The notes under the pieces: generated by a model | The model's input: the letters and a program-made list of their open reading frames with translations, nothing else | What the model was told of the DNA's origin: nothing | The model's database searches: none | Assembly (NCBI GenBank): GCA_031261985.1 | Contig: JAISIR010000001.1 | Coordinates: 72,009 to 136,008 of the forward strand | DNA: 64,000 nucleotides | Reading direction: 5' to 3' | Origin: Clostridiales bacterium | Lineage (GTDB): Bacteria; Bacillota; Clostridia; Monoglobales; WRBX01 | Shown: piece after piece, positions 1 through 64,000 of the stretch | How the letters are laid out: every line of letters starts with the position of its first letter | Numbering within the stretch: position 1 is the stretch's first letter | Translations under genes and position numbers: made by a program

Positions 1-1017
1 CCGTATTATCCTCAAGCGTTTGGGATATGGTTAGCGCGTGTGTGTGGCTTAGGGCCTGCTTACATGGCATATTTCGGGCGATTCTTTAACCTGCTTACTT
101 GGGCGTTATTAATGGTTCTTGCATTGCAAATATTATATTTTGGCAAGCGCATTGTGTTTTTATTATCGCTTATGCCTATGACAATGTACACAGTTAGCAC
201 ATTATCGCCCGATGCAATTACAAACGCGCTATCGTTTTTGTTTATATCCTACGTTTTATACTTAACTTTTGGCAAAGAGCAGCGAATATCGCGCGTGCAA
301 ATAAGCTTTTTAATGTTGTTATCTGTCGGGATATCGCTATGTAAAATTGTGTATGCGCCTATGTGTTTAATTTGCTTTATGATACCTTTCCATAAACTAG
401 GCGGCAAGCGACGATACTTTAAAACAATGTTTGGCGTGGTTGCTTTATCGTTAGTGCTTAACCTTGGCTGGCTGGCAATTGCAACTAAATTTTTAGTTGA
501 TAACGTTATGCCAGGGGTAAATGCCGCCATGCAGATTTCTAATATTATATTGCATCCGTTTAATTTTTTAGAGATTATTTGGCACACGATATTTAAATTC
601 TCTAACTTTTATGTGCAAAGCTTTTTTGGCGCATCGCTTGGGTGGTTTGACACCCCTGTTTATACCTGGATAACCCTAGTGTATATGATGGTTCTTGGAT
701 TTTTAGTGGTATGCGATAATAAGTTTGGCGTTAAATTTGGCAAGCGTCGCAAGTTATTAATGCTTGGTGTTGTGGTAATTATTAGTCTGCTTATTTTTAC
801 CAGCCTTTATGTACAATGGGGCAGGGTTTCGGCTCCGTTTGTAGACGGGATACAAGGGCGATACTTTATGCCGATAATTTTATTGATGTTATATCTGTTT
901 AATAATATAAAAGTGCGGATAGATATTAAAGAAGCCCCATTTAATTTTTATTTATCTACAGGGCTTGTGTTGCTGCAGCTGCCTGTGCTTGTAACGGTTA
1001 TGATGCACCACTTGTAG
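1..1017 (+). CDS. Polytopic membrane protein, DUF2142-like; 5' end cut by window edge
   Basis: Frame is open from base 1 to the stop at 1017, so track ORF 40..1017 is only the in-window part. Many hydrophobic spans. The YYPQAFGIWLAR segment resembles DUF2142-type membrane proteins. Confidence 0.5.
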   Translation, partial: PYYPQAFGIWLARVCGLGPAYMAYFGRFFNLLTWALLMVLALQILYFGKRIVFLLSLMPMTMYTVSTLSPDAITNALSFLFISYVLYLTFGKEQRISRVQISFLMLLSVGISLCKIVYAPMCLICFMIPFHKLGGKRRYFKTMFGVVALSLVLNLGWLAIATKFLVDNVMPGVNAAMQISNIILHPFNFLEIIWHTIFKFSNFYVQSFFGASLGWFDTPVYTWITLVYMMVLGFLVVCDNKFGVKFGKRRKLLMLGVVVIISLLIFTSLYVQWGRVSAPFVDGIQGRYFMPIILLMLYLFNNIKVRIDIKEAPFNFYLSTGLVLLQLPVLVTVMMHHL

Positions 1018-1037
1018 GGATAATGTAGAATGAAGAA

Positions 1038-1778
1038 TTGAGAATGCAGAATGAAGGTAAAACATCAATGAAGACATTTTTAGAAAACAACAAAAGACTT
1101 TGTATCAACTTTATACTTTTATTTTTACTATCGGTTTTCTCGTGCGCTTTGCTATTACTCCGCTTTCATATATTGGGTGCTAATTACTTTAAATTTTTAG
1201 TGTGGAACTTATTCTTAGCTTGGATTCCATATGGTCTATCTTTAATTATCTATTTATTCGATACTCTATTTAAATTTAAGTCAAAGATATATTTTATGGT
1301 ATTTATCGGTGTTTTTTGGTTACTCTTCTTTCCGAATGCTCCCTATATGCTAACCGATTTTGTGCATTTTAGTTGGATGAATTTTTATCCCAACGGTACT
1401 GATTCAATAACTATTAATTGGTTAGATTTTTTACTATTTTCTACCTTTATACTAAACGGAATCGCCTTAGGAGTTCATTCGCTTAGCATAATGCAAAATA
1501 TTTTGATTAAGTATTGTGGGAAAATTTATTCTTGTGTAGGCATTGCTATAATTACTTTTTTAACTAGCATTGCTATATATTGGGGCAGGTTTATCCGTCT
1601 AAATAGTTGGGACGCATGGCGAAATTTCGAGGCGATTAAAGAAAATCTGGTTATTCCTCCGATTGGTTGGTTATTCATTGTCCTGCTTTGGATATTGCTA
1701 TTTGGTATGTTTGCCTTGTTTGGATTGGGTAATATTGTAGCACTGAAAGGCGGACCAAGCGTGTATAAAAACGAGTAA
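1038..1778 (+). CDS. DUF1361-family integral membrane protein
   Basis: 246-aa ORF with motifs WNLFLAWIPY and FFPNAPYMLTDFVH typical of DUF1361. The more likely start is ATG 1068 (MKTFLENN), preceded by GAAGGT. Confidence 0.6.
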   Translation: MRMQNEGKTSMKTFLENNKRLCINFILLFLLSVFSCALLLLRFHILGANYFKFLVWNLFLAWIPYGLSLIIYLFDTLFKFKSKIYFMVFIGVFWLLFFPNAPYMLTDFVHFSWMNFYPNGTDSITINWLDFLLFSTFILNGIALGVHSLSIMQNILIKYCGKIYSCVGIAIITFLTSIAIYWGRFIRLNSWDAWRNFEAIKENLVIPPIGWLFIVLLWILLFGMFALFGLGNIVALKGGPSVYKNE

Positions 1779-1809
1779 AGTTTTCCAAAGGAATTCAAAG
1801 GGGATTTTT

Positions 1810-2973
1810 ATGATATACTTAGATAACGCGGCGACAACTAAGCCTAGCCAAAGCGCAATAGATATGGCGAATGTTGCAATGAGCGATAATTTTGGCAACC
1901 CGTCATCGTTACATACAATTGGATATAATGCCGAGAAGGCTATTGATAAAGCGCGCAGGAATGTGCTTAATACTTTGCAGCTTCCGTCTGAGATTAAGGG
2001 AAAACTATATTTTACAAGCGGTGGAACAGAGGGCTCTAACCTTGCGATAATTGGTGCGTATAATGCCATGAGGGTTAAGGGTGCAATAATAACCAGCAAG
2101 CTAGAGCATAAATGTGTGCTTAACGCGGTGGCGCATTTGCAATCTAAAGGTGCCGAAGTGCGTTATTGTAATGTTACCGATGATGGCATTATTGACCTAG
2201 AACATTTTAGCCAGCTGATGGACGATAACGTCTGCCTTGTTAGTATAATGCATGTGAATAACGAGATTGGCTCGATTCAGCCGATTGATAAAGTGGCCGA
2301 AATTATAGCCGCGCGTGGTAGTAGGGCGATTTTTCATACCGATAATGTTCAAGGGTTTGGCAAGGTTCCGCTTGTGTTTGGCAGAGTTAATGGCAAGGTT
2401 GTTACGCCAGATATTATCACGGTTTCGGCACATAAAATTGGTGGATTAAAGGGCTGCGGAGCTATATTTATTAAAGATAAAGTTAAGGTAGAGCCTATTA
2501 TTTGGGGCGGCGGACAGGAGAGCGGCGTGCGCTCGGGGACGGAGAACACCGTTGGCATTTGCGCTTTTGGTGCGGCTTGCGAGGGCTTGAATCGTGATGC
2601 GATTGATGAGAATTTTAAACGTATAAGTGAGTATAAAAATTATTTATCTTCGATGATTCGAGATAATATTAAAAACGCTAGTTTTATGAACTCGCAGGTT
2701 GGCTCGCCTTATATTCTATCGGTTAGTTTGCCAAGCACACCTGCCGAGGTTATTTTGCACTCTTTAGAAGAACGCGGAGTGTATGTTTCTACCGGGAGTG
2801 CGTGTTCGTCTAACAGCCATACTTTAAGCGATACTTTATTGGCGTGCAACGTGCCGCGGGATATTATTAAATCTGCGGTTCGGATTAGTTTTTCGCCCTC
2901 TAATACTTTTGATGAAGTAAAGCAGGCAGGCGAGATTTTGATTGAAGTAATGGATAATTTGGGGAAAAGGTGA
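1810..2973 (+). CDS. Cysteine desulfurase (NifS/NifZ/IscS class V aminotransferase)
   Basis: PLP-lysine motif SAHKIGG and catalytic loop STGSACSS. Lies immediately upstream of thiI, as in Firmicutes nifZ-thiI pairs. Confidence 0.9.
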   Translation: MIYLDNAATTKPSQSAIDMANVAMSDNFGNPSSLHTIGYNAEKAIDKARRNVLNTLQLPSEIKGKLYFTSGGTEGSNLAIIGAYNAMRVKGAIITSKLEHKCVLNAVAHLQSKGAEVRYCNVTDDGIIDLEHFSQLMDDNVCLVSIMHVNNEIGSIQPIDKVAEIIAARGSRAIFHTDNVQGFGKVPLVFGRVNGKVVTPDIITVSAHKIGGLKGCGAIFIKDKVKVEPIIWGGGQESGVRSGTENTVGICAFGAACEGLNRDAIDENFKRISEYKNYLSSMIRDNIKNASFMNSQVGSPYILSVSLPSTPAEVILHSLEERGVYVSTGSACSSNSHTLSDTLLACNVPRDIIKSAVRISFSPSNTFDEVKQAGEILIEVMDNLGKR

Positions 2974-2981
2974 ATTAGTTA

Positions 2982-4151
2982 ATGATAATTTTAGTTAAAT
3001 ATGGCGAGATAATACTAAAAGGATTGAACCGCCCGAGGTTCGAGGCTAAATTGGCGGATAATATTAGGCATTCTTTAGGTAGCTTAGCAAAGATTTCGCG
3101 TGCGCAAGCGGTAATATATGTCGAGCCTATTGATGATAACGACCTGCCGATAATTGTGGAAAAACTTACAAAAGTGTTTGGGATTGTGGCTATAATTGTA
3201 GCGCGCGAGTGTGATAAAAGCATCGAGGCGATTCGTGCATTGGCGATAGAGTGTGCGGCTAACCTTTCGGGCACTTTTAAAGTTGAGGCTAAGCGTGCGG
3301 ATAAGAAGTTTCCGCTGAATTCCCCTCAAATTTGCGCGACGGTTGGTGAGGCGGTGCTTAATGCTAATTGCAACCTAACCGTTAATGTTAATCAGCCCGA
3401 CCATGTTATAAATGTAGAGGTGCGCGACTTTAACGCGTATGTTCATGTGCAAAAAACTCCTGGCGCAGGCGGGATTCCCGTTGGGACTTCGGGCAAGGCG
3501 ACGCTTCTATTAAGTGGTGGGATTGATAGCCCTGTGGCGGGGTATTCAATTGCCAAACGCGGCGTGGCGCTTAATGCGGTGCATTTTTATAGTTACCCTT
3601 ACACTAGCCCTCGCGCGCGTGATAAAGTGATTGCGCTGGCGGAGATAATTGCGCAATATAGTGGTAAAATTGATGTGCACGTGGTGCCATTTACTAATAT
3701 TCAGCTGGCTATTAACAAGCATTGTCCTGCCGAGCAGATGACTATTTTGATGCGCGTGCTTATGATGAGGATTGCCGAGAAAATAGCTATTTCCACGAAT
3801 TCTAATGCGCTTATCACGGGTGAGAGTTTGGGGCAGGTAGCGTCGCAGACTATTCATGCGTTAGGGGTTACTAACCGCGCGGTCGAAAGTCTGCCAGTTT
3901 TGCGTCCACTAATTGGAATGGATAAAGAAGAAATCGTGAAAATTTCGCGTAATATGGGCGCGTTCGAGACGTCTATTCTACCTTACGAAGATTGCTGCAC
4001 AGTTTTTACGCCCAAGCACCCGACGACTAAACCTAAGCAGGAGAAGATTGATTTATCGCTAAAGCAGCTTGATGTAGATGCCTTGATTGATGAGGCAATT
4101 GCTGGCGTTGAAGTGATAAGGACGAGCAACAAGATAGAAGCCACAAGCTAG
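2982..4151 (+). CDS. thiI: tRNA 4-thiouridine(8) synthase ThiI (no rhodanese domain)
   Basis: N-terminal THUMP-like region and PP-loop SGGIDSPVA. 389 aa, typical of Firmicutes ThiI. Confidence 0.9.
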   Translation: MIILVKYGEIILKGLNRPRFEAKLADNIRHSLGSLAKISRAQAVIYVEPIDDNDLPIIVEKLTKVFGIVAIIVARECDKSIEAIRALAIECAANLSGTFKVEAKRADKKFPLNSPQICATVGEAVLNANCNLTVNVNQPDHVINVEVRDFNAYVHVQKTPGAGGIPVGTSGKATLLLSGGIDSPVAGYSIAKRGVALNAVHFYSYPYTSPRARDKVIALAEIIAQYSGKIDVHVVPFTNIQLAINKHCPAEQMTILMRVLMMRIAEKIAISTNSNALITGESLGQVASQTIHALGVTNRAVESLPVLRPLIGMDKEEIVKISRNMGAFETSILPYEDCCTVFTPKHPTTKPKQEKIDLSLKQLDVDALIDEAIAGVEVIRTSNKIEATS

Positions 4152-4185
4152 AAATCATCATAATAATAATATAATAGCAATTAAA

Positions 4186-4210
4186 AAATCCTAGCATATA
4201 GCTAGGATTT
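4186..4210. terminator. Bidirectional hairpin between convergent thiI and gene 4243..5034
   Basis: AAATCCTAGC-atata-GCTAGGATTT, flanked by A-run and T-run. Confidence 0.65.
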
Positions 4211-4242
4211 AAATTCTTAAGTCTTAATTAATCACCGACTAA

Positions 4243-5034
4243 TTAAGGCAGGCGAACAATAGATGTGGGTATGGCTGCTGACTGTTTACCATCTACAGTT
4301 TCGATTCTGGCAATTTTATTATTAACTAAATTTCGGGCAATTATTTCTGCCGCCAACAAGTTTTTATCTGCATTTGGATTAATTCGGCTTTGGATAAATA
4401 GCGTTGCCATATATTTTTTCTGCTTAATGGCATCTGCAAACGAAGTTGCTCCCTCGCTTACCGCAAAATCTTTAGATATTTGCTGGCTTGACATAATTAC
4501 TTTCCTATTTTTAAATAAAGTATCACAAAGCAAACTCAAATTACTTGATGCTTCTTTTACCGAACAATCATTATTTAAAATGTCAAGTGCTTTTTTATTT
4601 AACTCTTCTTTTCGTTCATCAAAAACGATGCGCAATTCTTCTGATTGCCATAATACATCGCGCTTGCTATCTAATTTTGATATTTCGGATAGCCTATCAG
4701 AATAGAACTTGTTTAAACGTTCATTTTCTTTTAAAAATTCGTTGATATCGGTTTCTGTTTGTTTTTCTAGTTTTTTAGAAGAGTTTTGTAATAAATACTT
4801 AGCCGCTTTTTGAGCAGAAATGATTAAAGAAGAGTGCGTAGAATTAACACTATCATTTTGCTTAATAGTTAAAAGTTCTTGGTTTGTACTTAAAAATTCT
4901 TTCGCCTTTAATTCTAGCTCTTTAAAACTGCCTAGATATTCTCGACAACTTTTGGCAAGCGTTTTTGGCGCTTCTTTTACTTCTTGAATTGGTTCTTGAT
5001 TTGGTTCTTGATTTGGTTTCTGATTTAATGGCAT
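4243..5034 (-). CDS. Hypothetical protein, K/E-rich, with N-terminal NQ(K/E)P repeats
   Basis: 263-aa ORF with no recognisable family. Served by an extended -10 promoter (5061..5089) and the upstream TTAACA-N5-TTAACA element. Confidence 0.6.
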   Translation of the reverse strand: MPLNQKPNQEPNQEPIQEVKEAPKTLAKSCREYLGSFKELELKAKEFLSTNQELLTIKQNDSVNSTHSSLIISAQKAAKYLLQNSSKKLEKQTETDINEFLKENERLNKFYSDRLSEISKLDSKRDVLWQSEELRIVFDERKEELNKKALDILNNDCSVKEASSNLSLLCDTLFKNRKVIMSSQQISKDFAVSEGATSFADAIKQKKYMATLFIQSRINPNADKNLLAAEIIARNLVNNKIARIETVDGKQSAAIPTSIVRLP

Positions 5035-5105
5035 AATAAATGCTCCCCCTTATTCATTATATTATATCACACAATTAAGCCAATTGCAATAGTTAATTTA
5101 TGTTT

Positions 5106-5128
5106 TATGTTAAATTTGTGTTAAGTTT
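5106..5128 (-). promoter_or_regulatory. TTAACA-N5-TTAACA upstream element, site a (gene 4243..5034)
   Basis: Plus strand reads TATGTTAAATTTGTGTTAAGTTT. Lies 16 nt upstream of the -35 of TTGCAA-17-TATAAT (5061..5089). Confidence 0.55.
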
Positions 5129-5138
5129 TTATAAAACC

Positions 5139-6026
5139 TTATCCCCTTACCTTGCCCACCTTAACCCTGCTGCCTTTTTGCAAAATAGCGTCGATTATTT
5201 CTTCCTCGCTTAGGGTGTCGACCACTCTGCCACGCTCGTCTAACACATCTATTATATAATAACAATTATAGCTAAAACTTTTAAGCAGCTTGCGCGCGGG
5301 GTAGGTGTTTAGCGCGGCGATATGCCGAGATTTTTGCGCGCCACCTGTTAGCTTTCCCTTGGCGTAAATGATATCGCGCATAATAATAAGCTTGCCATAA
5401 TTACCCTCCTGAAGTATATTCCCCATTAAAAACGAAAGGATAATAAGCACTGAAAAATTATATTCAGCGTAAAAAATTATGTATATAATTGTGGCTGCAA
5501 TTGCAAGTGATATCAATATTTTTGAGAGTGTCATAGTAAAATTATAGGCGCGGATTATCCCCCATTTTTCGGTCAAATAGGCTTTAAGCGCGCGCCCACC
5601 GTCTAGTGGAAGAATGGGGATTAAGTTTATGGCTGCCAGCCCTAGGTTGACGATGACTAAAGTATCGCGTATACTAAAATTTAACGAGCTTGCAGTTTGG
5701 TCGATAATGGTTGAATCAATATTTGGCATAAAAATGATTATAGCTATTGAAAAAACTAGGTTGAAGATTGGTCCTGCCAGCGAAATTGCTATCTCTTTTA
5801 ATGGAGATTTTATATAAGTGTGCGTAAAAACTAAGCTGACACCAAAGGGGTGCAGCTTTAATTTTTGCGTGGGTACGCCAAGGAAAGAGGCGATTATTAG
5901 GTGAGCGGTTTCGTGCATCAAAACCACTATGTACGATATTGCGAATATCTGCCAATAGCCAAAAATTATGCACAAGGCTATCATTACAAAAAAGGTGAAG
6001 TCTATGGTTAAATATTTAAAATTCAT
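5139..6026 (-). CDS. spoIVFB: Site-2 (M50) intramembrane metalloprotease, SpoIVFB-like
   Basis: HETAH (HExxH) lies in a TM helix, with the NLIPILPLDGG (NxxPxxxLDG) motif. Several TM spans and a C-terminal CBS-like soluble domain. 295 aa. Confidence 0.7.
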   Translation of the reverse strand: MNFKYLTIDFTFFVMIALCIIFGYWQIFAISYIVVLMHETAHLIIASFLGVPTQKLKLHPFGVSLVFTHTYIKSPLKEIAISLAGPIFNLVFSIAIIIFMPNIDSTIIDQTASSLNFSIRDTLVIVNLGLAAINLIPILPLDGGRALKAYLTEKWGIIRAYNFTMTLSKILISLAIAATIIYIIFYAEYNFSVLIILSFLMGNILQEGNYGKLIIMRDIIYAKGKLTGGAQKSRHIAALNTYPARKLLKSFSYNCYYIIDVLDERGRVVDTLSEEEIIDAILQKGSRVKVGKVRG

Positions 6027-6033
6027 TTTTAGT

Positions 6034-6552
6034 TTAAAGCCCTACATCGGTTGCATTTTGCGTGGGCTCAGCTTGATTAATACTCTCGGTAACGGGCGCG
6101 GGAGCAGGTTCGGGCAGCGGGTTAGCCACAGAATTATCTTGTGTAGTTGGAGTAAATGTTAGGTAGTTGTTTTTGAAGTTATTTAGCGACATGCCGATAG
6201 AGTTTAATAATTGCATATAATCGGCTGAATATTTTAAGTTGTTATTTATAGATGATTTTAAAGCGGGCGTAAAGCTAGATTGAACCGATAAAAGCGCGAT
6301 TAATGCCAGCGAGATGATTACAGTGGCTATCATCTGTTGCCTAAATTTAGTGGCTAAGCGAGTTTTAAAACTTTTAGAAGCAGGTGCCGCTGTGTGCGAA
6401 CGCGTGTAAAAATCGCGTCCACTTTTAAGCCTTGAGACAGCATTAGGGCGCGCAAAACGGTCGTCGGGGCGATTAAATGTGTTGTAGTTGGCGCGTGCGA
6501 TTCTTTCGTTAAATGTATCTGGCGTGTTAAACCTAAGTCTGGTATTTTCCAT
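6034..6552 (-). CDS. Hypothetical single-pass membrane protein upstream of the spoIVFB-like gene
   Basis: 172-aa ORF with one central TM (MIATVIISLALIALLSV). AAGGAGGA SD lies 7 nt before the ATG. Sits 8 nt upstream of the M50 protease gene, the position SpoIVFA holds in Bacillus; no similarity is claimed. Confidence 0.55.
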   Translation of the reverse strand: MENTRLRFNTPDTFNERIARANYNTFNRPDDRFARPNAVSRLKSGRDFYTRSHTAAPASKSFKTRLATKFRQQMIATVIISLALIALLSVQSSFTPALKSSINNNLKYSADYMQLLNSIGMSLNNFKNNYLTFTPTTQDNSVANPLPEPAPAPVTESINQAEPTQNATDVGL

Positions 6553-6559
6553 AGTAAAA

Positions 6560-6613
6560 TCCTCCTTAAAAGAATGTATGCGGGATATGGGGGAAATATT
6601 CTTTAAAGGAGGA
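6560..6613 (-). promoter_or_regulatory. SD-sequestering hairpin in the leader of gene 6034..6552
   Basis: On the minus-strand RNA, UCCUCCUUUAAAGAAU (6613-6598) pairs 15/16 with AUUCUUUUAAGGAGGA (6575-6560). The second arm contains the SD, 7 nt before the ATG. Confidence 0.55.
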
Positions 6614-6666
6614 TAAAGGTAAGCTATAAGCCAGAAGCAAGAAATAAAGTTTCTGCTGGCAAAACT

Positions 6667-7395
6667 TCATTCTTCCATATTATGATAATAATTCATGACG
6701 TCGTCGTTATTATCTAGCAGGTCAAAAAGCTTCTCTAGCTTGGCTTGGTCGGCTTCGTTATCTACATTGGCATACGTGTTTGGCACATATTGAATCTCTG
6801 CCTGTGATATACTAAACCCCTTGCCCTCAAAGTACTCATGCACCTTTTGGAAGTCCTTTACTTCGGTCTTAATCTCGCACATATCCTCATTAAACTCGAT
6901 ATCTTGTGCGCCTGCATCTAGTGCCTCAAGCATAATATCGTCCTGCGCGCTCTCGTCGATGCCTTCTAGCATAATAACGCCAAGGCGTTGGAACATAAAC
7001 GAAACGCTGCCGCTTTGACCTAAGTTACCGCCCTGCTTATCGAAATAGTGACGCATATCTGCCGCGGTGCGATTTTTATTATCGGTAGTCGCCTCGACTA
7101 TTACCGCCACGCCTGCTGCGCCATAGCCTTCGTATACAATTTCTTCGTAATTGCCCGAGCTAGTGTCGCCCTCGCCTTTTTTGATGCTACGCGCAATATT
7201 ATCGTTTGGAACATTATTAGCTTTAGCCTTGGCGATAACTGCGCGGAGCTTGGCATTGGTTGTTGGGTCGCCACCGCCACCTGTGCGGACGGCAACTACT
7301 ATCTCACGTCCGATTTTGGTTAAAACTTTAGCGCGTTGTGCATCGTTTGCACCTTTTTTACGTTTTATTGTTGCCCATTTGCTATGTCCTGACAT
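6667..7395 (-). CDS. YebC/PmpR family DNA-binding transcriptional regulator
   Basis: Canonical N-terminus MSGHSKWATIKRKKG; 242 aa. Confidence 0.9.
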   Translation of the reverse strand: MSGHSKWATIKRKKGANDAQRAKVLTKIGREIVVAVRTGGGGDPTTNAKLRAVIAKAKANNVPNDNIARSIKKGEGDTSSGNYEEIVYEGYGAAGVAVIVEATTDNKNRTAADMRHYFDKQGGNLGQSGSVSFMFQRLGVIMLEGIDESAQDDIMLEALDAGAQDIEFNEDMCEIKTEVKDFQKVHEYFEGKGFSISQAEIQYVPNTYANVDNEADQAKLEKLFDLLDNNDDVMNYYHNMEE

Positions 7396-7443
7396 ATGGT
7401 TTAACCTCGCTTTAAAATGAATTAATTTATTTTAAATCAAGTC

Positions 7444-7472
7444 AAAAGCACTTCTACCAGCAAAGTGCTTTT
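7444..7472 (-). terminator. Intrinsic terminator after the NfeD-SPFH operon
   Basis: Minus strand reads AAAAGCACTTTGCTGGTAGAAGTGCTTTT. Confidence 0.6.
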
Positions 7473-7538
7473 AAACGTTCCGTTTAATCTAATGTGTCTT
7501 TTAACGTTATAGATATAATGGAAATTTTATATTATACA

Positions 7539-8672
7539 TTACTGTGCTGAGCTTCCGTCGCCACTTGGTGGAGCATCGTTTTTATTGCCAAAGTATTTTT
7601 CTAGCTTACCAAGCCCGCGGGCTGCTTGCCCTTCTTGGCTCTCGGCTATTTTATGCGCCACACGTGCGCTACCTGTTAGCCCTGCAGAAGCTGCCTCGGC
7701 TTGAGTTGTCGCCGCAACTTTCTCTTCGGCTTTAGGTATATTGCTATCGGTCATAAACTCTTTAAAAGTGGTGGTCATGCCTGCCATATCCTGCAAATTA
7801 GTTGGCATAATAATTTTAGTTGCCTTGCCGTCTGCCACTTTAGCCCACGTCTCCATGCTCTTAATAGCCAACGTTCCAGCAGATGGTGCAGATGCGTTTA
7901 TCTTTTTAATACCTTCGGCTTGAGCAGATTGCAATTTAATCATTGCCTCTGCCTCACCTTCGGCGACTAATATATTAGTAAGTTTTTTACCTTCGGCACT
8001 TAAAATTGCTGCCTCACGCTCGGCTTGAGCATTTAATATAGCACTTTCTTTTTTACCTTCGGCGCGTAGGACGGCAGACTTTTTCTCACCCTCGGCACGC
8101 AAGATAGCTTCACGACGTTCGCGCTCGGCTTTCATCTGACGTTCCATTGCATCTTGAATCTCACGTGGTGGAATGATATTTTTAAGCTCTAGGCGGCTAA
8201 TTTTGATACCCCATTCATCGGTGGCTTCATCTAAAGTAGTGCGCAAGCTAGAGTTGATTATATCACGAGAAGTTAAGGTTTCGTCAAGCTCCATCTCACC
8301 GATTAAGTTACGCAAGGTGGTGGCGGTTAACGTCTCGATTGCTGCCATAGGATGGTCAACGCCATAGGTGTAAAGTTTAGGGTCGGTTACCTGGAAATAC
8401 ACAACGGTATCTATGTGCATAGTAACATTGTCCTTAGTTATAACTGCCTGAGGACGAAAATCTATTACTTGCTCTTTAAGCAAGACAACCTTAGCGATGC
8501 GGTCGATAAAAGGCACTTTAAAATGCAAACCGACATCCCAAGTTGTTTTATAGGCACCCAAACGCTCGATAACAAAGGCGTATGCTTGTGGCACCGTTTT
8601 TATATTAGAAATAATAAATAGAATGAATAGGACAATTAGTAAAATAAAAATAATAATTGGTAGCATGTCCAA
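7539..8672 (-). CDS. SPFH/band-7 (stomatin/flotillin-like) membrane protein with long Ala/Glu-rich C-terminal tail
   Basis: N-terminal TM, then an SPFH core (VPQAYAFVIERLGAY.., coiled AEREAAILSAEG repeats). Paired with the upstream NfeD gene. Confidence 0.85.
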   Translation of the reverse strand: MDMLPIIIFILLIVLFILFIISNIKTVPQAYAFVIERLGAYKTTWDVGLHFKVPFIDRIAKVVLLKEQVIDFRPQAVITKDNVTMHIDTVVYFQVTDPKLYTYGVDHPMAAIETLTATTLRNLIGEMELDETLTSRDIINSSLRTTLDEATDEWGIKISRLELKNIIPPREIQDAMERQMKAERERREAILRAEGEKKSAVLRAEGKKESAILNAQAEREAAILSAEGKKLTNILVAEGEAEAMIKLQSAQAEGIKKINASAPSAGTLAIKSMETWAKVADGKATKIIMPTNLQDMAGMTTTFKEFMTDSNIPKAEEKVAATTQAEAASAGLTGSARVAHKIAESQEGQAARGLGKLEKYFGNKNDAPPSGDGSSAQ

Positions 8673-8710
8673 AACCTCCCCAAAATAACTTTTTTAAAAA
8701 ATCGTTTATA

Positions 8711-9190
8711 TTATTCAACATCGTTGTTAATTGGCGTGACTATTAGTTTTATACCTTCTATAGCTATTACTTTTGCTTTATCGCCTTTTTGCAAAGGTTG
8801 GCGTTTTTTGTCGATTTTTAATTTCTTATCATCGTCATCTAGTTTGCATCGCCAAATTTGACCGTTAGCCTTAGCCTCTGCAATATCGTCTTGTACATCT
8901 ATTATGGTAACTATCATACCTAAAAGCCTGTTTGCGTTGGTAGGTATTTTAGGCTTGCGTATAAACTTGCTAACAAATGGGCTAATGGCGATTAGTGCTA
9001 TAATAGATGAAACTATAAATACCGTTAGCTGAATGGCTAGGCTTGCGTTAAATAAAACAGATATCATCGCCAACCCCGCGCCTATGGCAAACCAAATTGT
9101 AATTAAACTTAGCGAGAAAACCTCTAGCAAAATAAAGATAATCATTACTACCAGCCATATAAAGAACATTAAAATTTGTTGCATGTACAC
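8711..9190 (-). CDS. NfeD-family membrane protein
   Basis: Three N-terminal TM spans plus a C-terminal OB-like soluble domain. Classic NfeD-SPFH operon partner. Confidence 0.75.
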   Translation of the reverse strand: MYMQQILMFFIWLVVMIIFILLEVFSLSLITIWFAIGAGLAMISVLFNASLAIQLTVFIVSSIIALIAISPFVSKFIRKPKIPTNANRLLGMIVTIIDVQDDIAEAKANGQIWRCKLDDDDKKLKIDKKRQPLQKGDKAKVIAIEGIKLIVTPINNDVE

Positions 9191-9243
9191 ACCTTCAATG
9201 GTTAAATTTGATGTACTTATTCTTTACAATATATTCTTTACAT

Positions 9244-10752
9244 TTACGATATAGGTTTCATGGTTGGGAACAATAACACATCGCGGATTGAGGGGCTATC
9301 GGTTAACAACATTGCCAAACGGTCGACACCAAAGCCCATGCCGCCTGTTGGTGGCAATCCTATCTCTAGTGCTTCGATAAAGTCCTCGTCCATCATGTTG
9401 GCTTCGTCGTCACCTGCAGCGCGCGCCTTAACCTGCTCTAAAAAACGCTCTTTTTGGTCGATAGGGTCGTTTAGCTCCGAGAATGCGTTGGCGATTTCCC
9501 TCCTGGTGATAAACAGCTCAAAGCGTTCGGTTAAGCGAGGGTCGTCCTTCTTCTTTTTAGCAAGAGGCGATACTTCTATAGGGTAATCGATTACAAAAGT
9601 TGGTTGTAATAGCTCACTTTCTACTTTTTCCTCGAAAATCTCGTTTAACACGCTGCCCCAAGTTGCATTTTTAGGTACTTCTATATGTAACTCTTTAGCG
9701 GCGGCTTGTGCTTGTTCATCGGTAGTGATATTATTAAAATCTACCCCAGAATATTTTTTAACCGCGTCTATCATTGTGATTCGTTGCCAATTAGGAGTAA
9801 GGTCGATTTCTTCGCCCTGGTAAGTAATTTTTAACCCACCACATACCTTGTTTGCAACTGTTGTTATAAGGCTTTCGGTTAAGTCCATCATGCCTTTATA
9901 ATCGGTATATGCTTGGTATAATTCCACCGTGGTGAACTCGGGATTATGCTTAACGCTCATGCCCTCGTTGCGGAAGATTCTGCCTAACTCGTACACGCGC
10001 TCGAACCCACCAACTACAAGACGTTTAAGGTGAAGCTCGGTTGCGATGCGGAGGTACATGTCGATATCTAGCGTATTATGATGCGTTATAAATGGTCTTG
10101 CAGCAGCTCCGCCTGGGATGGTGTTAAGTATAGGCGTCTCGACCTCTAAAAACCCGAGACTATCGAGGAAGTTGCGTGTTTCAGTAATAATTTTGCTGCG
10201 TTTAATAAAAGTTTGTTTAATATCCGGGTTAACGATTAAATCTATATATCTTTTACGATAGCGAATATCAACATCGGTCAGGCCGTGGAACTTCTCGGGC
10301 AATGGCTGAAGTGATTTAGAAAGAATGGTTAGCTCGAAAGTTTTAATAGAAATTTCGCCTTTATGCGTTCTAAAAACCTCGCCATTTATACCTACGATAT
10401 CGCCGATATCGAGCTTTTTAACCTCGGCATATGTATCCTCGCCAACATCGTTTATGCTTATGTAAAGCTGGATTCTGCCACTGCCATCTAATAGGTCACA
10501 AAAGCTTGCTTTACCCATGCCACGTTTGCTCATGATTCTACCAGCTAGGCTTACCTTTTTACCCTCAAAATTGTCAAAATCGTCTATAATAGTTTGAGCG
10601 TGGTCGGTTGCATCAAAGGTTGTGATATCGAATGGATATTTATTGTTCTGTTTTAAATCGTCTAATTTTTGACGCCTTGCTTGTAGAATTTCACTTATAT
10701 TTTGGATATTTTCGGAATTATTTATATTTTCGTTGTGAGTATCGGAACTCAT
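9244..10752 (-). CDS. lysS: Lysine--tRNA ligase (class II)
   Basis: 502 aa with class II motifs ([15 protein letters not shown]). In the conserved greA-lysS arrangement. Confidence 0.95.
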
Positions 10753-10781
10753 GTAAGCACCCCGTGTTAATTAATAGTATT

Positions 10782-11255
10782 TTATTTATCGATAGAAAGA
10801 ATGGTAAATGTATTGATGCCGTCGGGTGTATCGATTTTAACCTTTTGCCCAACTTTATGACCAATTAGTGCGTTGCCAACAGGTGACTCGTCAGAAATTT
10901 TGAAGTTAAAAGGGTCTGCCTCGGTAGCGCCGACGATAAAGTACTCGACATCTTCGTTATATTTTTTATCGTGAACCTTAACCTTACATCCTACAGAAAC
11001 CACGTCAGTTTTAATCTCGTCATCGTTTACAATTTTAGCGTGTTTAATTATGTTTTCTATCTCGATTATTCGGGCTTCCATCTCTGCCTGTTCGTTTTTA
11101 GCGGCATCGTACTCGGCGTTCTCTGAAAGGTCGCCAAACGAGCGTGCTTCTTTAATTTTCTCGGCAATTTCTTTGCGACCGATAGTGATTAAATCGTTTA
11201 ATTCGTCTTCTAATTTTTTAAAACCGCTTTGAGTTACCGTCATCTCTTTAGCCAA
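10782..11255 (-). CDS. greA: Transcription elongation factor GreA (TTG start)
   Basis: 157 aa with SFGDLSENAEYDAAK in the coiled-coil finger. AAGGAG SD lies 9 nt before TTG. Confidence 0.95.
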   Translation of the reverse strand: MAKEMTVTQSGFKKLEDELNDLITIGRKEIAEKIKEARSFGDLSENAEYDAAKNEQAEMEARIIEIENIIKHAKIVNDDEIKTDVVSVGCKVKVHDKKYNEDVEYFIVGATEADPFNFKISDESPVGNALIGHKVGQKVKIDTPDGINTFTILSIDK

Positions 11256-11340
11256 AATTTACAGCTCCTTATTGTATATATCTTTATTCTAACATATTTT
11301 GAAATAAAAAGCAATAGTTTTTTTTAAGTTTTTTTCGTTT

Positions 11341-11363
11341 TTTGTTAAATTTGTGTTAAATTT
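11341..11363 (-). promoter_or_regulatory. TTAACA-N5-TTAACA upstream element, site b (greA)
   Basis: Plus strand reads TTTGTTAAATTTGTGTTAAATTT. Lies 26 nt upstream of the -35 of TTGCTT-17-TAGAAT (11286..11314). Confidence 0.5.
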
Positions 11364-11387
11364 CTAAAAATAGTACAAACTCTCGCT

Positions 11388-12563
11388 TTATCCTCTTATT
11401 ATTCTTTTAACTGCTTCTTTTACATTTTCCGCATCACCAAAAGCACTTAAGCGGAAGTATCCCTCGCCAGCGTCGCCAAAGCCTGCACCAGGAGTGCCTA
11501 CTACATTAGCATTATTAAGTAGGAAGTCAAAATATTCCCACGAGCTCATGTTGTTAGGGCATTTAAGCCAGATATAAGGTGAGTTCTCGCCACCGACGAA
11601 CCATATATTATTAGCGCGCAAGCCATCTGCGATTGTTTTTGCGTTGTTTAAGTAGTAGGCAATTTGCTCCTTAATTTGCGCCATACCTTCGTCGCTAAAC
11701 ACAGCCTCGGCACCGCGTTGAACAATGTACGAAACACCGTTAAACTTAGTGCTTTGGCGGCGCAACCACATTTTACGAAGCTCGTTACCATCTTTAACTA
11801 AATCGGTTGGAACAATTGTATACCCGCAACGAGTGCCGGTGAATCCTGCAGTTTTAGATAGCGAGCAGAACTCGATTGCACATTTTTTAGCACCCTCTAT
11901 TTGGTAGATGCTTGTAGGAAGCGTGGTATCGGTAACAAAAATTTCGTAAGCGCTATCGAACAAAATAACGGCGTCGTTTTTTAGTGCATAATCGACCCAA
12001 GTTTTAAGTTGAGCCTTAGTGTACACGCTACCAGTTGGGTTATTAGGCGAGCAAAGGTAAATAATATCTGCCTTTATGCTATCGTCTGGCATGGGTAAAA
12101 AGTTGTTTTCTTGTGTGCCTTTTATATAATTAATCTGGCGACCGTCCATTATGTTTGTATCGACATACACAGGGTAGACAGGGTCTGGGATTAAAACGAT
12201 ATTATCTTTATCAAATAGGTCTAGAATATTACCTACATCGCTTTTTGCGCCGTCGGATATAAAAACCTCGTCAGTGGTAAGCTCGACACCCTTTTTAGCA
12301 TAATAATTAGCAATTGCCTGACGTAAAAATAGGTAACCTTGCTCTTCGCCATAGCCTTTAAAGGTAGAGGCATCTGCCATATCGTCGACCGCTTTGTGCA
12401 TAGCAGATATAACGGCAGGGGCAAGTGGCAGGGTAACATCGCCTATGCCAAGGCGAATGATATTTTTATCGGGATTGTTTTGTTTATACTCGTTAACTTT
12501 TTTTGCAATGGTAGAGAATAAGTAGCTTTGTTCTAGGTTGTTGTAATTGTGGTTGATTTGCAT
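11388..12563 (-). CDS. dapL: LL-diaminopimelate aminotransferase (DapL-type class I aminotransferase)
   Basis: N-terminus INHNYNNLEQSYLFSTIAKKV..IRLGIGDVT matches the DapL pattern. PLP-lysine context is SLSKTAGFTG. Adjacent to the dapF module. Confidence 0.8.
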   Translation of the reverse strand: MQINHNYNNLEQSYLFSTIAKKVNEYKQNNPDKNIIRLGIGDVTLPLAPAVISAMHKAVDDMADASTFKGYGEEQGYLFLRQAIANYYAKKGVELTTDEVFISDGAKSDVGNILDLFDKDNIVLIPDPVYPVYVDTNIMDGRQINYIKGTQENNFLPMPDDSIKADIIYLCSPNNPTGSVYTKAQLKTWVDYALKNDAVILFDSAYEIFVTDTTLPTSIYQIEGAKKCAIEFCSLSKTAGFTGTRCGYTIVPTDLVKDGNELRKMWLRRQSTKFNGVSYIVQRGAEAVFSDEGMAQIKEQIAYYLNNAKTIADGLRANNIWFVGGENSPYIWLKCPNNMSSWEYFDFLLNNANVVGTPGAGFGDAGEGYFRLSAFGDAENVKEAVKRIIRG

Positions 12564-12599
12564 ATTTTAGGTACTCCTTTTTTATATTGGTTCTGTTGT

Positions 12600-13439
12600 T
12601 TATATCTCAAGCTCGCCATTATACACAACATTGGCATCGCCTGTCATAAACACTGTCTCGTCGGTATAATTAATTTTAAGATTGCCGCCTATTAATTTAA
12701 CGGTTATGTCCTCACCTTTATTGCAATGTCCATTTAGTACAGAAGCGACAGCCGCGGCACACGCACCTGTTCCACATGCAAAAGTCTCGCCGCTTCCACG
12801 CTCCCACACGCGCATTTTAATGGTCTTGCTATCTACCACTTGAACAAACTCGGTATTAACTTGCTCGGGGAATATCTCGTTATTTTCGAACTTAGGTCCT
12901 AAAGTAGCTAAATCTAACGCATCCACATTATTGCAGAATACAACGCAATGGGGGTTACCCATAGACACACATGTGATGTTATAATCGGCATCATCTATTT
13001 GAACTTGTCTATCAACAACGCTATCGCCGCTTAAGTCGACAGGGATATCGGCAGGGTTTAAAATTGCGCTACCCATATCTACCTTAACGGTGGTAACCTT
13101 TCCATTAGTTGTAGAAAGTTCCAATGTTTTAATGCCGCTTAGAGTGTCCACTTTAATAACGTCTTTTTTGATAATTTTGTTATCGTATAAATACTTACCA
13201 ACGCAGCGGATACCATTGCCGCACATTTTACCCTCGCTACCGTCTTGGTTAAAGATTCGCATTTTAGCGTCGGCGGTGTCTGATGGCATAATCAAAATTA
13301 TCCCGTCACTGCCGACTCCTTTTCGACGGTCAGAGAAATTAACAGCTAGTGACTCGGGGCTTTCTATTTGTTGGTCGAAGCAATTTATGTATATATAATC
13401 GTTGCCGCAACCGTGCATTTTAGTGAATTTAATTTTCAT
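12600..13439 (-). other. dapF: DapF module with retained internal SD and ATG (possible independent translation)
   Basis: On the minus strand ..AATATGAGGAGCAACATGATGAAAATT.. places AGGAG 4 nt before ATG 13442 and 7 nt before ATG 13439. The product would start MKIKFTKMHGCGNDY, a normal DapF N-terminus. Confidence 0.55.
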
Positions 13440-16400
13440 CATGTTGCTCCTCATATTATTAATATCTACAAGCTCTGTAGTTTTTTCGGTATACTTAGTC
13501 AATAAACTATCGGCAATTGCGCCGGCGGTGTCGATGCTTGTAAGGCAAGGGATTCCTAAAAATACCGATTTACGCCTTAGCTTTACATCGTCTAATGTCG
13601 GGTCGCGCCCCTTTGTAGATGTCGAAATAATATAGTTAACTTTGCCTGTGTCTAGTAGATTGTCCGAATTAAGCTCGGGGTTCTCGTGAATCTTATTTAT
13701 CAAAGTAATTTTTAAGCCAGATGCCTCTAGTACCTTTTTGGTACCCTCGGTAGCGAATAATCTAAAGCCCATTCGTGCAAACTTCCTAGCTATATCAACG
13801 GTTTCTAATTTGTCGGAATCACGAACTGTTATAAACACGCCACCACTGCGACGCAATTTATACCCTGCTGCAACCAAGCCTTTGTACAATGCTTCTTGTA
13901 AGTTTTTACCGATGCCTAGCACTTCGCCTGTCGATTTCATCTCGGGACCTAAATGAGTATCTACATTAACTAATTTTTCGAAAGAGAAAACCGGGATTTT
14001 AACAGCGGTGTATGGTGGGACCTTGGCGATTCCTTCTTGCTGCAATTTCTCGCCAAGCGATGTTCGTGTAGCTAAATCGCACATTGGCACACCTGTTACC
14101 TTGCTTATATATGGTACCGTCCTAGATGCACGCGGGTTAACCTCGATAACATAAATATCGTTATGGCTTATGATATATTGGATATTAATTAGCCCTTGAA
14201 CTTTAAGCTCAAGCGAAATTCGCTTAGTCATATCATAAATCCGCTCGGCAAGCTCGTCGTTTATATGAGGCGCAGGGTAGACGGCAATGCTATCACCGCT
14301 ATGTACTCCTGTACGCTCAACATGCTCCATAATGCCAGGGATAAGAACCTTTTCGCCGTCGCAGATGCTGTCGACTTCTATTTCTAGTCCGCTTAAATAT
14401 TTATCTATTAGAACGGGGTTCTCTTGCTTTTGTCTAAAGATAATCTCCATATATTCTTTGATATCATCGTCCGAGTAAGCGATTATCATGTTTTGCCCTC
14501 CAAGCACGTAGCTAGGGCGCATTAGCACAGGGTAGCCAAGGTTATGAGCAGAATCTAACGCCTCTTGCAGAGTAAAGACGGTATAGCCTTTTGGGCGCGC
14601 TATGTTTAACTTTTCTAAGAAGGCGTCAAAACGCTCTCTATCCTCGCAAATATCTATACTATCGGCAGATGTGCCTAAAATTTTAACGCCGCGTTTTTGA
14701 AGCTCGTTAGTAAGTTTAATTGCGGTGCCACCACCAAACGATACTATAACGCCTATCGGCTTTTCAATCTCGATAACGCCCATTACGTCATCAATTGTTA
14801 GCGGCTCGAAATATAGGCGGTCGGCGGTGTCAAAATCGGTTGAGACGGTCTCGGGGTTATTATTAATAACGACGGTTTCGTAACCCATTTGTTTTAACGT
14901 CCATACACAATGCACGCATGCGTAATCGAACTCGATACCTTGGCCGATTCGGATGGGTCCGCTGCCTAGTACTACAACCGTCGGCTTTTTATTTTTATCG
15001 ATAAACTCTAGTGCTTCGTTCTCTTCCGCATTATGAATCGAGTAAAAATAAGGGGTTTGAGCGGCAAATTCCGCGCTACATGTATCTACCATTTTATACA
15101 TGAATGGTTTAGGGGTAGAATCGTAAGCGCCTGTAACAATGTTATTTATTTTGTGTAAGAACCACTTATCTATTAAGGTTAGCTCGTGGATTTTATCGAC
15201 CGATACACCACGTTTAAGCAGCTGATACACCTCGAAAAGACGCTCGTCGGTTGGGTTTTGGATATTATTTAATAATTCCTCATCGGTCTTTTGCGCTATC
15301 TTGGGTAGGTCAAGCGATTTTGCACTAATCTCTGCCCCGCGAACCGCCTTAACAATGGCTAGTTCAAAGCTATCGGCAATAGACATAACCTCGCCCGTCG
15401 CTTTCATTTGCGTGCCAAGCTCTTTTTTAGCGTACACAAATTTATCGAAAGGCCATTTAGGGAACTTAACGGCAACATAATCGAGTGTAGGCTCAAAGGC
15501 GGCATAAGTGTTTCCTGTAACGTCGTTTTTAATCTCGTCTAAGTTATAGCCGATAGCAATTTTAGTTGCAACCTTGGCAATAGGGTAGCCAGTTGCTTTA
15601 GATGCTAAGGCAGACGAACGCGAAACGCGTGGGTTAACCTCGATAACTGCGTAATCGAACGAATTAGGGTTAAGGGCAAATTGGCAATTGCAACCGCCTT
15701 CTACTTTAAGCGCCTGGATAATATCTAACGCCGCGCTGCGCAACATTTGATACTCTTTATCGGCTAACGTAACAGCGGGAGCTATAACTATGCTATCGCC
15801 TGTGTGAATGCCTACAGGGTCGAAGTTTTCCATTGAGCAAACAGCAATAGCGTTGCCGGCTTTATCGCGCATTATCTCGAACTCAATCTCTTTCCATCCT
15901 GCAATAGATTGCTCTACCAAAATTTGGTTAATGGGCGACATTGCTATACCATTACTTGCTATATGCTTAAGCTCTGCCTCGGTTTTGGCGATTCCGCCAC
16001 CGCTGCCGCCTAGGGTAAATGCAGGGCGAACTATAATAGGATAGCCAATTTCTTCAGCAAAATCTAACGCATCATCTACATGCTCGGTAACAATAGAGGG
16101 GATAGTAGGTTGACCTATAGATGCCATTGTATTTTTAAACATCTGCCTATCTTCGGATTTATCGATAGTCTCGGGGTTAGAGCCAAGTAGGCGGATATTG
16201 TGCTTGTTAAGGAATCCCTCACGCGCTAGTTGCATGCAAAGGTTAAGACCCGTTTGACCGCCTAGTCCAGATAAAATGCTATCGGGGCGTTCTTTAATTA
16301 TAATTCGTTTTATAGTGTTAAGGGTAAGCGGCTCGATATAAATTTTATCTGCCATTGCATTATCGGTCATAATTGTTGCCGGGTTAGAGTTAGCAAGTAC

Positions 16401-16532
16401 AATCTCGATACCTGCGTCTTTTAACACGCGGCAGGCTTGAGTTCCTGCATAGTCGAACTCGGCGGCTTGACCTATAACAATTGGCCCGCTACCTATAACA
16501 AGTGTTTTTTTAATAGATGTATCTAGTGGCAT
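12600..16532 (-). CDS. carB: Carbamoyl-phosphate synthase large subunit fused in frame to diaminopimelate epimerase (CarB-DapF)
   Basis: 1310-aa ORF. Residues 1-~1030 hold two ATP-grasp halves plus an MGS-like domain of CarB. The last ~280 aa are DapF (KMHGCGNDY, MCGNGIRC, FACGTGA). No stop codon separates them. Confidence 0.85.
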   Translation of the reverse strand: MPLDTSIKKTLVIGSGPIVIGQAAEFDYAGTQACRVLKDAGIEIVLANSNPATIMTDNAMADKIYIEPLTLNTIKRIIIKERPDSILSGLGGQTGLNLCMQLAREGFLNKHNIRLLGSNPETIDKSEDRQMFKNTMASIGQPTIPSIVTEHVDDALDFAEEIGYPIIVRPAFTLGGSGGGIAKTEAELKHIASNGIAMSPINQILVEQSIAGWKEIEFEIMRDKAGNAIAVCSMENFDPVGIHTGDSIVIAPAVTLADKEYQMLRSAALDIIQALKVEGGCNCQFALNPNSFDYAVIEVNPRVSRSSALASKATGYPIAKVATKIAIGYNLDEIKNDVTGNTYAAFEPTLDYVAVKFPKWPFDKFVYAKKELGTQMKATGEVMSIADSFELAIVKAVRGAEISAKSLDLPKIAQKTDEELLNNIQNPTDERLFEVYQLLKRGVSVDKIHELTLIDKWFLHKINNIVTGAYDSTPKPFMYKMVDTCSAEFAAQTPYFYSIHNAEENEALEFIDKNKKPTVVVLGSGPIRIGQGIEFDYACVHCVWTLKQMGYETVVINNNPETVSTDFDTADRLYFEPLTIDDVMGVIEIEKPIGVIVSFGGGTAIKLTNELQKRGVKILGTSADSIDICEDRERFDAFLEKLNIARPKGYTVFTLQEALDSAHNLGYPVLMRPSYVLGGQNMIIAYSDDDIKEYMEIIFRQKQENPVLIDKYLSGLEIEVDSICDGEKVLIPGIMEHVERTGVHSGDSIAVYPAPHINDELAERIYDMTKRISLELKVQGLINIQYIISHNDIYVIEVNPRASRTVPYISKVTGVPMCDLATRTSLGEKLQQEGIAKVPPYTAVKIPVFSFEKLVNVDTHLGPEMKSTGEVLGIGKNLQEALYKGLVAAGYKLRRSGGVFITVRDSDKLETVDIARKFARMGFRLFATEGTKKVLEASGLKITLINKIHENPELNSDNLLDTGKVNYIISTSTKGRDPTLDDVKLRRKSVFLGIPCLTSIDTAGAIADSLLTKYTEKTTELVDINNMRSNMMKIKFTKMHGCGNDYIYINCFDQQIESPESLAVNFSDRRKGVGSDGIILIMPSDTADAKMRIFNQDGSEGKMCGNGIRCVGKYLYDNKIIKKDVIKVDTLSGIKTLELSTTNGKVTTVKVDMGSAILNPADIPVDLSGDSVVDRQVQIDDADYNITCVSMGNPHCVVFCNNVDALDLATLGPKFENNEIFPEQVNTEFVQVVDSKTIKMRVWERGSGETFACGTGACAAAVASVLNGHCNKGEDITVKLIGGNLKINYTDETVFMTGDANVVYNGELEI

Positions 16533-16571
16533 AAAAATTTTACCCCCATGAGTGAAATATTTGAAGAAAGG

Positions 16572-17711
16572 TTAATTTGATAGCTTATCAATAAACTTAT
16601 CAAACAAAAAGCTAGTATCCTTTGGGCCGCCGCAAGCTTCGGGATGGAATTGCACCGAAAATGCGTTAGCTGTTTTATACTCTAGCCCCTCGCTTGTTTT
16701 ATCGTTTACATTTATAAATATCTCGCGAGCACGCGATTCATCAATGGATGTCCTATCCACCGCGTAACCATGATTTTGGCTAGTAATATACACGCGTCCG
16801 TCGATTAAATCTTTAACTGGCTGATTACCACCACGATGCCCATATTTAAGCTTAATAGTTTTAAACCCGTTAGCAAGTGCCAGCAGCTGATGTCCTAGGC
16901 AAATGCCAAAAATTGGTACTTGAGCTTTTACGTCGCCATTATTGTGGCAATTTTGATTATGCTCTAATACTTTAGCAATATTCTTTATAATTTCCACATT
17001 TTCTGCCGGGTCGCCAGGACCGTTAGACAGCATAATTCCGTCTGGGTTAAGCAACATAATCTCGTCGAACGAGGTATCGCCAGGGAGAACTGTTACCTTA
17101 CACCCACGACGCATAAGCTCGCGTTTTATATTATCTTTTATACCAAAATCCATTAGCGCAACATGGAATCTCTCGGGGATTTCACCACCAAAGGCTTCGG
17201 TAGGGCTCTCGGTATATGCTTGTTTGGTAGTTACATTTTCGACCGCATTTTTTATAGTAAAGGCTTTTAGCTCGGCGATATCACGCTCTAAATTATCTAG
17301 CGAAGTAGTAATTTTGCCGTTCATAACGCCATTTTCGCGGACGATTTTAGTTAGCGCGCGAGTATCGATGCCATATAGCCCGACGATTCCTTTAGATATT
17401 AAAAAAGTGTTCAAATCGCCCTCACTTCTAAAATTAGAAGGGTCTTGACACCATTCTTTAACAATATATCCACATGGGCCTACAATATCTCCCTCAAAAT
17501 CAGAAGGGATAATTCCGTAATTGCCAATTAAAGGGAAGGTCTGAACGACTATCTGCCCATGATAACTTTTATCGGTTAACGTTTCGATATACCCTGTTAT
17601 ACCTGTTGCAAAAACGGTTTCGCCAATAGTTTCACCAATTTTGCCAAACGCTTTACCTTTAAATGTTTTGCCATTTTCTAGTATTAGGTACGCATCCATT
17701 TTAGTTATCAC
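16572..17711 (-). CDS. carA: Carbamoyl-phosphate synthase small (glutaminase) subunit
   Basis: GATase triad context GICLGHQ. GTG start at 17711; the homologous N-terminus MDAYLILENGKTF begins at ATG 17699. Confidence 0.9.
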   Translation of the reverse strand: MITKMDAYLILENGKTFKGKAFGKIGETIGETVFATGITGYIETLTDKSYHGQIVVQTFPLIGNYGIIPSDFEGDIVGPCGYIVKEWCQDPSNFRSEGDLNTFLISKGIVGLYGIDTRALTKIVRENGVMNGKITTSLDNLERDIAELKAFTIKNAVENVTTKQAYTESPTEAFGGEIPERFHVALMDFGIKDNIKRELMRRGCKVTVLPGDTSFDEIMLLNPDGIMLSNGPGDPAENVEIIKNIAKVLEHNQNCHNNGDVKAQVPIFGICLGHQLLALANGFKTIKLKYGHRGGNQPVKDLIDGRVYITSQNHGYAVDRTSIDESRAREIFINVNDKTSEGLEYKTANAFSVQFHPEACGGPKDTSFLFDKFIDKLSN

Positions 17712-17712
17712 A

Positions 17713-18087
17713 CTACCTTTCGTAAGTTTTTAGTACACTTTCTGCAACTGCGCGACGAGTTCTGCGCGTGTTCATTGCTTGTTTTTCGATATATTTATGC
17801 GCCTCGTCTTCGGTCATTTTAAGGTAAGATATCAAGACAAGCTTAGCACGGTCGATAATTCTAATATCCTCTATTTTTTGGTTAAGTTTAGTGTTTTCGT
17901 CTCGCGTTTTAAGTGTGTCATCTAGCATTCCTTCAAAACTTTGAGAATCTATTAAGCAAAAATCGATATCCTCGGAGTTAATGGTTTTGCTAACTTCGGC
18001 TATGCTTTTAACCTCTAACACCCTATCAAAATTTTTTGTATAGTTATATAGGTTTTCGGTTCGTTTAGACAGAACCACACAAGTCAT
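17713..18087 (-). CDS. ANTAR-domain RNA-binding protein (short, degenerate receiver-like N-terminus)
   Basis: C-terminal IIDRAKLVLISYLKMTEDEAHKYIEKQAMNTRRTRRAVAESVL fits the ANTAR three-helix pattern. 124 aa. Confidence 0.7.
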   Translation of the reverse strand: MTCVVLSKRTENLYNYTKNFDRVLEVKSIAEVSKTINSEDIDFCLIDSQSFEGMLDDTLKTRDENTKLNQKIEDIRIIDRAKLVLISYLKMTEDEAHKYIEKQAMNTRRTRRAVAESVLKTYER

Positions 18088-18111
18088 AACTTTGTCCCCT
18101 TTATAGATTTA

Positions 18112-19389
18112 TTATTCCATCTCTATAATTTGTTCCCGTTCGGCGCCAACTGATATATAGCCCATTGGCACGCCAACCGATTCTTCTATAAACTTAATAT
18201 ACTTTTGAGCGTTTATAGGAAGGTCGGAAAATTTGCGACAACCTGTAATATCTTCTTTGAAACCGTCCATATATTCAATAATAGGTTTGCTTTGCTCTTG
18301 CTCTTCAGAGGTTCCAAAAGTTGTAATGCGCTTGCCCTGATACTCGTAAGCAACACAAACGGGAATTTTATCCATGCCAGATAGCACGTCTAGCTTAGTT
18401 AGTGCAATAGTGGTTGCGCCTTGAACTTGTGCGCCATAACGCGATGCTACAACATCAAAACCGCCTACTCTGCGCGGACGGCCTGTTGCTGCGCCATACT
18501 CGCCGCCTGCTTCACGCAAGCTTTCCGCCTCGGCACCAAACATCTCGCACACAAAAGGCCCCTCGCCTACGCAGCTAGAGTATGCTTTCATAATACCGAT
18601 GGTAGAATCTAGCCTTAAATTAGGCACGCCGCTACCGGTTGTTGCGTAAGCTGCAATAGTTTGCGACGACGATGTGTAAGGGTAAATGCCGAAATCAAGG
18701 TCGCGCAAGGCACCAAGCTGAGCCTCGAACATTATATTTTTTCCGTTTTGGGCTGCATTATTCAAAAACTCGGTTGTATCTACAATAAAACTTTTAATTG
18801 GGTCGCCATATTTTTCAAGCCATGCCATGATATCTTTATAATCGATAGCTTCTGCCTTATAACCATTGGCAATAGTTAAGTTCTTCCACTCTACAATATT
18901 TTTAACCTTCTCGGTTAACATATCGATAGGTAAGAATAAGTCGCACATGCGGATAGATTTTTTCATGTATTTATCGGCGTAAACAGGGGCTATGCCTCGG
19001 CGTGTGCTGCCAAACTTTTTATCTGCCAAACGCTCTTCTTCTAAACAATCTTGCAATTTATGATAAGGCATGCAAATAACAGCCGATTTACTAATTTTTA
19101 GGTTGTTTGGCGTAACTTTAACGCCTTTTTCTTGCAAACGCGACATCTCGCCTGCTAAATGCTCGATATCCACAACCATGCCCCCGCCCATTACGTTAAC
19201 TGTGGTTTCGCGTAAAATTCCTGAAGGAAGCAGGTTTAAAATGAACTTGCCTTTATCGTTTATAACGGTATGCCCAGCGTTATTACCACCTTGATACCTA
19301 CATATAATATCGTAATTCTCGCTTAATAGGTCGACCATTCTGCCTTTTCCTTCGTCGCCCCAATTAGTACCCACTATTGCTGTTAACAT
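18112..19389 (-). CDS. purA: Adenylosuccinate synthetase
   Basis: N-terminal GTNWGDEGKGRMVD and GGNNAGHT P-loop motifs; 425 aa. Confidence 0.95.
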   Translation of the reverse strand: MLTAIVGTNWGDEGKGRMVDLLSENYDIICRYQGGNNAGHTVINDKGKFILNLLPSGILRETTVNVMGGGMVVDIEHLAGEMSRLQEKGVKVTPNNLKISKSAVICMPYHKLQDCLEEERLADKKFGSTRRGIAPVYADKYMKKSIRMCDLFLPIDMLTEKVKNIVEWKNLTIANGYKAEAIDYKDIMAWLEKYGDPIKSFIVDTTEFLNNAAQNGKNIMFEAQLGALRDLDFGIYPYTSSSQTIAAYATTGSGVPNLRLDSTIGIMKAYSSCVGEGPFVCEMFGAEAESLREAGGEYGAATGRPRRVGGFDVVASRYGAQVQGATTIALTKLDVLSGMDKIPVCVAYEYQGKRITTFGTSEEQEQSKPIIEYMDGFKEDITGCRKFSDLPINAQKYIKFIEESVGVPMGYISVGAEREQIIEME

Positions 19390-19494
19390 CTATACTACCC
19401 CTCTCGTGCTTCTAAAATTTGCTAAACCGCCAATTATAATTGGCTTTGTTTTGTTTTTCTGTTGTTTTTCTGTTGTTTTTCTATTTCTAAATTT

Positions 19495-20922
19495 CTACAC
19501 CCTAATTTCTACCTCTGCGCCTAAAAAGTCTTTATTATCGGCGATAATTTTATCTACCTTGGTTAAAAATCTATCTACCTGAAGCGGTGCGATTCCTACA
19601 AATTTTTTAGCATCTACCAGGTCAGCAACTTCATCTTCTGTTATATTAAACCGTGGGTCGACTATAATTCTATCCAACAAATTATTATCGCTTCCGTTTT
19701 GCTTAATATCCACGCCCGTTGCCACCGAATGTTCGCGGATGGCCTCGTGAAGTTCCTGGCGGTCGCCACCTTTTTTAACACAATACATCATGATATTCTC
19801 GGTTGCCATAAAGGGGAGTTCTTCGTTTAAATGTTTATTAATTACATTCTCGTAAACTCGGCAGCCGCCGATGACATTTATGTAAAGTGAGAGAATGGCA
19901 TCGATTGCCATAAAACCTTCGGGGATGCTGATTCTCTTATTAGCAGAATCGTCTAACGTACGCTCGAACCATTGCTGGCTGGCGGTTAGAGCTGCGTTTT
20001 GGGCATCTGTAATAACATACCTTGCAAGTGAACATATACGCTCGCTTCGCATAGGGTTGCGCTTATATGCCATGGCAGAAGACCCTATTTGCTTATCTTC
20101 AAAAGGCTCGTCAAACTCTTTTAAATGAGAGAGCAGACGAAAATCGCAAGCGAACTTATGCGCGCTTTGGGCGATACTAGACAGCAAACTTAATACCGAA
20201 TAATCCACCTTGCGCGAGTAGGTTTGACCCGATACATCGTAGCAATTTTCAAACCCCATTTTACTTGCAATCATATCTTCTAGTTCAAAAACTTTATTCT
20301 CGTCGCCATCGAACAGTGCTAAAAAGCTGGCGCCTGTGCCGGTAGTGCCTTTGCAGCCAAGAAGTTTTAGACTATTTGATACAAAATTAAGTGTGTCTAA
20401 ATCTAGTAATAAATCGTTTAGCCATAAGGTAGCACGTTTGCCAACAGTGGTAGGCTGTGCGCTTTGGAAGTGCGTAAAAGCAAGAGTTGGCATATTTTTG
20501 TATTCTGCTGCAAAATCGCGTAATTTTTTAATTAAAGTGACCAGCATTTTTTTAGTATGAGTTATGGCTTGCTTCATTATAATTATATCGGCATTATCGC
20601 CCACATAGCAAGATGTAGCACCTAAATGGATAATACCCTTGGCACTTTTAGCTTGCTCGCCATAAGCGTACACGTGCGACATTACATCGTGCCTTACCTC
20701 GCGCTCGCGATTCTCGGCAACCGAGTAGTTAATATCGTTTTGATGTTTTTTAAGCTCCAAAATTTGGTCGTCGGTTATGTTCAAACCAAGTGCTTGCTCG
20801 CTTTCGGCTAGGGCTATCCATAATTTACGCCAAGTAATAAACTTGGCATCTTCGCTAAATATATGCTGAATTTCTTTTGAAGAATAGCGTTTTGCTAAAG
20901 GATTAGAATAACTTTCGTGCAT
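19495..20922 (-). CDS. purB: Adenylosuccinate lyase
   Basis: 475 aa in the fumarate-lyase superfamily, with signature SSAMAYKRNP. Confidence 0.95.
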   Translation of the reverse strand: MHESYSNPLAKRYSSKEIQHIFSEDAKFITWRKLWIALAESEQALGLNITDDQILELKKHQNDINYSVAENREREVRHDVMSHVYAYGEQAKSAKGIIHLGATSCYVGDNADIIIMKQAITHTKKMLVTLIKKLRDFAAEYKNMPTLAFTHFQSAQPTTVGKRATLWLNDLLLDLDTLNFVSNSLKLLGCKGTTGTGASFLALFDGDENKVFELEDMIASKMGFENCYDVSGQTYSRKVDYSVLSLLSSIAQSAHKFACDFRLLSHLKEFDEPFEDKQIGSSAMAYKRNPMRSERICSLARYVITDAQNAALTASQQWFERTLDDSANKRISIPEGFMAIDAILSLYINVIGGCRVYENVINKHLNEELPFMATENIMMYCVKKGGDRQELHEAIREHSVATGVDIKQNGSDNNLLDRIIVDPRFNITEDEVADLVDAKKFVGIAPLQVDRFLTKVDKIIADNKDFLGAEVEIRV

Positions 20923-20981
20923 AATATTTAATCACCTTTATAAAATTTGTTCTCTAGTTATAAGACACACTTTGCGTTTTC

Positions 20982-21010
20982 ATTATATACTAATCGGCGA
21001 ATTTTGTCAA
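20982..21010 (-). promoter_or_regulatory. Sigma-A-type promoter of purB
   Basis: Minus strand reads TTGACA (21010-21005), a 17-nt spacer, then TATAAT (20987-20982). Confidence 0.7.
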
Positions 21011-21079
21011 CATTTTTTTTGAACGTTCCGTTCAATCAAATTAGCATTAATAAGATATTTCTATTCTTTTCTTTTTAAC

Positions 21080-21108
21080 TTGACAATTGCCTGAAAATAT
21101 AGTATAAT
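21080..21108 (+). promoter_or_regulatory. Sigma-A-type promoter of tRNA-Arg
   Basis: TTGACA (21080-85), 17 nt, then TATAAT (21103-08), about 30 nt upstream of the tRNA. Confidence 0.7.
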
Positions 21109-21137
21109 ATACAAGTAAGTATAATATTTTATGGTGC

Positions 21138-21214
21138 GCGCCCGTAGCTCAGTCGGATAGAGCAACTGCCTTCTAAGCAGTAGGTCAGGCGTTCGAATCG
21201 CCTCGGGCGTACCA
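21138..21214 (+). tRNA. tRNA-Arg (anticodon TCT), CCA encoded
   Basis: Cloverleaf folded by hand: acceptor GCGCCCG/CGGGCGT, D arm GCTC..GAGC, anticodon stem ACTGC/GCAGT with loop CTTCTAA, T arm AGGCG TTCGAAT CGCCT, then ACCA. 77 nt. Confidence 0.9.
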
Positions 21215-21395
21215 AAACTTTGCCTGACGGCAAAGAGATAAAAGAGAAGAGTTAAGAGAGAAAAGTTAAGGAAGTTTTGCTATCGCAAAACAATTTAAGG
21301 CAAAGTTTTGTACTTTTCATTTTTCTCTTTTCGTTCTTCACTTTTCACTTATACTTCACTTCAATACTTACTAAAAATTTCGGGGGAGAATTAAC

Positions 21396-22496
21396 ATGAT
21401 TATTGGGATAACAGGTGGCAGCGGAAGTGGAAAGTCTACCTTGTCAAGAGAGCTTGCTAAACGTGGATTCACCGTGATTGATGCGGATAAAGAGTATCAT
21501 CATTTGCAAGAGAACGACCTTGAGTTGCGGCAAGAGCTCATAGATAATTTTGGGACGGCGGAGCGAGCGCAACTTAGGAATATTGTATTTGCTGATAAAG
21601 AAAAAGCCTCTCTTTTACGCGAGGTTACATACAAGCACATCACAAAAGCGATAGATAAAAAGCTAGCCTTAGGTGGCGACATTGTTTTAGATGCTTCGGG
21701 GTTGTTTGAATCGGGCTACGATGCTAAATGTGACAAAACTATAGCGGTGCTTGCCAACCGTGAGGTTAGGATAAACCGTCTTTTATTGCGCGATGGCTTA
21801 ACCAGACAGGCGATATTGAGCAGGTTGCAAGCTCAGCCTAGTGATGAGTTTTATACAAAAAGTGCCGATATAATTGTAAATAATAACGGAAATGGATTTA
21901 ATATTGATAGCATCCTTGGTAAACTGAATCAAAAAATTGCTATATATGGCGGAACCTTTTCGCCTCCTACTTTAGGGCATTTAGATGTCATAAAAAGAGC
22001 GGTGGCACTTTACGATAAACTGTATGTGGTAGTCCTTAAAAACCCTACTAAAGACCCTATTTTTACCGAAGAAGAGCGTTTGAATATGCTTAAAAAGATT
22101 ACCGAAGATTTGCCTAATGTAGAAGTTGAACGGTATGATGGTTTACTTGCGGAATATGCTAAAGAAAAGGGCGCAAATTTCTCGGTTCGTGGTCTTCGCG
22201 ACCAGTTCGATTTAAAGTCCGAACACGAAATGTATCAATTAAATGCTCAAATAGCAAAGGAAGAGTTTGAGTTTAGTTTAGATACTAATTTTTCACCTAC
22301 TACTTTAGAAAATTTTTACACCAGCTCTAGCATGGTGCGCGAACTATTTAAATCGGGTTCATATAAAGTTGCCTCTAAATATGTAGACGCGCGGATTTAT
22401 GACGATATTTTTAATAAGTATAGGGCAATTAATCTAGAGAAGAATAATGCTCAAAGCAGCGCGGCAATCTCTAGGATAGCGCCTCAAACCCCTTAA
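21396..22496 (+). CDS. Bifunctional dephospho-CoA kinase / phosphopantetheine adenylyltransferase fusion (CoaE-CoaD)
   Basis: The N-terminal ~180 aa carry the CoaE P-loop IIGITGGSGSGKST. The C-terminal ~180 aa carry CoaD motifs IAIYGGTFSPPTLGHLDVIKRA, RGLRD and TSSSMVRE. No start codon or SD at the junction. Confidence 0.85.
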   Translation: MIIGITGGSGSGKSTLSRELAKRGFTVIDADKEYHHLQENDLELRQELIDNFGTAERAQLRNIVFADKEKASLLREVTYKHITKAIDKKLALGGDIVLDASGLFESGYDAKCDKTIAVLANREVRINRLLLRDGLTRQAILSRLQAQPSDEFYTKSADIIVNNNGNGFNIDSILGKLNQKIAIYGGTFSPPTLGHLDVIKRAVALYDKLYVVVLKNPTKDPIFTEEERLNMLKKITEDLPNVEVERYDGLLAEYAKEKGANFSVRGLRDQFDLKSEHEMYQLNAQIAKEEFEFSLDTNFSPTTLENFYTSSSMVRELFKSGSYKVASKYVDARIYDDIFNKYRAINLEKNNAQSSAAISRIAPQTP

Positions 22497-22506
22497 TTAA
22501 TTTGGC

Positions 22507-23430
22507 TTAGTGGTTGTGGTTATGCCCAAAATGTGCGCCGCCGCCTGTGTTTTCTGCATTTACATGGCATTCGGGTCCGTCGCACTCTTCGTCTTCAAAC
22601 TCGATTTCTATGCTACTATGGCTAATGCCATGCTCGGCAAGCTCGGTTTTTATGAACGACTTTATTGCTACAATATCCTCGCGCGCGATATCCTTACTAA
22701 TAATCGCGTGAAGTGTTATATATTTGTTGACACCGTCTAGGCTCCACAAGTGTATATGATGAATATCGCGAATGTTATTATTACTTAAAATATGTTTTTT
22801 TAAATCGTCCATGTTTATATCGGTGGGCGATTTTTCTAAAAATACCTCGAATATTTTTTTGATATTTTTTAGCACATTAAACGATATAAAAATTGCTATT
22901 AGTATCGAAAGAATAGGGTCAAGGATTGGCAAATTAAATATCTTCATTACAATGCCAACCACTAAAACTGCTGCCCAGCCCAAGACATCTTCTAGCATGT
23001 GAAGGCTTATAGCGCGCTCGTTTAGGCTGTGGTTGCGCGAGGTTTTTAGCACTGCCACGCCGTTTACCATAAAGCCTAGCACCGCCAAAATTAGCACGCC
23101 GTTGTAGTCGATATCTGCCGGAGTAAACAAGCGGGGGATAGCCCCTGCCACCGCGATAATTGAGGTTGCAAGCAAAAAGATGGAACATATAAGCGCGCCT
23201 AAAACTGAGAACCTGCCATAGCCATAGGTGTAGTTTTTATTAGGTTGACGCTCGGATTTCCGTTCTAGACCCCAAGAGACTAATATCGAAATACTATCGC
23301 CAAAGTCGTGAAGTGAATCGGTAATTATGGCGATACTATTGGTGTAAAAGCCGCCGACAAGCTCGATAATTGCGAATATAAAGTTTAGCAAAAATGCCAA
23401 ACGAATATTTTTAGTAGATTTTTTTTGCAT
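22507..23430 (-). CDS. Cation diffusion facilitator (CzcD/ZitB-type) divalent-metal efflux transporter
   Basis: Six TM spans, HDFGDS and HMLEDVLG metal-site motifs, and a His-rich C-terminus GGGAHFGHNHNH. Confidence 0.9.
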   Translation of the reverse strand: MQKKSTKNIRLAFLLNFIFAIIELVGGFYTNSIAIITDSLHDFGDSISILVSWGLERKSERQPNKNYTYGYGRFSVLGALICSIFLLATSIIAVAGAIPRLFTPADIDYNGVLILAVLGFMVNGVAVLKTSRNHSLNERAISLHMLEDVLGWAAVLVVGIVMKIFNLPILDPILSILIAIFISFNVLKNIKKIFEVFLEKSPTDINMDDLKKHILSNNNIRDIHHIHLWSLDGVNKYITLHAIISKDIAREDIVAIKSFIKTELAEHGISHSSIEIEFEDEECDGPECHVNAENTGGGAHFGHNHNH

Positions 23431-23578
23431 TACGTTACCACCTTTTGGATTAATTATAATACATAAATATTAAAAGGTCAAGTATTTTAAGACAAAAAAA
23501 TAAGCGGATTGAATCCGTTTTTAAGATATTATTTATATTACAAAATAGTTAAAATATTGTTGCTATTGTTAGTTCGTG

Positions 23579-23607
23579 TTGACTTTTGTCAGTTTTTTTG
23601 ATATAAT
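23579..23607 (+). promoter_or_regulatory. Promoter of small-peptide mRNA, copy 1
   Basis: TTGACT, 17 nt, then TATAAT. Confidence 0.6.
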
Positions 23608-23684
23608 ACCTTTGGTAGTTCAACAAGGGGATATTCAGCTTGTGATGGTTGGCTTCCTTGCTCAACAGCAAGGAGGTGGTGCCG

Positions 23685-23756
23685 ATGAAGAAGTTTATAA
23701 TTGCTTTTGTAATTATACTTATTCTGATGGCGTTCTTTGCTACTCCGGTAGTTTAG
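23685..23756 (+). CDS. 23-aa hydrophobic peptide MKKFIIAFVIILILMAFFATPVV (candidate type I toxin, copy 1)
   Basis: GGAGGTG SD lies 8 nt before the ATG and there is a consensus promoter upstream. A paralogous ORF is conserved at 37713..37784. Missed by the 60-aa-minimum ORF track. Confidence 0.45.
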   Translation: MKKFIIAFVIILILMAFFATPVV

Positions 23757-23759
23757 AGT

Positions 23760-23862
23760 AAAAAAACAACCGTCTTACCCTTGTAAAGTTGACGGTTGTG
23801 ATAATAACACTATAGAAATTTGCAAGGAAGCTAGCCGTTATAATCGGTTTTCCCCTTTTGTT
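23760..23862 (-). ncRNA. Predicted ~100-nt antisense RNA (candidate antitoxin, copy 1)
   Basis: Bounded by minus-strand TTGACA-17-TATAAT (23869..23897) and a hairpin ACAACCGTC/GACGGTTGT followed by T7 on the minus strand only. Ends are inferred, not measured. Confidence 0.4.
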
Positions 23863-23868
23863 ACTAAC

Positions 23869-23897
23869 ATTATACTATATGTTTTATTATTTGTCAA
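23869..23897 (-). promoter_or_regulatory. Convergent antisense promoter, copy 1
   Basis: Minus strand reads TTGACA (23897-92), 17 nt, then TATAAT (23874-69). Confidence 0.6.
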
Positions 23898-23920
23898 TAG
23901 TTTGTTGTATAAATATTTTC

Positions 23921-24145
23921 TTAAACTCTTGGCATATTCATACCTTTTGATAGGTTTTTATTTTGGACCACGCCCTTTGCAGAAGTAGAATTTTTTGCAT
24001 AATTAATCCTCTCTGCCATTGTAGGGTCTAACATTTTATTTTTAGCTGCAAGTGAATCGGTAATTTTGACAGCTAACCCTTTACCTGCGTTTAACGCTCT
24101 TTGGCTTGCATCTATTTTTTGTGCATGTCTTTTTAATACGTTCAT
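23921..24145 (-). CDS. Hypothetical small basic protein (74 aa)
   Basis: ORF lies 30 nt downstream of the 113-aa ORF on the same strand, probably in one transcription unit. No family recognised. Confidence 0.5.
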   Translation of the reverse strand: MNVLKRHAQKIDASQRALNAGKGLAVKITDSLAAKNKMLDPTMAERINYAKNSTSAKGVVQNKNLSKGMNMPRV

Positions 24146-24175
24146 CTTATATTCACACCTTTAAAATCTAATTTT

Positions 24176-24517
24176 TTACACATCCACGCCTATTGTTGAA
24201 ATAATATCTTCAAATGCTATATCGGCATCGGTTACAATTTTGCTAAACTGTGCGCAGATATCTTCGACAAATGTGTTAACGGTTTCCTCGGTGCGCTCGC
24301 CACTTTGGATAAGAATTTTTGAATTGCGAATGATATCCAATTGCATTTTTGCAGAGATTTGAGTTAGGTTGTTAATTATGTTGTTCTTAATCGTGTAAAG
24401 GTCGGCGTCTTCTTCTATAGCATGGGCTATAATTTGGCTAGACTCGACTATTTTTTGTGCTAACTCGGCACCATTTGTGTTTATTAGTTTTTGAAAGTTA
24501 GTTGTGTTTTCTAACAT
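24176..24517 (-). CDS. Hypothetical acidic protein (113 aa)
   Basis: ORF sits behind TTGAAA-17-TATAAT (24551..24579) and the TTAACA-N5-TTAACA element. No family recognised. Confidence 0.55.
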   Translation of the reverse strand: MLENTTNFQKLINTNGAELAQKIVESSQIIAHAIEEDADLYTIKNNIINNLTQISAKMQLDIIRNSKILIQSGERTEETVNTFVEDICAQFSKIVTDADIAFEDIISTIGVDV

Positions 24518-24596
24518 AAAACAACACCCTATTCGTTTGATTATACCTTTATTATAACATATTTTGCAAACAATTTCAACCCCTAAAAAGGCTAGT

Positions 24597-24619
24597 TATG
24601 TTAAATTTGTGTTAAATTT
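24597..24619 (-). promoter_or_regulatory. TTAACA-N5-TTAACA upstream element, site c (gene 24176..24517)
   Basis: Plus strand reads TATGTTAAATTTGTGTTAAATTT. Lies 17 nt upstream of the -35 of TTGAAA-17-TATAAT (24551..24579). Confidence 0.55.
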
Positions 24620-24647
24620 TTAAAAAATCCAAAGCCAATATTAACTC

Positions 24648-24676
24648 TTGACAAAAGCAAGCTGCTATGTTATAAT
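24648..24676 (+). promoter_or_regulatory. Promoter of the acyl-CoA ligase gene
   Basis: TTGACA, 17 nt, then TATAAT; perfect consensus. Confidence 0.7.
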
Positions 24677-24739
24677 ACTTAACTATATATTCAATGTTAA
24701 AAGGATATATAAAATTTTTATTTAAAAGGAGCGATTCTA

Positions 24740-26410
24740 ATGGCTGAAGCAGAAAAAACGCCTATGGCAACACCTACTAACCAAACTAAATTTTTAAACG
24801 AGACTCTCGGCGACCTGCTCGAACGTATAGCCTCAGAGCGCCCTAACCATCAGGCAGTTAAGTATATTGAGAGCGATTTTGACCTTAGTTATGGCGAGTT
24901 TAATTCGCGCGTTGACCGTGTGGGTAAAGGCTTAATGGGTATGGGCGTAAACAAAGGCGACCACGTAGCTGTGTGGGCTACTAATTATCCTCAATGGCTG
25001 CTACTCTTCTTTGCCGTGGCTAAAATTGGTGCGGTGCTAGTTACCGTTAACACTAACTATAAAACGCGTGAGCTTGAGTATTTGCTTAAACAATCTGACG
25101 CTAAAGTTTTAGTAATGTGCGATGGTTTAAAAGATATCGACTGTGAGAGAATTATATATGACCTATGCCCAGAGCTTAACGATTGTGAGCCTGGCAAGCT
25201 TAACTCTTCTAAACTTCCTAAGCTTAAAATTTTAATTACGCTGGATAATAAGTATAAAGGCATGTTCCATTGGAGCGAAGTTTTTGAACAAGGTGAGAAT
25301 ATTACCGAAGAGGAATTTGCAGCTCGTAAAAGGTATATTCAGCCTCATGATGTAGCTAATATTCAGTACACTTCTGGCACATCGGGCTTTCCTAAAGGCG
25401 TTATGCTTACGCACTATAATATAATTAACAATGGTTTATCGATAGGCGATTGCATGAAGTTTACGCCAGAGGACCGTTTGTGTATTCCTGTTCCGTTCTT
25501 CCATTGTTTTGGCATGGTGCTGGCTATTTTGGCAGCGGTTACGCATGGGTCTACTATGCTTCCGCTATTATGGTACACACCAATGAAGGTTATGCACACA
25601 GTTACATACGAAAAATGCACAGCCGTCCATGGTGTGCCAACTATGTTTATTGCTATGCTAGAGCATCGCGATTTTGACAAGTATGACTTCTCGTCTTTAC
25701 GCACAGGGATTATGGCAGGCTCGCCTTGCCCAACCGAGATTATGAAGCAAGTTATAGAAAAAATGAACATGCGTGATATTACTATTGTGTATGGTCAAAC
25801 CGAGAGCTCGCCTGGGTGTACGCAAACGACGGTTGATGATTCGATAGAGCATAGGGTAAACACGGTTGGTAAATGTCTGCCAGGTGTAGAGGCTAAAATT
25901 GTTGACCCTGAAACCGGTGAGACGTTGCCTCCTAACCAGCCCGGAGAGTTTTGTGCGCGTGGGTATAATGTAATGAAAGGCTACTATAACATGCCAGAGA
26001 AGACTGCCGAAGTTATAGATGCCGATGGCTGGCTTCATACAGGAGATATTGCAATGGTCGATTCTGATGGGTATTATAAAATTACAGGGCGATTAAAAGA
26101 CATGATTATTCGCGGTGGAGAGAATGTTTACCCTAAAGAGATTGAAGATTTTATTTACACACATCCTAAGGTAAAAGACGTTCAGGTAGTGGGTAAAAAA
26201 GACGAGAAGTATGGTGAGGAAATCGTTGCATTTGTTATTCCTAAAGAAGGTGCCGAGCTTACCGAGAAGGAAATTAAAAACTTTGTGTATGATAATATGT
26301 CGCGGCATAAAGAGCCTGGTCATGTAGTATTTTTAAAAGAATTCCCTATGAATGCAGCGGGGAAAATACTAAAGTATCAATTGCGTGATATGGCTGATAA
26401 GCTAGCTTAA
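24740..26410 (+). CDS. AMP-dependent acyl-CoA synthetase/ligase (FadD-like)
   Basis: AMP-binding signature YTSGTSGFPKGV plus GYYNMPEKT and GWLHTGD motifs. 556 aa, with AAAGGAG SD. Confidence 0.9.
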   Translation: MAEAEKTPMATPTNQTKFLNETLGDLLERIASERPNHQAVKYIESDFDLSYGEFNSRVDRVGKGLMGMGVNKGDHVAVWATNYPQWLLLFFAVAKIGAVLVTVNTNYKTRELEYLLKQSDAKVLVMCDGLKDIDCERIIYDLCPELNDCEPGKLNSSKLPKLKILITLDNKYKGMFHWSEVFEQGENITEEEFAARKRYIQPHDVANIQYTSGTSGFPKGVMLTHYNIINNGLSIGDCMKFTPEDRLCIPVPFFHCFGMVLAILAAVTHGSTMLPLLWYTPMKVMHTVTYEKCTAVHGVPTMFIAMLEHRDFDKYDFSSLRTGIMAGSPCPTEIMKQVIEKMNMRDITIVYGQTESSPGCTQTTVDDSIEHRVNTVGKCLPGVEAKIVDPETGETLPPNQPGEFCARGYNVMKGYYNMPEKTAEVIDADGWLHTGDIAMVDSDGYYKITGRLKDMIIRGGENVYPKEIEDFIYTHPKVKDVQVVGKKDEKYGEEIVAFVIPKEGAELTEKEIKNFVYDNMSRHKEPGHVVFLKEFPMNAAGKILKYQLRDMADKLA

Positions 26411-26424
26411 AAGGACTTGATAAA

Positions 26425-26817
26425 ATGAACGCTATACTAAAGACATTATTGGTAATAGGAACTGTTTTGTTTTTAACTTTTATTGTGTACATGGTGCGTA
26501 AAAAAAAGTTAGAGCTTAAATATACCATTATTTGGCTGATAGCTTCTATTGTTTTGGTTATATTTGCGGTTTTCGATTCGCTATCTATTGCGCTATCTGC
26601 CTTATTAAATATAGCCGAACCAGTTAATGCTATATTTTTAGCAATATTTTTGTTCCTAATTTTAATGCAATTTATGCTGACTATTTACATATCTAAAAGC
26701 AACGATAGGATTCGTGTTCTTACCCAAGCTTTAGCATTAAAAGAGCTAGACTCAAAGTCCGAGGCGGGCGAGCCAAGTGAGTTAAGCGAGATTAATGAGA
26801 ATGAGAAACAGCTATAA
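26425..26817 (+). CDS. DUF2304-family small membrane protein
   Basis: 130 aa with TM, then RKKKLELKYTIIWL, then TMs, typical of DUF2304. The 3' end overlaps the convergent prmC by 26 nt. Confidence 0.6.
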   Translation: MNAILKTLLVIGTVLFLTFIVYMVRKKKLELKYTIIWLIASIVLVIFAVFDSLSIALSALLNIAEPVNAIFLAIFLFLILMQFMLTIYISKSNDRIRVLTQALALKELDSKSEAGEPSELSEINENEKQL

Positions 26818-27628
26818 CTCTTGATATATCATTAATATCTTTATTGGTGCAAATTACGTTATAGTCGTTAGACGAAAACAATTCGGTTACGCTATTTAGT
26901 TGGTCATAGCCTATCTCTAACACTATTTTTCCCTTAGGTTTAAGCCAGCTGCTGCCACGCTCGGCTATTAAACGATAGAAGTCTAGCCCATCGGCACCGC
27001 CATTTAACGCTAGATGTGGCTCGTAATTTTTCACCGTTGGGGCAAGCGTGTCTATTATATGCGTTGGGATATAAGGTGGATTAGAAACTATAATATCGTA
27101 ATCTTTATCGGGAATAAAATCAAAAACGTCGCCATGCAAAAAGTTGACAACAACGTTATTTGCATCGGCGTTTTTTTGTGCCATTTTTATTGCGTCGGTG
27201 TTTATGTCTAGCGCATCGACCTGCAGAAACTTACCATAATGTGCTAAACAGATGGCTATCACGCCGCTTCCTGTGCCTAGCTCTAAAACATCGGTGCCAG
27301 ATGAGCAAAAATTAAGCGTTGTTTCGACCAAAACCTCGGTATCGGGGCGAGGGATAAGCGTGGATTTATCTACATTAAACTTTAACCCCATAAACTCTTT
27401 TTCGCCAATAATATATGCAACTGGCTCATCGTCTGCACGACGCATAATAAGGCTGCTATAATGCTGATGTTGTTCGTTTGTTATATTGTACAAGGGATTC
27501 GTCAGCAAAAACAGTCTATCTTTGCCTAAAACAAATGACAAAATAACTTGTGCGTCTAACACGCAAGTCGAAATTTTAAACCTATTTAGTTTTTCGATAC
27601 CTTCGGTCAGTGCTTGTTTGATATTCAT
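26792..27628 (-). CDS. prmC: Release-factor glutamine N5-methyltransferase PrmC/HemK
   Basis: SAM-binding LELGTGSG and catalytic NPPY (VSNPPYIP); 278 aa. Confidence 0.85.
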   Translation of the reverse strand: MNIKQALTEGIEKLNRFKISTCVLDAQVILSFVLGKDRLFLLTNPLYNITNEQHQHYSSLIMRRADDEPVAYIIGEKEFMGLKFNVDKSTLIPRPDTEVLVETTLNFCSSGTDVLELGTGSGVIAICLAHYGKFLQVDALDINTDAIKMAQKNADANNVVVNFLHGDVFDFIPDKDYDIIVSNPPYIPTHIIDTLAPTVKNYEPHLALNGGADGLDFYRLIAERGSSWLKPKGKIVLEIGYDQLNSVTELFSSNDYNVICTNKDINDISRVIAVSHSH

Positions 27629-27646
27629 TTAATAGATACGCTCCAC

Positions 27647-28324
27647 TTAAAATTCCCGCTTTTTATAATATCCTACAGATACAAAATATGATATGCAAAT
27701 TGTAGCAAAAAACGCAAATATGCTTGCTAATAAAGTATATAATGCCGAATACTCAAACGAACCTGCCCATTCGATAAACGCGACGATGCCTTCTACCCCC
27801 CACATAGTACCTATAATCGAAATGCTTGCCGATACAATAAATAATGGTATAAAACTTAGCGTGCGTGATTTTGTATATTGCATTTTAAAATGCACAGGTA
27901 ATTGAACACATAATAATACAAACATTATTAGGCTACTAAATATTGCAATCAAAATTTTTTCGCCCAGGTTTATTGGTTGTTGCATAAATATCGATACAAA
28001 TATGGCTATAAAAAGTGAGAATGCCGAGCCAATTAATAGCATTATAACTGTAAATAAATACCTGCCGCCAACTAATTCTTCGCGCGAGATTCCTAGCGTG
28101 CAATATAGTGCGTCCATATTAGTTTTTTCGCCTATTGCAAAAGGATACGATGCGTAAAAATACGCTAAAAACATGCCGACAAATATAGCCGTCGAACCGC
28201 CAGATGCCGAGCTTGATAATAGCATGATTATTGCAAAGAATATCCAGTTTTTGGGTGCAAAGTATGTTTTGATGGTTCTAAAATCTAACATTGCTATGTT
28301 CCATAATTTACTCATTGTTTGCAC
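27647..28324 (-). CDS. ABC-2-type exporter permease
   Basis: 225 aa with six hydrophobic spans. Overlaps the upstream ATPase gene by 17 nt, suggesting translational coupling. Confidence 0.6.
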   Translation of the reverse strand: MQTMSKLWNIAMLDFRTIKTYFAPKNWIFFAIIMLLSSSASGGSTAIFVGMFLAYFYASYPFAIGEKTNMDALYCTLGISREELVGGRYLFTVIMLLIGSAFSLFIAIFVSIFMQQPINLGEKILIAIFSSLIMFVLLCVQLPVHFKMQYTKSRTLSFIPLFIVSASISIIGTMWGVEGIVAFIEWAGSFEYSALYTLLASIFAFFATICISYFVSVGYYKKREF

Positions 28325-29183
28325 GCTCCTTATCTCTACTCATAAATATTATAATCTCGTCTATGCTAATAGTTTTGGGTGCATATTTGCTGAATTCGGC
28401 TTTAGCTCTACTCTCAATCATCGCCTCGAACCCTTTTCCTTGTCGACGATACCCTATTGCTTTATTACGAATATTATCGTCTGGCTTATCGCCGGATATG
28501 CGCAAATATTTCTCGACTAAACCGTCTTTTGTGCCGCTATACACAATGCTACCGTTCATTATAAACACAATATAATCGGCAATTTTTTCTAAATCCGATG
28601 TTATATGGGTAGAGAATAACACGCCCTTTTGCCCATCGTCGGTAAAATCTTGCAGGATATTACAAACTTCATCGCGCGCGACAGGGTCTAGCCCGCTTGT
28701 CGGCTCGTCTAAAATAAGTAATTTGGCATTGTGCGAAAGAGCTACCGCTAACTGAATTTTAACCTTCATTCCACGTGATAAATCTTTAATTTTTTTGGTA
28801 GTATCTAGGTCGAAATCTTTTATATGCTTATTAAAAGCATCATCGCTCCAGGAAGAATAAAATGGTTTAAGCGAGCGTGCAACATCTGCAACCGTCCAAT
28901 CTTCGGGGTAAAAAGGAGTGTCCATTACCACGCCAATATCCGATGCTTTGTTGCCACATAAATTAATCTCGCCGCGCTTGGCATTAACAATGCCCAAGAT
29001 AGCCTTTATCGTGGTAGTTTTACCCGCACCATTAGGACCGATAAACCCGCAAATATTACCTTTTTTCACATCAAAACTAATATCTTTTAGTACAAAATTA
29101 GGGTAACGCTTGCGCAGACCTTTAACGTATAAAACATTATCGTCATTTGGCTGATTCTTCTTGACACTTGTTGATATTGCCAT
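28308..29183 (-). CDS. ABC transporter ATP-binding protein
   Basis: Walker A GPNGAGKTT, signature LSRGMK and Walker B LLILDEPTSGLD. Confidence 0.9.
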   Translation of the reverse strand: MAISTSVKKNQPNDDNVLYVKGLRKRYPNFVLKDISFDVKKGNICGFIGPNGAGKTTTIKAILGIVNAKRGEINLCGNKASDIGVVMDTPFYPEDWTVADVARSLKPFYSSWSDDAFNKHIKDFDLDTTKKIKDLSRGMKVKIQLAVALSHNAKLLILDEPTSGLDPVARDEVCNILQDFTDDGQKGVLFSTHITSDLEKIADYIVFIMNGSIVYSGTKDGLVEKYLRISGDKPDDNIRNKAIGYRRQGKGFEAMIESRAKAEFSKYAPKTISIDEIIIFMSRDKERANNE

Positions 29184-29302
29184 AAAATTACGCTCCTTTT
29201 AGGTGATTTATTCCTGCATTTAATCGCACAAAATATCTATAATTTGTAAAACTATTTTTTTGATATATCGCCAAACTTGGCGATTTTAATATACTCGTTT
29301 AA

Positions 29303-29331
29303 ATTATAATCTATTTTATAAATAAAGTCAA
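29303..29331 (-). promoter_or_regulatory. Promoter inside 73-nt unit A (drives ABC ATPase/permease)
   Basis: Minus strand reads TTGACT, 17 nt, then TATAAT. Confidence 0.6.
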
Positions 29332-29337
29332 TAGTGC

Positions 29338-29370
29338 AAAAAAAGGTGCCGATTAAGCAATCGACACCTT
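29338..29370 (-). terminator. Intrinsic terminator in 73-nt unit A (ends the 558-aa gene)
   Basis: Minus strand reads AAGGTGTCGATT-GCTT-AATCGGCACCTT followed by T7. Confidence 0.7.
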
Positions 29371-29379
29371 TTAATAAAC

Positions 29380-29440
29380 ACGCTTCGACGCGAGTGAATC
29401 GTTCATAAAAATGTGAAATATTTTTGCAGTTTTTTGTTGA
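29380..29440 (+). repeat. Truncated/degenerate copy of the two-hairpin repeat
   Basis: ACGCTTCGACGCGAGTGAATCG..ATATTTTTGCAG retains hairpin 1 and the left arm of hairpin 2 only. Confidence 0.5.
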
Positions 29441-29512
29441 TTTTTTTATATTTATTTATACAATAAGTTTTAGGCTTTGTCAATATAATGTTTTAATAGG
29501 CAAGCTCATTCA

Positions 29513-31189
29513 TTAATACCACCCGCTGCTTTGAGGGTATAATTCTCTGGCAATTTTTTGCAAGATTTCTAACTTTTTATCATTGAATTTATTTTGTTCT
29601 TCATCATTTTTGTTGTAAAGCTTGGCAAACGTATTAAATCGCTCTTTAAATTCGTTGTCACAATAAATATCATAATGAATTAAATATTTAAATTCGGATA
29701 AAATTTCTTTTAGTTTTTCTTCATCTAGATTTAACGTATAAAAATAAACAAAGCATTCCTCAACAAATTCACAGTTTTGATTTACTTCTGTGATAACTTT
29801 ATCTTTATTATATTCCCGTACGTCGAATTCATCAAATAAAAACAGAAGATATTTAACCGCTTTTTCTTTAAAGTCCCCATCATTTAAAGCCTTTTCTAAT
29901 TTGTCTTTGAGGTTACTATTGGCTATTATATTATCAATAATATTTTTATAAAAAGTGGTTGTGTTTCCAATTATTGAAGCGTCAGTGGTATAGTATCCAA
30001 AATAATATGCATATATAATGAGGAATATATTAGTTAGATTAATATCTATATAATTGTTATTATATAATGAGCGATTATTTAAATCACGTTCAAATTGATT
30101 GTACCCATAAATAGATTTAATTAGATTTTTATCATTATTTTTTATGCACTCGATAATATAATAAAAATAGTTAAATTCTTTAATTTCGTATTTTGTTTTT
30201 GGTAATATTGGCATAAATGTGTGTGGTTTATAATTAACTTTACTGTAGTCTTTTTCTTCGTTAATCCAAAGATAATGAGATTCGTCTAAAACATGTTTTA
30301 ATAGATCATTTTTTTGCTTTTGATTAATCAATTTGTTTTGTGTTATTGAATTGTGTAAATCATAAGAAATATACGCTGTAGAAGCCGTTAATTTTTTTCT
30401 TCTATCAAGATTCTCAAAAATTGCTTCTAGTGCTGTATGCAATATGTGGCCGTTAAATTCGTAATCTAAATTGACAAATTCTATTAAATCAATAGTTTTA
30501 CTGATTATATCATGGTCTTCGTTTAAGTAAATTTTTTTATAATTAGATATTAAATATAATTGTTCAACTAAAAATAGCGCTTCTGATATTTCCTTTGGTT
30601 CTTTACTCTCTATAGCATCGTTTAGCATATCAACAAAGAATTCGCCAGTCTCCAAGCTATGGTTTTTAGACCTTTGTATTGTCTTTTTTATCATATAATC
30701 TCTAATTTCACCTTTGATTTTTTCTTCTGCTCCTAAAATTTCTAGCGTATCTTTTATTAGGTAAATATTGGCTATCACTAATAAAAAGAATATGTAAGCC
30801 ATTGTGTTAAAGTATTGAAACTCTAGGCAAAACCAAGAGGCTAAAACTAAAACAAGCATGACGCTTAACATTATCGCTCGTCTAAAAGGTACTATGTTTT
30901 TATATGAATAGACATATTTTGCAACGGACATTCCATAAAACTTTTTATCGTTAATACTAGAAACTAACGCCAATACACTAGGTGCTAAAACCGCAATTGT
31001 AGACATTACTTGAAAGAGCGTACCATAGATATTAAGCTTATCTTGAATATCGTAGTTGGTATAAAACTTGGCAGGCAAAGTTATAATGCTTTTGTCTACA
31101 CAAAATGGTATAATCGTAATTACAATTAAAAGTATAAAAATACTCCATTGCATAATGCTATAAATTTTTAATTTGCTGATTTTTGTCAT
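29513..31189 (-). CDS. Orphan membrane protein: four N-terminal TM helices plus ~400-aa soluble K/N/Y-rich domain
   Basis: 558-aa uninterrupted ORF, visibly more AT-rich than both flanks. Flanked by a duplicated 73-nt terminator+promoter unit. No family recognised. Confidence 0.7.
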   Translation of the reverse strand: MTKISKLKIYSIMQWSIFILLIVITIIPFCVDKSIITLPAKFYTNYDIQDKLNIYGTLFQVMSTIAVLAPSVLALVSSINDKKFYGMSVAKYVYSYKNIVPFRRAIMLSVMLVLVLASWFCLEFQYFNTMAYIFFLLVIANIYLIKDTLEILGAEEKIKGEIRDYMIKKTIQRSKNHSLETGEFFVDMLNDAIESKEPKEISEALFLVEQLYLISNYKKIYLNEDHDIISKTIDLIEFVNLDYEFNGHILHTALEAIFENLDRRKKLTASTAYISYDLHNSITQNKLINQKQKNDLLKHVLDESHYLWINEEKDYSKVNYKPHTFMPILPKTKYEIKEFNYFYYIIECIKNNDKNLIKSIYGYNQFERDLNNRSLYNNNYIDINLTNIFLIIYAYYFGYYTTDASIIGNTTTFYKNIIDNIIANSNLKDKLEKALNDGDFKEKAVKYLLFLFDEFDVREYNKDKVITEVNQNCEFVEECFVYFYTLNLDEEKLKEILSEFKYLIHYDIYCDNEFKERFNTFAKLYNKNDEEQNKFNDKKLEILQKIARELYPQSSGWY

Positions 31190-31256
31190 TTAATTACCTC
31201 TTTTTTAATGTCGTTGCTAAAATTCTACAATTTTTAGCATAATATACCTTTTTTAA

Positions 31257-31285
31257 ATTATAATCTATTTAATAAATAAAGTCAA
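31257..31285 (-). promoter_or_regulatory. Promoter inside 73-nt unit B (drives the 558-aa orphan gene)
   Basis: Minus strand reads TTGACT, 17 nt, then TATAAT; identical to unit A apart from one spacer base. Confidence 0.6.
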
Positions 31286-31291
31286 TAGTGC

Positions 31292-31324
31292 AAAAAAAGG
31301 TGCCGATTAAGCAATCGACACCTT
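31292..31324 (-). terminator. Intrinsic terminator in 73-nt unit B (ends the RR-HK operon)
   Basis: Hairpin identical to unit A, followed by T7. Confidence 0.7.
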
Positions 31325-31363
31325 GATTTTTTTCAACTTTAATAAAACTCCCTTGAAACTTTC

Positions 31364-32929
31364 TTAAAACTTTATGACCACCTTAAACAAGTCGGCGTCT
31401 ACCTTTATTTGCATCTCGCCGCCGCACGCCTCGGTATAACTTTGCGCAATTGCCAAGCCTAAGCCATTTCCACCGTCGGTGCGAGAGCTATCGCCGCGCA
31501 CAAAACGCTCGGTAATTTCCTTCTCGTCAAAATCCATATCATAGCCGGCTATATTTTTAAACTCGATTGTTTTACCGTTAACCACTATATAGCAATTAGT
31601 ACCCTTTAGGCTATATTTTGCCATGTTTGTAATTAAGTTCTCGAACACGCGAGCCATAAGCTTACCGTCTGCACGAATAGTCTCGTCTGCCACCTTAACT
31701 CTAAACACCATATCGGTATCAACCTCGGCTAAGGTTTGGTTAATCAGCTCGGCAAGCGATAGCTCTTCCATATGCAAATCGACATTCCCGCTCGTCGCCT
31801 TGCTAATCTCGAACAACCCTTCGGTCAGCTCTTTTAGCTTAAGGCTTTTGCTATTGATAATTTGAACCTTCTCGTTATCGGGCAGTTCTTGCAAAAGCAG
31901 GCTAGAGTAGTTGATTATAGCAGTTAGAGGTGTTTTAAGGTCGTGCGATACATTAGTAACCAGCTCGGATTTCATACGCTCGGCTTTAACTTTATCGGCG
32001 GTTGCTACATCTAATCTATCTAGATTAAACACCTTGCGCACAGTTTTATAGCACCAGCGATATATCGCATAGCAAAAACTTGCTTTTAAGAACTGATGAT
32101 TCTTAATTTTACGAACTATAGATAAATATAATCCTAGCCATAATAGATATATTAACTCGATGCAGGCAAACATGGACAATTGAGTTTGAGCCGCGTAATA
32201 TGGTGCTACAAAGGCAGCTCCCGCTAACGCTGCGCACGCCAGCCATAACAATAGGTTGAATTCCGTCCATAGCTTATCGAATTTTGGATTTCCGCTGGCT
32301 AAATAGCTTAGGAATATGATTAGAATAAGCCATGCAATTGTGTACCAAGCTATAGTATTTATACGCTGCGAGAATATATCAAACTTACCCTGCCACTCGT
32401 CATTTTTTTCTGCCCATACCTGGTTATCATAGCCCGATGCAAATACAATATCTTTCTCGATAAAGTGCGAATTATAATTATAAGTTTTAGACATATCTAA
32501 GGCTAAAACTCCGTTATAATCGAGCTCGGAATTCTTTAACACCTCGCCTGTCGCCTTATTTTCGAAGTAATAGTAAATGCCAAACCTATTAGCATTTGAA
32601 TCTAGACGTTTTTTTAAGCCTTCCAAACGCTGCTCGGAGGTAATAGTCTCTTCACCTCTGCCACTATTATAATAATCTTGCCGCGCATATTCTTCTAGAT
32701 TAATCTCACGGTTGGCAATATCGTTCATCTGAGCATTTATACTATCGAGGTAATGGTAATATTCCTCATAGTTTCGCCCAGTAATGCTAAATCCAGCATA
32801 ATCATCGCTATCGGCGATACGCAATAAAACTAACCCCTGCGACATAATTTGCCACACAAGAACCATGGTTAGTACAATTAAACTAGCCTTTAAAATTTTA
32901 GAGTTTCTCCAACTTGTAGCCAATTCCAT
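31364..32929 (-). CDS. Sensor histidine kinase
   Basis: H-box VSHDLKTPLT and the G-box region GGNGLGLAIA. N-terminal TM, extracytoplasmic region and further TMs. Overlaps the RR gene by 32 nt. Confidence 0.85.
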   Translation of the reverse strand: MELATSWRNSKILKASLIVLTMVLVWQIMSQGLVLLRIADSDDYAGFSITGRNYEEYYHYLDSINAQMNDIANREINLEEYARQDYYNSGRGEETITSEQRLEGLKKRLDSNANRFGIYYYFENKATGEVLKNSELDYNGVLALDMSKTYNYNSHFIEKDIVFASGYDNQVWAEKNDEWQGKFDIFSQRINTIAWYTIAWLILIIFLSYLASGNPKFDKLWTEFNLLLWLACAALAGAAFVAPYYAAQTQLSMFACIELIYLLWLGLYLSIVRKIKNHQFLKASFCYAIYRWCYKTVRKVFNLDRLDVATADKVKAERMKSELVTNVSHDLKTPLTAIINYSSLLLQELPDNEKVQIINSKSLKLKELTEGLFEISKATSGNVDLHMEELSLAELINQTLAEVDTDMVFRVKVADETIRADGKLMARVFENLITNMAKYSLKGTNCYIVVNGKTIEFKNIAGYDMDFDEKEITERFVRGDSSRTDGGNGLGLAIAQSYTEACGGEMQIKVDADLFKVVIKF

Positions 32930-33587
32930 ACACCACCTTTAAAAGTTTAGGGTTTTTAGGGTCAATCTCTATTTTCTCGCGAATCCGCCTGATATGAACC
33001 GCAATTGTGTTGTCATTAACAAACACATCCTCGTTCCACACCGCGCGATAAATCTCTTCTGCCGAAAAAATTCGATTAGGGTGCTTGCAAAAAAGTTCCA
33101 AAATGCGATACTCTAGGTTAGTAAGCTTAACCTGCTCTCCATCGACGGTTACTTTTTTATTAAGCCCGTCAAAGGCAAGTGAGCCGATAATAATCTCGCC
33201 CATTGCAGGTGTTTGGTTAAAAACAATGCTACGACGCAACGCCGATTTAACCCTTGCTAAAAGCTCGGTAGGAGAGAATGGCTTGGTTATGTAATCGTCG
33301 GCACCGCTTAATAATCCATAAACCTTGTCGCTTTCTTCACTTTTTGCAGTTAAAAGAATAATGGGAATATTAGATGTTTTGCGAATCCGCTCCATAGTTT
33401 TAATGCCGTCTAGCTTGGGCATCATAATATCCATAAGCACTAGGTTAATGGTGTCCCGCTGCAAAATATCTAGCGCGGTAATGCCATCGGGTGCTATGCG
33501 CACTTCATACCCATCGTTGTTTAGATAAATGGCTGTGGAATCGGCTATCGCTTTATCATCATCTACTACCAAGATTTTATTTGTCAC
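32898..33587 (-). CDS. OmpR/PhoB-family response regulator
   Basis: Receiver domain (ILVVDDD, LVLMDIMMP, LTAK) plus a winged-helix C-terminus (LTNLEYRILELF..VYGIGYKL). Confidence 0.9.
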   Translation of the reverse strand: MTNKILVVDDDKAIADSTAIYLNNDGYEVRIAPDGITALDILQRDTINLVLMDIMMPKLDGIKTMERIRKTSNIPIILLTAKSEESDKVYGLLSGADDYITKPFSPTELLARVKSALRRSIVFNQTPAMGEIIIGSLAFDGLNKKVTVDGEQVKLTNLEYRILELFCKHPNRIFSAEEIYRAVWNEDVFVNDNTIAVHIRRIREKIEIDPKNPKLLKVVYGIGYKLEKL

Positions 33588-33713
33588 CCTAAAATTGCCC
33601 CCTTTGTCTACCCTTTTATTGCTAAGTGTATGATATCATTTAAATGTTACAAAAATGTTTACTTAAATATTAAGAATTTATTAAGATTGTTTTTGGAACC
33701 GCTAATTAACCAT

Positions 33714-34217
33714 TCATTTATACTTCTCCATTATCGTCCTAACTTTCCCATCCATGGCTAATATAAATGCAAAAGTTGATAATGAATGCGTAATATCGAA
33801 AGGCAAGCCAGATATGCAAAAGGCAAGGATTTTCGCAAGGCTCATCTCATTTTGGAACATATATACGCTGCCAATATTCATAATGGTTCCGTAAACAAGC
33901 CAGGTTAACAAAGCACCTATCACTGCAAAGGCAAGTCGATTTTTGCGTGGTATAAAGCTAGATGCAAAGCCCACGACGGCAGCGGCTATAATTTGCCATA
34001 TTGTCCATATACCCTGACCCATAAACATATTAGAGCAAAACATAGTAATTGCGCCAACCGCTGCGCCACTTAGCGAGCCATAAACCGAGCCTGCAAGAAT
34101 GATGATTGCCAAAACAGGCTTAACTTGTGGCACACTAATTAAAGCTATGCGTCCAGCAACCGCCAACGCCGATAGCATTGCGATTATTAAGATTTTTTTG
34201 GTGGCTTTATTGCTCAT
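33714..34217 (-). CDS. ECF-transporter S-component-like membrane protein
   Basis: 167 aa with ~6 TM spans. The start overlaps the stop of the DUF4430 lipoprotein gene, a recurrent pairing in gut Firmicutes. Confidence 0.5.
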   Translation of the reverse strand: MSNKATKKILIIAMLSALAVAGRIALISVPQVKPVLAIIILAGSVYGSLSGAAVGAITMFCSNMFMGQGIWTIWQIIAAAVVGFASSFIPRKNRLAFAVIGALLTWLVYGTIMNIGSVYMFQNEMSLAKILAFCISGLPFDITHSLSTFAFILAMDGKVRTIMEKYK

Positions 34218-34630
34218 TAAAACGAGGTCGTGTATTCGACGGCTATATTTTCACCACCCGTTACTTTATACTCGCCCATTCCAACGTTAGGGCTTTGGTC
34301 ATTTACCTTATAAATCCAGCCAGACATTTGGCCATTATCGCCAGAGTTTAAACCATTAATACCTGTAACATATTCTCCAAAGCCAGACATTTCGTCAACC
34401 GAAACTTCAATATTATTTTGTGCCGCAACATTTTTTAATATAGCAAGTGCATTTTCGCCCTCGTTTACATTTGTTTTTGTGTTGGGCAATATCGTTTGTC
34501 CGTCTAATCCAATTATGCTGATTGAAACTTCAATTTGATTTGAAGGTGTAGTTTGCTGATTGTTACCCCCGCAGCCTACCAAGCTAATTACTAAAAATAA
34601 TGCAAGTGTTGCTGATAAAAATTTTTTCAT
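34217..34630 (-). CDS. DUF4430-like secreted lipoprotein
   Basis: Signal peptide with lipobox LVGC. The GWIYKVNDQSPNVG segment is typical of DUF4430. Confidence 0.6.
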   Translation of the reverse strand: MKKFLSATLALFLVISLVGCGGNNQQTTPSNQIEVSISIIGLDGQTILPNTKTNVNEGENALAILKNVAAQNNIEVSVDEMSGFGEYVTGINGLNSGDNGQMSGWIYKVNDQSPNVGMGEYKVTGGENIAVEYTTSF

Positions 34631-34736
34631 TTGTTTCCTCCTATTTTATAATTAATCACATTATTTGCTAACGAACTAAAGAAAACCCCTTAATCGCCTG
34701 CGTTTCTCGCATTGATTATTTGGGGTTTTTACGAAT

Positions 34737-34827
34737 TGGCGGAGAAGGAGAGATTTGAACTCTCGCGCCGGTTACCCGACCTATACCCTTAGCAGGGGCA
34801 CCTCTTCGGCCTCTTGAGTACTTCTCC
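34737..34827 (-). tRNA. tRNA-Ser (anticodon GCT), type II, CCA encoded
   Basis: The reverse complement folds with acceptor GGAGAAG/CTTCTCC, anticodon loop CTGCTAA, a long variable arm, T arm GAGAG TTCAAAT CTCTC, then G-CCA. Confidence 0.9.
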
Positions 34828-34985
34828 GAATTTATTTTAATTTTTAAGCGCAGCAGCAAATGCTACCAACAATTAGTATTATACACCATTTTAAATTTAA
34901 AGTCAATACTTTTATAAAAATTTTTTAGTTCCGCAAAAAAGCAAGGGCTTATCATAAGATAAGTCCTCGCGTTTTATCAATAATA

Positions 34986-35606
34986 TTAATGGATCATAGG
35001 CAAGTTGCCTCTTTGAGTAGGCTTAATAGTATTAGCATTTATATTGTTATTTTTAAACTGAGGATAGGCAGCTTTTAGCGCAGCCTTCATACTCTTGCTC
35101 TTACCAACTAGCCCTTGAACAGAAGTTGTTTCGCGCGTGCCATCTGCAACTTCTTGCATAGCCTTGGCGATAGCTTTTGTTTTATCTTTTACACTTTTGC
35201 CTTTTAATGCCTCTTTCTCGGCATCGGTTAGGTAAGGAACCATATTAGGCAATTTTGCAGCATCATCAATAGCAATTTCATTAAAAAATAATCTTGATTT
35301 TTCTTGTTGTAAATCAGCGACTTTTTGACGCGCTTGCCTATCTTCATTTACAACAGAAATATTCTCGGCTATTATAGAAACTTTCTGCCTAATGCTTGAT
35401 AAATCTTCTAAATCGTTCATCCGCGCCTCGGCTTCGGCAACTTTTTGAGGTTGAGAAATCTTTGCAGATTCTGTCAAGATATCTTCATTTAATTTCTTAA
35501 TCATCTCAGGCGTTTCAGCCGAAAGCGATACGCTTTTTTCTAACTTTTCTGCCTCATATTTTCGTATTCTTTTACCTATAACAACTTTTTTAATATCTTT
35601 AGACAT
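34986..35606 (-). CDS. Hypothetical K/E/A-rich protein (206 aa)
   Basis: ORF with AAAGGGG SD. Its promoter spacer contains (AT)10 and the TTAACA-N5-TTAACA element lies upstream. No family recognised. Confidence 0.55.
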   Translation of the reverse strand: MSKDIKKVVIGKRIRKYEAEKLEKSVSLSAETPEMIKKLNEDILTESAKISQPQKVAEAEARMNDLEDLSSIRQKVSIIAENISVVNEDRQARQKVADLQQEKSRLFFNEIAIDDAAKLPNMVPYLTDAEKEALKGKSVKDKTKAIAKAMQEVADGTRETTSVQGLVGKSKSMKAALKAAYPQFKNNNINANTIKPTQRGNLPMIH

Positions 35607-35651
35607 TTAAATGCACCCCTTTTAGGAATTAATAACTTATCTTATAATCCT

Positions 35652-35682
35652 ATTATACCATATATATATATATATATATCAA
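35652..35682 (-). promoter_or_regulatory. Promoter of gene 34986..35606 with (AT)10 in the spacer
   Basis: Minus strand reads TTGATA (35682-77), a 19-nt spacer made almost entirely of the AT dinucleotide tract 35660..35679, then TGG-TATAAT (35657-52). Confidence 0.5.
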
Positions 35683-35699
35683 GCCCTATTTGGGGGTTT

Positions 35700-35722
35700 T
35701 ATGTTAAATTTGTGTTAAATTT
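35700..35722 (-). promoter_or_regulatory. TTAACA-N5-TTAACA upstream element, site d (gene 34986..35606)
   Basis: Plus strand reads TATGTTAAATTTGTGTTAAATTT. Lies 17 nt upstream of TTGATA (35682-77). Confidence 0.55.
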
Positions 35723-35816
35723 TTAAAATAATAGGGTAAATTATCAAAAACAGGGCGGTTTACATATTTATAAATAGTGGGGATAATGCGGAAATTACAT
35801 AGAGGTGTAGAGTGAT

Positions 35817-37475
35817 ATGAATATAAAACATTGCAATTGGCACAGTCATAAAAAATGTTGTAAATGTTGTGTGTGTTGCGCAGGCGGAGGTTCGGGTAGT
35901 GTGGGTCCGACAGGACCGACAGGACCGATGGGACCGACAGGGGCTACAGGCGCGATGGGGCCTAAAGGTGACACAGGTGCGACGGGCGAAACGGGTATAC
36001 AAGGTGTAGAAGGCGAGCAGGGGGTGCAAGGAATCGCTGGTAGCACGGGGCCGACAGGCGAGCGTGGCGAAAAGGGCGACACAGGGGCGAGTGGTGCGAC
36101 AGGGGCTACAGGCGAGCAAGGACTTCAAGGGATTCAGGGCATTCAGGGGATTCAAGGGGTAAAAGGGGACACAGGTGCGTCGGGCGAACGTGGGGAAACA
36201 GGAGCGACGGGAGCAACTGGGCTTCAGGGGATTCAAGGCGAGCAAGGTGTGGCAGGCGCGACGGGTGCTACAGGCGAGCGTGGAGAGAAAGGTGACACAG
36301 GCGACACAGGTCCGCAGGGATTACAAGGAGCCCAGGGTGAGACAGGTCCGCAAGGTATTCAAGGCGTACCGGGCGCGGCGGGCGAAGTTGGCTCGTTAAA
36401 AGGTGCATATGACACTTTAGAAGATTTACAGGCAGCACACCCGACAGGGAATGCTGGCGATGCGTATTATATTCAACCAGACCTATACATATGGGACACG
36501 ACGACGAACTCGTGGCTTAACATTGGCGAAATTGCAGGGCCGCAGGGTGTGACAGGTCCGCAGGGGGTACAAGGCCCGCAAGGTGATACAGGGGCGACGG
36601 GACCTAAAGGCGACACAGGTGCAACTGGGGCGACTGGCAGCACTGGAGCAGCGGGATCGACAGGGGCAACAGGTGCGACGGGGTTGCAGGGCGTTCAGGG
36701 GATTCAAGGTGACACAGGAGCGACAGGCGAGCGTGGCGAGAAGGGGGATACCGGTGACACAGGTGCGCAAGGGGTTCAGGGGGAGCAAGGGATTCAAGGT
36801 ATACCAGGTGCGACGGGGGCGACTGGGGGCATTGGAGCAACAGGTGCGACGGGCGAGAAAGGTGACACAGGCGACACAGGTCCGCAGGGCATTCAGGGTG
36901 TGCAAGGAGTGCAGGGGGTTCAAGGCGTAGTAGGTCCGACGGGACCGACAGGAGCGGCTGGCGAGGCAGGGCCAATGGGACCGACGGGGGATACAGGACC
37001 GATGGGGTCGACAGGTCCGACGGGGACTTGTGATTGTTCGGCTTTAGAAGAGAGAATAACGAATCTGGAAACAGAAATAAGGACAATAGTATCGGAAATT
37101 ACGCCGTCGACAGTGCGGACGGCATTAACTGAGGAGCCGACACTTAGCGGGATAGGGACTAGCGTTATAAACACAGGCGACACCTTTAATTTTTGGGGGA
37201 CGAATGAACTGACTCAGGCGGCTTCGCTTAATAATGGGCAGACATACTATATTGCGACGTCTGACCAATTCCCTGAACTAAAGAACTACCAAGGCTCGCC
37301 GACTATTACCACCATGTGGATAGAGAAGCCCGACGGAACGACTCAGACGGTGCCTGTGTATTTTGATTCGAATGGGATATATTTTACGCCGTCGTCTTCG
37401 ATTAATAATTTGCCAATAGGCACATCGTTTAAGTTTACGCAGGCGTTGATTTTGGATAGCGGGGATATAAGTTAG
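35817..37475 (+). CDS. Collagen-like triple-helix repeat protein (BclA/exosporium-type) with Cys-rich N-terminus and globular C-terminal domain
   Basis: Two long G-X-T/G-X-Q triplet arrays are separated by a ~50-aa non-collagen insert. N-terminus is [13 protein letters not shown]-terminal heptad segment [16 protein letters not shown] precedes a ~130-aa beta-rich domain. Confidence 0.85.
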
Positions 37476-37605
37476 GAAAAATAATTGAGAATTGAGAATG
37501 CAGAATGCAGAAATAATGTAATAAATTTTCACTAACGCTCAAATTTACAAACATGCAAAAAATATTACAAAATAGTTAAATTATTGTTACTTTTGTTGGT
37601 TTATG

Positions 37606-37634
37606 TTGATTTTTATCGAAATATTAGATATAAT
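37606..37634 (+). promoter_or_regulatory. Promoter of small-peptide mRNA, copy 2
   Basis: TTGATT, 17 nt, then TATAAT. Confidence 0.6.
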
Positions 37635-37712
37635 ACTCTCGGTAGTATAATGAAGGGGATATTCAGCTTGTGACGGATTGCTTCCTTGCTCAACAGCAGG
37701 GAGGTGGTGCCG

Positions 37713-37784
37713 ATGAAGAAATTTATGATTGCTTTTGTAATTATACTTATTCTCGCGGCAATCTTTGCTACTCCTGTAATTTAG
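37713..37784 (+). CDS. 23-aa hydrophobic peptide MKKFMIAFVIILILAAIFATPVI (candidate type I toxin, copy 2)
   Basis: Paralog of 23685..23756 with the same SD context (GGGAGGTG), same length and only conservative substitutions. Confidence 0.45.
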   Translation: MKKFMIAFVIILILAAIFATPVI

Positions 37785-37789
37785 AGTAA

Positions 37790-37886
37790 CAAAAACAACC
37801 GTCGCATCTTTGGAAAGGGACGACGGTTGATATATTCACAATAATCCAAGGAAGCTAACCGAAACATTCGGTCTTCCCCTTTTGTT
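37790..37886 (-). ncRNA. Predicted ~100-nt antisense RNA (candidate antitoxin, copy 2)
   Basis: Minus-strand TTGACA-17-TATAAT (37893..37921), and a hairpin CAACCGTCG/CGACGGTTG followed by a T-run on the minus strand. Ends are inferred. Confidence 0.4.
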
Positions 37887-37892
37887 ACTACC

Positions 37893-37921
37893 ATTATACT
37901 ACATAATTAATCATTTGTCAA
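37893..37921 (-). promoter_or_regulatory. Convergent antisense promoter, copy 2
   Basis: Minus strand reads TTGACA (37921-16), 17 nt, then TATAAT (37898-93). Confidence 0.6.
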
Positions 37922-37927
37922 TATTTT

Positions 37928-39022
37928 TTATCTAGGCGCGACCATATAGAGCATTTTAGCAGTCGCAAGCCTCATTATATGTTCTAGCACTTCAGGATTA
38001 TTCGTGTTTTCGATTGCAGCTACAATTTCTGGCGCAATCTTTACCTCTGGTTTATTGTTTGGCTTATCCTCGCGTGCCTTTTCTAAAACAGCGGCGACAC
38101 TTTTTCGCGTAACGCGTTTTTTGCTTTCAAGAATCGGCTTAATTTCCTCTAGTTTTTTAGGACTAATCCAATACTTATTGCTATTATCTTTAGCGTAAGC
38201 GTCTTTTAATGCCTCAACACTTTTTATTCCCGCTTTATACAAATGGAATTCGGTAATATCACCAAGTTTTAAAGTAGTAAGAGGGGTCTTCTTTTGCTGA
38301 ATCGCCTCGACGTAAGCCTCGATATCTTTTAAGCCGTCAGAATTAAATATCTCGCTTAATATTTCAGGCTTATTTTGATATGTTTTTACTAAATCTTTTT
38401 CTTTAAATATTCCGTTATAATTCAAGTAGTAGATATTACCAGAGCCTAGCACATTGACGTCTAAAAAACCTTTAGGTGTCATGTCATTTTTGTACATACA
38501 TTCCACTATTTTTGTAATCAGACTTTTTTCTACTTTTGCTTTACGCAACTTTGATATAATACTAGATGTTTTGGCTGCATCTTTAAAATCGTTCATATTC
38601 TTAATACCTATAGAATGCAACGCAGCAACAACATCATCAGCGCGAACATCATTTTTGAAGTAAGTTCTTAGACGAAGGTCGCGAGGTTGATATTGTGATA
38701 ACTCTGGAAGTTCTTCTAACACGTTAAAAGCACCGTGAATTCTGCGAGCAATACGATTTGCATCATAATCTTTAAAAATCTCTTTATGCTCGCTGGCTTT
38801 TAAGAATTCTTCTATTTCTTCTTCACACTTTGGTTTACCGTCGTTAAGACCATAACGCTCTTGCAATGGCAGGCGATATTCAATATCTAGCTCAGATATT
38901 TTGTCTTTTATAAACTGGATCACATCAAAATTGTAATCGGTTAAAGACACACCACCTTCTTTAACTAAATGTTTGAATAAATTTTCGTAATTTTTCTCGT
39001 ACATAAGTTTTAATCTCCCCAT
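37928..39022 (-). CDS. Hypothetical protein (364 aa) with a sigma-region-4-like RYGLNDGKP segment
   Basis: Long ORF. The ATG at 39004 (MYEKNY), preceded by GGGGAGA, is an equally good start. Served by promoter TTGACT-17-TATAAT at 39046..39074. Confidence 0.6.
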   Translation of the reverse strand: MGRLKLMYEKNYENLFKHLVKEGGVSLTDYNFDVIQFIKDKISELDIEYRLPLQERYGLNDGKPKCEEEIEEFLKASEHKEIFKDYDANRIARRIHGAFNVLEELPELSQYQPRDLRLRTYFKNDVRADDVVAALHSIGIKNMNDFKDAAKTSSIISKLRKAKVEKSLITKIVECMYKNDMTPKGFLDVNVLGSGNIYYLNYNGIFKEKDLVKTYQNKPEILSEIFNSDGLKDIEAYVEAIQQKKTPLTTLKLGDITEFHLYKAGIKSVEALKDAYAKDNSNKYWISPKKLEEIKPILESKKRVTRKSVAAVLEKAREDKPNNKPEVKIAPEIVAAIENTNNPEVLEHIMRLATAKMLYMVAPR

Positions 39023-39081
39023 TAAAAAGTTTTAAATTCCTTAACATTATACCACATAATACCTAACAAGTCAATAGATTT

Positions 39082-39101
39082 TATGTTAAGTTTGTGTAAA
39101 G
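39082..39101 (-). promoter_or_regulatory. Degenerate TTAACA-N5-TTxACA element, site e (gene 37928..39022)
   Basis: Plus strand reads TATGTTAAGTTTGTGTAAAG. Lies only 7 nt upstream of the -35 of TTGACT-17-TATAAT (39046..39074). Confidence 0.4.
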
Positions 39102-39180
39102 TATATGGGTGCATCCTCAAATTTGTATAAATCCGCCTTTGATTGTAAATAATACTACTACAAATTGAGGAGGTTTTTTT

Positions 39181-41583
39181 ATGCCCCAAGGCGCGACGCA
39201 AACTAACGAGAATCATGATAACTCTGAAATTAAGGCGGTTATAATGTGTGGAGGTGGCGGGACTAGGCTGCGCCCCCTTACTTGTGATATCCCTAAACCC
39301 ATGTTACCTATTATGGGCAAACCTGCGCTGTTGCATATAATAAACCTGCTTAAAAAGCATGGAATTACCAATATAATTATTACTTTGCAATATCTGCCCC
39401 AAGTAGTTATAGATTATTTTGGTGACGGTCGTGATTTTGGCGTGAACATCGAATATTTTATCGAGCGTGTGCCGCTTGGGACGGCTGGCTCGGTTAAGAA
39501 TGCCCAAAGCTCGCTTAGTGATACATTTTTAGTTATAAGTGGCGATAGTGTGACAGATATCGATTTAACGCGCGCGTTAGATTATCATTCTACTAAAAAT
39601 GCCGATGCCACCCTTGTGCTTACCACCGTTGATAAGCCTTATGAGTATGGCGTGGTCGAGACCGAGAGCGATGGGCATATTAATAAGTTCTTAGAGAAGC
39701 CCGATTGGACGGAAGTGTGGACTAACACCGTTAATACAGGAACATATATACTTAAAAAAAGTGTGCTTAATAAGTTCTCGGCTAACGAGATGTTCGATTT
39801 CGCATCCGACCTCTTCCCTATGATGCTTAGTGATGGTGATGAGATTTATGGGTACACAGCCGCTGGATATTGGTGCGATATTGGCGATGCTAAAGCGTAC
39901 GCTATGTGTCATAACGATATATTAGACGGTAAAATTGTGTTGGATATTGATGCCGATTACACTTCGGTTGATTCATCTAAAGCTAATATTCACAAAGATG
40001 CTATAGTAGGCAGCCCGTGTTATATTGGCGAGGGCGTAAAAGTTGGTGCAGGTGCGTATGTATCTGCCTATAGTGTGTTAGGCGATAATTGCAAGGTAGG
40101 CGATAACGCTCGGGTTAACAGCTCTATTTTTCATGATAGGGTAACAGTTGGCGCGTCGACGAGTATAAGTAATTCTATTGTGTGTCAAAATAGCAAGATA
40201 GGAGATTTTACCACGCTGCACGATGCTAGCATTATAGGCGCTAACTGTGTTGTAGATGATATGGTAACGGTTCACCCTTCAATTAAAATTTGGTCGAACA
40301 AGCATATCGAACAAGGGGCGAATGTGCACTCTAACCTTGTATGGGGCGACCATTACACGCGCAAGCTATTTGGCGATGATGCAATTGTAGGCGAGGTTAA
40401 TGTAGATATAACTCCCGAATTTGCCACGCGGCTTGGGACTACCTTTAGCGCGTTATTCAAAGGTGGGCATATAGGTATAGGGTATGGCAGCGGCGGGGCT
40501 TTGTTAATGCTTAAAAATGCCTTTATAGCTGGCTTACTATCTAGTGGTGCCGAAGTGTACGATTTTGATGTGCAAACGCTGCCGACGGCGCGGAATGCTA
40601 TCGCCTTTTACAAGCTAGATGGCGGGGTGCATTTAGCATATAATCCCGATGATGAAAAACCTAAGCTAACCATTAGTTTTTTAGATTCAAACGGTGGTAA
40701 TATAGTTAGGGCTAAAGAGCGAAAGCTAGAGCAAATGTTTAATCGTGAGGATTACACTCGTGCCGAAGCAGAAGAGATTGCCAATGTAAATAAACTGACA
40801 GATTATAATCTGTTTTATCTGCACAGGTTGCTTAATTACGATGACACAGCCAAGCAAATAGACCGCATGCGTATGCCAATTAGTGTAGAGTGTAATAATA
40901 AGGTAGCGTGCGAGCTGGCTAACACCGTCCTTAAAAAGATAGGCGCGGGCGTGTATACATCTGCCGATGAAGTGAATAATATGGTAACAGCGCACATTGA
41001 TGATTTAGGTGAGAATGTTGTTTTATATGACGAAAAAGGGCATAAACTAACGTCGCAGCAATATTTGTATTTGCAATGTAAAATGATACTAGAGTGGGAT
41101 AAAGCTCAAAAAATAGTCGTGCCTATGACGGCGAGCAATTGGATAGACGATTTAGCAGCTAGGCATGGGGCCGAAGTGTTGCGGAGTAAAATTACTAAGT
41201 CAGACATTCAGCAAACGCTATTGCAAAACAAGCTGGATTATCAGTTTAAGCTAATGTTTGATGCTAACTTTATGTTGCTTCAATTGTGCCGATATATGAA
41301 TATAAATCGCATGAAGCTGTGGGATATTGTATCCACCCTGCCGACTATGTATTTTGCAAGCAAGGAGATTGAAGTGGACGACGAAGTGAAATCGCAAGTT
41401 CTAGGTAATTTAGCGCGCAGAGTAGACGGGATATTTGATTCTAGCGAGCTAAACGGTGGGCTTAAACTAGCGCGAGATAACGGTTGGGTAATGGTTAGCC
41501 CAGTTAAGCATACTAATAAGTTTAAAGTTGTAGCCGAGGGCGCAACGCAAGAGATAGCCGATGAGTTAACAGGTATGATTTAG
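39181..41583 (+). CDS. Sugar-1-phosphate nucleotidyltransferase + left-handed beta-helix + phosphohexomutase-like domain fusion
   Basis: N-terminal GGGGTRLRPLT..PKPMLP signature. Hexapeptide-repeat region near aa 270-370. The C-terminal ~400 aa resemble PGM/PMM domains. GAGGAGG SD. Confidence 0.8.
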   Translation: MPQGATQTNENHDNSEIKAVIMCGGGGTRLRPLTCDIPKPMLPIMGKPALLHIINLLKKHGITNIIITLQYLPQVVIDYFGDGRDFGVNIEYFIERVPLGTAGSVKNAQSSLSDTFLVISGDSVTDIDLTRALDYHSTKNADATLVLTTVDKPYEYGVVETESDGHINKFLEKPDWTEVWTNTVNTGTYILKKSVLNKFSANEMFDFASDLFPMMLSDGDEIYGYTAAGYWCDIGDAKAYAMCHNDILDGKIVLDIDADYTSVDSSKANIHKDAIVGSPCYIGEGVKVGAGAYVSAYSVLGDNCKVGDNARVNSSIFHDRVTVGASTSISNSIVCQNSKIGDFTTLHDASIIGANCVVDDMVTVHPSIKIWSNKHIEQGANVHSNLVWGDHYTRKLFGDDAIVGEVNVDITPEFATRLGTTFSALFKGGHIGIGYGSGGALLMLKNAFIAGLLSSGAEVYDFDVQTLPTARNAIAFYKLDGGVHLAYNPDDEKPKLTISFLDSNGGNIVRAKERKLEQMFNREDYTRAEAEEIANVNKLTDYNLFYLHRLLNYDDTAKQIDRMRMPISVECNNKVACELANTVLKKIGAGVYTSADEVNNMVTAHIDDLGENVVLYDEKGHKLTSQQYLYLQCKMILEWDKAQKIVVPMTASNWIDDLAARHGAEVLRSKITKSDIQQTLLQNKLDYQFKLMFDANFMLLQLCRYMNINRMKLWDIVSTLPTMYFASKEIEVDDEVKSQVLGNLARRVDGIFDSSELNGGLKLARDNGWVMVSPVKHTNKFKVVAEGATQEIADELTGMI

Positions 41584-41633
41584 ATTTTGAGTTGTAATAT
41601 GCAAAAAATTTTATTATTAATATTAACAGGCTA

Positions 41634-41710
41634 ACGCGCGAATGAATCGCACCTTAGCTTCTAAAGTTATTTGGATATTTTCGGCGACAAGCTGCCGAAA
41701 ATTTGTTTTT
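41634..41710 (+). repeat. Two-hairpin intergenic repeat, copy R1
   Basis: ..GCGAATGAATCGC..GCTTCTAAAGTTATTTGGAT-ATTTTCGGC-GACAAGCT-GCCGAAAAT-TTGTTTTT. Lies downstream of gene 39181..41583. Confidence 0.8.
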
Positions 41711-41735
41711 ATGATAATTATTTTTGCCAAAAGTA

Positions 41736-41764
41736 TTGACAAAAAAGATAAAATGTGTTAAAAT
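41736..41764 (+). promoter_or_regulatory. Promoter of tRNA-Ser(TGA)
   Basis: TTGACA, 17 nt, then TAAAAT with a TGT extended -10. Confidence 0.55.
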
Positions 41765-41830
41765 TAAAAAAGTGACGGGCGAGTGTTTTTTGCTTTGTGT
41801 CACTTAAAATTATTACAAAAAATTCAATTC

Positions 41831-41917
41831 GGAGAGATGGCCGAGTGGTTTAAGGCGCTAGTCTTGAAAACTAGTGATGCGAAAGCACCGTGGGTTCAAA
41901 TCCTACTCTCTCCGCCA
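41831..41917 (+). tRNA. tRNA-Ser (anticodon TGA), type II, CCA encoded
   Basis: Acceptor GGAGAGA/TCTCTCC, anticodon stem CTAGT/ACTAG with loop CTTGAAA, a long variable arm, T loop TTCAAAT, then G-CCA. Confidence 0.9.
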
Positions 41918-42010
41918 GTCGAGATAGCGTTATAGGAGTTTTTTATTAAGCTCAAATAACGCTCTTTTTTATTTAATTTTTTATATTTTTGCGTAAAATG
42001 TAAAATGTAC

Positions 42011-42039
42011 TTGACATTAAATGTAAAGTATGCTATACT
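42011..42039 (+). promoter_or_regulatory. Promoter of the XRE regulator operon
   Basis: TTGACA, 17 nt, then TATACT. Confidence 0.55.
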
Positions 42040-42057
42040 ATAATTGGAGGTGGATAA

Positions 42058-42273
42058 ATGAAGATAACAAATCAAATTGCGCGTTTTAGAAAAGAGACGA
42101 AGACATCGCAGGCGGAGTTGGCGGCGGCGGTTGGCGTTACGCGGCAGACGATAATTAGCCTTGAGGGCGGAAAATATATTGCGAGCTTGCCGCTAGCGTA
42201 TAAAATTGCGCGGAATTTTGGTAGGACTATTGAAGAAACATTTAATTTGGAAGGAGTTTTTAACAATGAATGA
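42058..42273 (+). CDS. XRE-family helix-turn-helix transcriptional regulator (71 aa)
   Basis: The SQAELAAAVGVTRQTIISLEGGK HTH pattern, with GGAGGTG SD. Confidence 0.85.
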   Translation: MKITNQIARFRKETKTSQAELAAAVGVTRQTIISLEGGKYIASLPLAYKIARNFGRTIEETFNLEGVFNNE

Positions 42274-42706
42274 AGAAAAATTTAGAGTAAAAGTAAAACA
42301 AAAAGCGACGATGTCGTTCGTAATAGCTGCATTGGGGCTGCTTTTGCTAAACGCATCAAGGCTAGATGGCTATTTTGTGCCAGAGAATTTCGGGTATGTG
42401 TCAGGGTATTACCTCGGCGTATCACTCGGGTTTATATTCGGCGGAGTAATACATGGGATAATACTGCTACGCCTGCTTAAAAACGAGACAAAAGTAAAAA
42501 CAAAATTTTTAGAAGCAACTGACGAAAGAAATATCGCAATAAACGAAAAATCGGCAGTTTTAACGCTGTATGTGGGTGTAATCGGTTTGCTTTTCGCAAC
42601 ATTTTTTATGAAAACCGAGCAGGAAATACAAATGCTGCTATATACCGCCTTCGGTCTAGTTTTGGTGTATTTATTTGCTAAAATGTTTTATAATAATAAG
42701 ATGTAA
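42266..42706 (+). CDS. Small membrane protein co-transcribed with the XRE regulator
   Basis: ATG 42266 (MNEEKFRV) is preceded by GGAAGGAG and overlaps the XRE stop by 8 nt. Four hydrophobic spans. The track start at 42206 lies inside the XRE gene and is unlikely. Confidence 0.6.
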   Translation: MNEEKFRVKVKQKATMSFVIAALGLLLLNASRLDGYFVPENFGYVSGYYLGVSLGFIFGGVIHGIILLRLLKNETKVKTKFLEATDERNIAINEKSAVLTLYVGVIGLLFATFFMKTEQEIQMLLYTAFGLVLVYLFAKMFYNNKM

Positions 42707-42796
42707 CGCTAATTGTGGCTAAATATTCACTTTCTCATAAACGTATGATGGCAACGTAGCTCGAGATTTCGCATCGAATATTTGTATTGTATAAAT

Positions 42797-42875
42797 ACAC
42801 TTCGGCGAGTGAATCCGCCGAAGCTTCTAAAGGAAATATGATATTTTCGGCGACAAGCTGCCAAAAATCTGTTTC
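42797..42875 (+). repeat. Two-hairpin intergenic repeat, copy R2
   Basis: CTTCGGCG-AGTGAATC-CGCCGAAG, linker GCTTCTAAAG.., then ATTTTCGGC-GACAAGCT-GCCAAAAAT. Lies between convergent genes. Confidence 0.8.
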
Positions 42876-42937
42876 TATAATAAATTTCTTAAAATCTAAG
42901 TTCTTAATTGAATTTAGTTTTTTTGTTTAGCTTGGCT

Positions 42938-45574
42938 TCACTCTATAACTATTCTTTTGTTAGAATCCCAATTTTTATCATACAAACTAATGCGCATTTT
43001 TTTAATATCGCTAAGTTTAGTAATATTCATATCAGATAACTCAATTCTATATTCATAACCATCTGTTTCTGACACAGAATATTTATAAGTAACAGGTAAT
43101 GATGTAAATTCACTATTTTCGTTGAATCTACCAAAGAACCCGCGATTTTCGTATCTAAAAGTATAATATCTATCATATTTATATGGTTCGTCTAATCCTG
43201 TATCAAAAAGCAAATTTATATAAGGGGTATTCTCATTAGTTGGTTTTAAAATGTCATCGATAACAAAAATATGTAAATATTTACTCTTTATCTTAGCATA
43301 TACTTTTAGACCCGATTCATCATAAATTATATCTTGTAAACCCCATTCCTCATTCCATCTATCACTCGATAATTTTCCATCTATAAGAAGGTAATCTTGA
43401 AAACCATTTTCTTCAAAAGTTGGAAGTGTAAAATTGTTTCGAGAATTTTCTTTAAACTCGTCACTTGATTTTTGAACATTTATACTACCTATATAGTTAC
43501 CTCTTATATTACTGTTATATAAATCATAATTAGCAAATTTAACAAATTTTATATCAGGGTCATCTATGGCACTTTCATTGCTACTCATTTGAATATACAC
43601 ATTCCATTCACTTGGATTTAAATCAAATGGAATCCTTGCGACTAAATTATAAGTTTTTGTAGAGCCACATTTTATTTCTTCAGGATTAATATTAAGAGGC
43701 ATTCTATAATACATACCATCTTTTTCTAGCAACAAATAAGTATTATTAATACCAAGTGGATTACCAAAGCCTGTGTTTTCTACACTAAAACTAAGATGAA
43801 GAGCATCTCCTTGCTTAACGGTGTCAGTCAAGCGGCTTTCTTTTAAAACAAAACGGTAACCTAAACGATTAAAGATATAATCGAAGCCATTATGATTCGC
43901 AAATACTTCATCAATTTCTTCAGTAACAGTTTGCCCTTTCCAATATTCAAGCATGGCTAAATCATGAGTTGTATTCAAATAATTAGTGTGCAACAAGCGC
44001 ATTTCTTTATTAACATTAGTTAAATTAGAATATGTCTCACTGCTATACACTGCCTCGCCACCAAAGAAAGTATTAACGGTAAACGGGCTCATATACTCAA
44101 TATCTTCTTCTCTATTATCGTAAGTTCCCATATCACTAGCAGTGCTTAAAAAGGCATCGTTATATTGACCAAAACGCTTAATCACTTCTTCGTTATTATT
44201 AACATGTAAAAGATAATTTCTATAATCCTTCGGCTCTCTAACAGCTATTTCGGTTAAGGGTGAAGAATTTTCAAACATCGCGTCTAAAATTTGGTTTTCA
44301 TAAGTAACATCATTATATTTACTTGTATGCCATTCGCCATAAGCCCCAATATATCCTGCTTGGTAAACAGATATGACGTCATCGTAATTTTTTAATGTGG
44401 GACCAACTTGTTCGATATGCTCTAGCATGGTGCTAAAATTTCCTGGTTCAGTACCTTCACCTCGCCCATATCTAAATCTGATGATGGTTCTAAAGCCATG
44501 TTTTCTATGCACTTCTAGAATATCATTTAAGGCTTCTATACTATCGTTATTAAGAGCGTTATTTAACGATTGGTCTAAGGTTATTATCAATAAAGACAAA
44601 GTCAAATTATCTTGCTCGGCAGCCCCAAGATTAGAATTAACCCTTGTTAGCAAAGCGTTTTTTTCTTCCTCGTTATAAGTGTTGGGCAACGAAAAAGATA
44701 AGTGTACAAAAAAACCTCTGTTCGGATTAGCATATTTTAAAGTGGATTCGTTATAGTTTAAATCTACTAATTGTGTTTTTGATATATCATAGTCTATTTC
44801 TTTGATTTCTGGTGTTGGAGTTATTGTTGGCCCAGACGATGAACCCCCTTTAAGTGCTGGTGTTGTAGTAGGTGTTGGCAACGGTGTCGGGGTCAGCTCG
44901 GGTTCTGGATACTTCTCACGAATATAGGTATTATTGTCTTCTTTCCAATTATCTTCAATATTTTTAAAAATAACAGCGGCTTCTGCACGTCTAAGATTTT
45001 CACTTGGATTGAAATTGCCCCAGTCGTCGCCCTTCATATATCCAGCCTTAACGCACTTTGCAATATCATATTCTGCCCAGTTAGGTATAAAATTTGCATC
45101 GCTAAATCCGCCTAAAATTTCGTCTTTTTCTGCGTTATTATCAATGCTATTATCATTTTTAGAACAATAAGTAATATAATCAAGCATAACCGCTATCTCT
45201 GCTCTAGTTATCGGCTGTTCCGGACGGAATGTACCATCCTCATATCCTGATAAACTAAGCCAATTGGCAACATAACCTATTGCATCATAATAATAAGCAC
45301 TTTGTGGCACATCCAAAAAATATTTTCTTGTTGTAGCAGCACCCTCGAAATTTATAAGCCTATAAATTAGCAAACAAAAATCGCCACGTCTGATGTTTAG
45401 CTGTGGAGAAAACTCGTTCCAGCCTGTGCCTGTGATAATACCACGGTCGGCATAATCCTCGATGGCATTTTCCGCCCAAGGAAAGTTATGTGTATCGGAA
45501 AATGTTGCAGCATATCCCACGGTATTGCAGGAAATTGCCAAGGCAAGCAGGCTTGAGGTTAAAAGTTTTTTCAA
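42938..45574 (-). CDS. SLH-anchored surface protein with DUF4874/DUF4832-like (glycoside-hydrolase-like) core
   Basis: TTG start at 45574 follows AAGGAGG. A signal peptide is followed by three SLH repeats (FSDTHNFPWAENAI.., FLDVPQSAYYYDAI.., FSDANFIPNWAEYD..), a TPTP linker and a large C-terminal region (ANPNRGFF, GYIGAYGEWH). The gene is AT-rich by eye. Confidence 0.75.
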   Translation of the reverse strand: MKKLLTSSLLALAISCNTVGYAATFSDTHNFPWAENAIEDYADRGIITGTGWNEFSPQLNIRRGDFCLLIYRLINFEGAATTRKYFLDVPQSAYYYDAIGYVANWLSLSGYEDGTFRPEQPITRAEIAVMLDYITYCSKNDNSIDNNAEKDEILGGFSDANFIPNWAEYDIAKCVKAGYMKGDDWGNFNPSENLRRAEAAVIFKNIEDNWKEDNNTYIREKYPEPELTPTPLPTPTTTPALKGGSSSGPTITPTPEIKEIDYDISKTQLVDLNYNESTLKYANPNRGFFVHLSFSLPNTYNEEEKNALLTRVNSNLGAAEQDNLTLSLLIITLDQSLNNALNNDSIEALNDILEVHRKHGFRTIIRFRYGRGEGTEPGNFSTMLEHIEQVGPTLKNYDDVISVYQAGYIGAYGEWHTSKYNDVTYENQILDAMFENSSPLTEIAVREPKDYRNYLLHVNNNEEVIKRFGQYNDAFLSTASDMGTYDNREEDIEYMSPFTVNTFFGGEAVYSSETYSNLTNVNKEMRLLHTNYLNTTHDLAMLEYWKGQTVTEEIDEVFANHNGFDYIFNRLGYRFVLKESRLTDTVKQGDALHLSFSVENTGFGNPLGINNTYLLLEKDGMYYRMPLNINPEEIKCGSTKTYNLVARIPFDLNPSEWNVYIQMSSNESAIDDPDIKFVKFANYDLYNSNIRGNYIGSINVQKSSDEFKENSRNNFTLPTFEENGFQDYLLIDGKLSSDRWNEEWGLQDIIYDESGLKVYAKIKSKYLHIFVIDDILKPTNENTPYINLLFDTGLDEPYKYDRYYTFRYENRGFFGRFNENSEFTSLPVTYKYSVSETDGYEYRIELSDMNITKLSDIKKMRISLYDKNWDSNKRIVIE

Positions 45575-45622
45575 AAAAAGTCCTCCTTTATTCGAGGGGT
45601 AAAAAGTGTGGGGAATCATCTT

Positions 45623-46513
45623 TTACGCAAACATCAAAAGAAAAATGCTTGCGACGGCAAGGATTATGCCAAGAGAAAGCCTTAGCCAATTACTTTTGAA
45701 ATCTATTTCTTTAAAGATGAATATACCTATTAAAACCGTCCACACACCGTTGAACTGGATTATTGTTTGAGCCACCGAGCCGGGGATGATTTTGTTTGCA
45801 ATAATCGAGAATAATTGACCGCTAGTGTATATTGCGCCTGCAATTAAGCCCAAGAGATTATCGCGAGCGAAGGGCTTTGCGAGCTGAGATAAATTCTTAT
45901 TCTGAGCTAAAACGAAAATTGACATTGTTATAAAAGCAAACACGCTAAAGCAAATTTGCTGAGTTGATATAACATCATTATTAATAGTTACTATTTTTTC
46001 GAGTAAGCCACAAGTTCCAAAAATCAGTGAAGATGAGGCGGCAAGCATGACCCCTCGCTTTATAAACTTAACTTCGCTCTCACTCTTTTTGATAGTAAAT
46101 AATGTTGCAGATAGTAAAATTGTAATAGCGGCGGCGATTATAAAAAGGTAGTTAGAAGTTTTGTATTCGGCGAGGAAAATCAGGCAAAGCATAGCACCGA
46201 TAACACCTTGCAGATTCTTCCATTGGTTGCATCTAGATAGCCCGATATCGTCTATGCTTTTGTTGAACATAACTATCCCGAGCGACCATAAACAGCCCAC
46301 CAGGCAGGATAAAAGCAAATATGGGTTGGCAAAACTTTGGAACGCTCCGCTTAACAGGCTCTCGCAAAGGTAAAACATTATCGAAACAACGCTTGCGCCT
46401 AGGGCGATAAACATTGTGTAAACGGCGGGCGGAGTTTTGGCAAACTTGCGAGGGATAGCGTAAAAACTTCTAAATAGTGATGTTATTAGAACAAATATGT
46501 ATCCTATTGGCAT
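45623..46513 (-). CDS. DMT-superfamily (GRP/RhaT-like) sugar transporter
   Basis: 296 aa with ten hydrophobic spans in two EamA-like halves. Confidence 0.55.
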   Translation of the reverse strand: MPIGYIFVLITSLFRSFYAIPRKFAKTPPAVYTMFIALGASVVSIMFYLCESLLSGAFQSFANPYLLLSCLVGCLWSLGIVMFNKSIDDIGLSRCNQWKNLQGVIGAMLCLIFLAEYKTSNYLFIIAAAITILLSATLFTIKKSESEVKFIKRGVMLAASSSLIFGTCGLLEKIVTINNDVISTQQICFSVFAFITMSIFVLAQNKNLSQLAKPFARDNLLGLIAGAIYTSGQLFSIIANKIIPGSVAQTIIQFNGVWTVLIGIFIFKEIDFKSNWLRLSLGIILAVASIFLLMFA

Positions 46514-46515
46514 AA

Positions 46516-47064
46516 TTATTTCTCCTCGCTTTCTTTTTTAATATCAAACCTATAAATCGAAATTGCCATCATAATATCTTGAATAATTAGCGAAATCCCG
46601 TCGACAATCGCGCCCACAGGGAAGCAATATATCGCCCAAAGTGCGTCGCTTATGAAGAAGCAAATCCTCGTAATTTTAGCGTTTTGCTGCCAGAGGGCGT
46701 ATGTCGCAAACAGCCCGCCAACGATTGCGCCGAGCGTGATATATCCCGTCCAAGTCGCGATGCCGTTAGCAATTATTATCGCAAAAAATATTATTAGTAT
46801 TGAAATATTTGGCTTTTTCTTTTTAATTAGGAATATGTAAAAAACAAGGCAGCGGATAATGTGGTAAACCGCCATAAAAGTGCCCGTCCAAGCCGATAGT
46901 AATATAAATTGCAAGAGATTGAAAATGTTAGAAATCGTGTTATAGAATATGATGTTTTTCTGCAATTTCTTCTGAGTTGCGATAATCTCAAACGCAAAAG
47001 TTAACGCACCAAAAACTTGCGCTAATATAAATAATGGGTTTGTAAATATCTCTTGTATGTTCAT
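46516..47064 (-). CDS. YgjV-like inner membrane protein
   Basis: 182 aa with 5-6 TM spans. Paralogous in pattern to 49122..49646. Confidence 0.5.
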   Translation of the reverse strand: MNIQEIFTNPLFILAQVFGALTFAFEIIATQKKLQKNIIFYNTISNIFNLLQFILLSAWTGTFMAVYHIIRCLVFYIFLIKKKKPNISILIIFFAIIIANGIATWTGYITLGAIVGGLFATYALWQQNAKITRICFFISDALWAIYCFPVGAIVDGISLIIQDIMMAISIYRFDIKKESEEK

Positions 47065-47071
47065 ATTTCTC

Positions 47072-47833
47072 CTATATTATATCTATTATAAGCTTAATAA
47101 AGAGCCCTGCAAATACTATAATAAACAGAGGCTTCATAATTTTTTCGCTAGTTTTTAGTGCAACACTCGCGCCGACTATATTTCCAAGTATCGAGCAAAC
47201 AGCGGCAGGGGCGGCTATCCATAAAATTACGTTGCCAGAGATTAAAAAGTTAATCATTGCCGTTAAATCAATAAGGCAGTTAAATATGCGAGAGTTGCCG
47301 ATGGCAGATTTTGTTGAGATTTTGAAAATGCTAGTTAAGGCTAGAATTAAAAAACTTGCAACACCTGCACCTAAAACTCCGCCATAAACGCCAAGCATAA
47401 GCCCAAAAATTATCGATAAAATACTAAAGCGTGTTTTAGATATTTCTGAATTTTCCGTTGGTTTTTCTTTAAAATCGCCTTTTATAACAAGAAAAATTAT
47501 AAGTATAGGCAGGGCGGCAATTAGCAAATATTTTAAGTAAGTTTCGTTTATGGCGAGCGATAATCTTGCCCCTAAATGCGAGCCGATTATTGCGAACGCT
47601 CCAAAAATAGGGATAATCCGCCAATCGACAGCTTTGTTTTTTATGTACTTAATGGCTCCTGCAAACGAGCCGACGAAGCTGGAAAATTTGTTCGTGCCAT
47701 AAGCTGCGTGAGCAGGAATCCCGACGGCAAGGTATGTAGGTAGCGTAATTAACGCACCGCTCCCGACTATTGCGTCAAGAACTCCGCCGATAAATATCAG
47801 CGGACATATTATAAAAAGCATATCATAAGGCAT
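47072..47833 (-). CDS. TauE/SafE-family anion (sulfite) exporter
   Basis: 253 aa with a two-fold repeat of 4 TM and glycine-rich VGSGALITLP / GGVLGAGVASF motifs. Confidence 0.7.
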   Translation of the reverse strand: MPYDMLFIICPLIFIGGVLDAIVGSGALITLPTYLAVGIPAHAAYGTNKFSSFVGSFAGAIKYIKNKAVDWRIIPIFGAFAIIGSHLGARLSLAINETYLKYLLIAALPILIIFLVIKGDFKEKPTENSEISKTRFSILSIIFGLMLGVYGGVLGAGVASFLILALTSIFKISTKSAIGNSRIFNCLIDLTAMINFLISGNVILWIAAPAAVCSILGNIVGASVALKTSEKIMKPLFIIVFAGLFIKLIIDII

Positions 47834-47879
47834 AGTTCCTGCTCACTTTCTATCTGGTTTATTTTTTGACAAACCATAC

Positions 47880-48437
47880 TTACTTTACTTCAATATCATA
47901 CTCTACAACCTTGCAATTCGGCGTCCTATGCACTTGAGTTTTCTGATGTTCGTTTCCTTCAAAATAAATTTTCAAACACCTAGCAATTCCACCATGTGCT
48001 ACAACTAACACATTTTTGCCTTGATATTTCGCCTTTACATCGTCAAGAAAAGCTTCGACCCTTGACATTACATCGTCAAAAGTTTCGCCATTAGGAACAG
48101 GTGTCGGGTTTTCCTTATAAACCCTCAGCTGCAGCTTGTCAGCTTCTTCGTAAGATATCCCCTCCCAGTCGCCATAGCTACGCTCGATAATTCTCTCGTC
48201 TTCGATAATTTTAATATCTCTATCGCCAATAACAATTTTGGCTCTATCTTTTGCGCGTGATAGCGGAGAAGTTATGCAGATATCAATATCAAGCTTGTCT
48301 ACCTCTAATTTTTCCTCCTCTGCTTGCTTAATGCCAGTTGCGTTTAAAGGATTATCTACACACCCTTGAATTTTCCCAAGAGCGTTCCAGTCTGTTTGCC
48401 CATGCCTTAAAAAGTATATTTTATTCATTTCGTTCAC
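47880..48437 (-). CDS. Histidine phosphatase (phosphoglycerate-mutase-like) family protein
   Basis: Catalytic RHGQTDWN near the N-terminus and VVAHGG near the C-terminus. Confidence 0.85.
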   Translation of the reverse strand: MNEMNKIYFLRHGQTDWNALGKIQGCVDNPLNATGIKQAEEEKLEVDKLDIDICITSPLSRAKDRAKIVIGDRDIKIIEDERIIERSYGDWEGISYEEADKLQLRVYKENPTPVPNGETFDDVMSRVEAFLDDVKAKYQGKNVLVVAHGGIARCLKIYFEGNEHQKTQVHRTPNCKVVEYDIEVK

Positions 48438-48647
48438 CTTTTTTTAATATGTAGTGTGTTCAAATTGCCGACCCGCCCGGCAATTTCTTTGGTTATATCT
48501 TTATTGTATCACAGCATCTATTTTTAGTCAATAGCGGGGTGCTGTTCGTTTTTAAGACTGGTTTTAATTAAATTTGCTATAACTATTGCAATTTATATTG
48601 TTATGTGATAAAATGTAAAAGTATATTGGTATGAAAGGATAATTGAT

Positions 48648-49109
48648 ATGGACGGAGCGATAAAACTCATACACACAAACGGAGCAGATATTGATTTTGT
48701 CGAGCTGACCAATCAATTAGATGATGACCTAAACGAATTGATAGGAGCAAAAAAGCGTCGGCAATTTCATAGATATAATCAATTAGATGTTATCAAAGAT
48801 GTTTTTATAGCTTATGTGGATAATATTCCAGCTGCATGTGGTGGGTTTAAAAAATATAGCGAGGGCGTCGCCGAAATTAAACGTGTGTTTACCAAGCCAG
48901 AATATAGAGGAATGGGCTTGAGTAAAAGGATAATGCAGGAAATTGAAAGACTTGCGCGTGCAAGCGGTTATGACTCTTTAATTTTAGAAACAGGGGATAT
49001 GCTAAAATCGGCTGTTAAAATGTATGAAAACTTAGGATACATAAGAATGCCGAATTATCCGCCTTACGAAAGCTCGACAATATCTATATGTATGAAAAAA
49101 GAGATATAA
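48648..49109 (+). CDS. GNAT-family N-acetyltransferase
   Basis: Acetyl-CoA motif A region VFTKPEYRGMGLSKRIMQEIE; 153 aa. Confidence 0.85.
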   Translation: MDGAIKLIHTNGADIDFVELTNQLDDDLNELIGAKKRRQFHRYNQLDVIKDVFIAYVDNIPAACGGFKKYSEGVAEIKRVFTKPEYRGMGLSKRIMQEIERLARASGYDSLILETGDMLKSAVKMYENLGYIRMPNYPPYESSTISICMKKEI

Positions 49110-49121
49110 GAGGAGTTTTAA

Positions 49122-49646
49122 ATGATGGGCATTAATCAAATTATAGCACAAATTGTCGGCGTAATTTTAACTATACTTTGTATAATACTTCCGCACTTTA
49201 AAAAGAAATCGACGCTTATGTTTTGGAATATTGTGGCTAATTTATTGTGGGCGTTGCAATTCTTCTTGGTAGGTGGAGCAATTGCAGGAGGGCTTACAGG
49301 GTTGGTTGCAACGGCTCGCTCGATTACTTTTTACCATTATTCTACTAAAGATAAAAGAGCTCCGTTTTGGGTTATGATTTTGTTTGTAGCTTTGCAATTA
49401 ATATTTGTGGCTATAACTTGGAACGGTTGGCTGTGCATATTTATGATAACATCTGCTTGTAATGCTTATGGGCAATGGCAAAAAGATTTGAAAATTTTGC
49501 GGATAATGCTGATAATCGCCACGTTATCAAACGGATTTTATTGCTTACTAACAGGGGCATACGCAGGCGTGGTGAACGAATGGTTGCAAACGGTTTCGTG
49601 CTTTATTGCGCTATGGAGATTTAGGAAAGTAAAAAATATAACTTAA
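49122..49646 (+). CDS. YgjV-like inner membrane protein
   Basis: 174 aa with 5 TM spans and a pattern similar to 46516..47064. Confidence 0.5.
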   Translation: MMGINQIIAQIVGVILTILCIILPHFKKKSTLMFWNIVANLLWALQFFLVGGAIAGGLTGLVATARSITFYHYSTKDKRAPFWVMILFVALQLIFVAITWNGWLCIFMITSACNAYGQWQKDLKILRIMLIIATLSNGFYCLLTGAYAGVVNEWLQTVSCFIALWRFRKVKNIT

Positions 49647-49678
49647 AATTACTCTTATTACATTTGCGGCAGCAATAT

Positions 49679-49720
49679 AAAAACGCTTCGGCTCGAAGAA
49701 ATCGGCTAAAGCGTTTTTAT
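49679..49720 (+). terminator. Terminator after the YgjV-like gene 49122..49646
   Basis: AAAAACGCTT...AAGCGTTTTT gives a 10-bp outer stem followed by a T-run. Confidence 0.55.
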
Positions 49721-49729
49721 TATATAAAT

Positions 49730-49918
49730 ACGCTGCGCGCGAATAAATCGCGCTTCGCTCGTCGCAACTGCTTCACGCGGCTAGTTTTTTGCAAAAATCG
49801 CAAAAACGTCGCTTTTGTTCCGCGTTGCTCCTCTTATCCCACAAAACGGAACTCGCGTTTTGTAGGAGCCCTTTTGTTATTTGGATATTTTTGCGGACAA
49901 GCTCGCAAAAATCTGTTT
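49730..49918 (+). repeat. Two-hairpin repeat, copy R3a, carrying a ~110-nt insertion in its linker
   Basis: The 5' half ACGCTGCGCGCGAATAAATCGCGCTTCGCT and the 3' half TTATTTGGAT-ATTTTTGCG-GACAAGCT-CGCAAAAAT are separated by extra structured sequence. Confidence 0.7.
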
Positions 49919-49931
49919 GCATTATACACAC

Positions 49932-50010
49932 ACGCTGCGCGCGAATAAATCGCGCTTCGCTTCTAAAGTAATTTGGATATTTTTGCAGACAAGCTCGCAA
50001 AAATCTGTTT
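49932..50010 (+). repeat. Two-hairpin repeat, copy R3b
   Basis: ACGCTGCGCGCGAATAAATCGCGCTTCGCTTCTAAAGTAATTTGGAT-ATTTTTGCA-GACAAGCT-CGCAAAAAT-CTGTTT. Confidence 0.8.
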
Positions 50011-50043
50011 CTATATATACATATTTAACTATTAACCAAACGC

Positions 50044-53000
50044 TTAATTCTCTAGCACTTCACCTGAGGGAGAGGTTATGTTATACGCTGGTGTGATGTT
50101 ATAAAACGGTACAGAAACTGTCTTGTAATACAAGTAACTTGCTCTTGTTAAGTCTTCTACACCTGTATAAATTGTACCATCAGATTTATACACGCCGCCT
50201 AGTTTATTAAGGTCGCCACTTAAAACGCCAAAGAATGCAGGGGTATCGGTTATATGGGCAAGGGTAGAAGTAGAGCTATCGGCACCTATGATACTTAATT
50301 GAGGGGTAGTTGCAAAACCAACATATCTACCTTCTTTTGCAGCGACGGAAGAAATGTTGCCGCTGACAGTTGAGCTGGTAATGTCAATTGCTCCTGCCTC
50401 GGTTGTCTCTGCCATGCTGATAAGCCCGCCCGCAAACTCTTCATCTGTTTGCGTTACGTCGCCTTCGTACGAAGAATCGGTTATTGATATATTATTTGCG
50501 TACACTTTATTGATAAACCCAGCAGCTTTTGTATTACCAACAACGTGAACGTCATTTAAGATAATATCGCCTAGCGTTGTAAGCTTGTCAAAAAGCCCTG
50601 CTGTTGTTTCTTGGCTAAAGGTTTGAGTGAAGCCATTTAGGGTTATATCCCCAGCTGTTTTTTCGCCAGTGAACATTGCACCTTTACCGTTTAGGATATT
50701 TAGATTGAAGTCGGTCATATTAATATCCCCATCGTACAAGTCCATAGGTGCAAAGCGTGTGTTGCGTGAGTTGTTGTTGGCTACCTCTATATCTACATTG
50801 GTTAGGTTGAATGTGCCTGTTTTAGAGTAGGTGCTGGTAAAGACTGATGCAATAATAGATGAATCAGCAAAATCGATAACTCTAGCAGGCGTTTCAGTTG
50901 TATTAACCAAGTTTTCTACTTTAATATCGCTATTAATAATGTTAAAATCGACATTGGTTTGTGCGTAAATTGAAATTAATGTAGAGCTTAAATCGCCGCC
51001 GAGGGTTGCGTTATAGCCATCAATTTCTGCTCTTGGGACGTTATAATAATATGCTAAAGCACTTTTACCTAAGAAGGCTGTAGGTGCGGAATCAATAGTG
51101 CGAGATGTTCCTCTGACGTTCACATTATTCATTATTAATTTACCAGAATTCATTACTATAATCCCTGCGAAACCGTTGGCGCCTATAGTATGCTCGTCGT
51201 AAGTTGTAGGGCCTGCTTCTGGCGTTTCGGTTTCTTCTGCCGCTTTAACAAAGCCTTTTGGTTGCATTGAATTATCTAATGACGATGCTAAAGCAAAAGT
51301 TTTTAATCTTAGCCATTTTTCGCCACCGAACAATTTATGAGAGTATTCGTGTCCGTTGGCAGCTTCCATGATATCGTAATACCCCCAAAAGTCTGGGCTT
51401 AAATCTGGGAAGGTTATAACGTCCATTTGGTCTATTGCTTCTTTATCGGCTGAGCGGTTTAAGTATACATTTATTAGGCGTGCAGCCTCTGCCCTTGTAA
51501 TGCTATTTTTAGGGCGTGCTGTGCCGTCGTCATAACCCACCATTACTTTGCGTTCGGCTAGAATATTTATACCTCTTGCGTACCATTCGTTTGCAGGCAC
51601 ATCGCTAAAATAGTCGTTGCGTGTAGGTTGATAGCTATCATCTTCGGCAAAACGAGCTAGCATGGTTGCAAATTCTGCGCGGGTTACACTTTGTTTAGGC
51701 CTAAACTCGCCGTCTTCGTAACCTTGAACAACTTTTGCATTAGATAGTGTTTCGATAGATGATGTACTCCAAATATCTGCCTCAACATCTGGGAAGGTAA
51801 CTATTTTACTATAGTAAGCAGTTCGGCTTTGTTCGGTTAAAAGGTTAAATATAATAGTAGAAAGTTCTTGGCGAGTAAGGTTGTTGTTAGGACGGATTTC
51901 ACCATCTTCGTAACCTGTTAGGTATTGAATATGCTCTACATCGTTAAGCTCGGGTGAAGGGCTAGGTTTAGGGCTTGGAACAGCACTTGGGCTAGGCGAT
52001 GGTTTTAGTGAAGGACTAGGTGATGGTCGCTTACCGCCTGAAGGTGCCTTTGCCGATGGAGAAGGGCTTGGGTCGGGCGAAGGTGATGGTGAAGGTGATG
52101 GACTTGGTGAAGGACTTGGTTCTGGTGAAGGGCTAGGTGATGGTTCTGGCGAAGGTGATGGTGAAGGACTAGGAGATGGCTCGGGCGAAGGAGATGGTTC
52201 TGGTGAAGGGCTAGGCGGTGGTGGAGGGTTGATATAAATATCGTTAAATTGCATAGTTCCACCAGACTTAGATAAATATCTTGCAAACGTTCCATCGTCG
52301 GCGAATGTGCGGCTAGAAGGGGTGCTTATATTACCGGTAATTATCATATCGTTTACTATAAAATCGCCTGTGTTGCCGCCCAAGTAAGAAGCAAAGGCAG
52401 CTGAGCCACCAAGGTTTTCACCTGTAATTGTTATGTGCTCAAAAAGGGCTGAATTAGCCTGGTTATATCCGATTAAACCTGCTGTTGCAACAAAATTTGC
52501 ATCAGGAGCAGAAACGCTTCCCATAATATCTATATTACGCGCAGTTATATTTTGGGCAGTAGTATAGTAGAATAAACCTGCCCAACCAAGGTCTCCAGTG
52601 TATTCTATATCGTCGATTTGTATATTAGTACAAACTCCGCTGCCGACAAATCCTGCAGAATAGTTAGCAGATTTCCCTGCATTACCAAAAACTCTTATGG
52701 TTTTTGCATCAAAATTATAGCAGTTTACATACTCTATAAACCCTGACCTAGCAAAGTTTTTGCCGTTCATTGTAATGTTCTCAAATTTTGGTGTGACACT
52801 TGCGCTGTTGCTGCCAAAGTAGTTATCCATAAATCCATGGGTATTTAGCGTTCCATCATTGATGGTAACGTCTACATTTTTGACGGTAAAATCGGGGCAA
52901 TTTGCATGGAATACAAAACCGCTACCAGGGATTTCGTCACTTTCGATTGTAATTTCGTTAAAATTTGCTTTATTATTACGCATTGCATATATAAATCCGC

Positions 53001-55170
53001 CATAGGCTCCACGAGCAGGGTCATAGATATTGGCTATATTTTTGCTTGTATTTTTTACATTAATATTGGTTGCTTCAAAATTACCACCGTTACCTGTATA
53101 ATACACAAACCCTGCGCCATTATCCATGCTACATTCAATATCGACTTCGGCTATAGTGATATTGTTATTAGTGCCATCAAAGGCAGATATTAACCCGGCA
53201 TTTTGCAATGCTGTAGAAGATGAAAGTATATTGCCTTTAACTGTAATGTAACTTATATTAGTATCACCGCAATTTGAAATAACATATGCAAGCCCTGCTT
53301 TACCTAAATTATTTCGATTGATATCGACATTTGATATATCTACACTTTTAAAACGTACTATTGCGTCAAAAACCCCAGCACCAGTGTGGTCAGGCGAGTC
53401 GTTCGTTGTTGTAACATTAACATCCGAAACGGTCAGCGTAGCCTCGGAGCCTTGACCTGCAAGGTAGCTAGCCACACCCATTTTACCAGAAGTTTCGCCG
53501 CTTATATCTACATCGTCAATATTAATATTCCCTGTAGCTATTGCATAATTAAAAAGTCCGGCAGATATTGCATACGAGCTATTCGGAGTTTCGGCGCTGC
53601 CTTCAACATTAATGCCTTGAATATCAAGCGAGCCTAACGTAGTGCCAAAACTGCCAGCAAGCGCAGAATTGCCATAGCTTGATGATTTAACGTTTATATC
53701 ATAAAAACTTACGCTATCTGCATTACCTATTCTATACGCAACACCATTCGATGAATTTCCATAGATTTCTGCAAAAACGTTTAAATCCGTTATTTCTACG
53801 CTCTGAAAAACTGTGTTTAATGAATTGTTTAAATCGGTAATGATTCCCGCTGCGCTGCTAGCACCAGCAATTTCGACGGTTGAAGGTTCGTCGCCAACAT
53901 CGGTGCCGACAGACGAATTTGTAATAGAAATATTGCCTTGTGCGCCGCCTAAAAATGTTCCGCCAGCAGTTATTCCGCCTGCATAATACATAGAAGCAAC
54001 CTTACCACTTGTAAAGTGGGCTGCTTGAATCTCGAGATATTCGCTTTTATCGCTAAGACCGCCAACAATACCGCCTGCAAAGCCAGAGGCTATAACATTG
54101 CCATCGGCAGAAAGAGTGTTTAGGCTAAGCGTGCCTTCTTTGCGGATATTGCCTATAATTCCGCCTGCATTTGAGGCGTATCGAGTATATTCGCTTGCAG
54201 TTTCTGGATTAACGCTTATTATATTGGCATTTGTAACGGTAGAATTTATTACATTACCAGTGCTTTGAGCCACAATACCTCCGCTAAATGCAACGGCATA
54301 AGTAGGAACGTAAGATGCTCTAAAAGTAGTGCCAGAAAGTGTGTTTTTTACGTAATACTCACTATCGGAATTATAGCTAAAGACAAAGGGAGCGGTGACT
54401 TCTAAATTTTGAATATTACCTCCAGATTTACCAAAAAGCCCGGCAAACGTTTGCCTGCCATTTAGTTTATCGGCAGCTTCTTGCCATTTTTCGTTATTCT
54501 GGCTGTTCATATATTCTAGAGGGGTTGGGTCGGTTGAACCAACTGGCATGCTAGGAAGAGCGGTAGGTGTACCCGTTGGCTTAGCTGTGACATTATCGTT
54601 CTTCTCGAAAGATACAAGACCGCTTATCTTTTTATCGTTGCCGTCGAAAGTGCCTAGGAATGGGTTGGTGTCTGTGCCGATAGGCGTCCAAATATTAGAC
54701 ACTTCGCCAGAATAGATTAATTTATGTAGGGCGGTAGTAATATCGGATTGAGCGGCGCTAACGGTGCTTACACCTGCTAGGTCAATATCTGCACCTAAAG
54801 TAATTTGCCAGCCCTCAAAGCTATTTTCGCCAGAATTTACGATTTCGGCTATTGCTCTTAGCTCTGCAGCTGTGGTAATGGTTATATTTTTAGTTGAAGC
54901 GTTGTTTAGGAGAGTAGTTTGCATTGTACTTAATGCTGTGGCATCTACCGCTAGGCGTGAGCCGACGGTGATATCGTCAGCCTCGATACCACTTAGATGT
55001 GAATGCGCAGCTTCAGTTTTTGTTGCAGTTAAGGGGTTTAGCGATGAAACTATAACCGCAATTAAAGTAAGCGCGAGAGTTCTTTTAAAAATTGCACTTG
55101 TGAAGATAGATTTTTTTGAATTGAGTTTTTTAGAATTGAGTTTTTTACAACCCGAAAAATTTGTTCTCAT
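50044..55170 (-). CDS. Giant (about 1,700 aa) surface protein: beta-helix-like repeat region, Pro/Ser linker, three central SLH domains, second repeat region
   Basis: Preferred start is ATG 55170 (MRTNFSG), 6 nt after AGGAGA; the track start at 55212 lies inside the promoter. Has a signal peptide and degenerate G/N/I-rich repeats. The (PSPSPE)n linker near 51950..52240 is followed by three SLH repeats (YLTGYEDGEIRP, FPDVEADIW, FSDVPANEWY). Confidence 0.8.
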   Translation of the reverse strand: MRTNFSGCKKLNSKKLNSKKSIFTSAIFKRTLALTLIAVIVSSLNPLTATKTEAAHSHLSGIEADDITVGSRLAVDATALSTMQTTLLNNASTKNITITTAAELRAIAEIVNSGENSFEGWQITLGADIDLAGVSTVSAAQSDITTALHKLIYSGEVSNIWTPIGTDTNPFLGTFDGNDKKISGLVSFEKNDNVTAKPTGTPTALPSMPVGSTDPTPLEYMNSQNNEKWQEAADKLNGRQTFAGLFGKSGGNIQNLEVTAPFVFSYNSDSEYYVKNTLSGTTFRASYVPTYAVAFSGGIVAQSTGNVINSTVTNANIISVNPETASEYTRYASNAGGIIGNIRKEGTLSLNTLSADGNVIASGFAGGIVGGLSDKSEYLEIQAAHFTSGKVASMYYAGGITAGGTFLGGAQGNISITNSSVGTDVGDEPSTVEIAGASSAAGIITDLNNSLNTVFQSVEITDLNVFAEIYGNSSNGVAYRIGNADSVSFYDINVKSSSYGNSALAGSFGTTLGSLDIQGINVEGSAETPNSSYAISAGLFNYAIATGNINIDDVDISGETSGKMGVASYLAGQGSEATLTVSDVNVTTTNDSPDHTGAGVFDAIVRFKSVDISNVDINRNNLGKAGLAYVISNCGDTNISYITVKGNILSSSTALQNAGLISAFDGTNNNITIAEVDIECSMDNGAGFVYYTGNGGNFEATNINVKNTSKNIANIYDPARGAYGGFIYAMRNNKANFNEITIESDEIPGSGFVFHANCPDFTVKNVDVTINDGTLNTHGFMDNYFGSNSASVTPKFENITMNGKNFARSGFIEYVNCYNFDAKTIRVFGNAGKSANYSAGFVGSGVCTNIQIDDIEYTGDLGWAGLFYYTTAQNITARNIDIMGSVSAPDANFVATAGLIGYNQANSALFEHITITGENLGGSAAFASYLGGNTGDFIVNDMIITGNISTPSSRTFADDGTFARYLSKSGGTMQFNDIYINPPPPPSPSPEPSPSPEPSPSPSPSPSPEPSPSPSPEPSPSPSPSPSPSPSPDPSPSPSAKAPSGGKRPSPSPSLKPSPSPSAVPSPKPSPSPELNDVEHIQYLTGYEDGEIRPNNNLTRQELSTIIFNLLTEQSRTAYYSKIVTFPDVEADIWSTSSIETLSNAKVVQGYEDGEFRPKQSVTRAEFATMLARFAEDDSYQPTRNDYFSDVPANEWYARGINILAERKVMVGYDDGTARPKNSITRAEAARLINVYLNRSADKEAIDQMDVITFPDLSPDFWGYYDIMEAANGHEYSHKLFGGEKWLRLKTFALASSLDNSMQPKGFVKAAEETETPEAGPTTYDEHTIGANGFAGIIVMNSGKLIMNNVNVRGTSRTIDSAPTAFLGKSALAYYYNVPRAEIDGYNATLGGDLSSTLISIYAQTNVDFNIINSDIKVENLVNTTETPARVIDFADSSIIASVFTSTYSKTGTFNLTNVDIEVANNNSRNTRFAPMDLYDGDINMTDFNLNILNGKGAMFTGEKTAGDITLNGFTQTFSQETTAGLFDKLTTLGDIILNDVHVVGNTKAAGFINKVYANNISITDSSYEGDVTQTDEEFAGGLISMAETTEAGAIDITSSTVSGNISSVAAKEGRYVGFATTPQLSIIGADSSTSTLAHITDTPAFFGVLSGDLNKLGGVYKSDGTIYTGVEDLTRASYLYYKTVSVPFYNITPAYNITSPSGEVLEN

Positions 55171-55202
55171 AGTTATTCTCCTAACCATACCATTATAAGT
55201 AT

Positions 55203-55231
55203 ATTCTAACAAAATAACTATTTAAAGTCAA
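55203..55231 (-). promoter_or_regulatory. Proximal promoter of the giant SLH protein gene
   Basis: Minus strand reads TTGACT (55231-26), 17 nt, then TAGAAT (55208-03) with a TGT extended -10. Confidence 0.6.
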
Positions 55232-55294
55232 AGAAAAATCGCCTTTTTTCACCAATTGTAACATAAATGTAAATAAAATGTAATTTTGGTGTTA

Positions 55295-55451
55295 AGTAAC
55301 CACTGAATAACTCTTGTTTGCTCTTTTTAGTTAAATTTCCCTTTTTGTTCATAACCTCACTGCGGCAGGCGTCAGCCTTGCCTTGCTCGGTTACTTCAAA
55401 AAGAAAAATTTATTCTAAAAATCCCTAAACGCGAGTTAATCAGTGGTTACT
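55295..55451. repeat. 157-bp element bounded by 19-bp inverted repeats (18/19 match)
   Basis: IR-L is AGTAACCACTGAATAACTC (55295-55313). IR-R is GAGTTAATCAGTGGTTACT (55433-55451). They enclose 119 bp. Confidence 0.7.
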
Positions 55452-55529
55452 ATAAGGCGAAATTTTAGATTTTATATAAAATTATCTAAGCCGACAAACG
55501 CAGGCAAATTCATTTACTTGTTTGTGATT

Positions 55530-55559
55530 AAAATTCCGCAAAAAAATCTTTTTTGCGGG
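55530..55559 (-). terminator. Intrinsic terminator after the GT2-GH5 operon
   Basis: Minus strand reads CCGCAAAAAA-ga-TTTTTTGCGG followed by AATTTT. Confidence 0.6.
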
Positions 55560-55598
55560 CTTAGGACACAAGCAAGGGCTAGCGGCGCAGCGGATGAA

Positions 55599-56594
55599 CT
55601 AATGCCGACCAGCCTCTTTAATAATAAGGCAATTTAATATATTTTCATCCCAAGCATTATCTTGCGTGTCATATATTCCAAAGCCTGTCGAGAACTCCCA
55701 ATATGTCCAGGCAAAACCGTTATTTTCTGCTGCTTGCCTAACGCTATTTATCCAATCTTGGCGCAAGTTTTCGGGCACAGTTTTTGCTGCACCAAACTCG
55801 TTTAAAATAATATCGCGGTTATTTTTTACCGCCCACTCTTTTACTTTTGCAAAAGAGTTGTTCAGGTATTCTTTATCATCATCGCTTCCCCAAGTTACGC
55901 CGCGAGTGTCTTTGTATCCGTTATATGGGTCACCCTGGAAGGTAAAAGGTTGAGGATTGTAATAATGGAAAGCGACAATTATGTTGTCATCCTTAGGGAG
56001 TTCCAAGTTTTCTATATGCTCCCAATTGCTCCAAAAACCTGCGTCGACTATAATTTTGCGTTGGCGATTGGTTTGGCGAACAATGTCTATTGTGTGGGCT
56101 AGCATTTTGTTCCATTTTTCGTCACTCACGGTGCCTCTAGGCTCGTTTAACAGTTCAAAAATCAAGTAATTATTATATTTTTTATAGCGGTTAGATAGTA
56201 TTTGCCAAATTTGATAAAAGTCATTTTCGTTTTTTTCTGCGTCACTATAAAGCTCGTCAAAATGATGAAAATCTAGAATAACGCTCAGTTTTTTAGAGAT
56301 AGCATAATCTATAAAACCGTCTAGCGTTTGCATAAAATTTTCGTCTAAATTGCCATCTTTAAAGTAGCTATTAAATCTAACAGGAAGGCGAACATGGTCG
56401 AAACCTGCGGATTTTATAATGTCAAAATATTCGTTTTTAATGGTAAGCCCCCAATCCTCGCCAGGCTTTGCTTCTAGCGAGTTACCTAAGTTAAGCCCTC
56501 GAGCAAGGGGCGGATAAGTAACGGAGCAACTGCTTAGAACAGTTGCTAACAGGGTTATTAAAAGCAGGCTAGCGGTAATTTTGAAAAGTTTCAA
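55599..56594 (-). CDS. GH5 endo-beta-glucanase (cellulase-family) lipoprotein
   Basis: Lipobox LSSC. GH5 acid/base motif LFELLNEP and nucleophile motif ILNEFGA. The start overlaps the GT2 stop (ATGA). Confidence 0.85.
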   Translation of the reverse strand: MKLFKITASLLLITLLATVLSSCSVTYPPLARGLNLGNSLEAKPGEDWGLTIKNEYFDIIKSAGFDHVRLPVRFNSYFKDGNLDENFMQTLDGFIDYAISKKLSVILDFHHFDELYSDAEKNENDFYQIWQILSNRYKKYNNYLIFELLNEPRGTVSDEKWNKMLAHTIDIVRQTNRQRKIIVDAGFWSNWEHIENLELPKDDNIIVAFHYYNPQPFTFQGDPYNGYKDTRGVTWGSDDDKEYLNNSFAKVKEWAVKNNRDIILNEFGAAKTVPENLRQDWINSVRQAAENNGFAWTYWEFSTGFGIYDTQDNAWDENILNCLIIKEAGRH

Positions 56595-58099
56595 GCCTTT
56601 TTAGCCCCCTTATAGATAATTTTAAGTGCGACGCTTAGGTAATAAAGGTTAAGTAATAGCCATAAAAGCACAAATAAGTTGGCAAAGAATCCGAGCGTCA
56701 CCGTTATTATTATATTGTACGCGCCAAATAGGCATAGGGCGATTAATAAAAAGTAGGTTAGTTTTAAAGATATCGCGTAATTTAGTGTTAGGTGCGCGCG
56801 GGTTTTAGATTTAGAGGTAACGTGGAAGTTCTTTTGCTTGAACCCAAAAGTTTCTGCCAAACAAGGGAAGAACAGAACGGGGGCGAAGACAGTTTCGTAA
56901 ATTCTCGTCCATTTATTTTGGCGCATGCCACTAGAGAAAAACCAGGTGGAGTAAGTGGTTAGCAGGTACATGGGTAGCCAAAAAATTAAGATAGATGCTA
57001 ACGTGCAGGTTGCAAAAGGCACGCCAAACACCGCAAAAATTATAGGGGCAAGCAAAAAGACAAACTGTTTAAGTGGGAAATACCAATTAAGGATAGATGA
57101 TATATAGTTTAGTTTTTGCCAGACGGTGAGTCCTTTTTTAAACAATAGGTTCATTTGAATTCCGCATTGTAAGTTGCCGCGGCACCAGCGTTTGCGTTGC
57201 GAGAATAGATTGTTTAAATCCGTCGGCGGAAGACCTTTTGCCAAAATTTTAGAGATTGCCATGCAGGTGTAGCCTTTGGCTTCGATTTCTACACCTGTGC
57301 CAAAATCTTCGGTTAACGATTTTTGATAAAAACCACCGACGTCTTGTATCGCCTGCCTTGAAACCACGGCATTGGTACCACAATATATAACAGAGTTGGA
57401 TTTATTTTTAGTAAGCTGGACTTTTCTGTAGAAATAATCGTGCTCGGGCGGTAGCGAAGAAGATTTAGGGGCGGATAATTGGAAGATATCGTGCTGATAA
57501 AAGGTTTGAGGAGTTTGCAAAAAACCCAAACTTGGGTTCTGTTGGAAATAAGGAACGGTTGATATTAAAAAATCGGGCGAAGGAATCATATCCGCATCGA
57601 AAGTTACAATTAAAGGAGATTTCGATTTTTTAAGGGCAGCGTTTAAATTACCTGCTTTTGCGCCTTCGTTGGTAGTGCGCGACAGATAATTAATACCTTT
57701 TTTAGTTGCAAAAGCTTTAAAATCTGCGCGGTTGCCATCGTCACAAAGGAAGATATGTATTTTAGATTTTTGGGGATATTCTAAATTCAAAACACCCTCG
57801 ATAGTTTTTGCGACAATTTCTAGAGGTTCGTTATAGGTGGTTATAAAAATATCTACGTCGAATAATTTTTTAACGTTAAGTTTAGGTGCTGGATTGGTTT
57901 TAACGTTAGAGAAATTGGCATAAGTAAGCAGAAGCTCGAGGGTAGACATAATCTCGAAAATCGCTAAAACCCAGCCTAAAACTGATGCAAGCGCGCCATG
58001 TTGATAGGGCATAGTAAAAAAGACTCGCCAGATAATATAACAAACCAGCGAAAGCGAAGATGCTATAGCCACTAAGTGAGAGTAAACATTTTTATTCAT
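56591..58099 (-). CDS. Processive family-2 glycosyltransferase (cellulose-synthase-like beta-glycan synthase), no PilZ domain
   Basis: Motifs TTYNE, CDDG, FDADM (DxD), LTEDF (TED) and QRKRW (QxxRW), flanked by multiple TM helices. Confidence 0.85.
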   Translation of the reverse strand: MNKNVYSHLVAIASSLSLVCYIIWRVFFTMPYQHGALASVLGWVLAIFEIMSTLELLLTYANFSNVKTNPAPKLNVKKLFDVDIFITTYNEPLEIVAKTIEGVLNLEYPQKSKIHIFLCDDGNRADFKAFATKKGINYLSRTTNEGAKAGNLNAALKKSKSPLIVTFDADMIPSPDFLISTVPYFQQNPSLGFLQTPQTFYQHDIFQLSAPKSSSLPPEHDYFYRKVQLTKNKSNSVIYCGTNAVVSRQAIQDVGGFYQKSLTEDFGTGVEIEAKGYTCMAISKILAKGLPPTDLNNLFSQRKRWCRGNLQCGIQMNLLFKKGLTVWQKLNYISSILNWYFPLKQFVFLLAPIIFAVFGVPFATCTLASILIFWLPMYLLTTYSTWFFSSGMRQNKWTRIYETVFAPVLFFPCLAETFGFKQKNFHVTSKSKTRAHLTLNYAISLKLTYFLLIALCLFGAYNIIITVTLGFFANLFVLLWLLLNLYYLSVALKIIYKGAKKA

Positions 58100-58154
58100 G
58101 ATATAATAATATCATTAATAATAAAAATGTCAAGTGTTTTTTTGAATGAAAACA

Positions 58155-58233
58155 ACGCAATGACGAAATGAATCCGTCATTGCTGCTAAAGATAATATGA
58201 TATTTTCGGCGACAAGCTGCCGAAAATTTATTT
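58155..58233 (+). repeat. Two-hairpin repeat, copy R4
   Basis: CAATGACG-AAATGAATC-CGTCATTG, linker GCTGCTAAAG.., then ATTTTCGGC-GACAAGCT-GCCGAAAAT. Lies between minus-strand genes 58260..59936 and 56591..58099. Confidence 0.8.
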
Positions 58234-58259
58234 GAATATTTTTATTACTTAATTACAAT

Positions 58260-59936
58260 TTAAATTATTTTTGTTTGCGGAAGGGTTGGGGGAGTGGTAG
58301 GGGTATTGTTGTCGCCGCTTATGTTTGCGCGTGTGCTTTTTAGCTGTTGTTCTTCCATAAGTTTTTGTATCTTTTCGATATTTGGGTACCCATAAAACGG
58401 GTCAGCTGCACCGCTACCGACTATGGCAATTTCTTTTAAATCGTATAACTCTTCTAACGTCAAAGCTATACAGTGGGCATTGGCAAAGTCTAGATATTTT
58501 TGTGCTTTTTGCCTATTTTGGTCTACAAAATAATTGCTGACCTCGAAATAACTCAGCTCGGGCGTTGGTATTAAGTTGGCTATTTTATTACCATTCTTAA
58601 CACCTTTTGCATATTGCACAAATTTATCGTAATTATTAAAGAATGCTCCTACTTCGTACTTAACATCGAATATTTTTTCTTCAGCTAACATATCACGCAT
58701 TTTGTCTGACATTTCGGTTTTAGAAATACGCATGAAGTCTGCCGCTGCTTTTTCATTAATCTCGCCGCCATACTTTAGCCCCTCGCTCATGTTCCAAAGG
58801 GTATCGGTATCTTTAGATTTGATAGAATTAATATATTGTTTAGCTTGAGATTTAAGGGCATTATCTTTTGAGAAAAGCCCCACATTATAGGCTATTTTAA
58901 GCAATGCAAGTGTTCTATACATGCCGGTGCTAACACCTATTGAATCGTAAAAATCTTGTGAACTTTCGATAAAGGTTTTAACATCGTTTGTTTTGGCGAT
59001 TTCGTAAAACATATACGTGTTTGGTATTATATCGGTACCTAAATCTAAATTTGCTTGTTGCCATTTATCGGCCGCCTCTAAAAAATCGGCAACTTCAAAC
59101 TCAATAAGGTCTTCACTTTTATATTCTTCAAACGAATTAATGTATCCCTTTTTGATTAAATCTTTGTAATATTTAACCTGTTCAGAAGAATTTGAAAGAA
59201 CTATCGGTCTGTCGTTTCGATACTCTCCTTTAGTTGTAACAAAAATTATTCCTTCTTTTGAAGCATCAATCGAAAACGGCTTATTATTAATTTTTACCCT
59301 ACCATAAGGCGTTATAATTTCCTGAAGATTAGAGCCTTTTATCTTGTCACTTCCGTTTAACTCTAAATTACAACGGAATGGATTTAGTATTTTTAGCTTG
59401 CGTGGCATGCGAGATGCTTCTTCTAAGACTTTTTTTAAAATTTCATCAGATGAAACATCAATAACGAGGTAATTAACATCAAATTCGCTAAGTTTTAAGT
59501 TAGCTCTTTTATCGGTTATTTTTAATTCTTCTAAAGTTACAACCGTGCCTTTTGAAGTTCGATTAATTTTAATGTCCGGGTTATTACTTTCGTTAATATA
59601 AGTCTTATCAAACGCATTAAATGCGACAAGTGTGGCTTTAGATAAATCTATTTTTCTAAGTGAAGTGTTTTTAAAAGCCGCCGCGCCTATTTGTTTTAAA
59701 TTTCCGCCTACGACCTCGCGCAACTCACCGCAATCTTCAAACACGCCTCGAGCAATTTTCTGCATGCTATCGGGCAGGATTACTTTTACTATGTCGTCTT
59801 TTACGTAATAGTCCATAGAATTGCTTGCAATGCCTACGCAGTCGTCAGGAATTTTAAGCACTCCGTTCATCCAAACATCATCACTTGTAATTTTTGTGAT
59901 TATTTTTTCGCCTTTTTTTGTTTTACTAAATTCCAT
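58260..59936 (-). CDS. Hypothetical protein with N-terminal BspA-type leucine-rich-repeat-like segment
   Basis: 558 aa. Residues ~25-110 show the IPD..IA..AF..C..L pattern of BspA-like LRRs. The remainder is unassigned, with a C-terminal PTTPPTLP tail. Confidence 0.55.
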   Translation of the reverse strand: MEFSKTKKGEKIITKITSDDVWMNGVLKIPDDCVGIASNSMDYYVKDDIVKVILPDSMQKIARGVFEDCGELREVVGGNLKQIGAAAFKNTSLRKIDLSKATLVAFNAFDKTYINESNNPDIKINRTSKGTVVTLEELKITDKRANLKLSEFDVNYLVIDVSSDEILKKVLEEASRMPRKLKILNPFRCNLELNGSDKIKGSNLQEIITPYGRVKINNKPFSIDASKEGIIFVTTKGEYRNDRPIVLSNSSEQVKYYKDLIKKGYINSFEEYKSEDLIEFEVADFLEAADKWQQANLDLGTDIIPNTYMFYEIAKTNDVKTFIESSQDFYDSIGVSTGMYRTLALLKIAYNVGLFSKDNALKSQAKQYINSIKSKDTDTLWNMSEGLKYGGEINEKAAADFMRISKTEMSDKMRDMLAEEKIFDVKYEVGAFFNNYDKFVQYAKGVKNGNKIANLIPTPELSYFEVSNYFVDQNRQKAQKYLDFANAHCIALTLEELYDLKEIAIVGSGAADPFYGYPNIEKIQKLMEEQQLKSTRANISGDNNTPTTPPTLPQTKII

Positions 59937-59962
59937 TGGATTTCTCCCCCATTATATTTGTT

Positions 59963-60565
59963 CTAAAGTGTTTTAGGTGCGGAAAACGAAGCCGCTCTAC
60001 CATTTACAAATACTAACCCCATACCATTAACATCTAGCATTGTATTACCGATGGTTACTTCATCACCGCTGATGTTTAAGCTGTTGTCTTTTACTTCGAC
60101 TGGCTTGCCTCCTAAATATGCCATTCTACCGTTCGCATATATCCTTTCATCTTTTACACATATTTTAACACCATTTAGAGTGAATTTTAGTTCCGCATCA
60201 GTATTTTCTGGTTTTTTTAACCAAGCGACTACCGAATTCAAGGTATCTTGCAAACAATTGCACCACTCGTTTGGGCAGATTCTGGCTATGCTATCGTAAA
60301 TTGCATCGAATTTTTTGCGCGGATTTATAATGATTTTTTTAATATCTTGCATAATTTGCTTAAATTCTTCATCATGTACAGAAATATCTTCGCCATTATT
60401 TACCTTTTGGCAGAGTAGTTTTGCAATATCTATTTTATAGTCAAGATGAACTTGGCTCATCGAAATACTTTTTACGCACGATTCTTCGCCTATTAGTATT
60501 AGTTCTCTTATATTTTGTTGCGAATCTTCTTGGCTTGCTTTTTTTAAATCTACATAAGCTTCCAT
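59963..60565 (-). CDS. Hypothetical protein (200 aa)
   Basis: ORF with GGGGGA SD, behind TTGACT-17-TATAAT (60597..60625) and the TTAACA-N5-TTAACA element. First gene of the string 59963..60565, 58260..59936. Confidence 0.55.
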   Translation of the reverse strand: MEAYVDLKKASQEDSQQNIRELILIGEESCVKSISMSQVHLDYKIDIAKLLCQKVNNGEDISVHDEEFKQIMQDIKKIIINPRKKFDAIYDSIARICPNEWCNCLQDTLNSVVAWLKKPENTDAELKFTLNGVKICVKDERIYANGRMAYLGGKPVEVKDNSLNISGDEVTIGNTMLDVNGMGLVFVNGRAASFSAPKTL

Positions 60566-60641
60566 TTTTCATCCCCCAATTGTATCACACTCCTATATTA
60601 TACTACTTTTTTATCAAAAAGTCAATGAATTTTAAGTGCTT

Positions 60642-60664
60642 TATGTTAAATTTGTGTTAAATTT
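60642..60664 (-). promoter_or_regulatory. TTAACA-N5-TTAACA upstream element, site f (gene 59963..60565)
   Basis: Plus strand reads TATGTTAAATTTGTGTTAAATTT. Lies 16 nt upstream of the -35 of TTGACT-17-TATAAT (60597..60625). Confidence 0.55.
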
Positions 60665-60693
60665 ACCTTAAGAATAAAAATTTTAAAAAACTC

Positions 60694-60722
60694 TTGCATT
60701 TATTTTGTTGTTATTATATAAT
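60694..60722 (+). promoter_or_regulatory. Promoter of the cvpA leader
   Basis: TTGCAT, 17 nt, then TATAAT. The predicted TSS coincides with the first base of repeat copy R5. Confidence 0.6.
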
Positions 60723-60728
60723 ATAAAT

Positions 60729-60808
60729 ACGCTTCGGCGGAATGAATCCGCCTGCGCTTCTAAAGTTATTCGGATATTTTCGGCGACAAGCTGCCGAAAA
60801 TCTGTTTT
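60729..60808 (+). repeat. Two-hairpin repeat, copy R5 (forms the cvpA 5' leader)
   Basis: ACGCTTCGGCGGAATGAATCCGCCTGCGCTTCTAAAGTTATTCGGAT-ATTTTCGGC-GACAAGCT-GCCGAAAAT-CTGTTTTAT. Confidence 0.8.
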
Positions 60809-60838
60809 ATACTATTTATATCAAGGTGGTGCAAAAAA

Positions 60839-61423
60839 ATGATAGATATAATTTTAATTTTATTCTTTATTCTGTTTTTATTTAAAGGTTATAGGCGTGG
60901 GTTTATTGCTATGCTTTTAAACTTTGCAAGCTTAATTGTCGCCATACTTTCGGCATATTTATTCCACGGTGTAGTTGCCGATAAGTTTATGGCATCTGGC
61001 TTAGGCATAAGTTTAGAGCAAAAAGTGGCGGCTGTTATGCAAGGCTCTGACCCTAGCAAGTTCCAAACGCTATTACCTACAGAGCAAATTACGCAATCGC
61101 TTAGCCATACTATAGCTTATGGGATAGCCAACGCGCTTTCGATGGTATTAATATTTTTAGTTGTTTTAATTATTGCTAAAATAGTTTGCATATTCCTTAA
61201 TTTTGCAATTAAAACTATACGTCTTGGGTTTATTAATAAATTGGCAGGCGTGTTATTAGGCGGTGTTAACGGATACATAGCTATCTACGTTGTTATAATG
61301 CTTTTGGCTGCGATTTCACCATTTAACACCTGGCTTGCGAATGGTATGAATAATTCTATAGTAGTTAAGATTATTCCTAATCCTTTTGATTTATTTATTG
61401 CTATAAGGGGAATAATAACCTAG
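60839..61423 (+). CDS. cvpA: CvpA-family (colicin V production) membrane protein
   Basis: 194 aa with four TM spans. N-terminal IDIILILFFILFLFKGYRRGFI is typical of CvpA. Confidence 0.7.
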   Translation: MIDIILILFFILFLFKGYRRGFIAMLLNFASLIVAILSAYLFHGVVADKFMASGLGISLEQKVAAVMQGSDPSKFQTLLPTEQITQSLSHTIAYGIANALSMVLIFLVVLIIAKIVCIFLNFAIKTIRLGFINKLAGVLLGGVNGYIAIYVVIMLLAAISPFNTWLANGMNNSIVVKIIPNPFDLFIAIRGIIT

Positions 61424-61463
61424 ACAAGGTTTTAGTTGTCGAATAACTTCAAAATACAAAGGA

Positions 61464-62651
61464 TTGACTATTATGCAAGATAAGAATATGTTTAAAACCA
61501 TAACCAAAACGCACTTTTTTTTAAGCCCGCTAACGCGTAAGACTGCCACGTATAACTCGCTATTAGCAGAAGTTTTGCGCCGCGCAACGCCATCATTCCC
61601 TACTACTAAAAAGCTAGAGAATAAGCTTCAGGAGTTGTATAGCGCAAAGATATCGTTTAGCACTTACAAGCGAGGCGAGACGCACGTTATAGCTGCCAGC
61701 CTAGAGCAGGTGGCGGACGAGTTTTTGCCCGAGCCTATAGCCGAAATTAGTGGTAATATACTAAACGAAGCGGTGTTTAATCAAACATCGTTTAACCATG
61801 AATATGTCGAGCAAGAGAAGGCTAATTTAAAGCTTCGCATAGCGGCTATTATAAATAACAAGGCGCAATATGCACAAAAAAGATGTATAGAAGAGATGTT
61901 CGGCGACAACCCTTATGCGATAAACTCTGATGGATATGCCGATATTATAGACGGGATTACACCCGAGGGACTGTATGACTATTACAAAAATACCTTTTTA
62001 AACCTGCCTTATGCTACTTTTACCTCGAACGACGAGACGGTATCGGTTATTCCTAACGATTTGCCACCGCTTAACTTCCCGATGCTTCCTATAGCTAAAG
62101 CAAAGAATATTACCGAAAAAGAAGATTTGAATCAGTCTAAGCTATCGATGGGGTTTACAACAGGAATCGGCTCGGACGAGGAGCATGATTACTTTATTTT
62201 AACTGTGTTTAACGCCATTTTTGGTGGCTCGCCATACTCTAAATTGTTTAATAATGTACGTGAGAAGCTATCGCTTGCTTATAGCGTATCTAGCCAAGTG
62301 GAGCGGTTTAAGGGTGCAATTTTTGTTAATGCCGGCATAGATGCAAACGGTTTTAAGCCCGCGTATGACGAGATTATTAAGCAACTAGACGAGATTAAAA
62401 ATGGTAACTTTACCGAGTCGGAAATTTCGGCTGCAAAAGAAGGGATTACCAATAACTTAAAATCGATTTGTGATATGCAATTTGCTTATCAAGATTTTTT
62501 ATTACGTCAGCATTTAGCTGGGCGTCCGACAGATGAACAGATAGAGCAAATTATTAATGGTGTAAACAACGTTACCAAAGATGAAATTTGCGATATAGCT
62601 AAAAGAATGCAGCTGCACACGGTATTCTTATTAGAAGGAAGTGTTTCTTAA
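61464..62651 (+). CDS. M16 (pitrilysin/insulinase) family protein lacking the HxxEH zinc site (YmfF/YfmF-like partner subunit)
   Basis: M16 C-terminal-domain pattern with no HxxEH. ATG 61473 is an alternative start. Paired with the active-site-bearing neighbour. Confidence 0.7.
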   Translation: MTIMQDKNMFKTITKTHFFLSPLTRKTATYNSLLAEVLRRATPSFPTTKKLENKLQELYSAKISFSTYKRGETHVIAASLEQVADEFLPEPIAEISGNILNEAVFNQTSFNHEYVEQEKANLKLRIAAIINNKAQYAQKRCIEEMFGDNPYAINSDGYADIIDGITPEGLYDYYKNTFLNLPYATFTSNDETVSVIPNDLPPLNFPMLPIAKAKNITEKEDLNQSKLSMGFTTGIGSDEEHDYFILTVFNAIFGGSPYSKLFNNVREKLSLAYSVSSQVERFKGAIFVNAGIDANGFKPAYDEIIKQLDEIKNGNFTESEISAAKEGITNNLKSICDMQFAYQDFLLRQHLAGRPTDEQIEQIINGVNNVTKDEICDIAKRMQLHTVFLLEGSVS

Positions 62652-62688
62652 GACACATTTATTTAAATCAATTAAGGAGACAAAATAT

Positions 62689-63945
62689 ATGCAATGGACT
62701 ACTAAAACTAATGATAAATTAAAAGAGACGTTAATACATGGTGTGCATAAATCGGGGCTTAAAATTTACTTAATGCCTAAAAGTTTCAACAAAACTTATG
62801 CGATAATATCTACTAAATATGGCGCGGTAGACTTAACTTTTGCTACAAAAAACGCGGCAGAAAAAACTGTTCCACATGGTATTGCACACTTTTTAGAGCA
62901 TAAATTATTCGAGCAACCAGGTGGGGGTAATGCTTTTGATTTATTTGCAACAACGGGGGCGTCTGCCAATGCGTTTACCTCGTTTTGCAACACAGCGTAT
63001 TTATTCTCGGCAACTAGTAAGGTAAGCGATAACCTGCGTATTCTGCTTGATTTTGTGTTTACACCTTACTTTACCGACGAGAACATTAACAAAGAACAGG
63101 GCATTATAGCTCAAGAAATTAAAATGTACGATGACAACCCTAATTGGCGTGTATTTTTTAATCTGCTAGAGTGCTTATATGTTAACCATCCAATTAAAAT
63201 TGATATCGCTGGGACGGTTGAATCTATTGCAAAGATAGATAAAGATTTGCTTTATCACTGCTACAATACTTTTTATAATCCTTATAATATGACGCTGTTT
63301 ATTGCTGGGAATATATCTACAAGCGAGATTGAAAAGCTAGTAGACGAGTTAGTGCCGATGCCTGAGGATAATAGTTTAGTGCGCGCTAAAATTGACGAGC
63401 CAGACGAGATTGCCGAGATTAAAAAAGTTCAGCATTTAAGTGTTGCTACGCCCCTGTTTTTAATAGGCTTTAAGGATAATAATTTTGAAGATGATATTTT
63501 AAAGAAAGAGATAATAACCGATATTTTAATGGAGCTTATTTTTGGCAAGGGAAGCAAACTATACGAAGATTTATATTCTGCAGGGCTGATTAACGAAACG
63601 TTTGCTTGCGATTTTGATAGTGAACAAAGCTATGCGTTTGCAAGTGTTGGTGGCGAAAGCCCTAACCCCGACGAAGTACTTAATCAAATAAATAATTATC
63701 TTCCAAGTGCTAATATTGCCTCGGCAGATTTTGAGCGTGTCCGCAATATGTTAATTGGCGATTATCTGCGTAAGTATAACGATGTAGAAGATATCGGGCA
63801 TGAGTTTATAGCGGCGTTAAACCGTGATGAGGATTATTTTTCGTATCTTGATGTTATAGATTCTATCACCATCGATGATATAAACCGACGAATGATTGAG
63901 CTGTTTAAGTCGCCTGCAATGTCGGTTATCTTGCCTAAAGAGTAA
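62689..63945 (+). CDS. M16 family zinc peptidase (YmfH/YfmH-like)
   Basis: Inverted zinc motif HGIAHFLEHKLFE (HxxEH). The start at ATG 62689 follows AAGGAGA; the track start at 62641 lacks an SD. Confidence 0.8.
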   Translation: MQWTTKTNDKLKETLIHGVHKSGLKIYLMPKSFNKTYAIISTKYGAVDLTFATKNAAEKTVPHGIAHFLEHKLFEQPGGGNAFDLFATTGASANAFTSFCNTAYLFSATSKVSDNLRILLDFVFTPYFTDENINKEQGIIAQEIKMYDDNPNWRVFFNLLECLYVNHPIKIDIAGTVESIAKIDKDLLYHCYNTFYNPYNMTLFIAGNISTSEIEKLVDELVPMPEDNSLVRAKIDEPDEIAEIKKVQHLSVATPLFLIGFKDNNFEDDILKKEIITDILMELIFGKGSKLYEDLYSAGLINETFACDFDSEQSYAFASVGGESPNPDEVLNQINNYLPSANIASADFERVRNMLIGDYLRKYNDVEDIGHEFIAALNRDEDYFSYLDVIDSITIDDINRRMIELFKSPAMSVILPKE

Positions 63946-64000
63946 AGGTTGGAATAAATATGAACGCGATAGATAATTTAATTGTATTCCCCTACCTTAA

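Follow-up and report, generated by a model that had tools for sequence, protein, structure and literature searches.

A candidate type I toxin-antitoxin module in two diverged copies in an uncultured Clostridiales bacterium

Does a very short hydrophobic reading frame that faces a convergent promoter form a type I toxin-antitoxin (TA) locus, or is its layout to be explained in some other way? The question was raised by a preliminary description of such a locus in a 64-kb stretch of DNA (the window, by which we mean the whole stretch that was analysed), where it was read as a candidate type I TA pair. This reading held up in our analysis, in which the locus proved to be an autonomous, duplicated unit with a 23-aa frame under selection and with a conserved Shine-Dalgarno (SD) hairpin and antisense terminator. 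We therefore consider it probable, with moderate confidence, that the module is a chromosomal type I TA module, present in two diverged copies and representing a candidate new family of a known kind.

Extent, neighbourhood and conservation of the module

The sequence itself shows the elements, the duplication, the differences in conservation from region to region, the signature of coding and, as predictions, the pairings. The coordinates of the features are given in Table 1, and all positions of copy 1 elements in the preliminary description agreed with the sequence. Copy 2 was recovered with nhmmer at E = 3e-126, and no further copies beyond the two were detected in the window with this program. 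Over 369 aligned columns the copies shared 81% identity. In the alignment the homology ran from about 40 nt 5' of the sense -35 to the antisense -35, and the flanks were only 38-49% identical, which is the background level, as compared to 81% inside the module.

Table 1. Coordinates of the predicted elements of the two module copies in the window
Feature	Copy	Position	Strand	Description
Module, whole duplicated unit	1	23540..23897	.	Homology with copy 2 starts near 23540 and stops at the antisense -35 (23897)
Module	2	about 37562-37923		Same orientation as copy 1, 14 kb away; BLAST of 366 bp against the window; unit itself at 37567..37921
AT-rich conserved block 5' of the sense -35	1	23540..23578	+	85% identity between copies
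Sense (peptide mRNA) promoter	1	23579..23607	+	TTGACT-17-TATAAT, 11/12, TG-extended
Sense promoter	2	37606..37634	+	TTGATT-17-TATAAT, 10/12
mRNA leader	1	23614..23684	+	About 71 nt from an inferred TSS; contains AAGGGGA (23625-31), anti-SD and SD
Leader anti-SD	1	23652-61	+	GCTTCCTTGC
SD	1	23668-76	+	GCAAGGAGG; GGAGG 8 nt before ATG
SD and anti-SD	2	37696-37704 (SD), 37680-37689 (anti-SD)	+	SD GCAGGGAGG
23-codon ORF	1	23685..23756	+	MKKFIIAFVIILILMAFFATPVV; ATG 23685 to TAG 23756; predicted single-pass membrane peptide, candidate toxin
23-codon ORF	2	37713..37784	+	MKKFMIAFVIILILAAIFATPVI
Predicted antisense sRNA	1	23759..23862	-	About 104-105 nt, as delimited by promoter and terminator; candidate antitoxin
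Predicted antisense sRNA	2	37787..37886	-	About 100 nt; terminator hairpin 37795-37830
Antisense intrinsic terminator hairpin	1	23766..23799	-	ACAACCGUC/GACGGUUGU with inner helix; U-run at plus coordinates 23760-23765
Predicted sRNA target-recognition stretch	1	23822..23839	-	CGGCUAGCUUCCUUGC; complement of GCAAGGAGGUGGUGCCG, from SD to start in the mRNA
Antisense motif	2	37847-37857 (plus coordinates)	-	UAGCUUCCUUG
Antisense promoter	1	23869..23897	-	TTGACA-17-TATAAT, 12/12
Antisense promoter	2	37893..37921	-	TTGACA-17-TATAAT, 12/12

Copy 1 is bordered by a divergent CDF-transporter gene on one side and by a 74-aa ORF on the other, and copy 2 by the gene of a collagen-repeat protein and by a 364-aa ORF without a family match. 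As the homology ends at the module edges and the neighbours differ, the module is an autonomous, duplicated unit with two promoters. Taken together, the genes near both copies encode a CDF transporter, a collagen-like protein and proteins of 74, 113 and 364 aa that have no family match. The nearby proteins correspond to MDR0930198-203 on a 160-kb contig of an uncultured 'Clostridiales bacterium' MAG, and each neighbouring protein that was checked formed a singleton cluster. The PGAP annotation contains no gene inside the module. Exact look-ups of the neighbour genes returned only short Logan contigs from a single sample (SRR14710920), and the Logan contigs of this sample break within a 26-nt block that is identical between the module copies.

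The preliminary description had also held that neither promoter serves a larger gene, and had named a constant position as the leader of a downstream gene as an arrangement that would speak against a TA pair. No larger co-oriented gene was found 3' of either promoter, and in neither copy was the module the leader of a co-oriented downstream gene. A leader or riboswitch was rejected, since in both copies genes of opposite orientation intervene before the next plus-strand gene is reached and, after copy 1, that gene has its own promoter. A MITE-like element with terminal inverted repeats could not be established either; the module ends were only weakly similar (z ~3.7, and one shuffle exceeded their score), and the resemblance of the promoters accounts for this similarity.

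The identity between the copies was unevenly distributed. It reached 93% in the leader core, 87.5% in the 23-codon ORF and 100% and 89% in the two arms of the terminator hairpin, the loop of which was 50% identical. The 5' end of the antisense RNA and the antisense stretch AAGGAAGCTA were both 100% identical, and the middle of the antisense RNA was 46% identical with indels. The pattern of identity thus tracks the predicted function, the predicted functional parts being kept and the loops and flanks (38-50%) having diverged; this DNA comparison rests on two copies of a family of three members. Consensus folding of the two copies gave no helix with a two-sided compensatory change, and three one-sided changes were found in helices, each of which preserves pairing.

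These data also bear on chance as the origin of the layout, i.e. on fortuitous promoter-like hexamers in AT-rich intergenic DNA combined with a recent and functionless segmental duplication. Promoter-like hexamers are indeed common in DNA of 39% GC (16 were found in a 2.5-kb scan, with 9.4 expected). However, an identity of 81% implies that the duplication is not recent, the divergence is uneven and spares every predicted functional element, and both antisense promoters remain at 12/12. A relative, P0005, is moreover present in another metagenome. We regard chance as very improbable.

The 23-codon reading frame and its relatives

The 23-codon hydrophobic ORF was found where it had been reported, and its frame is kept in copy 2 and in P0005. 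The peptide consists of MKK followed by 20 hydrophobic residues and has a mean hydropathy of 2.3, the hydrophobic run being just long enough to span a membrane. Among the SD-preceded ORFs of 15-45 aa on both strands of the 64-kb window, only those of the module had a mean hydropathy above 2.

Between copies 1 and 2 the 23-codon frame differs by four synonymous and five non-synonymous changes, and all five replacements in the peptide are conservative, with one hydrophobic residue taking the place of another. The dN of this frame was 0.10 and its dS 0.31 (dN/dS about 0.3). The annotated 61-aa frame had a dN of 0.15 and a dS of 0.08 (dN/dS about 1.9) with radical replacements, and the third frame was full of stops. 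Coming from two sequences, these coding statistics would weakly favour the 23-aa peptide as the coding frame. The remark that the 61-aa track ORF (23576..23761) misses the peptide was borne out, as the selection signature was found in the 23-aa frame and not in the 61-aa frame. The annotated 61-aa ORF was rejected as a gene on the basis of its dN/dS above 1, its length of only 39 aa in copy 2 and its lack of a family match. An ORF on the minus strand inside the sRNA was also discarded, having an ATG in copy 2 and none in copy 1. The annotation track at the module calls a spurious 61-aa frame.

Relatives of the peptide were rare. When 1.84 billion representative proteins were searched exhaustively with HMMER, both extended peptide ORFs serving as query, exactly one significant match was obtained (P0005, E = 6.7e-8), a 37-aa JGI/IMG ORF (VTDCFLAISKGVLPMKKSLIAFVIIIVLMAIFAEPVI) from an unrelated metagenome. 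Its core of 23 aa (MKKSLIAFVIIIVLMAIFAEPVI) ends at the same position as the module peptides. Across the three peptides 15 positions are invariant, and the C-terminal A-x-P-V-(V/I) is conserved with a variable x (T, T, E). The upstream residues CFLA and SKG of P0005 are what TGCTTCCTTGC and AGCAAGG would encode, and they are therefore compatible with a kept anti-SD and SD in this relative. A profile search of proteins with the three sequences gave nothing besides P0005, and protein searches with the concatenated peptides and with a chimeric six-frame translation of both modules gave no match. Exact look-ups of the small ORFs of the module and of P0005 returned no record, and blastn of the module against phage and plasmid collections was likewise without a match.

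At the DNA level, a pattern made up of the anti-SD/SD hairpin and ATGAA was scanned against viral, GTDB species-representative and JGI metagenome collections. It matched 0, 5 and 15 times, respectively, in each case by chance. None of these matches has the peptide start (one of them, L004, is a ferredoxin-like gene), and they were rejected as relatives. A back-translated peptide pattern had 0 matches on viral contigs. Rfam gave no relevant match in the whole window at the gathering score, and at E <= 10 only noise (E >= 1.3) was obtained for the region 23400-24000. The Pfam, NCBIfam and PADLOC models gave no type I toxin or defence match for the module; the absence of a recognisable similarity of the peptide, as first reported, thus extends to the known toxin families among these models. 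Below threshold, the peptide resembled Phr and AimP precursors only, in the signal peptides at their N-termini.

This sub-threshold likeness to Phr and AimP precursor N-termini is one of the points in favour of a non-toxic product, which could be a secreted and processed signalling pro-peptide (SHP, PrgQ/iCF10 or XIP type) or a benign membrane protein, tuned by antisense as prgQ is by Anti-Q. By itself the peptide cannot be told apart from a pheromone precursor or from a signal peptide that stands alone. Its size and shape (23 aa, MKK and then a hydrophobic run) fit, and so does the conserved C-terminal A-x-P-V-(V/I) with its one variable position. The SHP/Rgg and prgQ/Anti-Q loci encode precursors of ~23 aa in which MKK precedes a hydrophobic run, and prgQ lies within convergent antisense transcription (PMC3679016, PMC3181467); in prgQ/prgX a pheromone gene is embedded in convergent, mutually antisense transcription (PMC3181467). 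However, a receptor gene (rgg or prgX) is always found next to the peptide gene in SHP/Rgg and prgQ loci, and SHPs have a conserved Asp or Glu (PMC3679016, PMC3181467). Every SHP gene has rgg as its partner (PMC3679016), whereas no Rgg, PrgX or RRNPP-type receptor gene adjoins either copy of the module or is found among the annotated ORFs, and the module moves as a self-contained unit with no partner gene. The two peptides of the window have no acidic residue. In addition, an 11-bp SD lock together with an antisense promoter of maximal strength points to tight repression and not to signal production, and the predicted antisense transcript has its own terminator instead of being the 5' end of a regulator mRNA. 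A non-toxic product of this kind is in our view unlikely.

Sense and antisense RNAs and their predicted pairing

Both promoters, which are of the sigma-A type, were located as first reported. The sense promoter (TTGACT, 17 nt, TATAAT) matches the consensus at 11 of 12 positions in copy 1, and the perfect TTGACA-17-TATAAT of the antisense promoter was confirmed at 12/12 in both copies. Five 12/12 promoters were found in the 64-kb window. Two of them drive the predicted antisense RNAs and the remaining three lie upstream of tRNA-Arg, purB and a CoA ligase gene, indicating that the consensus marks real strong promoters in this DNA.

Occlusion of the SD, which had been proposed for copy 1, was predicted in both copies in the form of an anti-SD/SD hairpin of 11 bp. 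Its energy was -16.8 kcal/mol in copy 1 and -16.0 kcal/mol in copy 2, and the hairpin was present in the predicted MFE and consensus folds of both copies. In the SD stem of copy 2 an A>G change has occurred, with the pairing retained as U-G.

The antisense RNA had been described as ending at a hairpin with a T-run on the minus strand only. Indeed, the hairpin at 23766-23799 (-14.3 kcal/mol on the minus strand; -13.8 and -14.3 kcal/mol across both strands) is followed by seven consecutive U on the minus strand and by none on the plus strand, where the tail is GAUAAUAAC. This hairpin escaped the terminator scanner only because the nominal loop is longer than 8 nt; the inner helix closes the loop. 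In the consensus fold of both copies the antisense RNA was predicted to consist of a 5' domain and, at its end, the terminator hairpin. The predicted RNA ends 3-4 nt from the stop codon of the ORF (23754-56) and does not overlap the ORF.

On the plus strand no intrinsic terminator was found after the hairpin in either copy, and the next terminator-like sites on this strand are more than 600 nt further on and are not conserved. The extent of the 3' overlap would accordingly depend on the 3' end of the mRNA: an mRNA ending at the hairpin would overlap by about 40 nt, as in Fst/RNAII, and one that reads through would contain the full complement of the sRNA. Full complementarity to the mRNA 3' UTR, as first described, therefore presupposes that the mRNA reads through past the hairpin.

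The 5' domain of the antisense RNA was found to carry UAGCUUCCUUG, which is the same sequence as the leader anti-SD, and the four occurrences of GCTTCCTTG in the window are the leader and the antisense site of each copy. The motif complementary to the leader anti-SD is located at 23822-23831, which corrects an earlier note, and the copies do not differ at positions 23823-23833. The complement of the sRNA stretch CGGYUAGCUUCCUUG is found between SD and start of the mRNA, in GCARGGAGGUGGUGCCG(AUG), which lies outside the antisense overlap. Since the antisense RNA carries the leader anti-SD motif, it can pair with the SD and start region outside the 3' overlap. The energy of the duplex between sRNA and TIR was -22.6 to -25.2 kcal/mol in cognate and cross-copy pairs (copy 1 cognate -25.2 kcal/mol, z = -2.7), as compared to a mean of -14.4 +/- 4 kcal/mol for 56 other TIRs, which places the module duplexes at z about -2.1 to -2.7. 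One unrelated TIR paired as strongly as those of the module, and the duplex energy alone is therefore not decisive; a strong SD will be bound by any CUUCC motif, so that such energies are not peculiar to the module.

The same observation enters the case for a repeat that is mainly non-coding, in which a convergent pair of sRNAs with CUUCC seeds would act in trans on other mRNAs and the ORF would be incidental or vestigial. Both predicted RNAs start alike, the anti-SD seed pairs about equally with at least one unrelated TIR, and the identity between the copies is higher in the leader (93%) than in the ORF (87.5%). We nevertheless find this quite improbable, as the length, start, stop and SD spacing of the ORF are exact in both copies and in the metagenomic relative, it is only in this frame that the substitutions are synonymous or exchange one hydrophobic residue for another, and the window has no other SD-preceded hydrophobic short ORF.

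Under the preferred type I TA reading, the moderately strong sense promoter would give a short mRNA with a ~71-nt leader, in which the anti-SD (GCUUCCUUGC) would lock the SD in the 11-bp hairpin. The convergent promoter of perfect consensus would produce an antisense RNA of ~105 nt that ends at a strong intrinsic terminator before the stop codon of the ORF and that would be complementary to the 3' region of the mRNA across the shared hairpin. The 5' domain of the antisense RNA, probably an inverted duplicate of the mRNA leader, would use the anti-SD motif of the leader (CGGYUAGCUUCCUUG) to pair in trans with the region from SD to start and to turn translation off. The duplex of antisense RNA and mRNA may become a substrate of RNase III. 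By analogy with IbsC and ShoB, the 23-residue peptide could in excess lead to membrane damage or depolarisation. The two transcripts, the RNA-RNA interaction in vivo and the toxicity are what we infer for the locus, which would plausibly make it a new but ordinary small TA family with a putatively toxic peptide.

Relation to known systems and origin of the antisense RNA

Type I TA systems in general have a hydrophobic peptide ORF of 20-60 aa with an SD of its own on a short mRNA, an antisense sRNA gene (60-200 nt) with its own promoter and terminator that is complementary to the toxin mRNA, and a structured toxin mRNA in which the RBS is sequestered; these sequence features are seen or predicted in both copies of the module. 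According to the T1TAdb paper, Gram-positive type I families have their antisense RNA on the 3' side, and only the antisense RNAs of Fst/RNAII and SprA1/SprA1AS spare the ORF and interact outside the overlap, whereas those of TxpA/RatA, BsrG/SR4 and YonT/SR6 overlap the 3' part of the toxin ORF (PMC8594479). The preliminary description had likened the architecture of the module to that of txpA/RatA, bsrG/SR4 and fst/RNAII. Of these, the comparison with Fst/RNAII stood, as its 3'-side antisense RNA spares the ORF, and the comparison with txpA/RatA and bsrG/SR4, whose antisense RNAs overlap the ORF, did not. Unlike in TxpA/RatA, BsrG/SR4 and YonT/SR6, the antisense U-run of the module ends before the stop codon, and there is no similarity of the peptides.

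The par locus (Fst/RNA I-RNA II, Enterococcus faecalis pAD1) and the Fst/RNAII family share with the module convergent RNAs that meet at a common hairpin and a 3'-side antisense RNA without ORF overlap (PMC4147584, PMC7472228, PMC8594479). Pairing of the repeats DRa and DRb prevents ribosome binding in the case of par (PMC4147584). Short repeats pair the antitoxin of Fst/RNAII with the translation-initiation region outside the overlap, as is predicted for the module, and in both cases an intramolecular structure masks the SD (PMC4147584, PMC7472228, PMC8594479). In contrast to Fst/Ldr, the module peptide has no PXXXG, no Trp and no charged C-terminal tail, and it is 23 aa long instead of about 30-33 aa. 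The Fst/Ldr models of Pfam and NCBIfam did not match the peptide even at E <= 10, and no Rfam match of RNAII type was found in the module. Fst/RNAII has a shared bidirectional terminator; the hairpin of the module is stable on both strands but has a U-run on the minus strand only, and is therefore not evidently bidirectional.

A second relation is with SprA1/SprA1AS (PepA1, Staphylococcus aureus), where a 3'-side cis-encoded antisense RNA acts 'in trans' through a non-overlapping 5' domain at the RBS, as predicted for the module (PMC8309996, PMC8594479). The RBS is the pairing site of SprA1AS, which is encoded in cis (PMC8309996). The likeness extends to the promoter or abundance of the antitoxin, which is far above that of the toxin (PMC7472228). 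PepA1 is a 30-aa peptide of the Fst family, to which the module peptide has no sequence similarity. The module further differs from SprA1AS in that the recognition motif of its sRNA is an exact copy of the anti-SD of the mRNA itself.

A charged C-terminus is common to most type I toxins (PMC5961336) and is absent from the module peptide. IbsC (19 aa) and ShoB (26 aa), however, are proven toxins without a positively charged C-terminus (PMC8309996), and the shape of the module peptide is therefore within the known range. Like the module, IbsC/SibC and ShoB/OhsC of E. coli are very short, almost purely hydrophobic and multicopy (PMC8309996), but they are Gram-negative and have no sequence similarity to it. 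Sib extends across all of the ibs ORF, and OhsC is divergent with no overlap, both unlike the antisense RNA of the module (PMC8594479). Within the Clostridia, the CD2517.1/RCd8-type systems of Clostridioides difficile resemble the module in their convergent overlapping transcripts, their structured mRNAs with sequestered RBS and their short antitoxin RNAs, which are abundant in C. difficile (PMC5961336). They differ in having toxins of 50-53 aa with a lysine-rich C-terminus and no similarity to the module peptide (PMC5961336), and also in their overlap of 131-283 nt and their association with CRISPR arrays and prophages (PMC5961336).

If confirmed, the module would be a further type I TA family, from uncultured Clostridiales of a lineage that has been little sampled and in which it is invisible to gene callers and homology searches, and would extend the 'cis-encoded but RBS-targeting' design of Fst/SprA1 to an unrelated minimal peptide of 23 aa. 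It leaves the current understanding of type I TA systems unchanged. With ~360 bp the module is a compact, self-contained repression unit that is suited to heterologous testing.

The block 5' of the sense -35 (23540..23578) may possibly be an UP element or a vestigial promoter copy. It resembles the antisense promoter and TSS with a score of 23, as compared to 14 +/- 2.4 for shuffles, one of which reached 24.

The leader of the mRNA and the 5' domain of the sRNA are alike in the same sense, both following the order (G)GUAGU..AACAA..GGGGA..(about 20 nt)..GCUUCCUUG. Their alignment scored 23 against 11.5 +/- 2.1 for shuffles, none of 500 shuffles reaching 23, which indicates an inverted duplication within each module. 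We tentatively propose, as a possibility to which we give less than even weight, that the locus represents a type I TA family that has not been described before, is found in uncultured Clostridiales and has the smallest type I toxin of Gram-positive bacteria so far (23 aa, without a charged tail) and an antitoxin RNA derived from an inverted duplicate of the toxin leader, so that the anti-SD acting in cis and the seed acting in trans would be one sequence in two copies. If true, this would be a clear case of an antitoxin that evolved from the self-repressing element of its toxin, and the inverted duplication of leader and antitoxin suggests a simple evolutionary route to RNA antitoxins. It also follows from the inverted duplication that the 3' extension of a read-through mRNA is complementary to its own leader, and the duplication could allow a 5'-3' panhandle switch in such an mRNA. 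A panhandle of the 3' extension with the leader was predicted in the MFE folds of the 'long' mRNAs of both copies.

Genes adjoining the two module copies

The duplicated module, a candidate type I toxin-antitoxin unit, is followed in both copies by a minus-strand gene, which stops 6-23 nt ahead of the -35 element of the predicted antisense RNA (sRNA). No terminator of their own was found for these genes, a 74-aa ORF beside copy 1 and a 364-aa ORF beside copy 2, at either locus. Transcription of these genes would have to continue across the sRNA gene, with the mRNAs ending only at the sRNA terminator. With such read-through the sRNA sequence could also be produced as the 3' UTR of the minus-strand neighbours. 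The gene directly to the left of copy 2 encodes a collagen-triple-helix protein of 552 aa with GXY repeats, whose C-terminal domain is non-collagen.

The other assemblies of the organism consist of short contigs only. These, L001 and L022 (Logan SRR14710920), have ends that overlap over 23696-23723, within a 26-nt block identical in the two module copies, and a contig break at this block is expected of an assembler at a repeat.

Conserved elements within and beside the module

The SD-like AAGGGGA is fully conserved in both predicted RNAs and lies close to the inferred 5' end of each, at a distance of approximately 6-12 nt. The consensus fold of the sRNA predicts pairing of its copy with UUCCUU of the anti-SD motif, which is common to the leader of the peptide mRNA and the 5' domain of the sRNA. 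In the mRNA, pairing of this element with the anti-SD could be in competition with that of the true SD; alternatively, the element could serve as a 5' stabiliser.

Upstream of the -35 element of the peptide mRNA promoter a conserved 40-nt block was found to resemble the antisense promoter with its start site (TATTGACAAAT...TATAATGTTAGT), with a score of 23 as compared to 14 +/- 2.4 for shuffles. The block could represent an UP element or the vestige of a third copy of the promoter. The terminator hairpin loop gave an alignment score of 3 between the two copies as reverse complement and 0 in direct orientation; as the loops are short, this weakly suggests that the loop was inverted while the stem arms were kept.

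Features of the module copies and of the rest of the window
Feature	Position	Strand	Remark
Conserved 40-nt block	23536-23574 (copy 1), 37563-37601 (copy 2)		upstream of sense -35
AAGGGGA, SD-like	23625-23631 (+), 23851-23857 (-); copy 2: 37653, 37875		both predicted RNAs
Terminator hairpin loop	23775-23790, 37804-37821		
74-aa ORF	23921-24145	-	stop codon at 23921
364-aa ORF	37928-39022	-	stop codon at 37928
Collagen-triple-helix protein	35817-37475	+	
12/12 sigma-A promoter	21080	+	ahead of tRNA-Arg
12/12 sigma-A promoter	21010	-	ahead of purB
12/12 sigma-A promoter	24648	+	ahead of fatty-acid CoA ligase gene
1310-aa ORF	12600-16532	-	domain annotation
366-aa protein	21396-22496	+	domain annotation
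800-aa fusion	39181-41583	+	

Other promoters and fusion proteins in the window

Three further perfect sigma-A promoters were detected, and those of tRNA-Arg and purB are divergent, lying back-to-back 70 nt apart.

In the 1310-aa ORF, an unusual fusion, a complete carbamoyl-phosphate synthase large subunit is followed at residues 1034-1308 by the diaminopimelate epimerase domain DapF in full length. The 366-aa protein combines an N-terminal CoaE (dephospho-CoA kinase) with a C-terminal cytidylyltransferase-like, PPAT-type domain, so that a single polypeptide would cover the final two steps in the synthesis of CoA. In the 800-aa fusion, a sugar-1-phosphate nucleotidylyltransferase is found with a phosphoglucosamine-mutase-like domain.

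Follow-up and report, generated by a model that had tools for sequence, protein, structure and literature searches.

Introduction

Putative mobile promoters are non-coding segments, longer than 50 nt and almost identical to each other, that precede unrelated genes within one genome without an associated insertion sequence (Matus-Garcia, Nijveen, and van Passel, 2012; PMC3575422). They are defined by an identity of 80% or more across 50 nt or more, a position between -150 and -50 relative to both gene starts, and non-paralogous downstream genes (PMC3575422). Highly similar segments often lie upstream of non-homologous genes; over 4000 families have been described, mostly pairs, with a mean identity of 92% (PMC3575422). 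In recombinase-less circularizable structures ("unconventional circularizable structures"), which excise as circles, cargo lies between direct repeats and no recombinase is found inside (Palmieri et al., 2013); work on a 46-bp model indicates that direct repeats of this length suffice for recombination that yields a deletion and a circle without a dedicated recombinase (PMC5426353). Genomic islets and integrative elements with att duplications are AT-rich foreign DNA bounded by direct repeats at an intergenic site, features that they share with the locus described here. Integron gene cassettes are promoterless and have an integron integrase and attI in their vicinity, and their attC sites have R and L boxes and a GTTRRRY core. 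Here, we analyzed a 64-kb stretch of DNA (the window) in which a single orphan gene is bracketed by two copies of a 73-nt unit resembling a terminator followed by a promoter.

Results

All five genes of the locus lie on the minus strand. The upstream operon starts with an OmpR/VanR-like response regulator (32898-33587; Pfam Response_reg and Trans_reg_C, with an NCBIfam VanR-like match below cutoff) and continues with a 521-aa histidine kinase (31364-32929; HisKA and HATPase_c), whose TAA stop is 39 nt before the second copy of the unit. Next come the 558-aa orphan ORF (29513-31189), a PmtA-like ABC transporter ATP-binding protein (28308-29183; Pfam ABC_tran, and NCBIfam PmtA at 1e-72, below cutoff), and an ABC-2 family permease of 225 aa (27647-28324; ABC2_membrane_5) that overlaps the ATPase stop. 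ORF coordinates and domain matches bear out the regulator-kinase-orphan-ATPase-permease order given in the initial annotation, and the flanking genes are of ordinary composition.

The unit is a direct repeat of 73 nt, present at 29298-29370 (copy 1) and 31252-31324 (copy 2), 1954 nt apart and identical at 72 of 73 positions. The sole mismatch, T at 29317 versus A at 31271 on the plus strand, is within the spacer between the predicted -35 and -10 hexamers. With up to three mismatches allowed, the unit occurs twice in the window, and a shuffle control gave a match in 0/100 shuffles. Beyond it, ungapped identity is at background (41/118 and 29/110 on the two sides), the exception being an 8-nt TAATATAC match, offset by 1 nt, past the promoter end (29288-29295 and 31241-31248). 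The edges of homology are sharp, and the earlier statements that the unit stands on both sides of the 558-codon ORF and that the sequence outside is unrelated both hold, the second barring this short match. The same annotation named recurrence of the unit throughout the genome as what would speak against its reading; such recurrence is excluded, for the 64-kb window only. The near-perfect identity implies that the event was recent or that gene conversion is ongoing. An Rfam scan of the window returned two tRNAs only, with no match at the orphan locus.

Read on the minus strand, each copy comprises a 12-bp stem with a 4-nt loop, a run of seven Ts, and then TTGACT, 17 nt, and TATAAT. In copy 2, the hairpin (31324-31297) is followed by the T-run (31296-31290), the -35 hexamer (31285-31280), and the -10 hexamer (31262-31257); the corresponding positions in copy 1 are 29370-29343, 29342-29336, 29331-29326, and 29308-29303. 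A G+C-rich hairpin with a T-run and hexamers spaced 17 nt apart have the form of an intrinsic terminator and a sigma-70-type promoter, as previously annotated, and hexamer scoring placed the promoter at 11/12 against consensus. RNA folding found the hairpin to be dominant in both copies (z = -4.3 and -4.8). Because the unit spans from the hairpin base to about where transcription should start, 5 nt past the -10 hexamer (predicted at ~31250 for copy 2 and ~29296 for copy 1), it appears to be a complete terminator and promoter; being near-consensus, the promoter would need no activator. Copy 2 occupies -63 to -135 relative to the orphan ATG, fully inside the -150 to -50 interval used for mobile promoters, and copy 1 occupies -115 to -187 relative to the ABC ATPase ATG, with only 36 nt inside that interval.

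The orphan ORF has a GC content of 26.8% compared with 39.7 ± 4.1% for the other ORFs (z = -3.1), the lowest of 47 in the window, which puts a computed value behind an AT-richness relative to its neighbors formerly judged by eye. It encodes four N-terminal membrane helices and an all-alpha solenoid with a confidently predicted fold (pLDDT 84), and its ATG is preceded by a good Shine-Dalgarno sequence, AAGAGG. The ORF matched nothing in Pfam, NCBIfam, or PADLOC, and a word-indexed search of 5.8 billion proteins returned only the orphan itself as a near match, making it an ORFan; an exhaustive search added 76 remote matches at ~15-30% identity. No paralogy was found with the other 558-aa ORF of the window (58260-59936). 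As a compositional outlier without a near homologue, the orphan is probably foreign.

The remote matches also revealed a truncation. The orphan is colinear with the first ~560-620 residues of relatives of 800-890 aa and ends inside their long helix, which is the start of their C-terminal module. Members of the family have four membrane helices and an alpha-solenoid, to which full-length members add an alpha/beta module at the C-terminus; this C-terminal third, present in almost all long homologues, is missing from the orphan, and the last codons of the ORF fall in a GC-richer patch (~29500-29540). Judged from these alignments, the orphan belongs to a rare, uncharacterised, and patchy family from variable or defence-type neighborhoods and has lost its C-terminal end; the truncated copy may be inactive. 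Defence genes were found in two of three examined neighborhoods of orphan relatives. One relative (L016), a singleton, adjoins Avs3 and DRT4; another singleton (L014) adjoins a PDC-S09-like nucleotidyltransferase, with a restriction-modification system nearby. Given Avs3, DRT4, and the other defence neighbors, this family of ~76 remote members could usefully be screened for a role in phage defence.

With 558 intact codons and a good ribosome-binding site, the ORF could just as well be a resident gene that evolves fast. Taken further, the locus might be a native three-part arrangement in which the orphan is an accessory membrane protein that shares the promoter of the ABC transporter for co-expression and owes its AT-richness to fast evolution. 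Identical promoters would imply identical regulation, the ORF is intact with a good Shine-Dalgarno sequence and a confident fold, and the product would be membrane-anchored like its neighbors. Set against this, relatives of the orphan were found in unrelated contexts and in neither the four loci of kinase relatives (L004, L008, L009, and L017) nor the four of permease relatives (L010-L013), and the orphan is without the C-terminal third kept by almost all long homologues. We consider a native three-part locus very improbable.

The same eight loci bear on the proposal of the initial annotation that the orphan splits a two-component system from its cognate ABC exporter, which did not hold up. 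An ABC transporter follows the kinase in only one of its four closest relatives, L004, where the ATPase stands directly after the kinase with no gene between; that ATPase is only 34% identical to the one studied here. The uninterrupted order in L004 nevertheless speaks for an insertion at the present locus. The closest permease relatives, at 33-36% identity, are all in GntR-ATPase-permease modules without a two-component system, and the unit promoter is near-consensus. The regulator gene is preceded by a candidate direct-repeat box, GTAAACATTTTTGTAACATTT, whose absence from the unit is a weak negative. As judged from these gene neighborhoods, a cognate pairing of the flanking operons is not supported.

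The 3′ flank of the orphan inside the cassette (29371-29512; 142 nt) has a promoter-like TTGACA-17-TATAAA on the minus strand (~29491-29463), and the GC-richer patch at the ORF end overlaps its ORF-side edge. A truncated copy of a two-hairpin repeat had been annotated at 29380-29440. The profile HMM of that repeat family does not match 29376-29440 even at E ≤ 10, and blastn of this interval gave three marginal matches on copies of the family in the right register (E 0.06-0.15), leaving a weak, degenerate resemblance rather than a firm assignment. Such a trace of an intergenic repeat of host type is a hint that some of the cassette may come from the host.

Such a flank, with its decayed promoter-like site and repeat trace, would suit older, reworked intergenic DNA, and thereby an alternative in which the orphan already lay between the operons and the 73-bp unit was later copied across, by ectopic gene conversion or a small duplicative transfer, to replace earlier regulatory DNA and create a putative mobile promoter pair. 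Pairs of this kind before non-homologous genes are common (PMC3575422), and the orphan and the ABC ATPase are indeed unrelated, with no similarity and different Pfam content. Moreover, the edges of the unit coincide with its functional edges, as expected under selection for a regulatory module. However, promoter copying needs two events, acquisition and copying, instead of one, a third copy or donor locus is absent from the window, and repeats in the same orientation exactly around a compositional outlier are what integration predicts. We regard later promoter copying as possible, though rather unlikely.

The locus, with the patchwork of its 3′ flank, could also be a relic of a larger, island- or prophage-like integrative element with a 73-bp att site, which lost its integrase and most of its cargo and left attL, a truncated gene, and attR. 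Repeats of 73 bp are typical in size for att duplications and occur at both ends here, the sole gene between them is cut mid-domain, and relatives of the orphan reside in island-like, defence-rich regions. Against such decay, only 1.95 kb is left, and the att site must have coincided exactly with a terminator and promoter. In addition, neither a recombinase gene nor a fragment of one is present between the repeats or within ~10 kb on each side; from 19.5 to 41.6 kb, no recombinase domain was found in the ORFs of 100 aa or more. A decayed element is an unlikely source of the arrangement.

Exact look-ups traced the orphan, ATPase, and kinase to unitigs of a single run, SRR14710920, and the best kinase homologues are 35-49% identical. 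The 73-nt unit was absent from the genome, viral, and metagenome collections searched, and its hairpin pattern had no match in GTDB representative genomes or IMG/VR. A search with the promoter core found two contigs only, from an unrelated, very AT-rich organism; they share just 29 nt with the unit and were dismissed as homologues, the match being taken as chance or convergent consensus.

Independent Logan unitigs of SRR14710920 contain the two variants of the unit together with all four flanks at the junctions. At k = 31, one unitig (L002) ends at 29347, a second (L001) spans 29341-31301, and a third (L003) starts at ~31295; across the shared 53 nt, this graph leaves the two sides unphased and is equally compatible with the inserted arrangement and with an empty site plus a separate circle, and the inserted order is supported only by the 160-kb MAG contig. 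Conceivably, then, the assembly is mis-phased, and in the true state the kinase-unit-ABC site is empty, with the orphan and one unit residing on a separate 1954-bp circle or at another locus. Unitigs that end exactly at the shared 53 nt would fit either state, but the contig has the inserted arrangement, the T and A variants of the unit each keep to a flank of their own, and an assembler using k-mers or reads longer than 73 bp, as such assemblies usually do, would resolve the repeat unambiguously. Mis-phasing is extremely improbable.

Discussion

We judge it somewhat better than an even bet that the locus arose by insertion of a foreign gene fragment, with a terminator-promoter unit left on both sides. 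A gene of a rare family of membrane-anchored alpha-solenoid proteins would have been acquired horizontally as its 5′ two-thirds and inserted between the regulator-kinase operon and the ABC-2 exporter operon, which is transcribed separately, and the native 73-bp terminator and promoter would now flank the insert. The outcome would be three insulated transcription units. Transcription of the kinase operon would end at the hairpin of copy 2, the near-consensus promoter of which would drive the orphan; transcription of the orphan would be stopped by the hairpin of copy 1, and the ABC genes would be driven by the copy 1 promoter exactly as before the insertion.

The most economical route would be recombination within the unit, that is, single-crossover integration of a circular DNA with one copy; an identical outcome would follow if a long staggered break were filled in. 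The candidate mechanisms are crossover within the unit, duplication of a long stretch on insertion, and later promoter copying. A circular donor carrying the host's own 73-bp unit needs explaining, e.g., by prior excision from a sister strain, and no recombinase, transposase, or inverted repeats are present at the cassette, which counts against insertion. The initial annotation likewise had the gene inserted or captured by duplication of, or recombination within, the unit; foreign composition and a sharp-edged, recent-looking repeat speak for that part. The insertion itself is inferred from a single genome and is not proven, because neither an empty site nor a close relative was found in any collection searched.

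If the insertion is true, the locus is a clean natural example of the uptake of a foreign gene mid-locus with its neighbors undisturbed, in which duplication of the terminator and promoter would allow the newcomer to be strongly expressed at once while the transporter keeps its original promoter. A bolder idea is that the 1954-bp period is a recombinase-independent "plug-in" cassette whose unit serves both as recombination site and as expression and insulation signals, alternating between integration and release as a circle that leaves the kinase-unit-ABC site intact, and able to enter any genome that shares the unit, an integron-like logic without an integrase. We give this idea very little credence.

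Compared with known systems, the 72/73 identity and the unrelated downstream genes place the two units close to mobile promoter pairs; unlike those surveyed (PMC3575422), the copies here are adjacent, bracket one compositionally foreign gene, and include a complete terminator. By the logic of circularizable structures, recombination between the repeats would leave one copy, an empty site, and a 1954-bp circle. Yet the repeats here are a terminator and promoter and not IS or gene fragments, and the cargo is a truncated gene and not a resistance gene. In contrast to elements with att duplications, the locus has no integrase, measures ~1.95 kb, and holds a single truncated gene. With integron gene cassettes it shares a single-gene unit bounded by a repeated hairpin-forming site. 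That assignment was rejected, since both strands of the units and of the 20 nt around them are free of GTTRRRY, the hairpin is a plain 12-bp stem plus T-run, no integrase was found among the ORFs scanned between 19.5 and 41.6 kb, and the unit carries a near-consensus promoter. An IS, MITE, or transposon, marked by terminal inverted repeats, a short target duplication, and a transposase, was likewise rejected, the flanking repeats being direct instead of inverted and the sole gene having no database match. The flanking operons recall BceRS-BceAB-type modules in having an OmpR-type regulator and a kinase beside an ABC exporter on the same strand, but differ in their permease, which is an ABC2_membrane_5 protein and not of the BceB/FtsX type with its large extracellular loop, in the infrequent adjacency among kinase relatives, and in the GntR linkage of the permease's kin. 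Taken together, this is a tidy, unsurprising case of what looks like a gene insertion that reuses regulatory DNA and opens no long-standing question, and it falls within known kinds, namely the islet flanked by direct repeats and the reuse of a promoter.

Repeat unit and gene context

The 73-nt direct repeat around the orphan ORF, reported in the initial annotation, was recovered by a repeat search at 29298-29370 (copy 1) and 31252-31324 (copy 2), with 72 of 73 positions identical and a spacing of 1954 nt. The one mismatch, 29317 T vs. 31271 A, lies within the -35/-10 spacer. No third copy occurs in the 64-kb window at ≤3 mismatches, a threshold at which 0/100 shuffled controls matched the unit, and sensitive blastn of the window with the unit gave no further match longer than 17 nt. 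On the minus strand each copy indeed reads as a 12-bp hairpin (AAGGTGTCGATT-GCTT-AATCGGCACCTT) with T7, followed by TTGACT-17-TATAAT, and the hexamers agree with consensus at 11 of 12 positions. RNA folds of both copies are dominated by the hairpin (z = -4.3 and -4.8). The unit begins at the hairpin base and ends 5 nt beyond the -10 box, approximately the expected transcription start, and is a complete predicted terminator and promoter, nothing more. Directly past its edges ungapped identity is at background (41/118 and 29/110), in keeping with the earlier view that the outer sequences are unrelated. The sole exception is an 8-nt match, TAATATAC, offset by 1 base just past the promoter end, which suggests that the duplicated segment may originally have been about 85 nt long, with a 3-4-nt scar.

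All genes of the locus lie on the minus strand. An OmpR/VanR-like regulator (32898-33587; Response_reg and Trans_reg_C) is followed by a histidine kinase (31364-32929; HisKA and HATPase_c) whose stop is 39 nt before copy 2, then by the orphan (29513-31189), a PmtA-like ABC ATPase (28308-29183; ABC_tran), an ABC2_membrane_5 permease overlapping the ATPase stop (27647-28324) and an unrelated neighbour, a PrmC methyltransferase (26792-27628). Copy 2 is located 63-135 nt 5′ of the ATG of the orphan, and copy 1 115-187 nt 5′ of that of the ABC ATPase; both genes have good ribosome-binding sites. Since the same hairpin ends each upstream transcription unit and the same promoter precedes each downstream gene, it would follow from the sequence that the orphan is expressed and that the transporter stays under the control it had originally. 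In the ABC ATPase 5′ leader, just downstream of copy 1, a perfect 7-4-7 palindrome, ATCGCCAAACTTGGCGAT (29267-29284), could serve as an operator or a leader hairpin; the GntR repressor of homologous ABC modules elsewhere is missing at this locus. Just 5′ of the regulator gene, a direct repeat unique in the window, GTAAACATTTT/TGTAACATTT (33642-33662, minus strand), could plausibly serve as an autoregulatory box.

The initial annotation also proposed that the insertion splits a two-component system from its cognate ABC exporter, a claim that gained little support. Four kinase relatives were closest, with 35-50% identity across 56-91% of the length. One of their loci (L004) has regulator, kinase, ABC ATPase and permease contiguous, with an ATPase 34% identical to ours and a permease from another family. 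Two others (L008 and L017) have no adjoining transporter, and the last (L009) has two unrelated genes at that spot. The nearest relatives of our permease, which is not BceB-like, are 33-36% identical and all within GntR-ATPase-permease modules (L010-L013). A near-consensus promoter, such as that of the unit, is unusual where activator dependence applies, and the unit showed no match to the candidate box 5′ of the regulator gene. It is safer to describe an insertion between two neighbouring operons than one into a demonstrated cognate module.

The orphan gene

The AT-richness of the orphan, previously judged by eye, was upheld by computation: its GC content is 26.8% vs. 39.7 ± 4.1% for the 46 other ORFs (z = -3.1), the lowest of 47 in the window, and its GC3 is 24.7%. 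It has no match in Pfam, NCBIfam, PADLOC or PHROG, and a word-indexed search of 5.8 billion proteins returned the orphan alone, as an NCBI hypothetical protein on the 160,160-bp contig of this Clostridiales bacterium metagenome-assembled genome. An exhaustive HMMER search gave 76 remote relatives, most of 800-890 aa and almost all metagenomic singletons; at the sensitivity used, the family was not found in GTDB representatives, IMG/VR or phage and plasmid collections. Context was read for three relatives. One (L016 8001-10514) directly follows Avs3a/Avs3b and a DRT4 reverse transcriptase; another (L014) follows smpB, has a PDC-S09-like nucleotidyltransferase next to it and lies a few genes from a restriction-modification pair; the third neighbourhood (L007) was uninformative.

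Colinear alignment of the orphan with its 800-890-aa relatives covers their first ~560-620 residues, where the orphan ends. Confident AlphaFold models of the orphan and of a full-length relative (pLDDT 84 and 85) both begin with four membrane helices at the N-terminus and continue as an alpha-solenoid; the relative then runs through a long helix into a C-terminal alpha/beta module, which our orphan lacks. Because its end falls within that long helix, the orphan appears to be cut mid-domain, not at a natural boundary, and its final codons (PQSSGWY) lie in a GC-richer patch. Foldseek found no meaningful match for the orphan model. For full-length relatives its best results were weak but recurring HK97-fold matches (encapsulin 9e5e and 7odw; Bxb1 and HFTV1 capsids), with probability 0.84-1.0, E 0.01-0.16, TM to target 0.2-0.4 and ~240-285 aligned columns. 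We presume that these lie on the C-terminal module, about residues 545-806 of the P0127 model.

Origin of the arrangement

No close relative of this genome was present in any collection searched, and the unit hairpin had no match in GTDB representatives or IMG/VR. The 29-nt promoter core is exact only in two JGI contigs (L005 2178-2206 and L006 1989-2017) from a very AT-rich organism that is unrelated and otherwise shows no similarity; most likely a consensus promoter whose spacer is all A/T arose convergently. Exact-protein look-ups gave nothing besides Logan unitigs of SRR14710920. These end at 29347 (L002), span 29341-31301 (L001) and start at ~31295 (L003), the breaks expected of a k=31 graph with a 53-nt shared node, two entries and two exits; therefore the two unit variants are real, as are all four flanks. 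The graph is compatible with insertion or, equally, with an empty site accompanied by a 1954-bp circle, and the 160-kb contig supports the inserted arrangement.

The best-supported reading is that a foreign gene fragment integrated at the terminator-promoter between two operons, which would have left the unit on both sides. Duplication could have come about by a single crossover of a circle bearing one unit, by a long staggered break that was filled in, or by tandem unit duplication and then insertion. The main rival is that the unit was copied later onto a gene already in place, and promoter reuse of this sort is common in bacterial genomes (PMC3575422). Truncation of the gene, the patchwork make-up of its 3′ flank and the family's defence-island habit would also fit a decayed larger element as the source. 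In that flank, between the orphan stop and copy 1, lies a decayed promoter-like TTGACA-17-TATAAA (29463-29491, minus strand) whose identity with the 23870-23909 promoter region is 77% across 40 nt; activity of this site would yield a ~115-nt transcript ending at the copy 1 terminator. The truncated two-hairpin repeat noted earlier in the same flank amounted to a marginal trace. To return to integration of a foreign fragment, direct repeats down to 46 bp recombine in E. coli without a dedicated recombinase, yielding a deletion and a circle (PMC5426353); by analogy, low-frequency loss of the cassette, and perhaps its return, would be expected. That it is a recombinase-free, self-expressing cassette using the terminator-promoter as attachment site seems highly improbable.

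Other repeats in the window

Two copies of a ~400-nt segment, 14 kb from each other and 87% identical, bracket the whole locus (23535-23930 and 37562-37957). Each copy carries a TTGACT...TATAAT promoter, a Shine-Dalgarno, a 23-codon hydrophobic ORF (MKKFIIAFVIILILMAFFATPVV, 23685-23756; MKKFMIAFVIILILAAIFATPVI, 37713-37784) and a terminator hairpin, and the ORFs may be small membrane peptides or a type I toxin-like gene pair. Five sites, at 5097, 11332, 24588, 35691 and 60633, share the motif TGTTAAATTTGTGTTAAAT, in which TGTTAAAT is directly repeated and which is a candidate regulator binding site. Two of the five lie 5′ of plus-strand genes; the gene at 24740 encodes an AMP-binding enzyme, and that at 35817-37475 a collagen-like Gly-X-Y repeat protein (Pfam Collagen, 3e-52). 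The stretch encoding the collagen-like protein has 56-65% GC vs. 39% for the genome. Intergenic ~115-nt repeats with two hairpins each and one common orientation (nhmmer E 1e-28 to 1e-33) occur at 41611-41720, 42775-42889, 49917-50025, 58132-58248 and 60708-60820, with partial copies at 49713-49759 and 49876-49922. They occupy junctions between convergent, tandem and divergent genes and have no match in Rfam.

Comparison with known systems

Tests for the defining features of an integron cassette, an IS or MITE and a recognisable integrative element did not find them, and these were ruled out. The feature is neat and well defined, on the basis of a single metagenome-assembled genome. It is two known kinds combined, resembling small foreign islets in its direct repeats on both sides and duplicated promoter segments in its copies 5′ of unrelated genes.

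Follow-up and report, generated by a model that had tools for sequence, protein, structure and literature searches.

Why does one short sequence recur, almost letter for letter, upstream of six promoters in a single stretch of a bacterial chromosome, and what might read it there? An earlier note on this DNA had drawn attention to a 23-nt string, in which the hexamer TTAACA is repeated after five nucleotides, and had proposed it as the signature of a candidate regulon. Here, the window (i.e., the whole 64,000-nt stretch that was analyzed) belongs to the ordinary chromosome of a Clostridia-type spore former. Among its genes are carAB, purA/purB, lysS, and greA, along with those for an M50 protease, an SLH protein, and a collagen-like protein of the BclA type. 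No collection contains a close relative of this isolated lineage, and the nearest GreA from another organism is 65% identical. The motif is absent upstream of greA and elsewhere in three relatives with GreA 62–65% identical (L052–L054), which are too distant for phylogenetic footprinting.

The repeated element and its six copies

Three exact copies of the plus-strand 23-mer TATGTTAAATTTGTGTTAAATTT occur in the window, at 24597..24619, 35700..35722 (the copy on which the finding is anchored), and 60642..60664. Two further copies in the same strand, at 5106..5128 (AAACTTAACACAAATTTAACATA on the minus strand) and 11341..11363 (AAATTTAACACAAATTTAACAAA), carry one change each, and a relaxed scan recovered a degenerate sixth copy at 39082..39104 (ATACTTTACACAAACTTAACATA), with four mismatches and the hexamers TTTACA-N5-TTAACA. 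No further independent copy was found at up to six mismatches on either strand of the whole window, the one extra match of the relaxed scan, at 11330, being the greA site displaced by one 11-nt unit, and none was found in ~5.4 kb and ~1.1 kb of same-organism Logan contigs beyond the window. In 100 dinucleotide-preserving shuffles, TATGTTAAATTTGTGTTAAATTT was matched zero times (six copies versus zero expected). The six sites of the earlier note (three exact, two with one change, one degenerate) are thus borne out by both mismatch scans and shuffles. All six copies are intergenic and share one orientation, that of the minus-strand genes that follow them. The flanks had been described as unrelated, and alignment agrees, save for A/T-rich borders and 30 identical nt common to the 24597 and 35700 sites; elsewhere homology ends within ~30 nt.

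Read on the minus strand, the element consists of two head-to-tail 11-nt units, (AAATTTAACAY)x2, or AAATTTAACAC-AAATTTAACAT with AAAAC usually next, so that the two A3T3 tracts, which have a period of 11 bp, are followed by a third A-run (TAAAAC). The 11-nt unit, AAATTTAACAY on the coding strand, is TGTTAAATTTN on the other, and the plus strand accordingly reads TGTTAA-ATTTG-TGTTAA, i.e., TGTTAA-N5-TGTTAA. Across the six sites, the TTAACA cores are intact in 11 of 12 half-sites, while AAAT has become AAAC or ATAC in three half-sites and substitutions fall mostly outside the cores. Hence, it is the core that is constrained rather than the A-tract, a pattern that would fit a base-specific reading of TTAACA better than mere A-tract curvature. 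The identity of 23 to 30 nt, spacer included, is also well above the usual likeness among sites of one regulon, and this excess could reflect recent copying rather than selection.

Several kinds of known element were considered and rejected. The motif does not have the form of a MITE or REP-like sequence, as it is a direct and not an inverted repeat and its homology ends at ~30 nt. An RNA element was rejected because the motif precedes the promoters and gives no Rfam match. The Spo0A box, which is TGTCGAA, and CodY, CcpA, and sporulation sigma promoters were rejected because their sequences differ from this one.

Promoter geometry and the downstream genes

Each of the six copies is followed by a predicted sigma-A promoter, a leader of 26–45 nt with a ribosome-binding site, and an open reading frame. 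The copy at 5106 lies 16 nt upstream of the −35 of a TTGCAA-17-TATAAT promoter (5061..5089, TG-extended), which precedes a gene for a 263-aa soluble protein (4243..5034; no family match, GC3 0.24). The copy at 11341 lies 26 nt upstream of TTGCTT-17-TAGAAT (11286..11314, TRTG-extended), the promoter of greA (10782..11255), which encodes the transcript cleavage factor and is followed by lysS. At 24597, a gap of 17 nt leads to TTGAAA-17-TATAAT (24551..24579, TRTG-extended) and a unit for proteins of 113 and 74 aa without a family match (23921..24517). At 35700, the gap is again 17 nt and the promoter is TTGATA-19-TATAAT (35652..35682), the spacer being a (TA)9 run, ahead of a gene for a 206-aa soluble orphan (34986..35606). 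The degenerate copy at 39082 is only 7 nt from TTGACT-17-TATAAT (39046..39074, TG-extended), which precedes the gene of a 358-aa orphan with weak HhH-like hints only (37928..39004). Finally, the copy at 60642 is 16 nt from TTGACT-17-TATAAT (60597..60625), upstream of a unit (58260..60565) for a 200-aa protein without a family match and a 558-aa protein. Thus, the −35/−10 spacer is 17 nt and the −10 is TATAAT in five of the six promoters each (the exceptions being those at 35700 and greA, respectively), and a TG or TRTG extension of the −10 is present in five. The earlier description of good sigma-A-type promoters after every copy is matched by hexamers, spacers, and extensions at all six sites, and its gaps (16–17 nt in four of six, 26 at greA, 7 at the 39082 site) were reproduced exactly.

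These gaps are not scattered. Taken modulo 10.5 bp, all six are confined to a 2-nt arc (p = 0.003 versus random gaps, by simulation). Because the gaps are in phase, the element always lies on one face of the helix, the same as the −35, at a distance of one, two, or three turns. It spans −52 to −74 at four of the six sites and −62 to −84 at greA. This helical phasing appears to be the strongest internal evidence that the element acts through a protein that contacts RNA polymerase. Taken together, copy number, shared orientation, and promoter context describe a cis element that is real, statistically secure, and linked to promoters.

The targets are greA and the genes of five further units. Their products are all predicted to be soluble: signal peptides and membrane segments are absent, and the maximum 19-residue hydropathy is below 1.0. 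They show no paralogy among themselves. Three were searched against large protein collections. The 206-aa protein has no homolog but itself (a Clostridiales MAG, LBM38_00450) among 5.8 billion proteins and was seen elsewhere only in one Logan run. A HMMER search of 1.84 billion representatives with the 358-aa protein returned itself and two marginal matches only, and its AlphaFold model has a pLDDT of 49. The 558-aa protein shares an N-terminal BspA-type LRR with other proteins, and its remainder is without homologs. All three are therefore without a full-length homolog. The 263-, 200-, 113-, and 74-aa proteins were compared with domain libraries only, and none of the targets other than greA has a significant match in Pfam, NCBIfam, PHROGs, or PADLOC. 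The former description of the set as greA plus five lineage-specific units needs one correction in its coordinates: greA is confirmed and the three searched targets agree with it, while the gene at 37928 likely starts at 39004 (MYEKNY..., with GGGGAG before the start) and not at 39022.

As a group, these genes stand apart from their neighbors. Five of the six motif-linked first genes lack a family match versus three of 45 other genes (Fisher p = 1.4e-4), and GC3 is lower in motif-linked units (0.30 versus 0.39 for other genes, p = 3e-4). By this low GC3, the motif-linked targets are compositionally foreign, and together with the enrichment of orphans it suggests a coherent gene class.

Other dispersed modules also occur in this DNA. 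A two-hairpin, terminator-like intergenic element is present in five to six copies in the window. A 73-nt, 99% identical repeat (hairpin plus promoter) flanks a low-GC orphan gene at 29513–31189. A −10/+1 module (D19) is common to the greA, 24176, and 47880 promoters. Immediately 3′ of two motif-linked units is a 370-nt duplicated region that encodes a 23-aa hydrophobic peptide, has convergent consensus promoters, and looks like a type I toxin-antitoxin system. Along with the targets' low GC3, these dispersed modules suggest that the units linked to the motif were acquired in the manner of islands and that pieces of promoters are exchanged in this genome.

Known regulator sites and the same arrangement elsewhere

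Which regulator might read such a site? The Bacillus PhoP box had been put forward as the likeness. In Bacillus subtilis, this box consists of TT(A/T/C)ACA repeats, and activation of a promoter by PhoP takes four boxes or more (two dimers), which occupy about −60 to −20 in place of the −35. The likeness stands for the TTAACA hexamer on the coding strand and for the 11-bp repeat. It fails for the promoter: there are two boxes only, no third or fourth PhoP-type box is found at the six sites, and an intact TTGnnn −35 lies 7–26 nt downstream. No pho genes are present in the window, and no phosphate-starvation domains (pst, phoA/B/D, tua, etc.) occur in the targets. A Bacillus-type PhoP promoter was rejected on these grounds, namely two boxes, an intact −35, and no phosphate-related targets.

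WalR regulons comprise mainly exported cell-wall hydrolases and envelope proteins. The WalR/VicR (YycF) consensus is TGTWAH-N5-TGTWAH, with a refined S. mutans form TGTWAHA-N4-TGTWAHA (PMC4168254; the consensus is also given in PMC9210968), and the element, which likewise has two hexamers and an 11-bp period, matches both forms exactly; on the plus strand, five of the six sites do so and the sixth has one core change. WalR sites are found on both strands ahead of the promoters they control (PMC4168254), and WalRK has been described as present in all Firmicutes (PMC9210968). However, genuine WalR sites show far more degeneracy than the six found here, and where WalR targets are exported or envelope proteins, those here are all soluble and include greA. 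No peptidoglycan-hydrolase domains are found in the targets, and no walRK genes lie within the 64-kb window. A WalR-type regulon was rejected because no target is an envelope protein or a hydrolase.

The minimal site of ArcA consists of two 10-bp repeats, ATGTTAAAAA, spaced 11 bp center to center (PMC4173790). The Escherichia coli arrangement ATGTTAAAAA-n-ATGTTAAAAA is identical to the element at 15 of 20 positions by our own count and shares its 10-bp unit, TGTTA core, and 11-bp spacing. ArcA, however, is a proteobacterial regulator that mostly represses through promoter-overlapping sites, often with three to four repeats, whereas here two repeats lie well upstream of the −35 in a Clostridiales genome. 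The targets fit none of the known regulons of WalR, PhoP, or ArcA.

The earlier note had mentioned an OmpR-family response regulator at 32898–33587, with no link to the motif. Its family is confirmed, though it scores below every NCBIfam equivalog cut-off and is thus a generic member, and its closest solved structures (MtrA, RegX3, and RpaA) give no clues to specificity. A link between this neighboring two-component system and the motif was rejected, in keeping with the earlier caution, since its operon has no motif copy, and between it and the 35700-linked unit come a hairpin and, at 34906, a separate consensus promoter that is probably that of a tRNA-Ser. The element is therefore filed at the level of the OmpR/PhoB family only.

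For that family, tandem winged-helix sites upstream of promoters are textbook, and a 6–7-bp core with an A/T-rich segment of 4–5 bp, set head to tail every 11 bp, is the standard dimer footprint. Both features are found here: the unit is repeated at exactly 11 bp at all six sites, and the core TGTTAAA is joined to an A/T segment TTTG or TTTT (plus strand). The earlier assignment to a tandem 11-bp repeat of the OmpR/PhoB type therefore holds. The underlying logic, with the core read in the major groove and the A/T segment in the minor groove, is that of the PhoB co-crystal as cited in PMC4173790. Our search of the literature on TTAACA repeats upstream of promoters found nothing usable.

The arrangement is not confined to this organism. 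Among 185,579 species genomes (the source genome absent), the exact pattern had 31 single matches in many phyla and no multi-copy genome, and JGI/ENA metagenome contigs (source genome likewise absent) gave 18 single matches. The exact 21-mer occurs in single copies at ~20 independent intergenic loci of very different phyla. Two of these, in unrelated genomes (L009 and L031), precede pstB and pstS-like genes, and there the 21-mer is plausibly a Pho-type response-regulator site. In Flavobacteriaceae chromosomes, the element is conserved directly upstream of one gene's promoter (L007, L015, L021, L035, L036, and L039).

Viral sequences reuse the unit more freely. We found 73 IMG/VR viral loci with AAAYTTAACAYAAAYTTAACA, often several per contig. 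In at least five low-GC viral contig families, the element lies 7–8 nt upstream of a Bacteroidetes-type promoter (TTTGG ... TAnnTTTAC), with hexamers invariant and spacers variable. Two jumbo contigs (L097 and L110) carry it 9–10 nt upstream of TTGACA-17-TATAAT, and one jumbo contig (L123) has an iteron-like cluster of ~30 TTAACA units. These phage elements share with ours the AAAYTTAACAY unit, its tandem pairing, its orientation, and the position upstream of a promoter. They differ in that the gap is only 7–10 nt, spacer positions vary freely, and, outside the jumbo contigs, the hosts are apparently Bacteroidetes (−33 TTTG / −7 TAnnTTTG promoters). No relatives of the phage-borne motif were found in GenBank phages, and no prior description of phage TTAACA-N5-TTAACA elements upstream of promoters was found. 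TTAACA-N5-TTAACA upstream of a core promoter is, then, a recurrent arrangement. The simplest reading of this recurrence is that many winged-helix regulators have the same specificity, though a more general mechanism may lie behind it.

Competing explanations and biological meaning

We give about an even chance to the reading in which a tandem winged-helix regulator of the OmpR/PhoB type uses the element as its operator, upstream of the promoter and on one face of the helix, and in which the element defines a small regulon of greA and lineage-specific soluble proteins. In this mechanism, the two head-to-tail 11-bp units would be a cis-regulatory operator to which one sequence-specific transcription factor binds as a dimer, the most likely candidate being an OmpR/PhoB-family response regulator with a winged helix. 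Its recognition helix would read the TGTTAA-type core through the major groove, and its wing would read the neighboring A/T stretch through the minor groove. From a position one, two, or three turns upstream of the −35, each time on the same face, the factor would touch RNA polymerase, probably at its alpha C-terminal domain, and would thereby regulate, most likely by activation, the six sigma-A promoters of greA and the five orphan units. From binding of this kind, we also infer that the six units would be expressed together. One observation counts against an activator: promoters this near to consensus are unusual for activator-dependent ones. Overall, this is a real candidate regulon, marked by a known and fairly ordinary type of signal.

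The identity of the copies might instead be one of common descent. On this account, which we regard as unlikely, the element is a short dispersed repeat or portable promoter-upstream module, recently spread by recombination or along with horizontally acquired cassettes, and its sameness would owe nothing to selection for a binding site; it may or may not still bind a regulator encoded by a mobile element or phage. In its favor are the 23–30 identical nt, with the spacer included, the sharing of the −10/+1 module by the greA and 24176 promoters, the dispersed two-hairpin element and 73-nt repeat of the window, and the duplicated toxin-like module directly 3′ of two motif-linked units. Phage contigs, too, reuse the AAAYTTAACAY unit at many promoters. 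The low GC3 of the linked units and the orphan status of the three searched targets point the same way. Low GC3 and the other dispersed modules thus leave room for the element to have arisen by copy and paste, and this evidence lowers our confidence that identity alone reflects selection on a binding site. However, neither terminal inverted repeats nor a target-site duplication is found around the motif copies, flank homology does not extend beyond ~30 nt, and we know of no mechanism that moves a 23-nt piece alone. The targets are also without a PHROG or PADLOC match. Moreover, the element keeps a fixed orientation and phase beside core promoters that are not homologous to each other, which argues for selection for function, whatever its origin.

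Function might also be had from the DNA itself. Phased AAATTT tracts, read by the alpha C-terminal domains of RNA polymerase or bending the DNA intrinsically, could give strong promoters a constitutive boost with no dedicated regulator, in the manner of an UP element or curved-DNA module. Phased A-tracts in Bacillus sigma-A promoters lie at about −65, −54, and −43, which is where the A/T tracts of the 39082 site start, and the remaining sites are displaced from that geometry by whole helical turns. As with UP elements and phased A-tracts generally, the element is A/T-rich, in helical phase, and upstream of the −35 of strong promoters: A3T3 tracts recur every 11 bp with a third A-run behind them, and all six core promoters are near consensus. 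The phage units, 7–10 nt upstream of Bacteroidetes- and sigma-70-type promoters, occupy the classical UP position, and phages favor strong constitutive promoters. Even so, we hold this explanation to be rather improbable. An UP element spans about −38 to −59, adjoins the −35, has a consensus of A and T only, and is typical of the strongest stable-RNA promoters; to our knowledge, known UP elements (E. coli consensus) have no conserved C or G. Here, the invariant part is the C-containing TTAACA, and it is the A/T tract that tolerates T-to-C changes, in the copies of the window as in those of phages. Only at 39082 does the element adjoin the −35; five of the six copies sit one to two turns further upstream than UP elements do, and the four at −52 to −74 are outside their usual position. 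The TTAACA repeat is missing from the window's three tRNA promoters (those preceding 21138, 41831, and 34827), which have consensus hexamers and generic A/T-rich DNA upstream, and from its other consensus promoters. It is therefore not a general UP element. Instead, it tags a subset of promoters, as regulon signals do, and not strong promoters generally.

A bolder reading combines portability with function, and we think it quite doubtful. The element would be a portable enhancer of 23–27 nt that arrived with acquired orphan cassettes, was captured by greA, and is recognized by a factor that the lineage or an element encodes. It would represent a wider, undescribed TTAACA-N5-TTAACA class that includes Bacteroidetes-type and jumbo phages, a promoter signal of mobile elements across phyla and not a chromosomal two-component regulon. 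Least probable of all is a repressor operator, or a site for a factor that controls the divergent genes of the plus strand (24740, 35817, 39181, and 60839): four of the six copies do fall between divergent genes, repression is what promoters so near to consensus would more naturally call for, and ArcA-type TGTTA repeats are mostly repressor sites (PMC4173790), but no divergent gene is present at sites 5106 and 11341, the plus-strand starts lie at varying distances (77–175 nt) with no conserved plus-strand promoter geometry while the distance to the minus-strand −35 is phased, and the element is clear of the core promoter and transcription start, where simple repressors act.

If the operator reading is correct, what would it mean? 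General principles would be unchanged by the finding. It would describe a regulon in a deep-branching, uncultured, termite-gut-type member of the Clostridiales, whose members except greA are without homologs or family matches, and would link a core transcription factor, GreA, to orphan proteins. One regulator and one operator would then offer a way to approach by experiment what these orphans do and how they are regulated, and the near-perfect operator is a ready bait for finding that regulator. Beyond this lineage, the parallel use of the unit at phage promoters suggests that a TGTTAA-type direct repeat is a recurrent solution for the control of promoters from upstream.

The TTAACA repeat in viral and unrelated contigs

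In the outside DNA collections searched, AAAYTTAACAYAAAYTTAACA, a form of the TTAACA-N5-TTAACA direct repeat of the 23-nt element, is found repeatedly in front of promoters in uncultured phage contigs from IMG/VR (within L057-L129; e.g., L070, L071, L079, L092, L098, and L108). In these phage contigs, Bacteroidetes-type -33/-7 elements begin 7-8 nt downstream of the repeat, and the spacers vary from copy to copy while the TTAACA hexamers are invariant; a literature search found no description of AAAYTTAACAYAAAYTTAACA recurring at phage promoters. A group of jumbo viral contigs of 165-181 kb and 41-48% GC (L123, L097, L110, L063, L102, L114, L117, L127, and L128) also came up; TTGACA-17-TATAAT promoters are placed 9-10 nt downstream of TTAACA-N5-TTAACA in L097 and L110, and another of the group, L123, holds an iteron-like cluster of ~30 TTTAACA-type units at 6100-7400. 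Pure tandem arrays of the 11-mer unit were found in two further contigs, namely >10 repeats of AAATTTAACAC in a JGI metagenome contig (L051, 1380-1500) and ~7 repeats of AAACTTAACAT in a giant-virus MAG (L124, 10132-10196). Finally, the exact 23-mer followed by AAAAC is present at 4241-4263 of an unrelated low-GC contig (L046, JAAGKN010000234.1; GC 26%), where a TAGACT-17-TATAAT promoter lies 7 nt downstream and is followed by a gene for a 535-aa hydrophilic protein, which is the same motif-promoter geometry as at window site 39082.

Promoter architecture and assembly breaks at the motif copies

Within the window, a -10/+1 module, TGTTAKAATAAAGRTATA, recurs at three promoters: that of greA (11272-11294), that of the 113-aa orphan (24537-24559), and that of a histidine-phosphatase gene (48489-48511). 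The greA promoter and that of the orphan (the 24176 promoter) are identical at 33 of 44 positions from the -35 hexamer to about +10, and the histidine-phosphatase promoter has the module and lacks the TTAACA element. At the promoter linked to the copy at 35700, the spacer is a (TA)9 run (35658-35676), which sets its length at 19 nt, and (TA)8 in its place would give the optimal 17 nt. This run is a possible slipped-strand tuning site; no length variation was seen, since the same organism's Logan contig also has nine TA units.

Two Logan contigs of the same organism (L032 and L056) end exactly at the motif, at window positions 35720 and 5129. The break at 35720 arises because the copies at 24597 and 35700 share an identical 30-nt string, equal to k-1 of a k=31 graph. 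Short-read assemblies of the source genome are fragmented by the motif repeat.

Genes and dispersed repeats of the window

Divergent from the copy at 35700 is a gene (35817-37475) for a collagen-like, BclA-type protein with GXX repeats and a Cys-rich N-terminus, a probable component of the exosporium or of a surface filament. On the minus strand, ARAGORN called a tRNA-Ser(gct) at 34737-34827, whereas the tRNA model of Rfam gave no hit there at its gathering threshold. This tRNA is probably transcribed from the consensus promoter at 34906.

Other intergenic repeats were found as well. An element of ~90-110 nt with two hairpins occurs in five to six copies (41610-41720, 42776-42886, 49876-50018, 58135-58245, and 60709-60819), with a CGGCGGAATGAATCCGCC hairpin followed by the core ATTTTCGGCGACAAGCTGCCGAAAAT, which resembles a bidirectional terminator; the element had no match in Rfam and is either REP-like or a terminator module in shared use. 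A 73-nt direct repeat (29298-29370 and 31252-31324; 99% identical), comprising a hairpin and a TTGACT-17-TATAAT promoter, lies on either side of a 558-aa orphan (29513-31189) whose GC is very low (0.27), an arrangement that looks like a cassette insertion by which the promoter region of the ABC transporter operon was duplicated. A further intergenic region, of ~370 nt, is present twice (23535-23903 and 37562-37927; 77-90% identity), each copy with a motif-linked orphan unit directly 5' of it. Both copies have consensus promoters on both strands, conserve a plus-strand hydrophobic peptide of 23 aa (MKKFIIAFVIILILMAFFATPVV / MKKFMIAFVIILILAAIFATPVI), and are predicted to give a short, terminator-ended minus-strand transcript convergent to it. 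The region resembles a toxin-antitoxin module of type I.
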